The notes: a model not told the origin generated them from the letters alone. DNA of 64,000 nt from an uncultured Mollicutes bacterium (GCA_900550145.1 URRF01000003.1:1973-65972); one strand, 5' to 3'; counted from the stretch's first letter, positions 1-64,000 are shown. A program made the numbers and translations.

Positions 1-345
1 AAGTATAAATTAGATTTTTTGAATACTAAAGATTATGATAATGAGAATGATAATTCAAGTGTAATTTATTTAAAATTTAATAATTATAAGTTCTTATTTA
101 TGGGAGATGCGGGTGAAAAGAGAGAAAATGATATATTAGAGAAATATGATTTAAAAAATATAGATTTTTTAAAAATAGGACATCATGGTTCTAATACTTC
201 TTCTAGTAAAGAATTTATTAGTAAAGTTAAGCCCAAATATAGTTTAATATCTGTTGGTAAAAATAATAGATATGGATATCCAAAAGAAGAGGTGCTTAAT
301 ACTTTAAAGAGTAGTAAAATTTATAGATGGAAGTATTATGTTTAA
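1..345 (+). CDS. comEC: ComEC/Rec2 competence channel, C-terminal metallo-beta-lactamase domain (5' end outside window; extreme 3' end looks frameshifted)
   Basis: Open in frame from base 1. Motifs LKIGHHGSNTSSS and SVGKNNRYGYP are typical of the ComEC C-terminus, and comEC-holA adjacency is typical of Firmicutes. Confidence 0.7.
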   Translation, partial: KYKLDFLNTKDYDNENDNSSVIYLKFNNYKFLFMGDAGEKRENDILEKYDLKNIDFLKIGHHGSNTSSSKEFISKVKPKYSLISVGKNNRYGYPKEEVLNTLKSSKIYRWKYYV

Positions 346-538
346 AATTAAAAATAATAAATTAAAAATAGAAACTTGTAGTCCGTAGAAAGGAGTAAAT
401 ATTAATTATTTATGAAAGAACTTTGTAATTCATTTAGTTTTATAGATAGTGAATATAAAATAAAAAGATGAAAGAAGAATTATAGTTAGATAATATTAAT
501 TGGTGTGATATAATGTGTGTAAATATGGAGGGATATAG

Positions 539-1138
539 ATGACTATAATTTATTTTATGAAACACTCTGAAGCATTAAAATATAATAATGTAAGTAATAA
601 TGATTCGTTGCAATTACAAAATGAAAAATGGATATTAACAAATAATGGTGAAGAAATAGCTAAAGAAAAAAGTAAATTAGATGAATTACAAAATTTTGAT
701 ATAGTTTTTTCATCTAATTATGTACGTGCTATAGGAACAGCCAAGTATTTTACAACTGATAAAATTAATATAGATGAAAGATTTGGAGAAAGGAAATTTG
801 GAATAAATAATTGGGATGAGCTTCCAAATGATTTTGAAGAAAAACAATTTAATGATTTTAATTATAAAATTGGAAATGGTGAATCCATAAATGAGGTTAT
901 TAAAAGAGAAGAAGAAGCTTTAAACGATATTTTAAATAATTATAAGGGAAAGAAAATTTTAATTATTGGACATTCCACTGCTTTAGCGGCTTTATTTAGT
1001 AAATGGTGTAAGATAGGTTATAATGAATCGTATACATATAATGATAATGACTTTTTTGATGGTAAATGGAACTATTGTGAGACATTTAAGTTAGAATTAG
1101 ATGACAATAAACTAATAAGTATAAAAAATATAAGATAA
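539..1138 (+). CDS. Histidine phosphatase (PGAM-like) superfamily protein
   Basis: About 200 aa. N-terminal IIYFMKHSE resembles a degenerate RHGE motif and C-terminal ILIIGHSTALAAL resembles the second His motif. SD GGAGGG lies upstream. Confidence 0.5.
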   Translation: MTIIYFMKHSEALKYNNVSNNDSLQLQNEKWILTNNGEEIAKEKSKLDELQNFDIVFSSNYVRAIGTAKYFTTDKINIDERFGERKFGINNWDELPNDFEEKQFNDFNYKIGNGESINEVIKREEEALNDILNNYKGKKILIIGHSTALAALFSKWCKIGYNESYTYNDNDFFDGKWNYCETFKLELDDNKLISIKNIR

Positions 1139-1498
1139 GAAAATTTAAATAGTTTTTTCTCTAATAGTATTAAACTTAAATATTCTTTAATTAGTGTTGG
1201 CAAAAGCAATAGAAAAAGAAATAAATGAAAATGGTTTGTATAATGGATATAGTTTATTTCCCTTTGATGACAATTCATATTTAACATTAGATGAAATGCA
1301 TGAAAAAATAAAAAATTATTGAGATATAGAGAAATGTTACTTAGGAATACATCATTTTGACTAAGAACTGTTAGTTTTTTTATCAAACAAGGCAAAAAAG
1401 AAGTATTTAAATAATAATTTATAAATTAATTTGTAACAATTTTTACCATTTGAACATAATATATATTGTAACGCTATCAAGCGTTTATATATAGATTT

Positions 1499-1530
1499 TG
1501 GGTTCTTTATGAACCCATTTTTTGTTTTTT
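1499..1530 (+). terminator. Rho-independent terminator (orphan, about 360 nt after the phosphatase gene)
   Basis: Stem TGGGTTC/GAACCCA with loop TTTAT, followed by a T-run (TTTTTTGTTTTTT). Confidence 0.6.
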
Positions 1531-1575
1531 ATAGAAATATTTTTGTTTTTTTGATAAAATTGTAGTGGTGGTTTT

Positions 1576-2523
1576 ATGAATAAGGTATATTTAATATATG
1601 GCAATGAGAAATATTTTATAGACGAACAAGTAAACAAAATAGTGAGTGAGTATAAAGAATATGATTTAATTAATTATGATATGTGTGAAACCAATATAAA
1701 TAAAGCGGTAGAAGAAGTATCAATGATATCATTGTTTTCTACTGATAAAATTGTTATATGTTATAATGCTTTATTTTTAACAGGAATTAAGTGTGATATA
1801 GATCATGATATTGATTCGTTATTAAAATTTATAGTAAATCCATCAACATCAATTCTTGTTTTAGTGGTTAACTCTGATTCTCTTGATAAAAGAAAAAAAG
1901 TTGTGAAAGAATTACAAAAATATGCTGAAGTAAAGGAATGCGATAAATTAAAGGAAAATGAGTTGTTATCATTTATTAAAAAAAGATGTGTGGATAATGG
2001 ATATGAGATTAATAATGATGCGTTAAATAAGTTTGTTTTATTATTAAATGATAATTTGTATGTAATAAATAGTGAACTTGATAAATTATTTATTTATAAA
2101 GAGGATGATAAAGTAATTTCTATTTCTGATATTGATATTTGTACTTCTAGAATGTTAAATGATAATATATTTGATTTAGTTGATGCTATAGTGAAGAAAG
2201 ATATAAATAGAAGTTTGGCACTTTATGATGATTTAATAATTTTAAACGAAGAGGAAATAAAACTGATTGTAATACTTGCTAATCAGTTTCGTCTTATATT
2301 TCAGGTTAAGGAAATGTTTAAAACTGGTTATAATGAATTTGATATAGCAAAAAAGTTAGATATTCACCCATATAGGGTGAAGCTTGCTAATAATGTGGGT
2401 ATTGATGGTATGCAAGCATTGAAATATTTGAAAGAATTGTCAAAATTGGATGCTGATATTAAGACGGGTGTGTTAGATAAAAGGGTTGGATTTTTGGAAT
2501 TTATATTGAATTTAACTATTTGA
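1576..2523 (+). CDS. holA: DNA polymerase III delta subunit
   Basis: 315 aa. N-terminal YLIYGNEKYFIDE pattern, and position directly after comEC as in other Firmicutes. Confidence 0.8.
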   Translation: MNKVYLIYGNEKYFIDEQVNKIVSEYKEYDLINYDMCETNINKAVEEVSMISLFSTDKIVICYNALFLTGIKCDIDHDIDSLLKFIVNPSTSILVLVVNSDSLDKRKKVVKELQKYAEVKECDKLKENELLSFIKKRCVDNGYEINNDALNKFVLLLNDNLYVINSELDKLFIYKEDDKVISISDIDICTSRMLNDNIFDLVDAIVKKDINRSLALYDDLIILNEEEIKLIVILANQFRLIFQVKEMFKTGYNEFDIAKKLDIHPYRVKLANNVGIDGMQALKYLKELSKLDADIKTGVLDKRVGFLEFILNLTI

Positions 2524-2577
2524 TTTTATAAAAACTTTATAGTATAATAAAATTGATTATAGTAGGGAGATGAGATA

Positions 2578-3810
2578 ATGAGAAAAATTTATACTAGTGT
2601 TGATCTCGGATCTGATTCTATAAAAATATTAGTTGCTGAAATTTATAATAAGAAATTAAATGTTTTAGCTGTTTCGAATGTTAAATCAAGTGGCATAAAG
2701 AAGGGATTAATAGTTGATGCAAACGAGATATTAGTATCTTTAAGGGAGGCAATTAGCGAGATAGAGGGAAAATTAATGATAACAATTGATAAGGTTATTG
2801 CTAGTGTTCCGTCTTATTATTCGACATTTGAAATTGTTACTGGTGAAGTAGATATTGATGAATATGGTAAAATTACTGGTTTGGATGTTGTAAAGGTTTT
2901 ACAAAAAGCTGTGAAGTCTAAGTTGAAAATGGATAGAGAGTTGGTTACTATAATACCAATTTATTATATAGTTGATGATAAAAAAAATATAAAGGATCCA
3001 AAGAATTTAATAGGGAAGAAGTTAGGAGTTAAGGCAATGATGGCTACTACTCCTTCTAAGAATGTTCAATCAATAATAAGTATATTTCAAAGTTTGGGTA
3101 TAGATGTTGTTGATGTTAATCTTGGCTCTATTGCTGATTATAATGAGTTTAAGAATAATACATCTGATACAGGGGTATCTGCTGTTATAAATATTGGACA
3201 TGATATAACTACTGTTTCGCTATTTAATAAGGGAATTATAATTAATTCTGAAGTAATACAAATAGGTGGTAAGAATATAGATAATGATATTTCTTATGTG
3301 TTTAAGTTAGATAAAAAAGATAGTTCTAAATTAAAGGAGAATTTTGCTGTTGCACATAAGAAGTTTTCTAGAGTTAATGATGTTAAGGAAGCTGTTACGA
3401 CTAATAGGGATTTAATTAGTATAACTCAGTATGATATTTCGCAAGTGGTTATGTCTAGATTAACTGAGATATTAAAACTTGCAAAAAAACAAACTTACCT
3501 CTTAACAAATAGGGAAATAAGTTATATAATAATTACAGGTGGGACTGCTGAACTACCTGGTATGTCTTATTTAGTAGAGGAGATATTTGGTAGTAATGCA
3601 AAAGTAGGAAATATTGATACAATAGGTATTAGAAATAATAAGTATTCTACTGTGTCTGGCTTGATAAAAGGCATCAATGATAAGCTAGAGTCAAGGGATA
3701 AAGAATATACGATGATTGATTTAGATAATGATGCATCTGGACAAAATAAGTTGAGTATTAATGATAGTTCAGTTTTAAATAAAGTATTTGGATATTTTTT
3801 TGATAATTAA
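2578..3810 (+). CDS. ftsA: Cell division protein FtsA
   Basis: Actin-like ATPase N-terminus ([14 protein letters not shown]), 410 aa, directly upstream of ftsZ, SD GGGAGA. Confidence 0.9.
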
Positions 3811-3820
3811 GGAGGAAATT

Positions 3821-4894
3821 ATGTTAGGATTAGAAATGGACCAATTGGCTAAAATAAAAGTAATTGGTGTAGGTGGTGCCGGTAATAATGCTGTAAATAG
3901 AATGATAGAATCTGGTGTAAAAGGTGTAGAGTTTATTGTGGCTAATACTGATTTACAAGTGTTAAATAGTTCTAAAGCACCAATTAAATTACAGATAGGT
4001 GAGAAACTTACTGATGGTCTTGGTGCAGGTGCTAAGCCAGAAGTTGGTAGAGAAGCTGCTTTAGAGAGTAAGGATGCTATTAAGGATATTTTAACGGGTG
4101 CAGATATGGTGTTTGTAACTTGCGGTATGGGTGGAGGTACTGGTACAGGTGCTGCACCAGTAATAGCTGAGATTGCTCAGGATTTAGGAGCTTTAGTTGT
4201 AGGAATTGTTACGAAGCCATTTTCATTTGAAGGTAAAAAAAGAATGGAACAGGCCTTGGCTGGTTTACAAGAGTTGAAGAATCATGTGGATACTTTAATT
4301 GTTATTCCTAATGATAGATTGAGAGATATAATTGATAAATCAACTCCTATGCTTGATGCATTTAGGGAAGTAGATAATGTTTTAAGAAGAGGTGTTCAAT
4401 CTATATCAGATTTGATAGCTGTTACTGGACTTGTTAATCTTGACTTTGCTGATGTTAAAGAGGTTATGAAGGATAGCGGTAATGCGCTTATAGGTATAGG
4501 TATAGGTACTGGTGAAGGAAGGGCTGTGGAAGCTGCTAAACAAGCTGTTTCAAGTCCATTGCTAGAAGCAAGTATAACAGGTGCTACTAGTGCAATTATA
4601 AATGTTACGGGTGGTTCTAATTTAACTTTATTTGAGGTTGAAGATGCTGCTGAAGTAATAAGGGCTGCTGCTAATACTGATATAAATACTATATTTGGTG
4701 CTGTTATAAATGAAAATTTAAAAGATGAGGTAATTGTAACAGTAATAGCAACTGGTTTTGATAAAGAGACTGAGCCGCTTTATTTTGAGAATAGATCATC
4801 GAAAGATATAAAAACATCATTGGTAAGTGATGATGATAGTGATGAAGGTTCTGTTTTAGATATACCGCCTTTCTTAAGAAATAGAAAATTTTAA
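3821..4894 (+). CDS. ftsZ: Cell division GTPase FtsZ
   Basis: [13 protein letters not shown] and [10 protein letters not shown] tubulin signature. Start moved to the ATG at 3821 behind SD AAGGAGG; the track ORF starts at 3788. Confidence 0.95.
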
Positions 4895-4917
4895 AGGACT
4901 TTGGTCCTTTTTTATTT
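4893..4917 (+). terminator. Rho-independent terminator after ftsZ
   Basis: AAGGAC/GTCCTT hairpin followed by TTTTTATTTT. Confidence 0.7.
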
Positions 4918-5010
4918 TGCTTTTAAATTTAAATGTACATATTTTATATAAAACTATATAAATATATTTAAAAAATGTCTTGATTTTGTTATAATTATAC
5001 TGGTGGTATT

Positions 5011-6036
5011 ATGAATAGTATTTATTCTTATACAAGAAGTGAATTAGCCGATTATTTTAAAGGTATTGGTGAAAAAGCTTTTAAATCAGATCAGTTATTT
5101 GATTGGTTATATAAGAAAAGAGAAGTTAATTTTGATAATATGCTTAATTTAAATAAAAGTGTAATTTCTAGATTGAAAACTGATATGGTGATTGATAGTA
5201 TAAAGATTATAAAAAAAGATGTTGGTAATGATGTTTCTAAGTATTTGTTTTTATTAAAAGATGGAGAGAAAATAGAAGCGGTAGTAATGTATCACGATTA
5301 TGGAACTAGTTTGTGTATTTCTACTCAAGTTGGTTGTAATATGTCATGTGCTTTTTGTGAAAGTGGTAGATTAAAAAAAAGACGAAATTTAGAAGCATCT
5401 GAAATGGTTTTACAAATTCTTGAAATAGAGAAAGATATAAACTCTAGAATTTCACATATAGTTTTAATGGGTATTGGAGAGCCATTTGATAATTATACAA
5501 ACGTAATGAAGTTTATTAAAATAATTAATGATTCAAAAGGAATTGATATTGGAGCAAGACATATTACAATTTCTACGTGTGGACTTGTAAATAAAATAAA
5601 AGAGTTTACAAAAGAAAAATTGCAGGTTAATTTAGCAATAAGTCTGCATGCTCCAAATAATGAACTTAGGGATATGTTAATGCCTATAAATAAAGTGTAT
5701 AAGATTGAAGAACTTATTTCCTCGATAAAGGAATATATAAGTGTTACTAATAGAAGAGTAACATTTGAATATATTATGTTAAGTGGTATTAATGATACTA
5801 AGGAATGTGCTATAGAATTATCTAAGTTATTAAAAGGAATGAATTGCTATGTTAATCTTATTCCGTATAATGAAACTAATAATATTGGATATAGAAGAAG
5901 TACTGAGGATACAATTTTGAAATTTTATGATATACTTAAGAAGAATAATATATGTGTGACTATAAGAAAAGAGTTTGGCGGACTTCTTTCTGCTGCTTGT
6001 GGTCAACTAAGGAGCCATAATGAGGAGGAATTATGA
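5011..6036 (+). CDS. rlmN: 23S rRNA/tRNA adenine-C2 methyltransferase, radical SAM
   Basis: CNMSCAFC radical-SAM cluster motif and C-terminal AACGQL. The conserved rlmN-prpC-prkC-rsgA-rpe block follows. Confidence 0.9.
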   Translation: MNSIYSYTRSELADYFKGIGEKAFKSDQLFDWLYKKREVNFDNMLNLNKSVISRLKTDMVIDSIKIIKKDVGNDVSKYLFLLKDGEKIEAVVMYHDYGTSLCISTQVGCNMSCAFCESGRLKKRRNLEASEMVLQILEIEKDINSRISHIVLMGIGEPFDNYTNVMKFIKIINDSKGIDIGARHITISTCGLVNKIKEFTKEKLQVNLAISLHAPNNELRDMLMPINKVYKIEELISSIKEYISVTNRRVTFEYIMLSGINDTKECAIELSKLLKGMNCYVNLIPYNETNNIGYRRSTEDTILKFYDILKKNNICVTIRKEFGGLLSAACGQLRSHNEEEL

Positions 6037-6773
6037 AAACATTTTATTTAACTGACTCAGGGAGAGTAAGAGAGCATAACGAAGATAATTTGATTATAGT
6101 TAAGAATAAAAATAATGAGTATTTATTAGCAGTTGCTGATGGTATGGGTGGCCATAAAGCAGGTGAGGTTGCATCGTCTATTGCTATAAATCATCTTGCT
6201 ACAAAGTATTCAAGTATGGATACTATTGGAAATAAGCAAGATGCTATAAAATGGATTAGAAATACTGTATCTGATATAAATGATTTGATATTTAAATATA
6301 CAAGTGAACATGGTGAAAGTAAGGGTATGGGAACAACTTTGGTTATAGCAATTTATACTAAAGATTTTCTTTTGTTTGGTAACATTGGAGATAGTTCTGG
6401 ATTTGTTAAAAAAGATAATAAATTGTTTAAGGCAACAAAAGATCATACATTAGTTAATTTACTTATTTCGACTGGTGAATTAACTTTAGAAGAAGCAAAA
6501 TTCCATCCTAAAAAAAATGTTCTTATGAAAGCACTTGGTGCGGTTAATCCTGCTGAAGTAGATATATTTGATGTAGAAAAAAATATTGATGGAATATTGT
6601 TATCAAGTGATGGGCTTACTAATATGCTTAGTGTTGAGCAAATAGAAAATGTACTTAAAATGGATATATCGCTTGAAGATAAGGCAAAAAAGCTTATTGC
6701 GAAAAGTAATAATAGAGGTGGAACTGATAATATTTCTGTTGCATTATTAGAGTGTGAAAGTGGTGAAGAATAA
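6033..6773 (+). CDS. prpC: PP2C-family Ser/Thr protein phosphatase
   Basis: AVADGMGGHKAGEVAS and GGTDNIS motifs. Its stop overlaps the start of the kinase gene. Confidence 0.9.
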   Translation: MKTFYLTDSGRVREHNEDNLIIVKNKNNEYLLAVADGMGGHKAGEVASSIAINHLATKYSSMDTIGNKQDAIKWIRNTVSDINDLIFKYTSEHGESKGMGTTLVIAIYTKDFLLFGNIGDSSGFVKKDNKLFKATKDHTLVNLLISTGELTLEEAKFHPKKNVLMKALGAVNPAEVDIFDVEKNIDGILLSSDGLTNMLSVEQIENVLKMDISLEDKAKKLIAKSNNRGGTDNISVALLECESGEE

Positions 6774-8503
6774 TGATTGTTAAGGGGCAAAAAATAAATG
6801 ATCGATATGAAATAATAAGAATCCTTGGTGAAGGTGGAATGGCTAATGTGTATTTGGCTAATGATACTATTTTAAATAGAAAAGTAGCAGTGAAGGTATT
6901 AAGGGGAGATCTTGCTAATGATGAAAAATTTGTAAGGAGGTTTCAGAGAGAAGCGCTATCAGCATCTTCTTTAAATCATCCTAATATTGTTGAAATATAT
7001 GATGTTGGAGAAGATGATGGAAATTTTTATATAGTAATGGAATATGTTGATGGAAAGAACTTAAAGCAATTAATTAAGAGAAGAACAAAGTTGTCACTTC
7101 CTGAAGTAATAGATATAATGAAACAACTTACTGATGGAATTGCACACGCACATGATTCTTTTATAATACATAGAGATATAAAACCGCAAAATATGTTAAT
7201 ATTAGATAATGGACTTGTTAAAATAACAGATTTTGGAATAGCGGTTGCGTTAAATAGTACTCAACTTACTCAAACTAATTCAGTAATGGGTTCTGTGCAT
7301 TATCTTCCACCTGAACAAGCTGCAGGAAAAGGTGCGACTATTAAGAGTGATATATATTCACTTGGAATATTAATGTTTGAACTTTTAACGGGTACTCTTC
7401 CATTTAAAGGAGAAAATGCAGTAGAAATTGCTTTAAAACAAATGAAAGAACCAATCCCATCTGTAAGAGAAATTGATGAATCTATTCCTCAGAGTGTTGA
7501 AAATATAATATTAAAGGCATGTGCAAAAAATCCTGAAAACAGATATAATAATGCAAGAGAAATGTATTATGATTTGTGCAGATGTTTAACTGATGAGGCA
7601 AAGGAAGATAAAAAACTTAAGTATCAATATATAGAATTTGAAGAAGGAGATATAAAAAGAACAAATGAGAAAAATGTAGAAGGAGATGAAGTATCTATTA
7701 AAAAGGTTGATAAAAAGGATTATAAGCCAAAAAATAAGTTCGCGTGGATAATGGGTTCTATAATAGGTGTTATATGTATAGGCGTAATTGTATTTTTGCT
7801 ACTTTTGCCTAAGATAACTAAGGTTCCTGATGTTAAGATTCCTGATGTTTCTAATATGACAGTAGTTAAAGCAGAAACAGAATTAAGGAAAGCAGGTTTT
7901 GTAGTAGATGTTAAAGTTGAAGAGGTATATAGTGATACTGTTGAAGAAGGAAAAGTTGTAAAGACAAATCCTACTATAAATAGAACTGTAAAGAAAGGTA
8001 CTACTATTACACTTTATCAATCTAAGGGAACTGAAAAAATAAAAATAGAGGATTATAAGGATCAAAATATTTATGAGGTAAAAGCAAAGTTAGAAATAAA
8101 AGGATTAAAAGTATTGGTTGAATCAAAAGATGTTGATGATGTAAAAGAATATGAAGATAAGGAAGATATAATAATTGATCAAAATCCAATTAGTGGAGAA
8201 CTTAATAAGGGAGATCAAATTATATTGTATTATCCTAATATAGTTGTATATCCTGATTTAACTACATATTCACTTTCTGAGGTTCAAGATTTTGCGACTA
8301 AATATGATTTAGTGTTATATGTAGAAGAAGTAGAAACTGAAAGTGCAGAACCAGGTACAATCTTAAATCAAAGTAGAAGACAAAATACTCTTATTGCAAG
8401 AGGTGCCGATTTAACAATAAAGGTTGCTGTATTACCAAAAGAAGAAAACGAACCATCACATGAAGTGGAAAATAAAGAAAAGGAAAATAAAGAAGAGCAA
8501 TAA
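6773..8503 (+). CDS. prkC: PASTA-domain Ser/Thr protein kinase
   Basis: Hanks kinase motifs (HRDIKPQN, DFG), one TM segment, then three repeated PASTA-like modules. Confidence 0.9.
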   Translation: MIVKGQKINDRYEIIRILGEGGMANVYLANDTILNRKVAVKVLRGDLANDEKFVRRFQREALSASSLNHPNIVEIYDVGEDDGNFYIVMEYVDGKNLKQLIKRRTKLSLPEVIDIMKQLTDGIAHAHDSFIIHRDIKPQNMLILDNGLVKITDFGIAVALNSTQLTQTNSVMGSVHYLPPEQAAGKGATIKSDIYSLGILMFELLTGTLPFKGENAVEIALKQMKEPIPSVREIDESIPQSVENIILKACAKNPENRYNNAREMYYDLCRCLTDEAKEDKKLKYQYIEFEEGDIKRTNEKNVEGDEVSIKKVDKKDYKPKNKFAWIMGSIIGVICIGVIVFLLLLPKITKVPDVKIPDVSNMTVVKAETELRKAGFVVDVKVEEVYSDTVEEGKVVKTNPTINRTVKKGTTITLYQSKGTEKIKIEDYKDQNIYEVKAKLEIKGLKVLVESKDVDDVKEYEDKEDIIIDQNPISGELNKGDQIILYYPNIVVYPDLTTYSLSEVQDFATKYDLVLYVEEVETESAEPGTILNQSRRQNTLIARGADLTIKVAVLPKEENEPSHEVENKEKENKEEQ

Positions 8504-9342
8504 TGGATGGATTAATAATTAAAAATATAAGTGATTTATATACAGTAAGATGTAATAATGAAAATATTATATGTAAAGCAAAGGGACTGTTTAGGAATAA
8601 AAAAATAGTTCCTTTAGTTGGTGATAAAGTACAAATTGATTATGAAAAAAAAATAATTACAAAAGTATATTCTAGAAAAAATTTTCTAATAAGACCACCA
8701 ATAGCTAATGTTGATAAAGCGGTTATAGTGATGAGTGTAAAAGAACCAACGTTTAGTACAAATTTAGTTGATAAACTTATAAATGTAATTGAATTTAATA
8801 ATATAAAACCAATTTTGTGTTTATCAAAGTTAGATTTAATTAATGATATGAATTTAATAGATGAATATATTACATACTATAAAAAGATTGGTTATGAAGT
8901 TATTTTTAATACTGAAATAAATAAAATTAAAAAAATTTTAAAAGATGAAATAACTGTTATAACTGGTCAGAGTGGTGTTGGTAAATCTACTTTATTAAAT
9001 CATTTAGATAGTAGTTTGACATTAAAAACAAATGAAATTTCACAAGCATTAGGTAGAGGTAAACATACTACAAGACATGTTGAACTTATAGATTTGTTTG
9101 GTGGATTTGTTGCAGATACACCTGGTTTTAGTGCTTTATCATTTGCCCAAATGAAAAAGGAAGATATCAGAGATAACATGATTGAATTTAATAGATATAA
9201 AGATAAGTGTAAATATAAAGATTGTATGCATTTAAAAGAAGATGAATGTGAAGTAAAAAGGATGGTAGAAGCGGGCGAAATATTAAAGTCAAGATATGAT
9301 AATTATGTTAAGTTTATAAATGAACTTAAAGAAAAATATTAG
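8503..9342 (+). CDS. rsgA: Ribosome small-subunit biogenesis GTPase RsgA
   Basis: GQSGVGKSTL P-loop, C-terminal Cys/His zinc cluster (CKYKDCMHLKEDEC), conserved neighbourhood. Confidence 0.9.
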   Translation: MDGLIIKNISDLYTVRCNNENIICKAKGLFRNKKIVPLVGDKVQIDYEKKIITKVYSRKNFLIRPPIANVDKAVIVMSVKEPTFSTNLVDKLINVIEFNNIKPILCLSKLDLINDMNLIDEYITYYKKIGYEVIFNTEINKIKKILKDEITVITGQSGVGKSTLLNHLDSSLTLKTNEISQALGRGKHTTRHVELIDLFGGFVADTPGFSALSFAQMKKEDIRDNMIEFNRYKDKCKYKDCMHLKEDECEVKRMVEAGEILKSRYDNYVKFINELKEKY

Positions 9343-9350
9343 GAGTTTAT

Positions 9351-9995
9351 ATGGTAAAAGTATCAGCATCTCTATTATCGATTAGAGATAAATTAAAAGA
9401 AACAACAATAGAATTTAATGATTTAGATATTGATTATATACATTTAGATATAATGGATGGAATTTTTGTTCCTAATAAGTCATTTACGTATGATGAAATA
9501 AAGGAAATAATCAATAATACTAAATATCCTTTAGATGTTCATTTAATGGTATCGGATATTGATTCGTATATTTATGATTATATAATGCTTAATACTGAAT
9601 TTATAACTTTTCACTATGAGGCATTAAAAGACATAAAAACTATACAAAAAATAAAAAACCATGGTATTAAGTGTGGTATAAGTATAAAACCAAGTACTAA
9701 TGTGGAAGAAATTTTTGATTTATTACCTTATATTGATTTGGTTTTAGTTATGAGCGTTGAGCCAGGCAAAGGTGGACAAGAATTTATGACTATGGCATTA
9801 GATAAAATTAAAAAATTGAAAAATAAAATTGAAAAAGATAATTTAAACGTATTAATTTCTGTAGATGGGGGAATAAATAAAAATAGAGCAATTGAATGTA
9901 TAGAAAGTGGCGTAGATATATTGGTAATTGGTTCAGCACTTACAAATAATGATTCTAAAAGCGAGTTGTTAAGGTGTGTAAAGCAACAAAAATAA
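9351..9995 (+). CDS. rpe: Ribulose-phosphate 3-epimerase
   Basis: HLDIMDGIFVPN and VDGGIN motifs, 214 aa. Confidence 0.9.
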   Translation: MVKVSASLLSIRDKLKETTIEFNDLDIDYIHLDIMDGIFVPNKSFTYDEIKEIINNTKYPLDVHLMVSDIDSYIYDYIMLNTEFITFHYEALKDIKTIQKIKNHGIKCGISIKPSTNVEEIFDLLPYIDLVLVMSVEPGKGGQEFMTMALDKIKKLKNKIEKDNLNVLISVDGGINKNRAIECIESGVDILVIGSALTNNDSKSELLRCVKQQK

Positions 9996-10007
9996 AATTA
10001 AAAATTA

Positions 10008-10036
10008 TTGACACTTAATATTCAATATGCTAATAT
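10008..10036 (+). promoter_or_regulatory. Near-consensus sigma-A promoter for the pilin-like gene
   Basis: TTGACA, 17-nt spacer, TAATAT, with a TG extension (aTGcTAATAT), about 37 nt upstream of the start codon. Confidence 0.6.
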
Positions 10037-10073
10037 AGTAGTGTAAAACATAAAGATAGGAAGGGATGGAAAT

Positions 10074-10472
10074 ATGAAAAAGAAAAATGGTTTTACTTTA
10101 ATTGAGTTACTAGCAGTAATAGTAATATTAGCAATTATCCTAGTAATAGCAGTACCTAAGATATTATCTGTTATTAATGATGCTACTAAGAATTCATTCG
10201 AGTCTTCTTTAAAAATGATAGCATCATCTGCAGAAAAAGATTATCAAATTAAGACTATTAAAGGTGAAACTCCAGCAAATGGTAACTGTGAGGCAGTTGC
10301 TACAGTTGATGTTGGTTTAAAGGGAGATGCTTGTACTGTAACTTATGGAACTGGTGATAATAAGGGAACTGCTAAGGTTGAAGTTACAACTGCACCTACA
10401 ACTGGTAAGTTTAAAGGATGTTCTGGTTCTTATGATTCAGCAACACAAACATTATCTGTAACTTGTTCATAG
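10074..10472 (+). CDS. Prepilin-type N-terminal cleavage/methylation domain protein (type IV pilin / ComGC-like pseudopilin)
   Basis: KKKNG|FTLIELLAVIVILAII has G at -1, F at +1 and E at +5. Four Cys lie in the C-terminal globular part. SD AGGAAGGGA. Confidence 0.8.
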   Translation: MKKKNGFTLIELLAVIVILAIILVIAVPKILSVINDATKNSFESSLKMIASSAEKDYQIKTIKGETPANGNCEAVATVDVGLKGDACTVTYGTGDNKGTAKVEVTTAPTTGKFKGCSGSYDSATQTLSVTCS

Positions 10473-10483
10473 TAATGTAAATG

Positions 10484-10504
10484 AAGGCCTATGGTCTTTT
10501 TTTC
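10484..10504 (+). terminator. Rho-independent terminator after the pilin gene
   Basis: AAGGCC/GGTCTT stem (one G-U pair), 3-nt loop, T-run. Confidence 0.55.
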
Positions 10505-10541
10505 TTTTACATATTGTTGTATAATTGTAATGGTGATAAAT

Positions 10542-11438
10542 ATGAATTTGATAATTGGTTCTCATGTTTCTTTTAATAAAAATGAACAGTTATTAGGTAG
10601 TGTAAAAGAGGCGGTTAGTTATAAATCTAATTGTTTTATGTTTTATACTGGTGCACCTCAAAATACAGTTAGAGTTCCTATTAGTATTGAATTAAAAGAA
10701 AAGGCATATAAGTTGATGATGGATAATAAAATTGATGTAGAGAATGTTATAGTTCATGCTCCTTATATAGTTAATTTGGCTAATCCGAAGAATTTTCAGT
10801 TTAATGTTGATTTTTTAAAACAAGAAATTTCTAGATGTGAGTTTCTTGGTATTAAAAAAATGGTTCTTCATCCTGGTAGTCATGTTGGAAATGGCATAGA
10901 ATTTGGTTTAAAAACAATTGTGTCTACGCTTGATGAGGTATTAAATAAGGATAATAGTGTATATATATGTTTAGAAACAATGTCTGGTAAAGGTAGTGAA
11001 TGTGGAGTTAATTTTGATGAACTTAAGTATATTATTGATAATACAAAATATAGTGATAAACTTATGGTATGTTTTGATACTTGTCATATGAATGATTCTG
11101 GATATGATATGAGTAAGTTTGATAATATATTAGATGAATTTGATAATAAAATTGGTTTAGATAAGCTTGGATGCATTCATGTCAATGATTCTAAAAACAA
11201 TATTGGTTCAAAAAAAGATAGACATGCTAATATTGGATATGGTACTATTGGTTTTAATAATTTAATAAATATTATTTATAATAAAAGAGTAGAAAGTATT
11301 CCTAAAATATTAGAAACTCCTTGGTATACTTTTGATAAGGAATCTTATCCTCCTTATAAATTTGAAATAGAAATGATAAGAAATAAAAAATTTAATGAAA
11401 ATTTAGAAGAAAATATAAAAAACTATTATTTACAATAG
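10542..11438 (+). CDS. nfo: Endonuclease IV
   Basis: HAPYIVNLA, HPGSH, LETMSGKG, CFDTCH, HVNDSKN and DRHANIG metal-ligand motifs. Start set at MNLIIGSHVSF (ATG 10542). Confidence 0.9.
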   Translation: MNLIIGSHVSFNKNEQLLGSVKEAVSYKSNCFMFYTGAPQNTVRVPISIELKEKAYKLMMDNKIDVENVIVHAPYIVNLANPKNFQFNVDFLKQEISRCEFLGIKKMVLHPGSHVGNGIEFGLKTIVSTLDEVLNKDNSVYICLETMSGKGSECGVNFDELKYIIDNTKYSDKLMVCFDTCHMNDSGYDMSKFDNILDEFDNKIGLDKLGCIHVNDSKNNIGSKKDRHANIGYGTIGFNNLINIIYNKRVESIPKILETPWYTFDKESYPPYKFEIEMIRNKKFNENLEENIKNYYLQ

Positions 11439-11684
11439 TTTTTCTTTTGCATCTTTATACATTTTTTCTATTTTTGTTAGTGCTATATTATTTATTTTTC
11501 CTTTCAAATCATTTATTATTTTTGTTCCATCTGTTTTATATAGTTCTTCCCATTTACTTTTTATTGTATTATATATTATATTTATTTCTTCATCATTTAG
11601 AGTGATATTCTCTTTATATGCATACATAATGATATGTTTTTTTTCTAATTTATCTATATAATTTTTTAAAATATTATAATACAT
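11430..11684 (-). CDS. Small YqfT-like (DUF2624-like) protein
   Basis: 84 aa, convergent with nfo. As I recall, an 84-aa yqfT lies next to nfo (yqfS) in B. subtilis; the sequence similarity was not verified. Confidence 0.4.
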   Translation of the reverse strand: MYYNILKNYIDKLEKKHIIMYAYKENITLNDEEINIIYNTIKSKWEELYKTDGTKIINDLKGKINNIALTKIEKMYKDAKEKLL

Positions 11685-11807
11685 TTTACACCTCTAATTA
11701 ATTATATGTATAAACATTAAAATAATAACAAAAATAATATTAGAGGTGATATTATAAAGAAATTAAGTGAAATTATAAAAAAAAGATTTAAAATAATCAC
11801 CTATATT

Positions 11808-13766
11808 TTGTTTTTTTTGTTTTTTATTATATTCTTAAGAATAACATATATTACTATATTTAAAAATAAATATTATGAAGAGGAACTTAATAATTTAGTA
11901 TATGCAAGTATAGAAGGTGAAAGTGCACCAAGGGGAAGAATATATGATAGGAATTATAAGTTGTTGGTAGATAATGTTGGTGTTAAGTCCATATATTATA
12001 AGAGAAAAAGTGGAGTAAGTAAAAGTGATGAGATAGAAATAGCAAAAAAATTAACTGAAGTATTAGAACTGGATTATAATAATGTAAAAGAAAGTATGTT
12101 AAAGGATTTGTATTTAATTATAAATGCAGATACAATAAATCAAAAGATTACAGAAGAAGAATGGGAGTTGTTGAAAACTAGAAAAATTACTAATTCTGAT
12201 ATTGAGTTAAAAAAACGTGAGAGAATTACTAAAGAAGAATTGGAAACTATTGATAAGAAACTTGCTTATGTTTATTTTTTGATGAATAATGGTTATTCTT
12301 ATCAAGAAAAACTTATTAAGAAATATGCTACTGATAAAGAATATGCGTTACTTAGTGAAAACTTAGATTTTTATAAAGGTATAATAACTAAGTTGAGTTG
12401 GGAAAGAAAATATTTGTATGGTGATACTTTAAGAGGAATATTTGGAAATGTTTCTAGTGAAAAAGAAGGTGTAACTGAGGATTTTAAGGAATATTATTTA
12501 AAGAAGGGATATAAATTAACAGATAGAGTTGGTTTGAGTGGGTTAGAGTTTCAATATGAAGATTATTTGAAAGGAGAAAAACCAATATATAAAAATGATG
12601 GGACTGGTTTAAAAAAGATTAAAGATGCGGTTAGAGGAAATGATATTGTTTTATCTATAGATATAGATTTACAACTTGAACTTGAAGAGATAATGAAGCG
12701 TGAGATGATAAGAAGTAAAAATGAACCGAATTCAAATTATTTTAATAGAGAATTTGTAGTTATAAGTAAACCGGATACAGGTGAAATATTGTCTCTTGCT
12801 GCAAAAACAATAAATAATAAAAAGGAAATATATGATTATACTGCATATTTACCAACATCTTCTGTTACAGTTGGTTCTGTTATAAAAGGTGCTTCTATTT
12901 CGGTTGGCTATAAAACTGGAGCGATTGATATAGGAACTGTTATGAAAGATGAATGTATTAAACTTGCTAATACTCCTTTAAAATGTTCTTGGTTAAGAAG
13001 TGGACTTGGTATGTTAAATGATGTAGATGCTTTAAGATTGTCTTCTAATTCGTATCAATTCAAAATTGCGATGAAAGTATCTGGTTTTGATTATGTATAT
13101 AATGGTGGATTTTCTTTAATTAATGATCCTTTTAAAATATATAGAAATATGTTTAATTCATATGGTTTGGGTGTAAAAACAGGAATAGACTTACCTAATG
13201 AAAGTACTGGTTTAAAAGGTATGAATGATACACCTGGTCTTATTTTGGATTTTTCAATTGGTCAATATGATACATATACTCCTCTTCAACTTACTCAGTA
13301 TATAAATACAATAGCAAATAATGGTGTTAGGAATAAGTTAAGTTTGTTAAAAGAAGTGCATAAATCGAGTATAAATGATATATCAAATAATATAATATAC
13401 AAAAATGATGTAGAGAAACTAGGAAGTGTTGATTTAGATATTAAGTATATAAAAAGAATACAAGAGGGATTTAAGGCGGTAATGGGTTATAATGGATTAG
13501 GGTTTGGATATATTAATCTTAAATATGAACCGGCTGGGAAAACTGGTACTTCTCAAAGTTTTTATGATAGTGATTCGGATGGGGTAATAGATAAGCAAAC
13601 TATTTCTACTACTTTTGCTGGATTTGCACCTTTTTCAAATCCTGAAATTAGTATAGTTATTGTGTCTCCTGACATATCACATATTTATGGTAGTGAATAC
13701 ATTTCCTCAATAAATATGCGAATATCTTCACAAATTACTGAAAAATACTTTGAAAATTATAAATAA
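11808..13766 (+). CDS. Class B penicillin-binding protein (transpeptidase); true start probably upstream at a non-ATG codon
   Basis: SVIK (SxxK), SSN (SxN) and KTGT motifs plus an N-terminal TM anchor. The frame stays open back to 11751, behind SD AGAGGTGA. Confidence 0.85.
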
Positions 13767-13804
13767 TTTGCTATAATGTAGTAGTTAAAGAAGGAGTGAA
13801 AACT

Positions 13805-13969
13805 ATGGCAAAAGCTGGAAATAGAGAAAGAATTACATTAGTTTGTACAGAATGTAATGAAGAAAACTATAGAACAATAAAAAATAAAAAAAATAATACT
13901 GAGAGATTAGAATTAAATAAGTATTGTTCTAGATGTAATAAATCAACTAAGCATAAAGAAAAAAAATAA
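13805..13969 (+). CDS. rpmG: 50S ribosomal protein L33
   Basis: 54-aa ORF not in the track: [30 protein letters not shown]...CSRCNK (CxxC...CxxC zinc ribbon), SD AAGGAG. Confidence 0.9.
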
Positions 13970-13981
13970 CAGGGGGAAAAT

Positions 13982-14539
13982 ATGGTAAATGTTAATGATG
14001 TTAAGAATGGAATGACTATAGAAGTAGATGGTAATATATTTACTGTATTAGAGTTCCAACATGTGAAACCGGGTAAAGGTGCTGCTATCGTAAAAATGAA
14101 ACTTAAAAATTTAAGGACTGGTGCAATTTACGAACAAACTTTTAATGCAGGTATTAAAGTTGGCAAGGCATTAATTGAAAAGAAAACTATGCAATATTTG
14201 TATAGTAGTGGGGATAATTTTGTGTTTATGGATATGGAAGATTATTCTCAAGTAGAAATTCCTGTTTCTCAAATTGAAGATGAAAGTAAGTATTTAACTG
14301 AAAATAGTGAAGTAGAAATACTTTATTATAACAATGAAATGTTAGGTGTTAACATTCCAGAAAAGGTTGAATTGACAGTTGTTAAGACAGAGCCAGGTTT
14401 AAAGGGAAATACTGCTACAACTGCTACTAAAGAAGCGGTTCTTAATACTGGCTTAACTATTAGAGTTCCATTATTTATTGATGAGGGCGATGTAGTTATT
14501 GTGTCTACTAAAGATGGAAAGTATGTTTCTAGGAAATAA
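13982..14539 (+). CDS. efp: Elongation factor P
   Basis: KPGKGAA loop motif, 185 aa. Confidence 0.95.
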
Positions 14540-14607
14540 TGCTTTCTTTTTTTTGTAATATTTTATAATTATTTTAATAATATATATTAGAAACTGGAGG
14601 AAATACT

Positions 14608-15111
14608 ATGATTAATAAGCAAAAATTATGGTTTTTAACGTTATTTAGTTTGATTTTGGTTCTAAGTATTTATTATATAACAATGCCTAAAGAAGTATTT
14701 GAATCTAAAAAAGAAAATGAAGTGAATAAGGAAAATGATAATAAGGTTAATATTGAAATAAGTGATTCTTCATCTTTAGATGTTTTAAGAGTGTCAGATG
14801 ATGAGGCGAGATTAAAGGAAATTGAGGATTTAAGAATAGTGTTAACTAATGTAGATAGTTCTATTGATGAAAAAAATAAGGCATATGAGAAATTAAAACT
14901 TATTGAACAAAATAAGGGTAAGGAAGAGAGTTTAGAAGATAAAATCAAAAGTGAATTTAATTTAAATTCGTATGTAAAAATAAATAATAATCAAATAAAA
15001 ATTACTGTTGTAGAAAGTAAACATAATTATGAACTTGCTAATAATATTATAAGAAGTATACAAGAAGAGTATAATGAGAAAATGTATATTACAGTTAAGT
15101 TTCAAAGTTAA
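14608..15111 (+). CDS. spoIIIAH: Stage III sporulation protein AH-like
   Basis: N-terminus KQKLWFLTLFSLILVLSIYY closely mirrors the recalled B. subtilis SpoIIIAH start KKQTVWLLTMLSLVVVLSVYY. C-terminal I-ITV...KH...A pattern and location after efp also fit. Confidence 0.65.
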   Translation: MINKQKLWFLTLFSLILVLSIYYITMPKEVFESKKENEVNKENDNKVNIEISDSSSLDVLRVSDDEARLKEIEDLRIVLTNVDSSIDEKNKAYEKLKLIEQNKGKEESLEDKIKSEFNLNSYVKINNNQIKITVVESKHNYELANNIIRSIQEEYNEKMYITVKFQS

Positions 15112-15166
15112 ATATTTTTAATTAAATTGTTAATACTAATAATATAGTCCATGAAATGTAAAGGAG

Positions 15167-16171
15167 ATGTTATTAGTGTTTTTAAAAAAAATTAAAAACA
15201 TACTATTCACCATTCTTCTTATTATTAGTATTATTCCCATTAATTCATTTGCATATTCTGACTATATAATCGCATCAGGACAAAATATTGGTATTAACAT
15301 CAAGAGTAAAGGGATTATGGTAGTTGGATTATATAATGTGGGTGATGTTTCTCCTAGTAAAGATGCTGGGATACAATTAGGTGATTATATAACTAAAATA
15401 GATGGTTATGTAGTTAATGATATAAACTCTATGGTTAATAGAATAACTAATTCAAATGATAAAAATAATGTTAAGATTACTTATTTGAGGGGTAATAATG
15501 AAATAACAACGAATTTAAAATTGATTAAATCAAGTGATGGAATATACAAGACTGGGCTCTATGTTAAGGATACAATAAGTGGTATTGGAACACTTACATT
15601 TATAGATCCAGAAACTAAAATGTATGGTGCATTAGGTCACGAAATTATTGATAAGAATACAGCACTTAAAATAGAAGTGAAAGATGGTAAGATATTTAAA
15701 TCAAAAATAACTGGTATTACTAAAAGTTCAAATGGATATCCGGGCGAGAAAAATGCTACATTTTACTCTGATAATGTGTATGGTTCGATAATTAAAAATA
15801 CATCTAGTGGTATATTTGGTAATTATGATAAAGAAATTAATAATTCAAAGTTATATAAAGTTGCAAATAAGGATGAAATAAAGCTTGGTAGTGCTAAGAT
15901 ATTAACTGTACTTAAAGAAGAGGAAATAGAGGAGTTTAATATTGAAATAATTAAGATAAATAATAATGATAATGGGATAAAAAATATATTATTTAATATA
16001 ACAGATGAAAATATGTTGAAAGCTTGTGGTGGTGTAGTTCAAGGTATGAGTGGTTCACCAATAATTCAGGATGATAAAATAATTGGTGCAGTTACGCACG
16101 TAGTAGTTGATAATCCTACTAAGGGCTATGGTATTTTTATAACTAATATGTTAGAAGAAATGGAAAAATAA
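15167..16171 (+). CDS. spoIVB: SpoIVB signalling serine peptidase (S55)
   Basis: Signal/TM segment, PDZ-like segment (GIQLGDYITKIDG), catalytic GMSGSPI motif. Confidence 0.85.
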   Translation: MLLVFLKKIKNILFTILLIISIIPINSFAYSDYIIASGQNIGINIKSKGIMVVGLYNVGDVSPSKDAGIQLGDYITKIDGYVVNDINSMVNRITNSNDKNNVKITYLRGNNEITTNLKLIKSSDGIYKTGLYVKDTISGIGTLTFIDPETKMYGALGHEIIDKNTALKIEVKDGKIFKSKITGITKSSNGYPGEKNATFYSDNVYGSIIKNTSSGIFGNYDKEINNSKLYKVANKDEIKLGSAKILTVLKEEEIEEFNIEIIKINNNDNGIKNILFNITDENMLKACGGVVQGMSGSPIIQDDKIIGAVTHVVVDNPTKGYGIFITNMLEEMEK

Positions 16172-16244
16172 GAGATTTATTCTCTTATTTTAAGTTGTAA
16201 TTAGTAATCGTTTATTATATACTTATTTTAGGAGTAGGTGACAT

Positions 16245-17537
16245 ATGGAATTTGTAATGTTGAATGAAAAAGAATTTACTGAATTTGAACAAAATCATGA
16301 ATTAGGTAGTTTTTATCAAACTGTTAAATGGGGTAAATTAAAGGAAACAAATGGTTGGCATTATTATTTAGTTGGTGTAAAAGAAAATAAAAAGATTATA
16401 GCTGGGGCTTTAATACTTAAGAAAAATGTTTTATCAAAGTTATCTATTTTGTATTCTCCACGTGGTTTTTTACTTGATTATAATAATCATAAATTATTGA
16501 ATTTTTTTACTAAAAATATTAAGAAGTTTGCAAAAAAGCATCATGCGATATTTGTAAAAATAGATCCTGCTATTATATATAAAGAAAGAAATAAAGATGG
16601 AAATTTAGTTAATAATGGTATAGATAATTCAAATATAATTGATTCTTTAAAGGAACTTGGATTTAAGCATAATGGATTTATAGATGTTGGTAATTTACAA
16701 CCTAGGTTTGCATTTACTCTTGATTTAAATGGTAAAAGTATAGACGAAATATATAATAAAATGGAAACAACTACAAAACAAATGATAAAAAAAGATGAGA
16801 GTTTTGGAATAAAGACAAGAGTTATGAAAAAAGATGAACTTAATAAATTTAAAGATGTTATGGAAAAAACTTCTATAAGAAGAAATTTTATTGATAGACC
16901 ATTAGAGTATTATAAAAATATGCTTGATATATTTAAGGAAGAAATAGAAATTCTTTTTGCTGAAATAAATATAGAGGAGTATTTAAACAATTTGAATAAT
17001 AGAAAAAAAGAAGAAGAGAAAAAACTTGATAATATTAAGGATGATCTTAAAACTAGAAAATTTGCTAATAATAAAAAGGCAAATAATAAGATTAATGAAA
17101 TTCAGATTATAATAGATAGTTTAGATAAAAAGATAAATATTGCGAATAATATGAAAAAGGATGGTAATGTAGTTTTATTAGGTGCACTTATGTTCATTTT
17201 TCATGGTAAGGAAGTATTATCTTTATTTGGTGGTGCATATGGTGAATATAGAGATTTTATGCCTGCATATATGTTAAATTGGGATATGATTAAATATGCA
17301 AAAGAGCATGATTATGCTAAATATAATTTTTATGGTATATCTGATGTATTTAATAATAAAAATGAAAATATGTATGGTTTATTTGAGTTTAAGAAGGGGT
17401 TTGATGGAGTAGTAGAGGAATATATTGGTGAATTTAATTTAATAGTTTCAAAATTTTGGTATTTTGTTTATTCATTTGCTTATAATAAAGTATATGTAAA
17501 ACTTAAAAGTTTAAAAATAAAGAGTCCTAGAAATTAG
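16245..17537 (+). CDS. FemAB-family peptidoglycan interpeptide-bridge aminoacyltransferase
   Basis: 430 aa. Two acyltransferase-like halves separated by a long K/E-rich coiled-coil insert, as in FemA/FemX. Confidence 0.65.
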   Translation: MEFVMLNEKEFTEFEQNHELGSFYQTVKWGKLKETNGWHYYLVGVKENKKIIAGALILKKNVLSKLSILYSPRGFLLDYNNHKLLNFFTKNIKKFAKKHHAIFVKIDPAIIYKERNKDGNLVNNGIDNSNIIDSLKELGFKHNGFIDVGNLQPRFAFTLDLNGKSIDEIYNKMETTTKQMIKKDESFGIKTRVMKKDELNKFKDVMEKTSIRRNFIDRPLEYYKNMLDIFKEEIEILFAEINIEEYLNNLNNRKKEEEKKLDNIKDDLKTRKFANNKKANNKINEIQIIIDSLDKKINIANNMKKDGNVVLLGALMFIFHGKEVLSLFGGAYGEYRDFMPAYMLNWDMIKYAKEHDYAKYNFYGISDVFNNKNENMYGLFEFKKGFDGVVEEYIGEFNLIVSKFWYFVYSFAYNKVYVKLKSLKIKSPRN

Positions 17538-18780
17538 AACTCTTTATTTTTACTGGTTTTCTTGTTGTTTCATCAATGTATTTTAAGTTATTATAATCTT
17601 CTGTATTAATTGGTAATTCTTTTTTTGCTAAGTATTTCTTTAAATAAAATGCTGCAAAATGATAAATAATGGCAAATATAGGTACTCCTATTATCATTCC
17701 AACAAATCCAAATAAATCTCCAAATATAATTATAGAGAATAATACCCAAAATCCAGATATACCTGTATTATTGCCAACAATTTTTGGTTCTATAATATTT
17801 CCTTCAATTTGTTGTAATATTACTATAAGAATTGTAAAATATAATGCCTGCATTGGATTTACCAAAATAATTAGTATAACACTAGGGATCCATCCAATAA
17901 TTGGTCCGAAAAATGGAATTATATTAGTTGTGGCAACAATTAATGAAATTAAAAGAGCATATGGTAATTTAAGAATGAGCATACCTATATAACAAGCAAC
18001 ACCTATAATAATCGAAGTTAATAATTTACCTTTAATAAATCCATTAAATACACTATAACTATATCTTCCACTTTGAAGTATTGAATTACCTTTTTTTATA
18101 CCGAATATTGAATAAATTACTTTTTTAATTTGAGCAATAAATTTTGATTTATTAGCCAAAATATAAATTGAAAATACTAAACCTATAATAAAATCTTTTA
18201 AAAATACATACATGTCATTTAATCCAGTTGTAACACTTTCAAAAATATTTTCCATAGTAGGTAATAATCCTTCTGATATCCAAATTAAAATGGATTTTGA
18301 AGAATCGTTTATCGCTTCATGTACAATATTTTCTATTAGTGGATTAAATTTAAGAATATCTTCAAGCCATAATTCTATATTATTTATGTTTTCCTCACTA
18401 AGAGTATCTATTATACCAATTATGCTATTTATAAGTTTTGGTATTAATACATATAAGATAATAAATAGTATAAAAAACATAATTATTATTGAAAGTGCAA
18501 TACTTATTATTTTTGATAATTTTTTTGTCTTTTCTTTATCAGGGAATTTATTTGATAATAACTTATTAAATCTCTTTTCAAAAAAATTATATATTTGGGT
18601 TAAAAAGAATGCAATAACTATTCCATATAATAATGGTCTAAATATCACCAAAACCTTGCCAATTGATATTATTATTTTGTTAAATCTTAGTATAAAAAAA
18701 TATAATATTATTGAAACTGCTATAACACTAAAAGCAGTTACACCATATGCAATATATTTATTTTTTAATTTTTCTTTCAT
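17527..18780 (-). CDS. AI-2E family (PerM/YtvI-like) integral membrane transporter
   Basis: About 8 TM segments, conserved C-terminal IIPFFGP...QQIEGN...P motif. Start set at MKEKLKN behind SD GGAGGT. Confidence 0.8.
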   Translation of the reverse strand: MKEKLKNKYIAYGVTAFSVIAVSIILYFFILRFNKIIISIGKVLVIFRPLLYGIVIAFFLTQIYNFFEKRFNKLLSNKFPDKEKTKKLSKIISIALSIIIMFFILFIILYVLIPKLINSIIGIIDTLSEENINNIELWLEDILKFNPLIENIVHEAINDSSKSILIWISEGLLPTMENIFESVTTGLNDMYVFLKDFIIGLVFSIYILANKSKFIAQIKKVIYSIFGIKKGNSILQSGRYSYSVFNGFIKGKLLTSIIIGVACYIGMLILKLPYALLISLIVATTNIIPFFGPIIGWIPSVILIILVNPMQALYFTILIVILQQIEGNIIEPKIVGNNTGISGFWVLFSIIIFGDLFGFVGMIIGVPIFAIIYHFAAFYLKKYLAKKELPINTEDYNNLKYIDETTRKPVKIKSSNF

Positions 18781-18782
18781 AA

Positions 18783-18878
18783 TTACCTCCAAAGAAGTGG
18801 GGATATTATTGATATAATTACACTACCCACCATCAATAATAGTGCAATCCATACAAATATTTTCATTCCAGTTTTCAT
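18783..18878 (-). CDS. 31-aa hydrophobic micro-protein upstream of the AI-2E transporter
   Basis: MKTGMKIFVWIALLLMVGSVIISIISPLLWR. SD GAGGTGAG lies 4 nt before the ATG, and the stop lies 2 nt before the transporter ATG. Not in the track. Confidence 0.4.
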   Translation of the reverse strand: MKTGMKIFVWIALLLMVGSVIISIISPLLWR

Positions 18879-18946
18879 AATCTCACCTCGATGTAATTAT
18901 AACATATTAAGTAATAAAATAAAATTATTTTAATATAATTTTATAG

Positions 18947-19573
18947 GTGATGAAAGTGAACAAGCTATTTAAGGTAATGTTAAATGATATAAAAAGAGAA
19001 AAATCAACTTATATTTCTTTAATTGTAGTTGTAATCATTTCTTTGTTTTTTGGTACATTATTTATTACAATATTAAAGGAAGCTGATAAAAAACTTATAG
19101 TGAGTGAAATAACAAATTTTTTTGATACTGTAAATTCAAAAAATTATGTACTATCAAGTAATTTGTTACCAAATTTAGTAAATAACGATGTATTTTTACT
19201 TATTATATTTCTACTTGGATTGTCTATAGTTGGACTTCCGTTTATAGTTTGTATGTTATTTTATAAGGGATTTACACTTGCTTTTACAGTTACAACTTTA
19301 ATATATAATTTTAAGTTTGAGGGTATATTGTTTAGTTTTTTATATATATTTCCTCATTTAATACTTAATTTAATACTTTATTTTATAATGTGTGTGTATG
19401 CTTTCAATTTATCAATAAAAATATTTAAGAATATATTAAATAAGGAAGATTTTAAAATAAAAGATCAATTAAAAAAGTATATTTTAGTATTTATAATTTT
19501 GATATTAACTTTATCTATTTCTTCATTATATGAAACATATATAATACCTTATATAATAAAACTTATTTACTAA
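18947..19573 (+). CDS. spoIIM: Stage II sporulation protein M-like membrane protein
   Basis: About 200 aa and 5 TM segments; size and topology fit SpoIIM. Exact start is ambiguous (GTG/ATG cluster at 18947-18958). Confidence 0.55.
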   Translation: MMKVNKLFKVMLNDIKREKSTYISLIVVVIISLFFGTLFITILKEADKKLIVSEITNFFDTVNSKNYVLSSNLLPNLVNNDVFLLIIFLLGLSIVGLPFIVCMLFYKGFTLAFTVTTLIYNFKFEGILFSFLYIFPHLILNLILYFIMCVYAFNLSIKIFKNILNKEDFKIKDQLKKYILVFIILILTLSISSLYETYIIPYIIKLIY

Positions 19574-19610
19574 TTTCATAAATAAAAGTATAATAATCTT
19601 GGTGATATTT

Positions 19611-20714
19611 ATGAAGGTTGTTATTGGAATGAGTGGCGGAGTTGATTCATCGGTTGCTGCTTATTTATTAAAAAAAGAAGGGTATGAAGTAATTGGATTA
19701 TTTATGAGAAATTGGGATGCTTCTGTAAACAATGACATTTTAGGTAATCCGACATTAAATAACAATATATGCCCACAAGAACAAGATTATAATGATGCTT
19801 TAGCAGTTTCGAATGAATTAGGAATTCCTCTTCATAGGATAGATTTTGTAAAGGAGTATTGGGATTATGTTTTTACTTATTTTCTTGATGAGTTAAAAAA
19901 AGGTAGAACTCCTAACCCTGATATTATGTGTAATAAATATATTAAATTTGATTTATTTATAAAAGAAGCAAAAAGATTAGGTGCTGATTATATTGCTACT
20001 GGTCATTATGCAAGAATAAAAGATGGATATTTGTTAAGAGGTATAGATGATAATAAAGACCAAACTTATTTTTTATCTCAACTTACAAAGGAACAACTTA
20101 AAAATGTATTATTTCCAGTTGGAAATATAGTAAAGGATGAAGTAAGGAAAATTGCTGATGAACTTAAACTTACTACAGCAAAGAAAAAGGATTCAACTGG
20201 TATATGTTTTATTGGAGAAAGAAATTTTAAAAGATTTTTAGAAAATTATTTACCTAATAAAGAAGGAGATATTATAAATATAGAAACAAAACAAGTGTTA
20301 GGAAAGCATATTGGACTTATGTATTATACCATTGGTCAAAGAAGAGGACTTGATGTTGGTGGGACGTCTGATAAGTTATTTGTAGTAGGAAAAAATTTAA
20401 ATAAAAACATACTTTATGTATGTGAAGGAGAAGATAATGAATATTTATTATCAGATTCATGCATTGTTGAACAAGTTAACTTTAATTGTGATTTAAGACC
20501 AACTGAATGTAGTGCTAAGTTTAGATATAGGCAAAAAGATAATCCTGTATCCATAGAATATTTAGATAATGGTGAGTTACTAGTAAGGTATAAAAATGTA
20601 AAGAGTGTTACTCCAGGTCAAGCATGTGTTTTTTATCAAGATGAAAAGTGTTTAGGTGGGGGTATTATTAAAGAAGTAAGAAAAAATAATGAAAAATTAT
20701 GGTATCTATTATAA
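19611..20714 (+). CDS. mnmA: tRNA 2-thiouridine(34) synthase
   Basis: GMSGGVDSSV PP-loop. Start set at MKVVIGMSGG (ATG 19611). Confidence 0.95.
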   Translation: MKVVIGMSGGVDSSVAAYLLKKEGYEVIGLFMRNWDASVNNDILGNPTLNNNICPQEQDYNDALAVSNELGIPLHRIDFVKEYWDYVFTYFLDELKKGRTPNPDIMCNKYIKFDLFIKEAKRLGADYIATGHYARIKDGYLLRGIDDNKDQTYFLSQLTKEQLKNVLFPVGNIVKDEVRKIADELKLTTAKKKDSTGICFIGERNFKRFLENYLPNKEGDIINIETKQVLGKHIGLMYYTIGQRRGLDVGGTSDKLFVVGKNLNKNILYVCEGEDNEYLLSDSCIVEQVNFNCDLRPTECSAKFRYRQKDNPVSIEYLDNGELLVRYKNVKSVTPGQACVFYQDEKCLGGGIIKEVRKNNEKLWYLL

Positions 20715-20737
20715 AAGGTCAAATTAATGACCTTTTT
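20713..20737. terminator. Bidirectional terminator shared by mnmA and the yjcZ-like gene
   Basis: AAAAGGTCA/TGACCTTTT 9-bp stem with A/T runs on both sides. Confidence 0.75.
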
Positions 20738-20867
20738 ACATGCAACTATTTTGGCAACCACAATTTCTTCCACCAAATCCAGGTGTAAATAAGAATAATA
20801 CTATAAATATAATTAAAATAATCCATAGTGCACCACCGCCATTATAGCCATATCCGTATCCGTACAT
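20736..20867 (-). CDS. YjcZ-like tiny sporulation membrane protein
   Basis: 43 aa: MYGYGYGYNGGGALWIILIIFIVLFLF... A Gly/Tyr-rich head plus one TM segment is typical of the YjcZ tiny-TM family. SD GAAAGGA. Not in the track. Confidence 0.6.
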   Translation of the reverse strand: MYGYGYGYNGGGALWIILIIFIVLFLFTPGFGGRNCGCQNSCM

Positions 20868-21041
20868 ACTAAAACACATCCTTTCTAGTTTATAATATTT
20901 ATATTTTGAAAAAATGTATGTTTGTATAACATGTATTTTTAAAATAATAAGAAATGTTTTTTCTTATAATATAAATGTAGGTGAGTGATACTTATTTCAA
21001 AGTTTATTAAAGCTCTTATAAAAAGTGTAAAGTGTTATTAC

Positions 21042-21070
21042 TTGACACTTTTTTATGTTTATGATATTAT
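21042..21070 (+). promoter_or_regulatory. Sigma-A promoter of the 257-aa HTH gene
   Basis: TTGACA, 17-nt spacer, TATTAT, with a TG extension (TGaTATTAT). Confidence 0.6.
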
Positions 21071-21099
21071 TTAGATGTAGAGTAGTGGAGGTATTTGTT

Positions 21100-37299: not shown

Positions 37300-38733
37300 A
37301 TGGAAAAACTTATTAAAATAATAAAGGAACAAACTGGAGATAGTAAAGATTTTATAATAAAAGAATACAATATTTCAAATAAAAAAATGTATATTGTGTT
37401 CATTGAAACTTTATGTGATACAAATTCAATTGATGAGTTTGCGTTAAGCTATTTTAGTTATATAAAGATACATAAAAAAGTAACGTTCAATTTATATAAA
37501 TATATAAAAGAATTTATACCTGCACATAATGTTAAATGTGTTAATAATGAAAAAGAATTGATAAATTATTTGTATTATGGATTTGCTGCAATATTAATAA
37601 ATAAATCTTATTATGTAGTTGAATTTAAGAGAAGCTTAGATAGTGGAATAAATAAATGTGAGAATGAAAAAACAATTAAGGGTCCGAAAGATGGTTTTAC
37701 TGAGAATTATCAAACAAATATTGGACTAATAAGAAAAAGAATAAGAAGTGACTCTTTGTGGTTAGATGAAGTAACAATTGGAGAAAAAAGTAATACTAAG
37801 ATTGGAATAATGTATGTTGATGGAATTGTTGATAAAAATAAGGTAAAAGAGATTAAGGAAAAAATAAGTAACATAAAAATAGATAGTATTGTTGCGAGTA
37901 ATTATGTATATGAGTATTTAAAAGAAAATGATTCTTTATTTCCAAGTGTACTATCAACGGAACGCCCTGATTTAGTATCTTATAAACTGCTTAGTGGCAA
38001 AATTGCTGTAATAGTTGAGAATTCTCCATTTGTATTGCTATTTCCTGCATTTTTTATGGAGTTTTTTCATACTATGGATGATTATTATCAAAATGCTAAA
38101 AACTCTACATATATGAGAATAATAAGATTTATTTCATTTGTAATATCTACTATGTTGCCTGGAATTTATATAGCACTTATTACATATAATCATGAAATAA
38201 TTCCACCTGAACTTTTGGTAAATTTTGCAATGCAAAAAGATGGCGTTCCCTTCCCTACAATTTTAGAAGCTGTATTTATGAATATAACGTTTGAAATAAT
38301 AAGAGAAACAGATACAAGAACACCTTCTGCTCTTGGTAGTGCTCTTTCGATAGTTGGAGCTTTAGTTCTTGGCGATGCAGCAGTACAAGCTGGTTTGGTA
38401 AGTCCAATTATGGTAATAGTCATTGCTATAACTGCAATTAGCGAACTTATATTCATCAGTAATGATGTTGCAAATCCTATAAAGATATGGCGACTTGTAT
38501 TTATATTTTTTGCTAGTATATCTGGAATGATTGGTGTATTTATTTCAGTAATATTATTAATTGCTGAATTGTCTAGTATTAAATCAATTGGTTATCCTTA
38601 TTTATATCCACTTTCACCTTTTGATAAAGATGATCAGGGAAATGATATTGTGTTAAATTCAAAATATAAAATGCAGTATAGAAACAAGTTAACTGCTTCT
38701 AAAAATATAATAAGGGGGCATTATGAAAAATAA
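37300..38733 (+). CDS. Spore germination receptor, GerA-family A subunit
   Basis: 477 aa with a soluble N-terminal half and 4-5 C-terminal TM segments. First gene of an A-C-B operon. Confidence 0.8.
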   Translation: MEKLIKIIKEQTGDSKDFIIKEYNISNKKMYIVFIETLCDTNSIDEFALSYFSYIKIHKKVTFNLYKYIKEFIPAHNVKCVNNEKELINYLYYGFAAILINKSYYVVEFKRSLDSGINKCENEKTIKGPKDGFTENYQTNIGLIRKRIRSDSLWLDEVTIGEKSNTKIGIMYVDGIVDKNKVKEIKEKISNIKIDSIVASNYVYEYLKENDSLFPSVLSTERPDLVSYKLLSGKIAVIVENSPFVLLFPAFFMEFFHTMDDYYQNAKNSTYMRIIRFISFVISTMLPGIYIALITYNHEIIPPELLVNFAMQKDGVPFPTILEAVFMNITFEIIRETDTRTPSALGSALSIVGALVLGDAAVQAGLVSPIMVIVIAITAISELIFISNDVANPIKIWRLVFIFFASISGMIGVFISVILLIAELSSIKSIGYPYLYPLSPFDKDDQGNDIVLNSKYKMQYRNKLTASKNIIRGHYEK

Positions 38734-39880
38734 AAAAATATTTATTCTAATATTAGTAATTTTATTATTAACTGGTTGTAGTGATTATAGAGAATTAACA
38801 GATATGGCAATAATTTCAAATTTGGGAATAGATAAAGTTGACGAAGAATTTCATATAACTGTTCAAATATTAAATTCTAAATCAAATTCGAATGATGATT
38901 CGAAGAAAAATAGTTCTGAAGTAATATTGTATAATTCAAAGGGAAAAACTATACATGAAGCACTTAGAAATACTACTTTGGAATCTCCAAAAAAATTATA
39001 TGTAGGACATTTAGAATCAATTATAATTAGTGAAAGAATTGCAAAAAGCAATATTTCTGAATTATTTGATTTTATATTAAGAGATCCTGAAATAACAAAA
39101 GATGCTAATATACTTATGATAAAAGATGCAAGTATAAATGAGGTTATGAGTATAATTACTCCACTTGAATCAATACCAGCGGAAAGTATAAAATCTAGTA
39201 TAGAAGTCGCATCAAAAATACAGGGTTCTGTAAACAATATCCCATTTGATGAGTTTGCTGCTACTATTATTGAAACAGGAATAGATCCTGTTATACCTTT
39301 AATTACAATAAAAGAAAATAAAAGTGATAACAAAAAAGTTAATCCTGAAAAAAGAATAGTAATGTCTAAAGAATTAGCAATGTTTAGTAGAGAAAAATTT
39401 GTGGGTTATTTAAACCGTGATGCTGCATTTGGATATAATATTGCATTAAACAATGTTAATGAAAATGTCATATCATTCAAATGCGATAAAAATAATTATG
39501 CTAGTATAGAACTTGTAAATAATAATTCAAAACTTAGTTATGATGTAAGTAAAAATACTTTATCTATTAAATCTACAATAGTTGGTTCTTTGTCTGAATT
39601 AAATTGTAATTATAATATAAAAAAAGAAAGTGATGTAAAAAAATTGGAGAAGAAATTGGAAAAGCGTATAGAAGATATGCTTAATGAAACTATTGAGTAT
39701 GCAAAAAAATATTATAAATCTGATTTTTTGGGTATAGAAAGGTATGTGCTTAAGAATGATTATAAGCATTATAAGGGAAAAAATTATAATGATTTAAGGA
39801 AAAATATAAATAGTAATATAGAAGTAAAAGTTAAATTTATTCAAAAGGGTTCAATAAAAAAAGGAGATGAAAAGTATTGA
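38723..39880 (+). CDS. Spore germination receptor, Ger(x)C lipoprotein subunit
   Basis: Lipobox LLLTGC|S, 385 aa; its start overlaps the end of the A-subunit gene. Confidence 0.8.
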   Translation: MKNKKIFILILVILLLTGCSDYRELTDMAIISNLGIDKVDEEFHITVQILNSKSNSNDDSKKNSSEVILYNSKGKTIHEALRNTTLESPKKLYVGHLESIIISERIAKSNISELFDFILRDPEITKDANILMIKDASINEVMSIITPLESIPAESIKSSIEVASKIQGSVNNIPFDEFAATIIETGIDPVIPLITIKENKSDNKKVNPEKRIVMSKELAMFSREKFVGYLNRDAAFGYNIALNNVNENVISFKCDKNNYASIELVNNNSKLSYDVSKNTLSIKSTIVGSLSELNCNYNIKKESDVKKLEKKLEKRIEDMLNETIEYAKKYYKSDFLGIERYVLKNDYKHYKGKNYNDLRKNINSNIEVKVKFIQKGSIKKGDEKY

Positions 39881-40971
39881 TAGAGAAATATAGTAATAAT
39901 AAAGTAGATGCTTACCAATATTTTGCATTAGTTGTATTTTTATCCAGAAGTATGTTTACTGGCATGGGTGCTCAAAATATGATAGAAATGAGTAGGAATG
40001 ATACTTGGGTTTCATTATTGATTGGTTTTTGTATAGGAATGCCTTTAGTATTGTTAATTTGTTATATTAATAGTAAGGAAATAAATATGTTTGAGTTAAT
40101 TAATAAATATTTTTCAAAAGTCATTTCGAAGATAATAAACTTTATTATAGTTTTGGTACTAATTTTTGTGTTAGTAATTATACTAAATGATTTTATAAAT
40201 TTTTCTAAAATAAAATATTTATTTGAAACACCAAATATATTTATAACTATATTATTTATTTTTCCTATATTATTTATAATTAAAAAGGGTCCTGAAGTAA
40301 TAGGTAGAACTGCTTTATTTCTTTTCTTTTTAACTAGTGTTATTATTTTTTTAAATAGTGTTGGTTTAATAAAATATGTTAATTTTGATAATTTAAAACC
40401 ATTGTTTTCTACTAATATATTTTCGTTATTTAAAAGTTCTCTTTATTATATTGCGTATGCAATTACTCCAGTAATATTTTTAAGTATAATACCAAAGGAA
40501 AAAAATCATGCAAAAAAATATAATAAGGCATTAATCATCGGCTATATATTTTCGTTTGTTGCAACATTTATTGCTATATTTTATGTAACAACTTTGTTTA
40601 ATGTAGAGTATGTAACCTTATTTAATTATCCAGCTTATTTTGCATTAAAAAAAATAAAGTATGGTTTTATATCTAATGCAGAAAATATATTATCATTTTA
40701 TTTTATAGTAGATTATTTTTTTACCATATTAGTTTTCTTATATTCAATATTTTATTATTTAAGTACTGAATTAAAGTTAAGAGAAAAATCATTAAGAATT
40801 ACTTCTATATTAATAACAACAATTATTGTATTAATTTCTAATTATGCTTATAAGAGTACTACAATAGCACAAATTGTTTCAAAGACACCATATATAATAG
40901 TAAGTTTATTATTTATATGTTCTTATTTATTATTGGTTACATTAAAAATAAAGTTTTGCAAAAAACATTAG
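39877..40971 (+). CDS. Spore germination receptor, GerAB-type permease-like subunit
   Basis: 364 aa, about 10 TM segments; its start overlaps the end of the C-subunit gene. Confidence 0.8.
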   Translation: MIEKYSNNKVDAYQYFALVVFLSRSMFTGMGAQNMIEMSRNDTWVSLLIGFCIGMPLVLLICYINSKEINMFELINKYFSKVISKIINFIIVLVLIFVLVIILNDFINFSKIKYLFETPNIFITILFIFPILFIIKKGPEVIGRTALFLFFLTSVIIFLNSVGLIKYVNFDNLKPLFSTNIFSLFKSSLYYIAYAITPVIFLSIIPKEKNHAKKYNKALIIGYIFSFVATFIAIFYVTTLFNVEYVTLFNYPAYFALKKIKYGFISNAENILSFYFIVDYFFTILVFLYSIFYYLSTELKLREKSLRITSILITTIIVLISNYAYKSTTIAQIVSKTPYIIVSLLFICSYLLLVTLKIKFCKKH

Positions 40972-41795
40972 TGCAAAGCTTTATTTCTTTTGGAATGAAA
41001 CATATATTGTATTGCAAGTCCACTATATTCTCCATATTTATTTGTTGCATATTCTTTAATTTTGTTAATATCAGCAAATCCATAATTATCCATCATATAT
41101 TTTTTAACCCATGTATCTATTGGAAAAACATCTAATCTTTTGTAACCAAATAATAGTATACATGATGCGATTTTTAAACCAATTCCATTAAAACTTGTCA
41201 AATATTTTATTGCTGCTATAGTATCTAGTTCATTTATTTTGTTTATATCTTCTTCATTAATATTCTTTACAAATTCATATATGTATTTGCTTCTAAAGCC
41301 GAGTTTTAAATTAATATAATCTTCTAAATTTAATTTTTTCATATCATCTAAACTGGGAAATAAATAATATTTTTTGTCATTAAAAATTATTTCTTTTCCA
41401 TATTTTTCTGATAAATTGTTAACTGCTTTAGTAATGTTTCTAACATTGTTATTAGCACTAATCATATAGGATATTATCATTTCAAATGAAGGAGAATTTA
41501 TTATTTTAAAACCTTTACAAGATTCGATAATAGTCTTTAAGCTATTGTCATTGTTTATTAAATATTGGTTAATTTTTTCATAATCTCTATTTAAATCAAG
41601 AAAATTAATCAATATATTTTCTAAATTTGTTTCATTATTTGATGTTGCATAAATATATTCATTATCTTCATATAATTCAACTACTCTATCGCTTAAAATA
41701 AGCGTATATTTGTCATTAGTAACAAAATATCTAAATATTTGCCCACATGTAATGGCATCATTTAAATTTATATCGTTTTTACATATCTTTTTCAT
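40968..41795 (-). CDS. 8-oxoguanine DNA glycosylase / AP lyase (HhH-GPD, Ogg type)
   Basis: HhH motif FNGIGLKIASCILLFG with a Lys, followed by VFPIDTWV (catalytic Asp). Confidence 0.7.
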   Translation of the reverse strand: MKKICKNDINLNDAITCGQIFRYFVTNDKYTLILSDRVVELYEDNEYIYATSNNETNLENILINFLDLNRDYEKINQYLINNDNSLKTIIESCKGFKIINSPSFEMIISYMISANNNVRNITKAVNNLSEKYGKEIIFNDKKYYLFPSLDDMKKLNLEDYINLKLGFRSKYIYEFVKNINEEDINKINELDTIAAIKYLTSFNGIGLKIASCILLFGYKRLDVFPIDTWVKKYMMDNYGFADINKIKEYATNKYGEYSGLAIQYMFHSKRNKALH

Positions 41796-42495
41796 CTATA
41801 AATACTCCATATTTTAAAAATTTTTCTATTGCAATACATGCTTCTAGTTTTTTTTCGCTTTTAAATATATCATGTGTAACACCATCTAAATACATGATAT
41901 GTTTTGTTGTTGAAGATAAATTGTCATATACAAAAGTGGCACTTTTAGCAGGAACTATAATATCTTTTGTTCCTTCAATTATAAGTGTTGGACAGTAAAT
42001 TTTTGATGGAATATCACGAGATATTTTTACTAAATCCATGAATTCTTTAATGACTGATTTAGGAAATTGAATTAATCTTGATATTATTTCTTCTTTTTGA
42101 TAATCTTTAAATATTTTTGGGCTGTTTTTAAGAACAGTTAAAAATTTGAAATCTTCTTCTTCGAATGTTAAATATTTAAAAGCAGGAGCTGCTAATACTA
42201 TTTTTTTTACTTCTTTATAATTTGCAGCTAAATAAGATGCGAGTATTCCTCCCATACTGTGACCTATTACATATATTTGTTTATATTTATTATTAATAAG
42301 CATTTCAAGATGTATTCTAGCAGATTCTATCCAATCTTCTTTTGTTATTTTATTGAATAACATTCTATCGTGTCCTGGTAAGGTAAAGGTATATACATCA
42401 AACCCTTTTAGTTCTAAGTAATTTGCTAAGTATTCTTCGTCATAAGTTCCACCAGCAAATCCATGAATAATTAAAACAGCTTTTTTCAATAACAT
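41779..42495 (-). CDS. Alpha/beta-hydrolase (carboxylesterase-like)
   Basis: HGFAGG oxyanion region and GHSMGG nucleophile elbow. Start at MLLKKAVL behind SD AGGTGA. Confidence 0.8.
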   Translation of the reverse strand: MLLKKAVLIIHGFAGGTYDEEYLANYLELKGFDVYTFTLPGHDRMLFNKITKEDWIESARIHLEMLINNKYKQIYVIGHSMGGILASYLAANYKEVKKIVLAAPAFKYLTFEEEDFKFLTVLKNSPKIFKDYQKEEIISRLIQFPKSVIKEFMDLVKISRDIPSKIYCPTLIIEGTKDIIVPAKSATFVYDNLSSTTKHIMYLDGVTHDIFKSEKKLEACIAIEKFLKYGVFIDEKDM

Positions 42496-42503
42496 AATAT
42501 CAC

Positions 42504-42914
42504 CTATTGTCTCTTTCCACAACTTTTACAATATTTTGAATCGGTATCTATCTTTTTTTCACAAAATTTGCAATAACAACTATTTTTTAATTCGCCTTTA
42601 ATATCTTTTATAGTATTTTTTATTGAGTCTTTTTTCGTTTCATAATAAATATTGTTAATTTCTTTTATTTTGTTTTTATTTTGCATTAATATATCATGTT
42701 CTGAATCAATTGATATATTTCCCATATTTTCTTTTATGTTTTTAACATCATTTTTTGAATAATTCATCATGTGTTTAAATGCACTTATTTCTCTACTCAT
42801 TATTTTGCCTTTTAACTTAGGACTAAAAAACATTGCAAACACAAATATAAATGTACTTCCTATAAATACTGTTGCAACTATAAAAATTATTTTTCCGAAT
42901 GTAAATCCATCCAT
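42504..42914 (-). CDS. Membrane-anchored zinc-ribbon protein
   Basis: N-terminal TM segment and C-terminal CKFCEKKIDTDSKYCKSCG (CxxC-N9-CxxC). Confidence 0.6.
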   Translation of the reverse strand: MDGFTFGKIIFIVATVFIGSTFIFVFAMFFSPKLKGKIMSREISAFKHMMNYSKNDVKNIKENMGNISIDSEHDILMQNKNKIKEINNIYYETKKDSIKNTIKDIKGELKNSCYCKFCEKKIDTDSKYCKSCGKRQ

Positions 42915-43004
42915 AACATCACCACTTAAAATATAACATATATTAAAAAAACTTACAATTATTTTGAAAGTAGAGTAATATTATTTACACATTGTTTTAT
43001 GCTT

Positions 43005-44270
43005 TTAATATATGGATACATTTGTATAATAGTGATTTAATATATCTATATAATTATACCCTTCGTTTGCCATACCATTTGCACCATATTGACTCATTCC
43101 TACTCCATGTCCAAAACCTCTGGTTATGAAAACAACAGAATTATCGTTAACCATTATATCAAAATCAGTTGAACGAAGCTTGAGTAAAGATCTGAAGGCA
43201 GTACCTTTATATATTTTATCACCTACTTTTATTTCTTTAACATGGTTTGTATCATCTCGAGATACTATTTGTATTTTATTAATATCATCTATTCCAAAAA
43301 GAGATAGAACATAAGCAATGTCCTTATTAGTGTTTTTTAAATATGATGATGCGTTTAAATCCCATTTGCTTTCTACACCTTTTAAATATGGAATTGCATT
43401 ACTCCAAACGTTTTCGGAATTTAATGTATAGCCATTACTAGTTGAATGATAAAGTGCATCTATGTAATCTCCATTATAATAAATTGCTATTTTGTCTGTA
43501 TCTAATACTGCTTTTTTGATTTTACTGTAATATTTATCAAAATCATTTTTCCACATATTTTTCAATTCGTTATTGTCTTTATATACTTGTTGCATAGTGG
43601 AATCTATTATTATATTATTATTCTTTATTCGTTTAAGTAAATAAGTTCTTGATACTACTGCTTGTGCCTTTAATGCTTCTATATTAAAAGATGCTGGCAT
43701 TTCTCCTGCTACTGCACCAATTAAATATTCATTTATTGTTAAATTTAATATTTCACCATTTGATCTATAAAGAGTTATTGCGTTTTCAATTGTTTCTTTT
43801 ACTTGTTTTTCTTCTGTTTTGTCATTTTCTTCTTCATTGACTTTGTTATCAATATCAGAAATTATATTTTGTTTAAAATTAATTTTATCATTTGTATCTT
43901 CATCTTTTTTAGAATTTGTTGTATCTTGTTTATTATTAATTTCTTCTTTTACATTATCTTCTAAATCTTTATTTTCAATGGAAATACTAGTTTCCTCTTT
44001 CACTATGTTTTTGTTACTGATTTCATTATTATTTATTATTGGACTAAAAGATGCGTTAATAAATAAAGTACCTAATACAAGTGTACCCACCATAATAATT
44101 ACTTTGCTTCCATTAAATTTAATTTTTTTTATTTTTTCTTTTAAATTATTGTCATTTTCAAAATTCGTAAAATCTTTACTAAATTCATATTTGTAATTTA
44201 AATATATTATAAGAATTTCTTCATTTCCATCTTTTACTATTTCGTATCTTTCTATCAAAAAAATCACCAT
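43005..44270 (-). CDS. SpoIID/LytB-domain lytic transglycosylase-like sporulation protein
   Basis: AQAVVSRTY, YHSTSNGYT and GHGVGMSQYGA motifs, with a long low-complexity N-terminal linker after a TM segment. Confidence 0.8.
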   Translation of the reverse strand: MVIFLIERYEIVKDGNEEILIIYLNYKYEFSKDFTNFENDNNLKEKIKKIKFNGSKVIIMVGTLVLGTLFINASFSPIINNNEISNKNIVKEETSISIENKDLEDNVKEEINNKQDTTNSKKDEDTNDKINFKQNIISDIDNKVNEEENDKTEEKQVKETIENAITLYRSNGEILNLTINEYLIGAVAGEMPASFNIEALKAQAVVSRTYLLKRIKNNNIIIDSTMQQVYKDNNELKNMWKNDFDKYYSKIKKAVLDTDKIAIYYNGDYIDALYHSTSNGYTLNSENVWSNAIPYLKGVESKWDLNASSYLKNTNKDIAYVLSLFGIDDINKIQIVSRDDTNHVKEIKVGDKIYKGTAFRSLLKLRSTDFDIMVNDNSVVFITRGFGHGVGMSQYGANGMANEGYNYIDILNHYYTNVSIY

Positions 44271-44300
44271 ATATATTATGGCAATTTTTTATATTTTTAT

Positions 44301-45224
44301 TTAATTATTAAATCTATCAAATGTAATTCCTTTAATTTTTTCTTCTTTTATATCCTTTAAAATAATAGAGTAAACCTTATCATAGTCAATTTGGTTTCCT
44401 TTTGTTATACATCCTCTGTTTTTACCTATTTCATCAAGTGTAAGAACAATGTCATTGTAATTAACCTTGTTTATTTTATATCTTTCAATAAGTTTATCTT
44501 TGTAATATGTATCTAATTTTTTTAATATGTGTATAGAAATATCACTTAAATTCAATATTTCTTCTTTTATAGCACTCATTGCACATAAATTGAGTGCTAT
44601 TTCTTCATTATCTAATTTTGGCCATAAAATTCCTGGACTATCTAATAATTCTAAGTCATTATTTATTCTTATCCAATTTAGGTTTTTAGTTATACCAGGC
44701 ATATTCCCAGTTTTAGCCGCTTTTTTACCAACCAATCTATTTATTAATGTGGATTTACCTACATTAGGTATTCCAATAATAAGTGCACGATGGCTTCTCT
44801 TTTTAAGCCCCTTTTCTTTTCTTTTATCATCTAATGGTTTAAGTATTTCTTTTGTCTTTATAATTATTTTATCAATATTTTTATTATTAACTAAGTCAAC
44901 GGGTATAACATTATAACCTTTATTTTCATAATCTTTAATAAATTTATTTGTTTCTTCTAAATCACATAAATCGTATTTAGTCATAATTAAAATTTTGGGT
45001 TTATTCCCAATTGATTCATCAATATCCTTTATTTTTGATGAATATGGTATTCTTGAATCTATTACTTCGTAAATAATATCAATTAAATTTATATTTTCTT
45101 TAATTAATCTTTTTGTTTTTGCCATATGACCTGGATACCAGTTGATACTCGTTGATGGTAAACTTTTTGTATCTTCGTACATTTTTTTATTTTTTCTCAT
45201 TTCTCTTTTTGAATGCATATCCAT
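44301..45224 (-). CDS. rbgA: Ribosome biogenesis GTPase A (YlqF)
   Basis: INWYPGHMAK, circularly permuted GTPase motifs (TKYD, then GIPNVGKST). The first about 29 codons are the repeated att segment. Confidence 0.9.
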   Translation of the reverse strand: MDMHSKREMRKNKKMYEDTKSLPSTSINWYPGHMAKTKRLIKENINLIDIIYEVIDSRIPYSSKIKDIDESIGNKPKILIMTKYDLCDLEETNKFIKDYENKGYNVIPVDLVNNKNIDKIIIKTKEILKPLDDKRKEKGLKKRSHRALIIGIPNVGKSTLINRLVGKKAAKTGNMPGITKNLNWIRINNDLELLDSPGILWPKLDNEEIALNLCAMSAIKEEILNLSDISIHILKKLDTYYKDKLIERYKINKVNYNDIVLTLDEIGKNRGCITKGNQIDYDKVYSIILKDIKEEKIKGITFDRFNN

Positions 45225-45238
45225 TATTTATCACTTCC
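45136..45238 (-). repeat. att copy 1 (functional rbgA RBS plus codons 1-29)
   Basis: GGAAGTGATAAATAATGGATATG...AGTATCAACTGGTA encodes MDMHSKREMRKNKKMYEDTKSLPSTSINW, continuing YPGHMAK. Confidence 0.85.
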
Positions 45239-46246
45239 ATTCTCTATCATTCTTGTTTCATTTAAAAAATTATCAAAGTCTGATTTATATAATTTATCTT
45301 GTTTAACTTTAAATTTATCATACTCTTTATAAGCTAATTCTTTTGCTACACTTGCCGATATTTTCCCTGCACTGTGTAATATTTCTTTATCATTAAATTG
45401 CAAAAATGCATTCAATTTTTCTACCCAATCTTTCATAGTCATAGCATTATGATTTTCTGCTTGCAATTCTGCATAATCTAAATACATTGTTACTATTCTA
45501 TTCAAATCTTTTAATTCCTTTTCATTTAAATAGTTTTTTGCAATGTCCACGTCATATTTATAGATCGGTCCATCAGGAGAATTTTTCCAATTGGTTAGTC
45601 CCATATTTTCTTTTTCTGAATCAACTCTGTTATATATTATTTCAGCTGCAGTATTACCAGTTATTGCATAATGTAATTTATTTTGAACTGTTTTAAAAAA
45701 TTCTTTTGTTATTTCTGAATCTTTATCATAATCAACACTACAAGAAGAATATATATCTGTTATTTTTTGGTAAAATCTTCTCTCGCTTGAACGAATGTTT
45801 CTAATTCTTTCAAGTGTTTCTTCAAAATAATCCTCGCCAAATATGTAATTAGGATTTTTTAATCTTTCATCATCCATAACTACACCTTTTATCATATATT
45901 CTTTTAATATTTTAGTAGCCCAAATTCTAAAGTTGGTTGCTTTTTTTGAATTTACTCTATATCCAACTGCAATAATCATATCAAGGTTATATATCTTTAC
46001 AGGTTTTTTAGAATTATCAACGTCGGTTTTTCCGACGGTATTATTTTCATCAAGTTCACCACTATTTAATATATTATTAATATGTTCTGTTATTGTGCTT
46101 CTTCCTACACCAAACAATTCTGCAATTAAATTTTGAGTAAGCCATATGTCATTTTTTATTAACATTACACTAACCTTAATATCATTGTTTGAATCTCTAT
46201 ATATTAAAAAGTCATGATTAGTTATTTGTAAGTTTTTATTGTCCAT
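45224..46246 (-). CDS. rhuM: RhuM-family protein (copy 1)
   Basis: Signature IIAVGYRVNSKKATNFRIWATKILKEYMIKG with an N-terminal HTH-like LFGVGRSTITEHI. Its stop overlaps the rbgA ATG (TAATG). Confidence 0.75.
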   Translation of the reverse strand: MDNKNLQITNHDFLIYRDSNNDIKVSVMLIKNDIWLTQNLIAELFGVGRSTITEHINNILNSGELDENNTVGKTDVDNSKKPVKIYNLDMIIAVGYRVNSKKATNFRIWATKILKEYMIKGVVMDDERLKNPNYIFGEDYFEETLERIRNIRSSERRFYQKITDIYSSCSVDYDKDSEITKEFFKTVQNKLHYAITGNTAAEIIYNRVDSEKENMGLTNWKNSPDGPIYKYDVDIAKNYLNEKELKDLNRIVTMYLDYAELQAENHNAMTMKDWVEKLNAFLQFNDKEILHSAGKISASVAKELAYKEYDKFKVKQDKLYKSDFDNFLNETRMIENGSDK

Positions 46247-46273
46247 TTTTTATTCTCCTTTCTTTTAAATTTT

Positions 46274-47467
46274 TTATTTAATATCAATTTTAACATTTTT
46301 ATTCTTATCAATATAAATACATTTTACTTTATTTTCTAATTCTAATCTAGTAATATTAGATAAATTTAATTTTTCATTTATAATTTCAATTAGCTTATTT
46401 TCACTAATAGATTCATTATTTTCACAAGTTTTATTTCTATAGTAGTTAGAGCAATAGTAATAAACTCTTTCTTTTGAAGTTCGTTTTATCATATTACCGC
46501 CACAACATTTGCACTTTAAAAAGCCAGATAAAATACCTATACTTCCATCTTTATTTACTTTAGCTTGTCTATTTAAAATATCTTGCACTTTATCAAATTT
46601 TTCTTTACTTATAATTGCTTCGTGATGATTAGGAGTTATAATCCAATTTTCCTTTTCTAATTGAATTTGTTTGTTAACTCTATAATTTAATTTTCTTCTC
46701 TTGCCCTGGAGTAATGTTCCTGTATAATTTTCGTTTTTCAATATTGTATTTACCATTTCAGGATTCCATTTTTTCATAACTGATACATCTTTATTCTTAT
46801 CAATATTTAAATACTCGCTTGGAGTTAATATATCATTATCATTTAAAAAGTCAGTAACTTGTCTTCTACTTTTGCCATCAAGTATCATATCAAATATTTT
46901 TCTAATTATATGTGATACATTTTTATCAATTAAAAATTTATGCTTATCTTTTGGATTTTTTATATATCCATAAGGAGCTAATTTTCCAACAAATTCACCA
47001 TTTTGTTTCTTCACAATTAGAGAACTTCTTACTTTTTTTGATATGTCTTTTGCGTACATATCATTAAATAAATTCTTCAATGCTAAATAATCATCACTAT
47101 AATAATCCGATGAATCAATTTCATAATTTTCATCTACCGAAATTACAGATACTCCCATAGCAGGAAATACTACTTCTACAAAATTACCAGTTTCAATATA
47201 ATTTCTACCAAGTCTTGATAAATCTTTTATAAGTATTACATCTATTTTCTTATTTTTTATATCTTCTAACATTCTTTGAAATTCTGGTCTATCAAAATTA
47301 GTACCCGAATAACCATCATCTATATAATAATCAATTAATTTATATTCTCTATGTTCTTTTAAATAATTATCTATAATTAATTTTTGATTAGTTATGCTAT
47401 TTGATTCTTTTTCATTACTATATTCTTCTTTTGATAAACGAAGATACGCTGCTACCTTATATGTCAT
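46274..47467 (-). CDS. Large serine recombinase
   Basis: N-terminal resolvase domain (AAYLRLSKEE, DDGYSGTNFDRPEF, DLSRLGRN) and a C-terminal Cys-rich zinc ribbon (CKCCGG...YYYCSNY). Confidence 0.9.
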   Translation of the reverse strand: MTYKVAAYLRLSKEEYSNEKESNSITNQKLIIDNYLKEHREYKLIDYYIDDGYSGTNFDRPEFQRMLEDIKNKKIDVILIKDLSRLGRNYIETGNFVEVVFPAMGVSVISVDENYEIDSSDYYSDDYLALKNLFNDMYAKDISKKVRSSLIVKKQNGEFVGKLAPYGYIKNPKDKHKFLIDKNVSHIIRKIFDMILDGKSRRQVTDFLNDNDILTPSEYLNIDKNKDVSVMKKWNPEMVNTILKNENYTGTLLQGKRRKLNYRVNKQIQLEKENWIITPNHHEAIISKEKFDKVQDILNRQAKVNKDGSIGILSGFLKCKCCGGNMIKRTSKERVYYYCSNYYRNKTCENNESISENKLIEIINEKLNLSNITRLELENKVKCIYIDKNKNVKIDIK

Positions 47468-47484
47468 CTTAATATTACAACTTT

Positions 47485-48219
47485 CTATAAAATTTCACAA
47501 AGAAGATTTTGTTCTTCTTTTTTTATTTCATTTTCAATTATCCATTTTATATCTTCTATTGATTTATCAATATTAAATATGCCATTACCTACTGGATAAT
47601 AAACAGGATAAACTTTATATTTGTTTTTATTAATTTCTATTTTGTGGCATTTTTTTCTATTTTCAGATACAGATATCTTTTTGTTTAAAATAATAGAACT
47701 AACTTGGTTTCCAAAAGTAATAATTATTTTTGGTTTAATTATGTTTATTTCTTTGAATAATAAATCAAGATATTTTTTCAACACTTCATCAGGCAACGGT
47801 TTTGCATCTATTTGTGTACATTTACCTAAATTAGTAATGAACAATTTATTTTTTTCAATTTCTTCGTAAACATAGTTGCAAAACTCATAATCCCATTCTT
47901 TTGGTTTCTTTTCTTGAATTTTGTTAAATGTTTCTTCACTTAATAAATCAACTTTATAGAACAACTTCCATATGTTTTTAGTTCCTAACCATGGCGACTT
48001 TCTACCTTTCCAAGATTTATCACTAGCAATATTTTTTCCTGTAGGATTCATAAAAACAAAACATATATCAGGATTTTTTTCACATCCACCATTATATATA
48101 GAATCTAATTCCTTAGCACCATATTTAACTTGTAATTCATCATAATCTTTTCTTAAATCTTCTATCTTCAAAATATTCACCTTCTTATAAAAAAGTTTCT
48201 TTAAGTAGTTCTTACCCAA
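47485..48219 (-). CDS. Uracil-DNA glycosylase superfamily protein with non-canonical motifs
   Basis: Family-4-like layout (FVFMNPTGK..., LFITNLGKC, IIKPKIIITFGN), but GEAPG is replaced by MNPTG and HPS by YYPVG. Confidence 0.5.
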   Translation of the reverse strand: MGKNYLKKLFYKKVNILKIEDLRKDYDELQVKYGAKELDSIYNGGCEKNPDICFVFMNPTGKNIASDKSWKGRKSPWLGTKNIWKLFYKVDLLSEETFNKIQEKKPKEWDYEFCNYVYEEIEKNKLFITNLGKCTQIDAKPLPDEVLKKYLDLLFKEINIIKPKIIITFGNQVSSIILNKKISVSENRKKCHKIEINKNKYKVYPVYYPVGNGIFNIDKSIEDIKWIIENEIKKEEQNLLCEIL

Positions 48220-48326
48220 TTTTTCTTATAATTTTTATTAATTTTTTATTAAAAATTGTAAAAAGAAATTTAATTAAAAGCCTTATAAAATAAGAGTTTT
48301 AATTAGAGTTTATATAAGTCGTTCTT

Positions 48327-48429
48327 TACCAGTTGATACTCGTTGATGGTAAACTTTTTGTATCCGCGTTCATTTTTTTATTTTTTCTCATTTCTCTTTT
48401 TTGATACATATCCATTATTTATCACTTTC
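48327..48429 (-). repeat. att copy 2 (orphan rbgA 5' segment)
   Basis: Above 90% identical to copy 1 by eye. Encodes MDMYQKREMRKNKKMNADTKSLPSTSINW then TAA. Homology ends at TGGTA. Confidence 0.85.
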
Positions 48430-48435
48430 TTTTAA

Positions 48436-49068
48436 TTATTTCATAAACTTATTTCCATAACTTTTATCAATAAAATTAACATACTCATCTTTATATTTTT
48501 CAAGCGATTCGTCTACATTAATCCAATATACACTTGTTAGTATTCCATCATATGGATCAATTTCAGTTCTTTCTAGCTTTCCGCCTAACGCTTCCATGGT
48601 TTTACTTGAACCTAAATTTTCCACGTCACAATCTAACATCACTTTATCCAGTCCAATCTTTTTTGCTTCAATCAATCCAAGATATAAATTTATCTTATTA
48701 TATCCTCTTCTTCTTTCAGTAGGTCTTATTCCATAACCAATATTTCCACCAAATTGTTTCATTTCTTCTGTCAAATTCCACCTAACGTTGATTGTACCCA
48801 CAATTTTGTTATCATTTTTTCTAATAAGTAAAAAAGTCTTTCCCTGGCATCTTCCATTTTTTTCTGCATATTCTCTGTTTTCCATATTCAAACATCTTTC
48901 TAAAGCCTGTTCAAAAGTATATCCTTCTAATATTTTATCCAACGATCCAGTTCCATTAATGTCTGATTTATATTCTACAAATTCATTTATATAATTTATT
49001 ATTTCTTTCTTACGTTCTAAAGATGGCGTTTCTAAATAAAATATTTCCATTAAATTATTATTATTCAT
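48436..49068 (-). CDS. GNAT-family acetyltransferase
   Basis: IGYGIRPTERRRGYNKINL (motif A-like) and a beta-bulge region; 210 aa. Confidence 0.65.
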   Translation of the reverse strand: MNNNNLMEIFYLETPSLERKKEIINYINEFVEYKSDINGTGSLDKILEGYTFEQALERCLNMENREYAEKNGRCQGKTFLLIRKNDNKIVGTINVRWNLTEEMKQFGGNIGYGIRPTERRRGYNKINLYLGLIEAKKIGLDKVMLDCDVENLGSSKTMEALGGKLERTEIDPYDGILTSVYWINVDESLEKYKDEYVNFIDKSYGNKFMK

Positions 49069-49116
49069 AATAAATACCTCCTTTTATTTTTTACAATAAT
49101 TGCATTTAAAAATTTT

Positions 49117-49958
49117 TCATTTCATTTTTTCTAGTTTCTTTTTATCTTTATTTTCTATTTGTTTCTTTTGTCTTTCAAGTTCTTTCAAACTCTTTTTAGG
49201 TGTTGGTATTTCTTCAGGCATCATTCCACCAATATCTGCAATTGCTTTCCTAACTTTTTTACCTACCTCATAATGTACATCTTTTGCTTCTTTCTCACCT
49301 TGTACATTGTCTTTTAAAAGTTTTTGTTTTGTTTGATTTATTCTAAATAAATTAGCAACTAATTCATCTTCATTCATATTATCTAAAATATCTTCTCTAT
49401 AGCGTAATTTTTTTCTTTTAAAAATATCATCAACTGTTTCAACATTATATAAACCTTTATACCCTGCATTATGAAACTCAGCCATATTTTTAACACCTGC
49501 TGCAGAGGCAACTCTTTGCAAAGTATAATTACCTTGCTTTGATAAAATCTTTTTTCGTCATCTGATAATGAATCATATTCCTGTTCTGTTATTTCTTGTT
49601 TTCTTGTTTGTATAGCAAAATAGGTTTGTCCTAAGGCAACAACTTCTTTGCTTGGTTCTGCATTTTGCACTATCAAATAACATATATATCTTGAAAGTTT
49701 ATAATCTTTAATAATCTCTTCTTTTCCTTTACCAGTTTTTATTGGCTTGTTGAAATCAACAAGCCAATCTTCTTCGCTTGAAACGCTATTATTTACTGAT
49801 AAAACTGCTTTTTCTATTACTTTTTGAAAATTTCTCCAATCCTTGTATTCCAATACTTTTTGTAATTCACGTGCATACCAATATTCATTTTCATAATCAT
49901 CTATATGTTTAATATTCTCAAAAATATTGTTAGTATATCTATCTCCAATTTTCTTCAT
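49117..49958 (-). pseudogene. dinD: DinD-like (DNA-damage-inducible protein D) gene split by one frameshift
   Basis: Two overlapping ORFs (49383-49958 and 49117-49521) together give a DinD-like sequence (KHIDDYENEYWYARELQKVLEY...KLSRYICYLIVQN...). The frame changes near 49520-49560. Confidence 0.65.
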
Positions 49959-50123
49959 TATTACCTCTTATTTATTGATTCATACAAAAATTTTCCATAA
50001 GTCGTTATTACCTCTATTTTATTTAAAATAATTATCATTTTTCAGTTATAAAATGCAAAAAGAAATAAAATTGAAATTCTTTATTTATAAGCCTTCATGG
50101 GAAGTTTTCCATAATTCGGTTTA

Positions 50124-50225
50124 TACCACGAAATGGAAACTTTTGAAAAACTTTCTTGATTGTCATTATTTTTCTTTTCTTGTCTCATTTTTCTCTTTTG
50201 ATACATATCCATTTTAATCACTTCC
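50124..50225 (-). repeat. att copy 3 (divergent orphan rbgA 5' segment)
   Basis: GGAAGTGATTAAAATGGATATGTATCAAAAG... encodes MDMYQKRKMRQEKKNNDNQESFSKVSISW-YKPNYGKLPMKAYK*. It shares the RBS, the MDMYQKR start and the ...TGGTA end. Confidence 0.7.
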
Positions 50226-50727
50226 TTTTTAATTTTTTACCATAATATTCAACATCAATTTCTGTTCCATCTGGATATACTTCTTTAGAATTTTTAATAT
50301 GTTCTACAAATCCATAATGTTTATATATCTCTTTGTTTCTTATTTCTTCTAGTTCTACTCCTAATGTTAATACAGTATAACCTTTATTTTTTAAATCTTC
50401 TTCCATAAATTTATACAATATAGAAAAATATCCTTTTCCTTTGTATTCTTTGTTAGTTCTAAAAGCAGTCAAGTATGCAGTTGTATTATCTACTAATTTA
50501 TTACTATTTTGAACAATATCACTAGTTAATACAGCAGTGGCCTCACATATTATTTGGTCATTAATTATTCCATAGTAAGGAATAATTTTACCATTTTTAT
50601 AATTTTTAATGTTTTGTTCTTTCCAAATAATCCAATTTCCTTTTTTGGTTGCCACCGATATTTCATAATCCCATTTTTTATTCATTTCTTCAATAGTAGC
50701 AATTTTACATATATAGTTTTTCATCAC
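50218..50727 (-). CDS. GNAT-family acetyltransferase
   Basis: FRTNKEYKGKGYFSILYKFME (Q/RxxGxG/A-like) and C-terminal YKHYGF. The stop lies inside the RBS of att copy 3. Confidence 0.7.
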   Translation of the reverse strand: MMKNYICKIATIEEMNKKWDYEISVATKKGNWIIWKEQNIKNYKNGKIIPYYGIINDQIICEATAVLTSDIVQNSNKLVDNTTAYLTAFRTNKEYKGKGYFSILYKFMEEDLKNKGYTVLTLGVELEEIRNKEIYKHYGFVEHIKNSKEVYPDGTEIDVEYYGKKLKRK

Positions 50728-50758
50728 TTTTACCTCCCTGCACTATCAAATGGATTCA

Positions 50759-51799
50759 TCATTTTTTCTCTTTATTTTCACTTAAATATTTATTATAAAA
50801 TTCATCCATTGAAGAAATGTATTTTTGATCTTGTATAACTCTAAATTTTTCATATTCTTTTTCTGCTTTTTCTACTGCTTCTTTATGAGATATACTGCCA
50901 CTATTATTTAATACTTCTTTTCTTCTAAACTTTAATAAATCATCAGTTGCATTTATCCAATCCTTCATTGTCATAACATGTCTTTGTTTTGCTTCATCTT
51001 CAGCAAATACTAAAAACATATTTGTTAAATCTTTTAAATTATTCATTTCTTCTTCGTTTAAATAATTTTTTGCAATAACTACATCATATTTATATATTAA
51101 ACCATCAGGAGAATTTTTCCAATTAGTTAGTCCCATATGTTCTTTATCTGAGTTTGCTCTACTATATATTAATTCGGCAGCAGTATGTCCACTTATAGCA
51201 TAATGCAACTTATTTTGAACTATTTTAAAGAAAGTATAAGCTTCTTCTGACTTAGGATTGTAATCCGTTGCTGTTGCAATAAATAAATCAGTGATTTTTT
51301 GGTATGCCATTCTTTCACTTACTCTGATTGTTTTGATTCGTTCTAATAATTCATCAAAATATTTTGCATCATATTTATTTCCATTTATAAAACGTTCATC
51401 ATTTAATACAAATCCTTTAATCATATATTCTTTTAAAACTTTTGTTGCCCATATTCTAAATTCAGTCGCTTTTTTAGAATTAATTCTATATCCCACAGCA
51501 ATTATAGCATCAAGGCTATAAACTTCAGTATTATAATTTTTTTCGTCAGGTGCAGTTATTTCCATTTTGGAAACAACTGAATTTTTATCTAATTCGTTTT
51601 CTGCAAATATATTTTTTAAATGTTTTGATATTGCTGGTACACCAACATTGAAAACTTTCGACATACCTTTTTGTGATAGCCATAAAGTTTCATCTTTATA
51701 AATAGCATCTACTATAATGTTACCTTCACTATTTTTATATATAATTAGTTTATTATCTTCCATCAATACTCTCCTTTCCTTTAGTTTTTCATAAGTCAT
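50759..51799 (-). CDS. rhuM: RhuM-family protein (copy 2)
   Basis: IIAVGYRINSKKATEFRIWATKVLKEYMIKG signature; colinear with copy 1. Confidence 0.75.
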   Translation of the reverse strand: MTYEKLKERRVLMEDNKLIIYKNSEGNIIVDAIYKDETLWLSQKGMSKVFNVGVPAISKHLKNIFAENELDKNSVVSKMEITAPDEKNYNTEVYSLDAIIAVGYRINSKKATEFRIWATKVLKEYMIKGFVLNDERFINGNKYDAKYFDELLERIKTIRVSERMAYQKITDLFIATATDYNPKSEEAYTFFKIVQNKLHYAISGHTAAELIYSRANSDKEHMGLTNWKNSPDGLIYKYDVVIAKNYLNEEEMNNLKDLTNMFLVFAEDEAKQRHVMTMKDWINATDDLLKFRRKEVLNNSGSISHKEAVEKAEKEYEKFRVIQDQKYISSMDEFYNKYLSENKEKK

Positions 51800-51916
51800 A
51801 CAACTATCAATTTAAGTTAAAATTTTATTAAAAAATGTCCCAAAATGTAAAAAGCATTTAGTAAAAATTTCTTTTATTTTCAAGTATTCAAGTGTATTTT
51901 TTCATAATTCTCCACT

Positions 51917-51976
51917 TACCAATTGATACTCGTAGATGGTAAACTTTTTTCTTTTTTATCCATTATTTTCACTTCC
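51917..51976 (-). repeat. att copy 4 (short orphan rbgA 5' segment)
   Basis: GGAAGTGAAAATAATGGATAAAAAAGAAAAAAGTTTACCATCTACGAGTATCAATTGGTAA encodes MDKKEKSLPSTSINW*. Confidence 0.8.
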
Positions 51977-52009
51977 TTTTTTAGAGAACCTTTTTTACAC
52001 TTTTTACAA

Positions 52010-52417
52010 CTATTTTTTATAATAATTTAGTTCTTCTAATTCTTTTATATTTTCTTTAACCCATGGGTTACCTGCAACCATTTTATTTATTTTTAATGAT
52101 ACCTTCATTTCATTAGTTGTAATATTCATAGTATTCTCAAGTAAAATACCTTTTTTCATTTCAAATTTTGTAATATTTTTCCATTCTATTAAACAACAAT
52201 CTAATATATTCCAGTTGCCTTCTACTGGAAAAACATGAATTCCTTTTTCATCAAAACCAAATAAGTATGATGTTGCTCTTTCTGATGCAATTACGATTAC
52301 TGGTCCAGCCGGTAAAATCCATTTTACTTTATATGTACTATGTCCCGGTACAATATTATTTTTATAACTAAAATTCCTTTTATTTAATTCTGCTTTTACT
52401 TTTTCTAAATTAAGCAT
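52010..52417 (-). CDS. 135-aa hypothetical protein
   Basis: ORF with an SD. No motif recognised; a bacterial PH-like fold is only a guess. Confidence 0.35.
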   Translation of the reverse strand: MLNLEKVKAELNKRNFSYKNNIVPGHSTYKVKWILPAGPVIVIASERATSYLFGFDEKGIHVFPVEGNWNILDCCLIEWKNITKFEMKKGILLENTMNITTNEMKVSLKINKMVAGNPWVKENIKELEELNYYKK

Positions 52418-52441
52418 ATTTCTAATCTTCCTTTCATTTCA

Positions 52442-53467
52442 TTATTTATTTGTTTCTTCTATTAATAAATCAAAATCTGATTTATATAATTTATCTTGTT
52501 TAACTCTATATTTTTCAAATTCTGTTAATGCTTTATCACAAGCTATTTCATGTGAGATTTTTCCAGCATCTTTTAATATATCCCTATCATCTGCAAGCAA
52601 AAACTTATCTATTCTAGATGACCAGTCTTCCATCGTCATTGGAATATGTCTTCTCGCCCTATTTTCAGCAATTTCTAAAAATGCACTAACAATTCCTTCT
52701 AAATCTCTTAACTCTTCTTTATTTAAATAATTCTTAGCAATTATTACATCTGATTCCATAATTTTACCATTAGGACTATTTTTCCATGAAGTCAAACCCA
52801 TATGTTCTTTTTCTGAATTAACCCTATTATATATAAGTTCTGCTGCCGTTTGTTTTGATACAGCAAAGTGCATTTTATTTTGAACCCTTTTAAAGAAATT
52901 GATTGATATAGGAGATTTAGGATCATAATCTATACTTGTAGCATAAATGTCAGTTACTTTTTGATAAAATCTTCTTTCAGATAATCTAATTTCTCGGATT
53001 TCTTCTAATAACTTTTCAAAATAATCTTTATCAATAAATGAACCATTTTTCATTCTTTCTTTATCTAATACATATCCTTGAATTGTAAATGTTTTAAGTA
53101 TATTTGTTGCCCATCTTCTAAATTGTGTCGCTCTTAATGAATTTACTCTATATCCAACTGATATTATTGCATCTAAATTGTAAAATTCAACATTTCTCTT
53201 AACACTTCTGTGTCCCTCTTTTTGAACTAATTCCATTTTGGAATAAGTTGAATCTTTATCTAACTCCTTTTCATTATAGATATTAATTAAATGCTTTGCT
53301 ATGGCCGGTTGTTCTACATTAAATAATTCCGACATAGCTTTTTGAGTCATCCATAAAGTTTCATTTTCATATCTTACTTGTATGCCTTTGTCTTTTTCTT
53401 GAAGTTTGAATGTTATAAATTCTTCAGTGCTACTTCTTACAATTAAATCTTTTGTCAATTTTATCAT
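52442..53467 (-). CDS. rhuM: RhuM-family protein (copy 3, divergent N-terminus)
   Basis: IISVGYRVNSLRATQFRRWATNILKTFTIQG signature. Confidence 0.75.
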   Translation of the reverse strand: MIKLTKDLIVRSSTEEFITFKLQEKDKGIQVRYENETLWMTQKAMSELFNVEQPAIAKHLINIYNEKELDKDSTYSKMELVQKEGHRSVKRNVEFYNLDAIISVGYRVNSLRATQFRRWATNILKTFTIQGYVLDKERMKNGSFIDKDYFEKLLEEIREIRLSERRFYQKVTDIYATSIDYDPKSPISINFFKRVQNKMHFAVSKQTAAELIYNRVNSEKEHMGLTSWKNSPNGKIMESDVIIAKNYLNKEELRDLEGIVSAFLEIAENRARRHIPMTMEDWSSRIDKFLLADDRDILKDAGKISHEIACDKALTEFEKYRVKQDKLYKSDFDLLIEETNK

Positions 53468-53504
53468 CTCCTATATCTAAAATCTTAGTTTTTCATGAGT
53501 TAGT

Positions 53505-53561
53505 ATATCCCAATTTATATTGGTTTTATTTATATTTTTATTATCCATTATTTTCAACTTC
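53505..53561 (-). repeat. att copy 5 (most degenerate)
   Basis: GAAGTTGAAAATAATGGATAATAAA...ATAAATTGG. The first 21 nt match copy 4 at 20/21 with one indel. Encodes MDNKNINKTNINW... and overlaps the 3' end of the 135-aa ORF. Confidence 0.5.
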
Positions 53562-53948
53562 TTGCTTAAGCATTTCCCAACTTTTAAAATATATACATTC
53601 ATTTTTATCATTAAACATTATCTGATAAATTCCATCATAAACATCGTTATTTTGTTCTAGATACCAATTAGCTATCACAGTATTTCCATCTATTGCTAAT
53701 ACATTTATTTCTATATTATGTATTTCTTCATTTTTAACATGATACCATTCTTCCTTTATTTCTTCGATAGTCAAAAACGGTTTTATAAAAGGCGTTTCTT
53801 GATAAAATTTTGTGTTAGTAAATAAACTACACACACCATCTATATTTTTCTCAAGCCAGTATTTTTTTAATTTGTATATCCATTTTTCAGCAAATTCTCG
53901 TTTAATCATTTTTCCAAATATTTTAAAATTTATTCTTTGTCTTTTCAA
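53541..53948 (-). CDS. 135-aa hypothetical protein (NTF2/SnoaL-like by pattern only)
   Basis: ORF whose last codons (EVENNG*) are the RBS/ATG region of att copy 5. Confidence 0.35.
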   Translation of the reverse strand: MKRQRINFKIFGKMIKREFAEKWIYKLKKYWLEKNIDGVCSLFTNTKFYQETPFIKPFLTIEEIKEEWYHVKNEEIHNIEINVLAIDGNTVIANWYLEQNNDVYDGIYQIMFNDKNECIYFKSWEMLKQEVENNG

Positions 53949-53962
53949 AGATTATATCAAAA

Positions 53963-54082
53963 TTATATATTTTTAAAATTAATATCATTATTTATTAACA
54001 TTACACTAACCTTAATATCATTGTTTGAATCCTTATATATTAAAAAGTCATGATTAGTTATTTGCCGGCTTTTATTGTCCAT
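53963..54082 (-). pseudogene. N-terminal relic of a rhuM copy-1-type gene
   Basis: About 110 bp is near-identical to 46146-46270, covering the first about 30 codons (MDNKSRQITNHDFLIYKDSNNDIKVSVMLI...) and the upstream region. Homology is then lost. Confidence 0.8.
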
Positions 54083-54085
54083 TTG

Positions 54086-54346
54086 TTATTTTTCTTTCTT
54101 TTGAACTGTTCTAAATTTTCGAATAGTTGATTCTTCTTTTAATTCATTATCATTATATATTTTTTTAATATGATAATTTATTGTATTTATTTCTACACTA
54201 TAGAGAGTTGATAACATTTTTTGAATAAGCTAAATATTTTCATGTTCATATCTTACTTCAATTGTTTCTTTATCAGTTCCGATTGCTGCAATATAAGTTA
54301 GATATTCAGCAGCACTTGATCTAATCGTAATACTATTTTTTTTCAT
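54086..54346 (-). pseudogene. Truncated rhuM copy-3-type N-terminal fragment with an in-frame stop
   Basis: MKKNSITIRSSAAEYLTYIA...VRYEHENI*LIQKML...INYHIKKIYNDNEL. A TAG sits where the paralogues have W, and the fragment ends after about 85 codons. Confidence 0.7.
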
Positions 54347-54516
54347 AAAATGACCTCCTCGTATAATATAGTTAAGATATTTTTTAACTATATTTTCTTA
54401 TTTAGATTTTTGTAGAGATAGAGTGGTTTTAGTGGCCTCCTTGAACATTTGGTTCTTAAGAAAGACTAAAGCCTCTTCTTTACAAAATGGATATTGGTTT
54501 TATTTCTTTTATATCA

Positions 54517-55038
54517 TTACTCTCTTTCTAAATTTTTTCTTTTGCTTAGTGAGAATATTTCAGTGCTTTTTTCATTATATAATTTGTCTGCCAATATTAT
54601 TGATTGCTTTAACAATTCTTCTAAGTTATCTATCGGAATCTTCTCATAATCTTCTTGATATAACCAATCTAAATAATTTGTTTTTTAGCATCAGTTAGTC
54701 TGCCATATATTATTTTACCAGAATGTAGCCAATATCCAAATTCTACATTCACAGCAAAAGCGGGTATATCAGGTAAACTTCTAGGAATCCAAAACATAAT
54801 AACTGTAGAATTTGTTAATGCTCCTCTTTCACACATTGCTCGATCTACATAATCTGCTTTTAGTTTCTAGGTTGAGTATTCAGAAACTTTAACTACGCCA
54901 TCAAATCCTAACTCACTTAACCTTTTACAAGCAGTAGTTCTCTGTGATTCTGTATTTCTATCTCTTGAGGTCGAACCGGCCAAAAATATAGATTTTTTAT
55001 TTTTTTATAACGGCTTGATCTGAATAATTAATAATCAT
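54517..55038 (-). pseudogene. Decayed nucleoside 2-deoxyribosyltransferase-like (Nuc_deoxyri_tr2-type) gene
   Basis: SIFLAGSTSRD...VIMFWIPRSLPDIPAFAVNVEFGYW...NYLDWLYQE, readable only across two frameshifts (near 55000 and 54695, both at A-runs) and one TAG (near 54869). Confidence 0.55.
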
Positions 55039-55118
55039 AATATCATTATCATCTCTCTAATAATATATCTTGAAAGTTTATGTTCCTATATATTTATTTG
55101 AACATTACTATTTTTTTT

Positions 55119-55146
55119 AACAACTTGTTGACCTCAACGAGTTGTT
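55119..55146. repeat. 28-bp near-perfect palindrome
   Basis: AACAACTtGTTGAccTCAACgAGTTGTT. No flanking T-run in a terminator configuration. Confidence 0.6.
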
Positions 55147-55210
55147 CATTAACATCAAACCCAGAATTTTATATCCTTTTGTCTTTATTTAGGAGATGAT
55201 TGTATGCTTT

Positions 55211-55502
55211 TCAATCATCAGCAGTTAACGAGCATTTCTCGGTAACTGATTTTTTATCCAATTCATTACAACATTCCTTTTGTGAAAGCCATAATATTTC
55301 ATCTTTATATATAGTGTCTATTAAATAACAAGCATATCTAGATAATTTGACATCCATAATATTTCTTGCTGATTTTAAACCTACTTTTATATTCTAATGC
55401 CATTATTAGTTCTCTTGCTAACTAAAATTCATTGCCATAATCATCAATGTGTTTTATACCTTCAAGGATACTATTAATATTTTTAGTTTCTATTTTCTAC
55501 AT
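55211..55502 (-). pseudogene. Mosaic relic: dinD-like N-terminus fused to a rhuM-like fragment
   Basis: M*KIETKNINSILEGIKHIDDYGNEF*LARELIMALEYK (dinD-like, two stops), then KLSRYACYLI joined to DTIYKDEILWLSQKE (rhuM copy-2-like). Confidence 0.6.
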
Positions 55503-55711
55503 TATTACCCCCTATTACTCTTTTTTTATCAGTTTTTTATTACCTAATATAGAGTTCATTATTTCGTTAAATCTTTTTATAAATATCTTACTATTTTTCA
55601 ATATTTCAAGTTATTAGATATGACTAAATAATCCTGCAGAAATTACAATTTAATTATAATATACATGGTAACATAATGTCAACTTCTTGGTAAGATTATT
55701 ACCAAAGAAAA

Positions 55712-55733
55712 AAGCATAACAAATATTATGCTT
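55712..55733 (-). terminator. Terminator of the serpin-like gene
   Basis: AAGCATAA/TTATGCTT stem followed by a minus-strand T-run. A second hairpin lies at 55687-55705. Confidence 0.65.
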
Positions 55734-55738
55734 TTATA

Positions 55739-56818
55739 CTATTGATATTTTTTAATATTATCTATTCTAGCGGCAAAATATGGCATGTCTCTTGAACTTT
55801 CTTTTAAGAATATGGCAAAGGTATCATCTACATTAAAGTTTCTTGATTCTTTTACAGGAGCACTAGTAACATTTGTGTCAATAGCGGCTTCACTTTTTAC
55901 CCTACCACCTTTTTCATCTAGTTTGAAGTTTATTGTTTGAACTGCCTTTTCAATTACATATTCTCTATTTTCATCATCATAAAAAGGTTTATTTTGTAGT
56001 TCATTATATTCTCTTTTAACATTAAAGTTAATCATTGGAACCTTGAAAGTATCATTGTTACTAAAGTTTTTGCTTCCAGTATATTTATTAGCATCATTAG
56101 TCATATTACTATATATTTCATTAAATGTTTTACCTTTTGGATTCTTATAGAATATTACTTCATCATTACTTTTAGTAGTTAATTTAATTGCAAAATCATC
56201 TTTAGAATTATAGAATAACACTATTATCTGATTTCTTACTTCACTAGAACTATTAGAAGCTACACCAAAGTATTTTACATCTTCATAATTACCAAAGTTA
56301 CTATTTTCTAAAACTGTAAATCTCTGTTTATATTCAAATTCTCGGTATAACATTGTATAAAAGAAATATCTTCTTAAATCAGGATCATCTAAGGCATCTT
56401 CCCCCCAATCAAAATCATCTAAAATGTCGCTAGTCTGATTAAATTTTTCTTTAATGCCATTTACTATTTCTTCTTTTAACTTTATTGTCTTAGGCCCAAA
56501 TACTTTAAAGTAATAACTATCAGATATCATATCTTCAGTAAAAGATTCTTTATTTAAATTAGTAGCCATTATCTCTTCAGGGTTAAATACAATATCTTTT
56601 TTTATTATTTCATTCTTCATATCATTCCAAACAAGTTGGAATGTAGCACAATAACTACTATCAGATGATATTTCATCATCAAATGTTGGTACTACAGCTA
56701 CACCTTCGGTAACTGGAATACTTTTATTATTTTTTCTTATTCTAAATATATATATTAATGCAAGTGATACTATAGCAAGTACAACAAATACTAGTGTTAT
56801 AATTTTATTTTTTGTCAT
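55739..56818 (-). CDS. Membrane-anchored serpin-like protein
   Basis: N-terminal TM anchor. The C-terminal KAVQTINFKLDEKGGRVKSEAAIDTNV...FNVDDTFAIFLKE...PYFAARIDNI resembles the serpin hinge, reactive-centre loop and s4B-s5B region. The N-terminal half is divergent. Confidence 0.5.
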   Translation of the reverse strand: MTKNKIITLVFVVLAIVSLALIYIFRIRKNNKSIPVTEGVAVVPTFDDEISSDSSYCATFQLVWNDMKNEIIKKDIVFNPEEIMATNLNKESFTEDMISDSYYFKVFGPKTIKLKEEIVNGIKEKFNQTSDILDDFDWGEDALDDPDLRRYFFYTMLYREFEYKQRFTVLENSNFGNYEDVKYFGVASNSSSEVRNQIIVLFYNSKDDFAIKLTTKSNDEVIFYKNPKGKTFNEIYSNMTNDANKYTGSKNFSNNDTFKVPMINFNVKREYNELQNKPFYDDENREYVIEKAVQTINFKLDEKGGRVKSEAAIDTNVTSAPVKESRNFNVDDTFAIFLKESSRDMPYFAARIDNIKKYQ

Positions 56819-56837
56819 TTATTTTTTTCCTTACTCA

Positions 56838-56969
56838 TTAGTAAACTTTAGTAATAGTAGCCTCGCCAATTTTTCTTCTTTTTTCATCATTTAGTCTTAA
56901 CTCTATTACTTTAGTACCTGCCTTTATTAAAGTAAATGGTTCATCATTTAATTTCATCATATGAATCAT
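56838..56969 (-). pseudogene. Truncated ASCH-domain fragment (43 codons)
   Basis: MIHMMKLNDEPFTLIKAGTKVIELRLNDEKRRKIGEAT... resembles an ASCH N-terminus, then stops. Not in the track. Confidence 0.4.
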
Positions 56970-57020
56970 CTCTATCACCTTTAATATTATTTTAGCATAT
57001 ATATTTTTATTTGTCTATTA

Positions 57021-57049
57021 AAAAACATCTCAAAAATAGAGATGTTTTG
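57021..57049 (-). terminator. Terminator of the collagen-like gene
   Basis: AAAACATCTC/GAGATGTTTT 10-bp stem followed by a minus-strand T-run. Confidence 0.75.
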
Positions 57050-57052
57050 ACA

Positions 57053-57826
57053 TTATGATATTTTAACTATATTTAAATATGCACTTGTATCAGAAGCCGG
57101 CGATATAGTAACTGCTGTAGTAGATTCTAATGATAAACCAATTTGATCATCAGCACTAAAAGCATTAATTGTGCTTCCAACAAAATCAGAATCTACATTT
57201 GCTGTAACATTCTTACTAATAGTGGTACTTCCAATAGGTGTAGCGTTTTGTTTTACATTTAATGTTATATCTGCATTAACATTAGAACTACCTGAGAAAT
57301 AGTAATCAACTTTATATACTCCATCAGCAGGAATTGTTAGTTTATTTTGTGTACCAAGTGTTATACCATTAGATGGACCATTACTTCCAAGTGGTACATC
57401 TTGAGAAATATTTGCCTCTAAAGTTATAGTATTTTCAGTGGTATCATACTTTCTTCCATAAGTATTAGTCTGCGTAATACCGGCAGCGCCACTTGGACCA
57501 GTTGGTCCCATCGGACCTGCTGGGCCTATTGCTCCCGTTGGACCTGCGGGACCTTGAGGTCCGGTTAATCCTTGTGGACCGATTGGGCCTGTAATTCCTG
57601 TGTTTCCTCTTGGTATAGTAAAGTTTAAAACAGCATTTTGATTAGTACCAACATTAACTACACTAGCGTTAGTTCCTGGATCACCAGTAGTAGTAGTTCC
57701 CACTGTAATAGTGGCGGGTCCTTGAGGTCCTGTCGGCCCCATCGGACCTACAATAACAGGAGTACAATTACATTTTTTACCTGCTTCAAGAATATTTCTT
57801 ATATTATCAGAGCAATTGTTACTCAT
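57053..57826 (-). CDS. Collagen-like (GXX repeat) BclA-type exosporium/surface protein
   Basis: Two G-X-Y tracts (GPMGPTGPQGP; GITGPIGPQGLTGPQGPAGPTGAIGPAGPMGPTGPSGAAG) and a beta-rich C-terminal domain. Confidence 0.75.
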   Translation of the reverse strand: MSNNCSDNIRNILEAGKKCNCTPVIVGPMGPTGPQGPATITVGTTTTGDPGTNASVVNVGTNQNAVLNFTIPRGNTGITGPIGPQGLTGPQGPAGPTGAIGPAGPMGPTGPSGAAGITQTNTYGRKYDTTENTITLEANISQDVPLGSNGPSNGITLGTQNKLTIPADGVYKVDYYFSGSSNVNADITLNVKQNATPIGSTTISKNVTANVDSDFVGSTINAFSADDQIGLSLESTTAVTISPASDTSAYLNIVKIS

Positions 57827-57912
57827 TTTGATTCTCCTTTCATTTTATTTTATGAAAGAAGTTAAAACATAATTTTACTATTGACTATAATATGTTATTC
57901 TTTAATAGTAAA

Positions 57913-58419
57913 TTATACAGTGCCTATTTTTGTTATAGGCCATAATCTAAATACTGATTTTCCTACTATATCTTTTTCATCAATTAAGCCTATTGATCTA
58001 CTATCTTTAGATATAGGACGATTATCTCCCAAAACAAGATATTTACCTTCTGGTATACTGCTACAAGTACATATTTCTTCTAAGTTAAAATCTTTAGTAT
58101 TTAAATGTGTATAGTTTTCTTGAACTAACTTATCATTTACATATAATTTATTATTCTTGTATGAAATATGTTCTCCAGGTAATCCTATTACTCTCTTAAT
58201 TATTTCTTCTTTATCCTTCTTTATTACTACTACATCAAATCTCTTAATAGTTTTCTCGTTATATCTTATTTTTCTTACTAGTAATAACTCTCCATCATTA
58301 AAATTAGGCTTCATTGAACTACCGGATACTATTACTGGAGTTATTATAAAAGTTCTAACTAGTATTACAACTACTACAATAATAACATAAGGATATAATT
58401 CTTTAATAATTTTTTTCAT
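57913..58419 (-). CDS. lepB: Signal peptidase I
   Basis: TM anchor, SGSSMKP (catalytic Ser), KRVIGLPGE (Lys box) and GDNRPISKDSR. Confidence 0.9.
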   Translation of the reverse strand: MKKIIKELYPYVIIVVVVILVRTFIITPVIVSGSSMKPNFNDGELLLVRKIRYNEKTIKRFDVVVIKKDKEEIIKRVIGLPGEHISYKNNKLYVNDKLVQENYTHLNTKDFNLEEICTCSSIPEGKYLVLGDNRPISKDSRSIGLIDEKDIVGKSVFRLWPITKIGTV

Positions 58420-58456
58420 CTTTCACCTCAATAATAAAAAGATAGTAGCAAAGCTA

Positions 58457-58807
58457 TTATCTTCTCTCTTTAATATTATATTTTTTCTGTCTATCTCTTA
58501 AGAAATATAATTTAGCTCTTCTTACTTTACCTGGTTTAGTAACCTTAATATAAGCAACTTTATTAGAATGAACGTGGAATGTTTTTTCAACACCAATTCC
58601 AGAATATTCTCCTCTTACAGTAAAAGTTTCAGATACTCCCTTACCTTTTCTTGCAATTACAGTTCCTTTAAAGTCCTGTACTCTTTCTTTTGACTTACCA
58701 CCTTTAGTTTCAGTAATAATACATCCAACAGTAACTGAATCTCCTACTCTGAATTCTGGCAAATCTTTTTTCATTTGACTTTGAGTAATTTTGTCAATGA
58801 TATTCAT
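58457..58807 (-). CDS. rplS: 50S ribosomal protein L19
   Basis: PEFRVGDSV...ERVQDFKGTVIARKG...FTVR motifs. Start set at MNIIDK (58807) behind SD GGAAGTG. Confidence 0.9.
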   Translation of the reverse strand: MNIIDKITQSQMKKDLPEFRVGDSVTVGCIITETKGGKSKERVQDFKGTVIARKGKGVSETFTVRGEYSGIGVEKTFHVHSNKVAYIKVTKPGKVRRAKLYFLRDRQKKYNIKERR

Positions 58808-58918
58808 CGTATATACACTTCCTTTCTTTTTCAGATAATCATTATCCATAATAAGCGGATTATCCCACATCGCTATTAATTTTACCATATAATATATTAA
58901 ATAGCAACTACTTTTATG

Positions 58919-58944
58919 AAAAAAAGTAGAAATTCTTCTACTTT
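58919..58944 (-). terminator. Terminator of the adhesin gene
   Basis: AGTAGAA/TTCTACT stem, 4-nt loop, minus-strand T-run. Confidence 0.65.
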
Positions 58945-60895
58945 AATCGTTTCTTTTTAATACAAAGAATGTTACAACTCCTGCAGTTATTATACCTAAA
59001 AATAATATGTATATTAATGAACTTCCAGTTACTACTTGTTCTGGTTCAGGGGTATTTTTAAATACTATCATATTATTTTCAGCTTCTTTTTTATCAAATA
59101 GTATTCTTCCATCTTCCGTAACTGTAAATTCTATAACTGCATCACTAAGTTCGTATCCTTTAGGAGCTTCTAATTCTGTTAATATATAACTACCAGGAGC
59201 TAAACGGAATCTTTCTTCCTTAGTAGATGAAGTCCATATCAAACTTTTACCGTCTAAGTCTTTTTCTAATTTTCCATCTTTATCAGTTATTTTTAACTTT
59301 GCTCCAGGTAACTCTGTTTTTCCATTAATACTTTTTTTAGAAATATATATATATAATGGTTCATTTTCCATTGTTACCTTAGTTACTTCTGTTTTGTTAA
59401 CTTTTATAGTACCATCTTTTTCTACGATAAACTCTATAGTTTTATCACTTTTTGTATAACCAGCTGGAGCTTCTATTTCAGTTAAATAGTAAGTACCTTC
59501 TGCTAAATGAAATTTTTCTGCGCTTTCGGTAGTTATCCATTCTAATGATTTGCCGTCTAAATCTATAGTAAGTTTTCCATCTTTATCGGTTATTTTTAAT
59601 TTAGCACCAACTAGTTCTTTGTCTTTAGTTAATCCTAGCTTTGATATAGTTATATAGAATGGTTCGTTTTTCATTATAACTTTATCTACTACTTTGCCAT
59701 CTACAGTAACTGTACCATTTGAGTTAACTGTAAAAGTTACCTTGCTACTACTAAGTTTATATCCGGCTGGAGCTATTGTTTCTTCAAGGGTATATGTGCC
59801 TGCATCAAGAGATATCTTTTTAATTGTTCCTTCTGATACCCATTTGGTTACTTCAGTATTACCTTTTTTAATTACGAGAGTAGCACCTTTTACTTCTTTA
59901 CTGCCTGTTATATCTTGTTTTGATATTTTTACTTCCACTTTAGAAGGTTCAGCAGTTAATGGTAAACTTTCTTTAACTTCACTTGGTGTTCCTTTTACAA
60001 TACTAGTCATCTTTTGAGCTGCTGGCATAGCACTGTTTGTACATTCTTGTACTGTACCACTACCTTTACTTGAAGTACCTGTAGCACTTAATGTTATAGA
60101 GGAACTTTTAGTTATATTTCCTGCAGGCACCTTAACATAAATAGTGTCTCCAACTTTAAAGTCTGTACTTCCACTAGTGGCATTAACATTGCTAGTTACA
60201 AATGCTCCAGTAACACCGCTTATACTTACACTAACAGCATTTCTTACCCAAGAGCCACTTATTTTTATTGCTCCAGATACATAATAACTTCTATCACTAT
60301 TAATATTTAGTTTTTTACTACTAGTATCAAGTGAAATACTTGGCGTAGCATTTACTGAATCATTAGCATCATTTATTAATTTAGCGGCCATCTCACTAGT
60401 TTTATTACTTGAACCATTGTAATTACCAGTTAACCTACCATTGCTTACATTAAAGTTACTTAAAAAGTCTACAGTATGTGGTGGATATAAAGTTCTATCA
60501 CCAAAATACCATACAGCAAGTTGTGTAGCATAATAATCATCAAATTTAGTACCACCAGTAGAATAATCATTAGTTCCACCATAACCATTAGCATAAACAT
60601 AAGCAAGTTGTGCTGCATTTGTTGAAACATTACTACAGCTTGTAAATACAAATTTTACATCCGTTCCACCCTCATAGGCATAATCAACATAAGGTTGGTA
60701 GCAGTAGACAACATCCCCATTTGTGGTTACTCTATAATGTGTTTTGTATTTACTAGTAAATAATTCATTACTTGCAATTTCTCTATTATCACTATTACTA
60801 AAATCAATTGTAAAGTCTGCCTTAACATTAAATACTCCAATCAAAAATAACATTATAGTAAATACAAACATTTTAAATATATTATTTTTTTTCAT
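58943..60895 (-). CDS. Surface adhesin: signal peptide, TQXA (thioester-like) N-terminal domain, three tandem Cna-B/SpaA-type repeats, C-terminal anchor
   Basis: VVYCYQP and YYATQLAVWYF (TQxA[IV]W). Three units of about 100 aa (ISK...G[AT]KL.I.DKDGK...GTY.L.E..AP.GY...). C-terminal QVVTG plus a TM segment and KRND. Confidence 0.65.
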   Translation of the reverse strand: MKKNNIFKMFVFTIMLFLIGVFNVKADFTIDFSNSDNREIASNELFTSKYKTHYRVTTNGDVVYCYQPYVDYAYEGGTDVKFVFTSCSNVSTNAAQLAYVYANGYGGTNDYSTGGTKFDDYYATQLAVWYFGDRTLYPPHTVDFLSNFNVSNGRLTGNYNGSSNKTSEMAAKLINDANDSVNATPSISLDTSSKKLNINSDRSYYVSGAIKISGSWVRNAVSVSISGVTGAFVTSNVNATSGSTDFKVGDTIYVKVPAGNITKSSSITLSATGTSSKGSGTVQECTNSAMPAAQKMTSIVKGTPSEVKESLPLTAEPSKVEVKISKQDITGSKEVKGATLVIKKGNTEVTKWVSEGTIKKISLDAGTYTLEETIAPAGYKLSSSKVTFTVNSNGTVTVDGKVVDKVIMKNEPFYITISKLGLTKDKELVGAKLKITDKDGKLTIDLDGKSLEWITTESAEKFHLAEGTYYLTEIEAPAGYTKSDKTIEFIVEKDGTIKVNKTEVTKVTMENEPLYIYISKKSINGKTELPGAKLKITDKDGKLEKDLDGKSLIWTSSTKEERFRLAPGSYILTELEAPKGYELSDAVIEFTVTEDGRILFDKKEAENNMIVFKNTPEPEQVVTGSSLIYILFLGIITAGVVTFFVLKRND

Positions 60896-60984
60896 TACTT
60901 ACCTCTCCTATCTATCATAAGTTAATCTTATCATAAAATAATTATTTTTTCAATATACTAAGTATCATTTTCATATAATTTATT

Positions 60985-61599
60985 ATGAAATATATAATTC
61001 ATAGAGGGATTACTTCTAAAAAGAATAGTGATAATAGTTATATGGCTATTAAAAGGGCTTTATTTGATAAAGAAAGTATAGGTGTAGAATTTGATATTAG
61101 ACTAACTAAAGATAAAAAAATAGTACTATCTCATGATTCAGTACTAGGTATTAATTATATAGAGAATATGAATTATACGGATATTATTAAACATAAATAT
61201 TTAACTACTTTAGATAAAATATTAGATATAGATACTGATAAGATATTACTTATCGATATTAAAGTTAACAATAACTATAAATTACTTGGAGATATTCTTT
61301 TAGATATATTAAAAAATACTGATAAAAATATTTATTTAATGTCTTTTAATAAAAAGATTATTAAATACCTAAATAAAAAAACTAAGTATAAAAAGGGAAT
61401 TATATCTTTCTTTTATAGATATAATAAGTATCCTTTAACTATTCTTAATTATAAAACAGTATCTAATAAGAAATTAAAGAGAATTAAAAATAAAGAAATA
61501 TTCTTTTGGACTTTTAAAAATATATATGAAGCTAATAAACTAAGTAAAAAGATAGATAATAACAGCTTATATTACTATATAATTAATAAAGAGGAATAA
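60985..61599 (+). CDS. Glycerophosphodiester phosphodiesterase-family protein
   Basis: IIHRG...DNSYMAIKRA...GVEFDIRLTKDKKIVLSHD (the HR..EN..E.D..HD pattern). Confidence 0.65.
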   Translation: MKYIIHRGITSKKNSDNSYMAIKRALFDKESIGVEFDIRLTKDKKIVLSHDSVLGINYIENMNYTDIIKHKYLTTLDKILDIDTDKILLIDIKVNNNYKLLGDILLDILKNTDKNIYLMSFNKKIIKYLNKKTKYKKGIISFFYRYNKYPLTILNYKTVSNKKLKRIKNKEIFFWTFKNIYEANKLSKKIDNNSLYYYIINKEE

Positions 61600-61604
61600 C
61601 ATTA

Positions 61605-62297
61605 TTATTCCTCTTTTACTTCTATATAATCTCCTGAATCTAAGTATATTATTCCTTTTTTTCCTTCTAATCTTGAATATATACTATTGTATTTATTTAT
61701 CTTGGTTACTTTACCTAGTGTTATATATACTTGGTTACCATCATTCATATATAGAGTAAATCTTTCACTATCTACATCATTAGGAGTATATTCTATTTGT
61801 GATATTTTTAATAGTATATCATCATCTATCTTACTAATACTCTTGGTATATTTTTCTTTAATACTAGAAATATCAGATATTAATATTGGTATATTATAAA
61901 TATTATAAGTATTTTCTATCTCGGTATTATTATCTAAGAGTAGTTTATCATTATATAGAGATATTACTTTATATTCTGTAATATAGATATATATTTTACT
62001 TAATAATTTCTTTTCTACTTTTACTTCTTTGATATAATTGTTTCTTTTTAATCTTGTTATTATATCTTTCTTTGATGTGTCTATAAATGATGGATAGTTA
62101 TCTATACCAGCAGTACTTATTATTTCTTTATCTGGTACTATGTTATTACCTATTATATAGATGTTTGTTATGGGTATTTTTTTTACTAGGTAAAAGATTC
62201 CTCCTAGAAGGCCTAAGAATATTAGACAAAAGAATATTCTTTTTAGTTTTAATTTTCTTTTTTTTACTTTAACTTTTACCTTAGCCTTTTTACCCAT
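61605..62297 (-). CDS. divIB: Cell division protein DivIB/FtsQ
   Basis: Basic N-terminus, one TM segment, POTRA-like region, position after murB. ATG 62297 lies behind SD AGGTGA; a GTG at 62306 is the alternative start. Confidence 0.75.
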   Translation of the reverse strand: MGKKAKVKVKVKKRKLKLKRIFFCLIFLGLLGGIFYLVKKIPITNIYIIGNNIVPDKEIISTAGIDNYPSFIDTSKKDIITRLKRNNYIKEVKVEKKLLSKIYIYITEYKVISLYNDKLLLDNNTEIENTYNIYNIPILISDISSIKEKYTKSISKIDDDILLKISQIEYTPNDVDSERFTLYMNDGNQVYITLGKVTKINKYNSIYSRLEGKKGIIYLDSGDYIEVKEE

Positions 62298-62302
62298 TTT
62301 TA

Positions 62303-63184
62303 TCACCTTATTATTTCTTGCTCTAATATTAAATCTATATTATATATTTCTTTTATTTTTTTCTTTGTATAATCTATTAATTCTAAGATATCTTCATAGG
62401 TAGTATCGCCAGTATTTACTATAAAATTAGCATGCTTGGTACTTATCTCAGCACCACCTATTTTATATCCTTTTAGACCAGCATCTTCGATTAATTTACC
62501 TGCGGATAATCCTTCAGGATTTCTAAAGACACTACCCGCAGATGGTTTGTCTAGAGGCTGCGTATCTATTCTTCTCTTTTTTCTACTAGTCATTGTTTCT
62601 TTTATTTTGTCTTTATCTAAATAACTCATTTCTAATGTTACTTCAGTACATATATAGTCTTTATGTTCTTTTAGAAAAGAATTACGATATGAATAATTTA
62701 AATCTTTATTTGTTAGTCTAATTACTTCTAGTTCTGGAGTTACTACCTTTACTTCTTTTACTATACTAGCCATATCTTCTTTATAGGCGCCAGCATTCAT
62801 CGCAGTACTTGCTCCGACCATTCCAGGTATTCCTCCTGCAAAAGCTAGACCATTTAAATTATTATTCATACATAAATTAGCTAGATATATTAAACTTACT
62901 CCTGCTTCAGCAGTTACTATATTTTCTTTTATTTTGATATTATTTAGTTTATCTAATTTTATTACAACATCAAAGTATGGTTTTGCTAGTATTATATTAG
63001 ATCCTCCTCCTAATATGAAATAATTTATATTATTTTCTTTTAAATACTTTAATAAATCTATTAATTCTTTAGTATTACCTGGATATATTAAATATCCACA
63101 TTTAACATCTAATCTATAAGTATTATATTTTTTTAATGATATATCTTTATAATATTCATAGTTTTTAATAAAATTTTCGTTCAT
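62303..63184 (-). CDS. murB: UDP-N-acetylenolpyruvoylglucosamine reductase
   Basis: FAD-binding GGGSNI, and the C-terminal SAGSVFRNP...AGKLIE and GGAEIS.KHANFIVN motifs. Confidence 0.9.
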   Translation of the reverse strand: MNENFIKNYEYYKDISLKKYNTYRLDVKCGYLIYPGNTKELIDLLKYLKENNINYFILGGGSNIILAKPYFDVVIKLDKLNNIKIKENIVTAEAGVSLIYLANLCMNNNLNGLAFAGGIPGMVGASTAMNAGAYKEDMASIVKEVKVVTPELEVIRLTNKDLNYSYRNSFLKEHKDYICTEVTLEMSYLDKDKIKETMTSRKKRRIDTQPLDKPSAGSVFRNPEGLSAGKLIEDAGLKGYKIGGAEISTKHANFIVNTGDTTYEDILELIDYTKKKIKEIYNIDLILEQEIIR

Positions 63185-64000
63185 CTAATATCAAATCCTT
63201 TAGTATATTATATATTCTTTCACCACTATCTTTGATACCTAATTTCTTTAAATTACTTTTCATTTCTTTTAGTTTATCTTCATCATTTATTGTTTTATCT
63301 ATTAAGTTTATTAGTGATGTATCTGTTAAATCTTTTTCTTCTAGTATTAAACCAGCATTATTGTCTACTAAATCCATAGCATTTTTATACTGATGGTTAT
63401 TGGTTACATATGGGCTTGGTATAAAGATAGAAGGTACTTCTAAAGCAGTTATTTCACTCATAGTAGAGGCTCCTGCTCTAGTAACCATTAAGTCGGTTAT
63501 TTTCATAACTGAAGGCATTTCATAGATAAATGGTAATACTTTGACATTACTTGGTACTCTTTTATCTTTTACTCTTTCATAATAACTATTACCTGTAACT
63601 ATTATTACACTATAGTTTTTACTTCTGAATTTATCTATAAAACTAAATATTTTATCATTAATAGTTTTACTACCAAGAGAACCCATAACTATTAATACTA
63701 GTTTTTTATCTTTGGCTATATCTAATTTTTCTTTAGTAGTTTTCTTTATGCTTAGGGCTTTTTCACTACATGGATTACCTGTTAATATAGCTTTTCCTTT
63801 AGGAAAATCTTTGATAGTACTTTCAAATGATACTCCTATTTTATCTGTGTATCTTGCTAAAAACTTATTGGCTAATCCTACTACACTATTTTGCTCGTGA
63901 ATGAATGTTTTTTTACCTAACTTTTTAGCAGCATATATAACAGGAGCAGTAACATAACCTCCACAACCTATTACTATATCTGGATCAAAATCTTTTATTA
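63165..64000 (-). CDS. murG: UDP-GlcNAc:lipid I GlcNAc transferase MurG (5' end outside window)
   Basis: GGYVTAPV, HEQNSV, GSLGS and RAGASTMSEI motifs. The reading frame is open to the window edge; the track lists only the part from an internal Met. Confidence 0.9.
   Translation of the reverse strand, partial: IKDFDPDIVIGCGGYVTAPVIYAAKKLGKKTFIHEQNSVVGLANKFLARYTDKIGVSFESTIKDFPKGKAILTGNPCSEKALSIKKTTKEKLDIAKDKKLVLIVMGSLGSKTINDKIFSFIDKFRSKNYSVIIVTGNSYYERVKDKRVPSNVKVLPFIYEMPSVMKITDLMVTRAGASTMSEITALEVPSIFIPSPYVTNNHQYKNAMDLVDNNAGLILEEKDLTDTSLINLIDKTINDEDKLKEMKSNLKKLGIKDSGERIYNILKDLILDERKFY

Follow-up and report, generated by a model that had tools for sequence, protein, structure and literature searches.

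The window analysed here, a 64,000-nt stretch of DNA from an uncultured Mollicutes bacterium, raises the question of why the start of the essential gene rbgA should be present several times within one short region. An earlier note had described five copies of the rbgA ribosome-binding site and first codons in a single orientation, and these copies (c1 to c5, Table 1) are real, with c1 and c2 sharing 94% identity over 101 nt (E 5e-40); all lie on the minus strand, in the orientation of rbgA, and each ends at a Trp codon. Comparison with other genomes makes it highly probable that the repeats are att junctions of tiny rbgA-targeting elements moved by a large serine recombinase of 397 aa that resembles TnpX, and that the window combines the array of one organism (A) with that of another (B).

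Junctions at the start of rbgA

The P arm of c1 consists of a Shine-Dalgarno sequence (GGAAGTGA) and then MDMHSKREMRKNKKMYEDTKSLPSTSINW, so that codons 1–29 of rbgA are element-derived and the body begins with YPGHMAK. As had been claimed, c2 and c4 read ...INW and then TAA; c4 is short (MDKKEKSLPSTSINW-TAA), whilst c2 continues into the P' arm TAAAGAACGACTTATATAAAC. The c3 copy, with the P' arm TATAAACCGAATTATGGAAAACTTCCC directly after it, aligns with c2 over 66 nt at 77% identity, and as it shares ~90% identity with the start of rbgA in genome L111 it represents a true second version of this 5' end (MDMYQKRKMRQEKKNNDNQESFSKVSISW), one which sits fused on rbgA in both organism A (L087) and L111. 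c4 matches c1 at 94% over 33 nt (E 5e-9), and this core recurs in a junction of organism B, with another left arm. The match of c5 is weak within the window, with an exact 16 nt shared with c4 (E 7.5e-4); its left arm (MDNKNINKTNINW) is a native-like short 5' end resembling MNENKTNINW-type N-termini, and in the genomes compared (L111, L055, L115/L116) such arms either are joined to the gene, at a site that appears empty, or occupy the outermost position. A second P'-like motif (GGTAATAACGACTTATGGAAAA; 49985..50010, minus strand), read from the sequence against the P' consensus, is present just ahead of the Bro-N gene and is possibly the remnant of one more junction.

Across all genomes the common core is TGG only, followed by TA or TT at gene junctions and by TA or GA at orphan junctions, and the proposal that homology always ends at TGGTA does not hold, as c5 itself has TGGGA. 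At the orphan junctions of more than 20 genomes TGG is followed by a conserved, non-rbgA P' arm (consensus GAAATAACGACTTATGGAAAACTTCC), and the P arm is laid out as a Shine-Dalgarno sequence, ATG and 10–29 codons ending in ...(I/L)(N/S)W. Reconstructed attP sequences have dyad symmetry centred between the T and the G of the Trp codon in five of six cases; the c2-type P' arm beside the recombinase-bearing element of the window fits both consensus and symmetry poorly. An excised circle or attP-bearing contig was looked for and none was found. A survey for rbgA 5'-end duplications elsewhere revealed arrays with two to five orphan copies in L004, L016, L021, L022, L107 and others. One L004 copy continues past TGG into a decayed rbgA-like WYHGHLAQTQE.

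The intervals between copies carry one to three co-oriented genes each, and recombinase Pfam domains occur only in the c2–c1 interval, as previously described. The RhuM gene of this interval matches the PADLOC candidate defence PDC-S05 (E 2e-142) and its stop codon shares 1 nt with the ATG of rbgA, whilst in several related arrays the UDG-like gene immediately precedes the recombinase or what remains of one. Paralogous RhuM genes of the window are 68–80% identical. The Bro-N gene is intact (284 aa) in L107/L114, and the organism A cassette has an identical layout in L087–L096; a Pfam search with its 135-aa protein gave no family match. Past c5, cassette debris extends up to about 55560, including RhuM N-terminal fragments (53981-54082, 54089-54334, 55199-55324) and Bro-N fragments (55199-55502).

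Table 1. Features around rbgA, numbered from the first letter of the window
Feature	Position	Strand	Remarks
rbgA, 307 aa, organism B	44301..45224	-	Pfam MMR_HSR1
c1, gene-proximal attR-like junction fused to rbgA	45136..45241	-	P arm + TGG core + rbgA body arm
RhuM-family gene, 340 aa, final gene of recombinase-bearing element	45224..46246	-	Pfam PF13310, E 3e-110
Large serine recombinase, 397 aa	46274..47467	-	Pfam Resolvase + Recombinase + Zn_ribbon_recom
UDG-superfamily (family-4-like) gene, opens recombinase-bearing element	47485..48219	-	Pfam PF03167; weak NCBIfam family-4 UDG match
c2, orphan rbgA 5' end, attL-type junction	48327..48432	-	94% to c1
GNAT acetyltransferase, 210 aa, cargo of Bro-N/GNAT cassette	48436..49068	-	Pfam
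Bro-N domain gene, frameshifted (191 aa + 134 aa ORFs)	49117..49958	-	Pfam Bro-N; PADLOC PDC-S13
c3, orphan rbgA 5' end, second type	50124..50230 (start approximate)	-	
GNAT acetyltransferase, 169 aa, cargo of organism B RhuM/GNAT cassette	50218..50727	-	Pfam
RhuM-family gene, hybrid	50759..51799	-	Pfam; body = A haplotype, last ~20 codons = B haplotype
Switch point, 77 nt identical in A, B and window	50820..50896	.	Inside RhuM gene; above = A, below = B
c4, short orphan rbgA 5' end, organism A array	51917..51976	-	
Organism A cassette	52010..53467	-	RhuM 341 aa (52442..53467, Pfam) + 135-aa protein (52010..52417)
c5, degenerate outer junction, organism A	53505..53561	-	Core TGG then GA, P'-like arm GATATACTAACTCATGAAAAAC
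Older decayed material, organism A, incl. 135-aa ORF	53541..55560	-	
Organism A flank: 359-aa protein, BclA-like collagen protein, lepB (168 aa), rplS	55739..58888	-	Pfam

Origin of the five-fold stack

From 64000 to 50820 (c5, c4, rplS and lepB) the window is about 99.4% identical to organism A (L087–L096, 10 samples), and from 50896 to 33005 and beyond (c3, c2, c1 and rbgA) it is 99–100% identical to organism B (L097, L108–L113), to which the remainder down to position 1 is likewise assigned. As the switch from A to B occurs within 77 identical nt, the five-fold stack which the earlier note had placed in one genome is most likely a chimera, in which the A array (c5, c4) was joined to the B array (c3, c2, c1) by an assembly error, although this comparison is of assemblies rather than reads and the window may instead represent a rare true A/B recombinant. 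A faithful contig, meaning a single genome with c1 to c5 all placed between the rplS-lepB pair and the rbgA of the window, would agree with the continuous sequence and the similar composition of both parts (window GC 25.6%), and since arrays of four to five junctions are found elsewhere (L022, L016, L107) a stack of five is conceivable as such. This is nonetheless improbable, given that organism A has its own different rbgA (RbgA 56.5% identical in amino acids to that of B) and another downstream flank in all 10 samples, that organism B has its own rimM-trmD-rplS-lepB flank in 4 samples (L108/L110/L113/L114), with RplS about 60% and LepB 41.5% identical to those of A, and that the hybrid RhuM protein was absent from all other assemblies in which it was sought. 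The rplS-lepB pair 12.7 kb upstream, previously taken as the neighbours of this rbgA, would therefore be A's and not its true flank; in L108, B's own pair is 7.7 kb from rbgA on the upstream side, a distance that grows by about 1.8 kb in L110/L114 with their extra cassette. The organism A array is without a recombinase, whereas that of organism B has an intact one.

A recombinase linked to a mosaic gene

The closest solved catalytic domain to that of the recombinase is TnpX (PDB 2mhc, E 9e-24), and the catalytic Y-x-R-x-S motif is invariant. Scores for XisF, CcrB and CcrC fell under the NCBIfam cut-offs (112 bits for the CcrB model, cut-off 900). The AlphaFold model is poor overall (mean pLDDT 51.8), and it is from the protein length and the confident C-terminal 90 residues only that the enzyme is predicted to be without a long coiled coil after the zinc ribbon. 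Linkage of this recombinase to rbgA is conserved. When linkage is defined as rbgA on the recombinase strand and no more than 6 kb downstream, 23 of 27 species genomes with a relative of at least 46% identity have it just ahead of rbgA (9 of 11 loci at ≥70% identity, 14 of 16 at 46–70%), compared with 1 of 41 for relatives below 46%, and the linked rbgA is often 54–105 nt downstream.

The first 89 nt of rbgA share 92–94% identity across genera (versus L004/L001), whilst the remainder of the gene shares about 62%; likewise, the N-terminal 29 aa of RbgA are 86% identical versus 42% for the body. More than 25 distinct N-terminal peptides, all ending INW, occur among RbgA relatives. Judged from these sequences, rbgA has a mosaic 5' end that is shared horizontally, and together with the linkage this argues for the central proposal of the earlier note, that elements with a replacement rbgA 5' end insert at the Trp codon via a large serine recombinase.

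Comparison of related and unrelated hosts also revealed differently filled sites and one that is apparently empty. L110/L114 match L108/L113 except for one additional RhuM-GNAT cassette, placed precisely between ...TTTCGTGG and TA. In L115/L116 the gene reads MNENKTNINW-YPGHMAK, with no orphan copy in the 6–9 kb of upstream sequence examined; this is apparently an empty site, from a related organism and not the species of A or B, and in L111 the outermost orphan is the same MNENKTNINW arm, then P' and a cassette. The Bro-N/GNAT210 cassette is found directly before the rbgA of another organism (L111) at 98.4% identity, and L001 has the UDG-recombinase-RhuM element at 96.5% identity on an rbgA body only 61% identical. 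Going by such matches, recombinase-less cassettes are common to different genera. This does not favour the suggestion that the newest insertion is nearest the gene, and neither does the sole clean within-species polymorphism, the RhuM-GNAT cassette, which is outermost and without a recombinase.

Mechanism, alternatives and known systems

Across genomes, the junction anatomy, the recombinase linkage, the mosaic 5' end, the apparently empty site, the one-cassette polymorphism and the sharing between genera make the following mechanism highly probable. Very small elements or cassettes (about 1.2–3.2 kb, one to three genes), hosted by uncultured gut bacteria, have two arms, a P arm with the rbgA start and a P' arm. 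Crossover would take place at the Trp codon, within the core TGG and most likely at the TG dinucleotide. The 5' end already present on rbgA would be pushed outward to become an orphan, and the one brought by the element would be joined to the rbgA body; rbgA would then be read from the element, and the essential gene would thus stay intact. Repeated insertion and recombinase loss would leave tandem recombinase-less cassettes beside at most a few intact elements, with RhuM (candidate defence PDC-S05), Bro-N/KilA-N, GNAT, UDG-like and other genes as cargo. The recombinase may act in trans on recombinase-less cassettes, the reaction may be reversible without a directionality factor, and rbgA is presumably expressed by read-through.

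Tandem duplication or homologous recombination among rbgA fragments, without site-specific recombination, could draw on direct repeats of ~100 nt, which might allow unequal crossing-over, and on the added homology of the RhuM paralogues. It has next to no probability, however, as junction anatomy already contradicts it: all copies end at the same TGG and none runs into the rbgA body, apart from the decayed stretch in the L004 copy, and in many genomes the core is followed by a conserved arm that is not rbgA sequence. Tight linkage with one recombinase clade, and near-identical 5' ends (92–94%) on bodies only 62% identical, are equally at odds with duplication. An origin of the intervals from prophages or phage satellites, integrated by a phage serine integrase and since reduced to remnants, is very unlikely; Bro-N and KilA-N are frequent in phages, which commonly integrate by large serine recombinases, but the intact element (UDG-like, recombinase, RhuM) is only about 3.2 kb, and structural, replication and packaging genes are absent from every array inspected.

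A closer contender, though still a doubtful one, is a true integron analogue, in which a single resident serine recombinase would take up cassettes that lack their own, cut them out and reshuffle them in trans, at any junction since these are all nearly equivalent as sites, with read-through towards rbgA. The precise gain or loss of RhuM-GNAT and Bro-N/GNAT210 cassettes and their presence in different genera would fit this, as would the short, TnpX-like enzyme; the P' arms (CTTATGGAAAAC) resemble the rbgA body arm (CATATGGCAAAAAC) and the left arms are alike, so that internal junctions look like targets. The cargo is all co-oriented, and no terminator-like site was found on the minus strand between 45224 and 53500, but a promoter scan gave 100 hits, no more than the 109 expected in AT-rich DNA. 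Moreover, the recombinase lies within a cassette and not on a fixed platform, the organism A array has none, no circles were found, and co-transfer with a recombinase-bearing neighbor followed by differential loss would give the same distribution. Integrons themselves rely on IntI, a tyrosine recombinase on a fixed platform, which recombines attI with folded single-stranded attC, and on the Pc promoter. The description of the locus as integron-like stands as an analogy, in that arrays of small, co-oriented, mostly single-gene cassettes are parted by recombination sites, but not for the enzyme, which is of the serine type and carried within a cassette, nor for the sites, which appear to be double-stranded, dyad-symmetric and to contain rbgA codons.

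TnpX of Tn4451 (Clostridium perfringens), closest in catalytic-domain sequence, excises and inserts without an accessory factor; it is about 700 aa with relaxed target choice, whereas the 397-aa enzyme here is strictly rbgA-linked. In CIME/ICE accretion (ICESt1/ICESt3, Streptococcus thermophilus), which is site-specific and tandem, att-keeping elements without recombination genes likewise persist beside a functional one, but with a tyrosine integrase, at the fda 3' end and with much larger elements.

Although the earlier note did not recognise a described system, tandem serine-recombinase islands at single-copy essential genes are already known. In staphylococci, SCC/SCCmec and tandem SCC-like cassettes at rlmH depend on the large serine recombinases CcrAB/CcrC, and as here a single conserved housekeeping gene is targeted, several att sites bound tandem cassettes, many cassettes have no recombinase of their own and anti-phage defence is enriched in the cargo (PMC11470126). 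SCC differs in using the rlmH 3' end, as opposed to the rbgA 5' end with its start codon and N-terminus replaced, in its Ccr enzymes, of which the single 397-aa protein is no orthologue, and in size (17–68 kb versus 1–3 kb); mobilisation by a neighbor's enzyme is known for recombinase-less staphylococcal cassettes (PMC11470126), and may, by analogy, apply to those at rbgA. Dehalococcoides ssrA islands (DsiB/DsiA serine recombinases) also stand in tandem at an essential single-copy gene whose end is repeated directly at the borders of each island, and about half are without an integration module and are read, citing the CIME/ICE accretion concept, as cis-mobilisable and formed by accretion (PMC3146451). 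They target an RNA gene at its 3' end, the repeats measuring 20 bp, and replace no coding sequence; their size is much greater, and they carry an integration module of six genes along with two recombinases (PMC3146451). Nor is the rbgA 5' end new as a target, since, according to the portions of the sources consulted, streptococcal ICEs and derivatives insert there, keeping the N-terminus and maybe replacing the upstream region including the promoter (PMC4701971, PMC7168690). As described in those portions, these are large conjugative elements with tyrosine integrases, and no orphan rbgA 5'-end arrays are mentioned there (PMC4701971, PMC7168690). With the small serine-recombinase elements proposed here, each cassette stacked at the start of rbgA would supply a new start for that essential gene.

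Copies of the rbgA 5' end and their junctions

The ribosome-binding site and first codons of rbgA, which the earlier note had reported five times over, do recur at five places in the window (c1 to c5; see table). The repeat unit consists of the SD GGAAGTGA, a spacer, ATGGAT and the codons up to a Trp, always in one orientation, in a region whose genes all lie on the minus strand. Among the window copies the homology ends at the Trp codon, and INW is followed by TAA in c2 and c4. Outside c5 the sequence holds decayed RhuM and Bro-N fragments to about 55560 and a weak motif resembling the conserved arm described below; a search by blastn-short and a junction regex found no intact copy there.

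Table. Features of the rbgA region in the window
Feature	Position	Strand	Description
rbgA	44301..45224	minus	Pfam MMR_HSR1
c1	45136-45241	minus	joined to rbgA
c2	48327-48432	minus	92% identity over 106 nt; 94% over 101 nt by a second comparison (E 5e-40)
c3	about 50124-50230	minus	second sequence type; 77% identity to c2 over 66 nt
c4	51917-51976	minus	short form; 94% identity to c1 over 33 nt (E 5e-9)
c5	53505-53561	minus	degenerate; exact 16-nt match to c4 (E 7.5e-4)
c2-c1 interval			UDG-like gene, 397-aa large serine recombinase (Resolvase, Recombinase, Zn_ribbon_recom), RhuM gene
c3-c2 interval			Bro-N gene (frameshifted), GNAT gene
c4-c3 interval			RhuM, GNAT
c5-c4 interval			RhuM, 135-aa protein without family match
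UDG-superfamily gene	47485-48219		family-4-like
Bro-N split	49383-49521		191-aa and 134-aa ORFs
Promoter-like site	55653-55682	minus	perfect TTGACA-18-TATAAT
BclA-like protein	57053-57826		collagen repeats, BclA C-terminal domain
Surface protein	58943-60895		650 aa, SpaA/thioester domain

Directly after TGG, the orphan copies of more than 20 genomes carry a conserved arm that is not rbgA sequence (the P' arm, consensus GAAATAACGACTTATGGAAAACTTCCTAGAAAGGCTTATA), which c3 fits well and c2, c4 and c5 more poorly. TGG is the only sequence common to all junctions and forms the short core that attL and attR share. Gene junctions read TGG/TA or TGG/TT and orphan junctions TGG/TA or TGG/GA, so that the earlier statement that homology always ends at TGGTA is not general, and TA was rejected as the crossover dinucleotide. 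In six cases attP was rebuilt by joining the P arm of a cassette (its SD, ATG and codons to Trp) to the P' arm of the same cassette. In five of the six, the strongest dyad symmetry had its centre between T and G in the Trp codon, with 14–17 of 26 pairs symmetric, a level matched by 0.2–6% of shuffled sequences; the exception was the recombinase-bearing element of the window, where the P' arm is of c2 type and shorter by one base. This layout is as expected of a serine-recombinase site with, we infer, TG as its central dinucleotide, and the P' arm also resembles the arm in the rbgA body (CTTATGGAAAAC compared with CATATGGCAAAAAC). One putative attP, deduced from sequence, is GTTTACCATCAACGAGTATCAAC-TGG-GAAATAACGACTTATGGAAAAC, and the putative native attB is AATAAAACCAATATAAAC-TGG-TATCCTGGACATATGGCAAAG. 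The attP joint of an excised circle was not found in the short recombinase-bearing contigs L002, L003 and L008.

Two of the genes between the copies also occur in related arrays. The Bro-N gene is split in the window and in L109, L110 and L112, and intact (284 aa) in L107 and L114, which makes it a strain-level pseudogene. The UDG-superfamily gene, with homologues in L001, L004 and L107-L113, lies directly upstream of the recombinase or its remnant in several related arrays and could be part of the element core. In another genome (L004:4359-7432, also L005 and L006) an orphan copy does not stop at TGG but runs on into decayed rbgA-like sequence, WYHGHLAQTQE, and then into fragments of amidase, glycoside hydrolase 3 and GatB; the cassette apparently carries chromosomal remnants of a former host.

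The recombinase and the replaced start of rbgA

The recombinase scored above cut-off for Pfam PF00239, PF07508 and PF13408, the domain set of a large serine recombinase, and residues Y8, R10 and S12 are invariant among 11 relatives. Among solved structures, the TnpX catalytic domain is its nearest relative. Identity with the Ccr enzymes was rejected, as all three NCBIfam models scored below cut-off (CcrB 112 of 900 bits, CcrC 101 of 900, CcrA 65 of 700), and it is not an XisF orthologue either. At least 7953 proteins are related at E 1e-20 or better, distant ones included, almost all from gut metagenomes or MAGs labelled Clostridium sp., Clostridia, Bacilli or 'Tenericutes', and the rbgA-linked clade is the portion of these at 46% identity or more.

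This linkage emerged from a survey of 79 loci in species-representative genomes, of which those whose sequence ran on for 1.5 kb or more past the recombinase were kept; rbgA was scored when on the same strand and no more than 6 kb downstream. It was present at 9 of 11 loci where the recombinase was 70% or more identical to that of the window, at 14 of 16 between 46 and 70%, and at a single locus of 41 below 46%. The 23 of 27 loci at 46% or above indicate a site-specific target common to related enzymes. In many loci the recombinase stop lies 54–105 nt from the INW codons, and at L013:3557-4850 the recombinase ORF continues in frame, with no stop codon, into the rbgA start (…EIIKKEVIKMDMYQKRK…INWYPGHMAK), which reflects a true fusion or read-through unless the sequence is in error.

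The AlphaFold2 model of the recombinase, built on an 11-sequence alignment, was too poor for a fold search (mean pLDDT 51.8), and its confident C-terminal part showed only short helices past the zinc ribbon. A coiled coil imposes directionality in phage integrases. The short length of the enzyme and these helices hint that the coiled coil is missing here, which would make excision and integration independent of an accessory factor plausible.

The start of rbgA differs in origin from the rest of the gene. Its first 89 nt are 92 and 94% identical to those of two other genomes (L004 and L001, respectively), compared with about 62% for the remainder; in the protein, identity is 86% over the 29 N-terminal residues and 42% over the body. 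These figures bear out the view that the elements carry a replacement 5' end, which on sequence comparison belongs to the element and not to the host gene body. Since each element rewrites the start and N-terminus, RbgA N-termini are hypervariable in these lineages: among 120 relatives of the window's RbgA (P0121-P0240; bodies 65–99% identical) there are more than 25 distinct N-terminal peptides of 5–33 residues, all ending in (I/V)(N/S)W immediately ahead of the conserved YPGHMAK. They include a long type (MDMYQKREMRKNKKM...SLPSTSINW), several of medium length, the frequent short MNENKTNINW and the minimal MDINW, and probably mark many different element families.

Occupancy of the site and the probably composite window

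Variation between genomes agrees with repeated site-specific integration, as do the junctions and the linkage of the recombinase to rbgA; the earlier note had proposed such integration, and both the differently filled sites and the rbgA 5'-end duplications in other genomes that it proposed to look for were found. Two contigs (L115 and L116) have rbgA with the native-looking start MNENKTNINW and no orphan copy in the 6 and 9 kb upstream, respectively, and can be taken as having an empty site. The same arm is the outermost orphan of L111, followed there by P' and by a Bro-N/GNAT210 cassette (the GNAT protein being of 210 aa) that is 98.4% identical to window 50128-48370, while the rbgA of L111, different from that of the window, carries a fused c3-type 5' end. 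Among strains of organism B, which matches the right part of the window, L110 and L114 equal L108 and L113 plus one RhuM-GNAT cassette, placed exactly between ...TTTCGTGG and TA and flanked on both sides by the duplicated arm. The element of UDG, recombinase and RhuM is 96.5% identical in L001, where the rbgA body is only 61% identical. Arrays in L004-L006, L016, L021, L022, L024 and L107 have 2–5 orphan junctions each. The last of these (L107:1-16800) is a fourth organism, whose array of about 16 kb ahead of rbgA has three or more clear junctions and several fragments of recombinases; its cargo includes KilA-N, YhcG, metallophosphatase, RNase_T, peptidase S51 and PNP_UDP.

The five repeats are real, but the five-fold stack is probably a composite of two organisms. 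A look-up of the window LepB returned 10 contigs from 10 samples (L087-L096, up to 1.27 Mb; organism A), which match window 64000-50744 at 99.4% and beyond the match hold a 265-aa GNAT protein, a different rbgA (303 aa, 56.5% amino acid identity) and different downstream genes. Look-ups of the SpoIID-like protein and of GNAT210 returned contigs of organism B, which match the window at 97–100% from 51921 or 50179 to 33005 and, in four samples, carry rimM-trmD-rplS(112 aa)-lepB(134 aa)-HD_4-347 aa upstream. RplS is about 60% and LepB 41.5% identical between the two organisms. At sites that distinguish the two, the window has the A variant down to 50897 and the B variant from 50819 on, with the 77 nt between (50820-50896) identical in A, B and window. 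By exact-protein look-up, the hybrid RhuM protein (queries of 346 and 334 aa) is on record in no other assembly; the 169-aa GNAT protein also returned no record, but its DNA is present in L110, so this is probably a matter of the start codon.

A chromosome hybrid between two genera is not credible; a misjoin at cassette sequence common to A and B is the simplest reading and probably the right one. On this reading, 64000-50820 would stem from A (L087-L096) and 50896-1 from B (L097-L114). Organism A would then have c5, c4 and its own gene-fused c3-type copy, in an array that has no recombinase, and organism B a truncated outer junction followed by c3 (in some strains), c2 and c1, with the recombinase intact. 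Nine independent B contigs (L098-L106) break off either within the rbgA 5' end or no more than 229 nt ahead of the gene, which shows that assemblers struggle at the repeat. Cassettes common to several genera lead metagenome assemblers to break or misjoin organisms here, and misassembly at the rbgA locus, as apparently in this window, is a warning for metagenomics.

On the side of organism A, a promoter-like site stands just past the terminator of a 359-aa gene at the outer edge of the array, and may be the promoter that rbgA originally had or one that belongs to a cassette. The BclA-like protein is encoded between lepB and the array, and the surface protein upstream of rplS.

Proposed mode of insertion and relation to known systems

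In the proposed mechanism, an excised element with attP (P arm-TG-P') would recombine with the rbgA 5' end, leaving the resident 5' end as an orphan adjoining P' and fusing the SD, ATG and codons of the element to the gene body. In the window the RhuM stop codon shares one base with the rbgA ATG, and every cassette has its last gene ending inside the SD-ATG spacer, so that translation of rbgA from the element is probable and transcription from it likely. A scan for minus-strand terminator-like sites between cassettes, weak in DNA of 25.6% GC, found none, and a promoter scan was uninformative at this GC content (100 promoter-like matches compared with 109 expected). That the newest copy lies nearest the gene, as had been supposed, is a chronology that is unproven.

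The cargo resembles candidate anti-phage genes, and the locus may plausibly be a defence hotspot in uncultured gut Firmicutes. In PADLOC, the RhuM genes match the candidate defence system PDC-S05, with E-values as low as 2e-142, and Bro-N matches PDC-S13; KilA-N, YhcG/DUF1016, metallophosphatase, RNase_T, HD and DUF2441 genes are among the cargo of other arrays. RhuM has been proposed as a toxin domain of multilevel defence loci (PMC3710099).

The earlier note, which did not recognise this as a described system, overstated its novelty. The rbgA 5' end is a documented target of streptococcal ICEs with tyrosine integrases (PMC4701971, PMC7168690). The streptococcal ICEs and IMEs at rbgA share the target end (PMC4701971), but have a tyrosine integrase with a conjugation or mobilisation module, whereas here the enzyme is a serine recombinase and neither module is present in the arrays. 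These ICEs were all that literature searches yielded at rbgA/ylqF, and the searches found no serine-recombinase system described there. The kind of arrangement, on the other hand, is already documented: SCC and SCC-like elements are tandem serine-recombinase cassettes at rlmH with defence cargo, whose recombinase-less members are moved by a neighbour's enzyme (PMC11470126), and Dehalococcoides has tandem islands at ssrA, half without an integration module (PMC3146451). SCC uses ccrAB or ccrC enzymes at the 3' end of rlmH (orfX), unlike the non-Ccr enzyme and rbgA 5' end here. New relative to SCC and the ssrA islands are thus the different enzyme clade, the coding 5' end with replacement of the N-terminus, the integron-size cassettes, and the wide occurrence in uncultured gut Firmicutes.

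Readings of the array as a prophage, a tandem duplication or a true integron all rank low. The arrays inspected hold no conjugation, mobilisation, relaxase or packaging genes. An integron encodes a tyrosine recombinase of the IntI type on a fixed platform, together with attI and Pc, while here a lone serine enzyme sits inside the c2-c1 cassette. The attC sites of integrons are imperfect palindromes acting as folded single strands; the junctions here are rbgA 5'-end copies with a P' arm. A serine-recombinase counterpart of the integron is a tentative and rather doubtful possibility: one compact, factor-independent enzyme would use every junction, gene-proximal and internal, to capture, excise and exchange recombinase-less defence cassettes of one or two genes in trans, in an array anchored to and transcribed into an essential gene, each cassette giving the start codon. 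The gain or loss of the recombinase-less outer cassette is precise, and such cassettes are common to several genera; this polymorphism and sharing fit action in trans, and also fit co-transfer with a neighbouring element followed by decay.

Repeated insertion by elements carrying their own rbgA 5' end adds a family widespread in human and animal guts to the few cases in which cassettes moved by a serine recombinase pile up at a single housekeeping gene. Its cassettes are unusually small and match those of integrons in size. As a short large serine recombinase whose attP and attB can be inferred, the enzyme may interest developers of integrase tools. For the organisms, the elements give an essential GTPase a new start and N-terminus and, if the integron-like reading is true, each cassette supplies the rbgA start codon, so that loss of the whole array without a restored start would be lethal.
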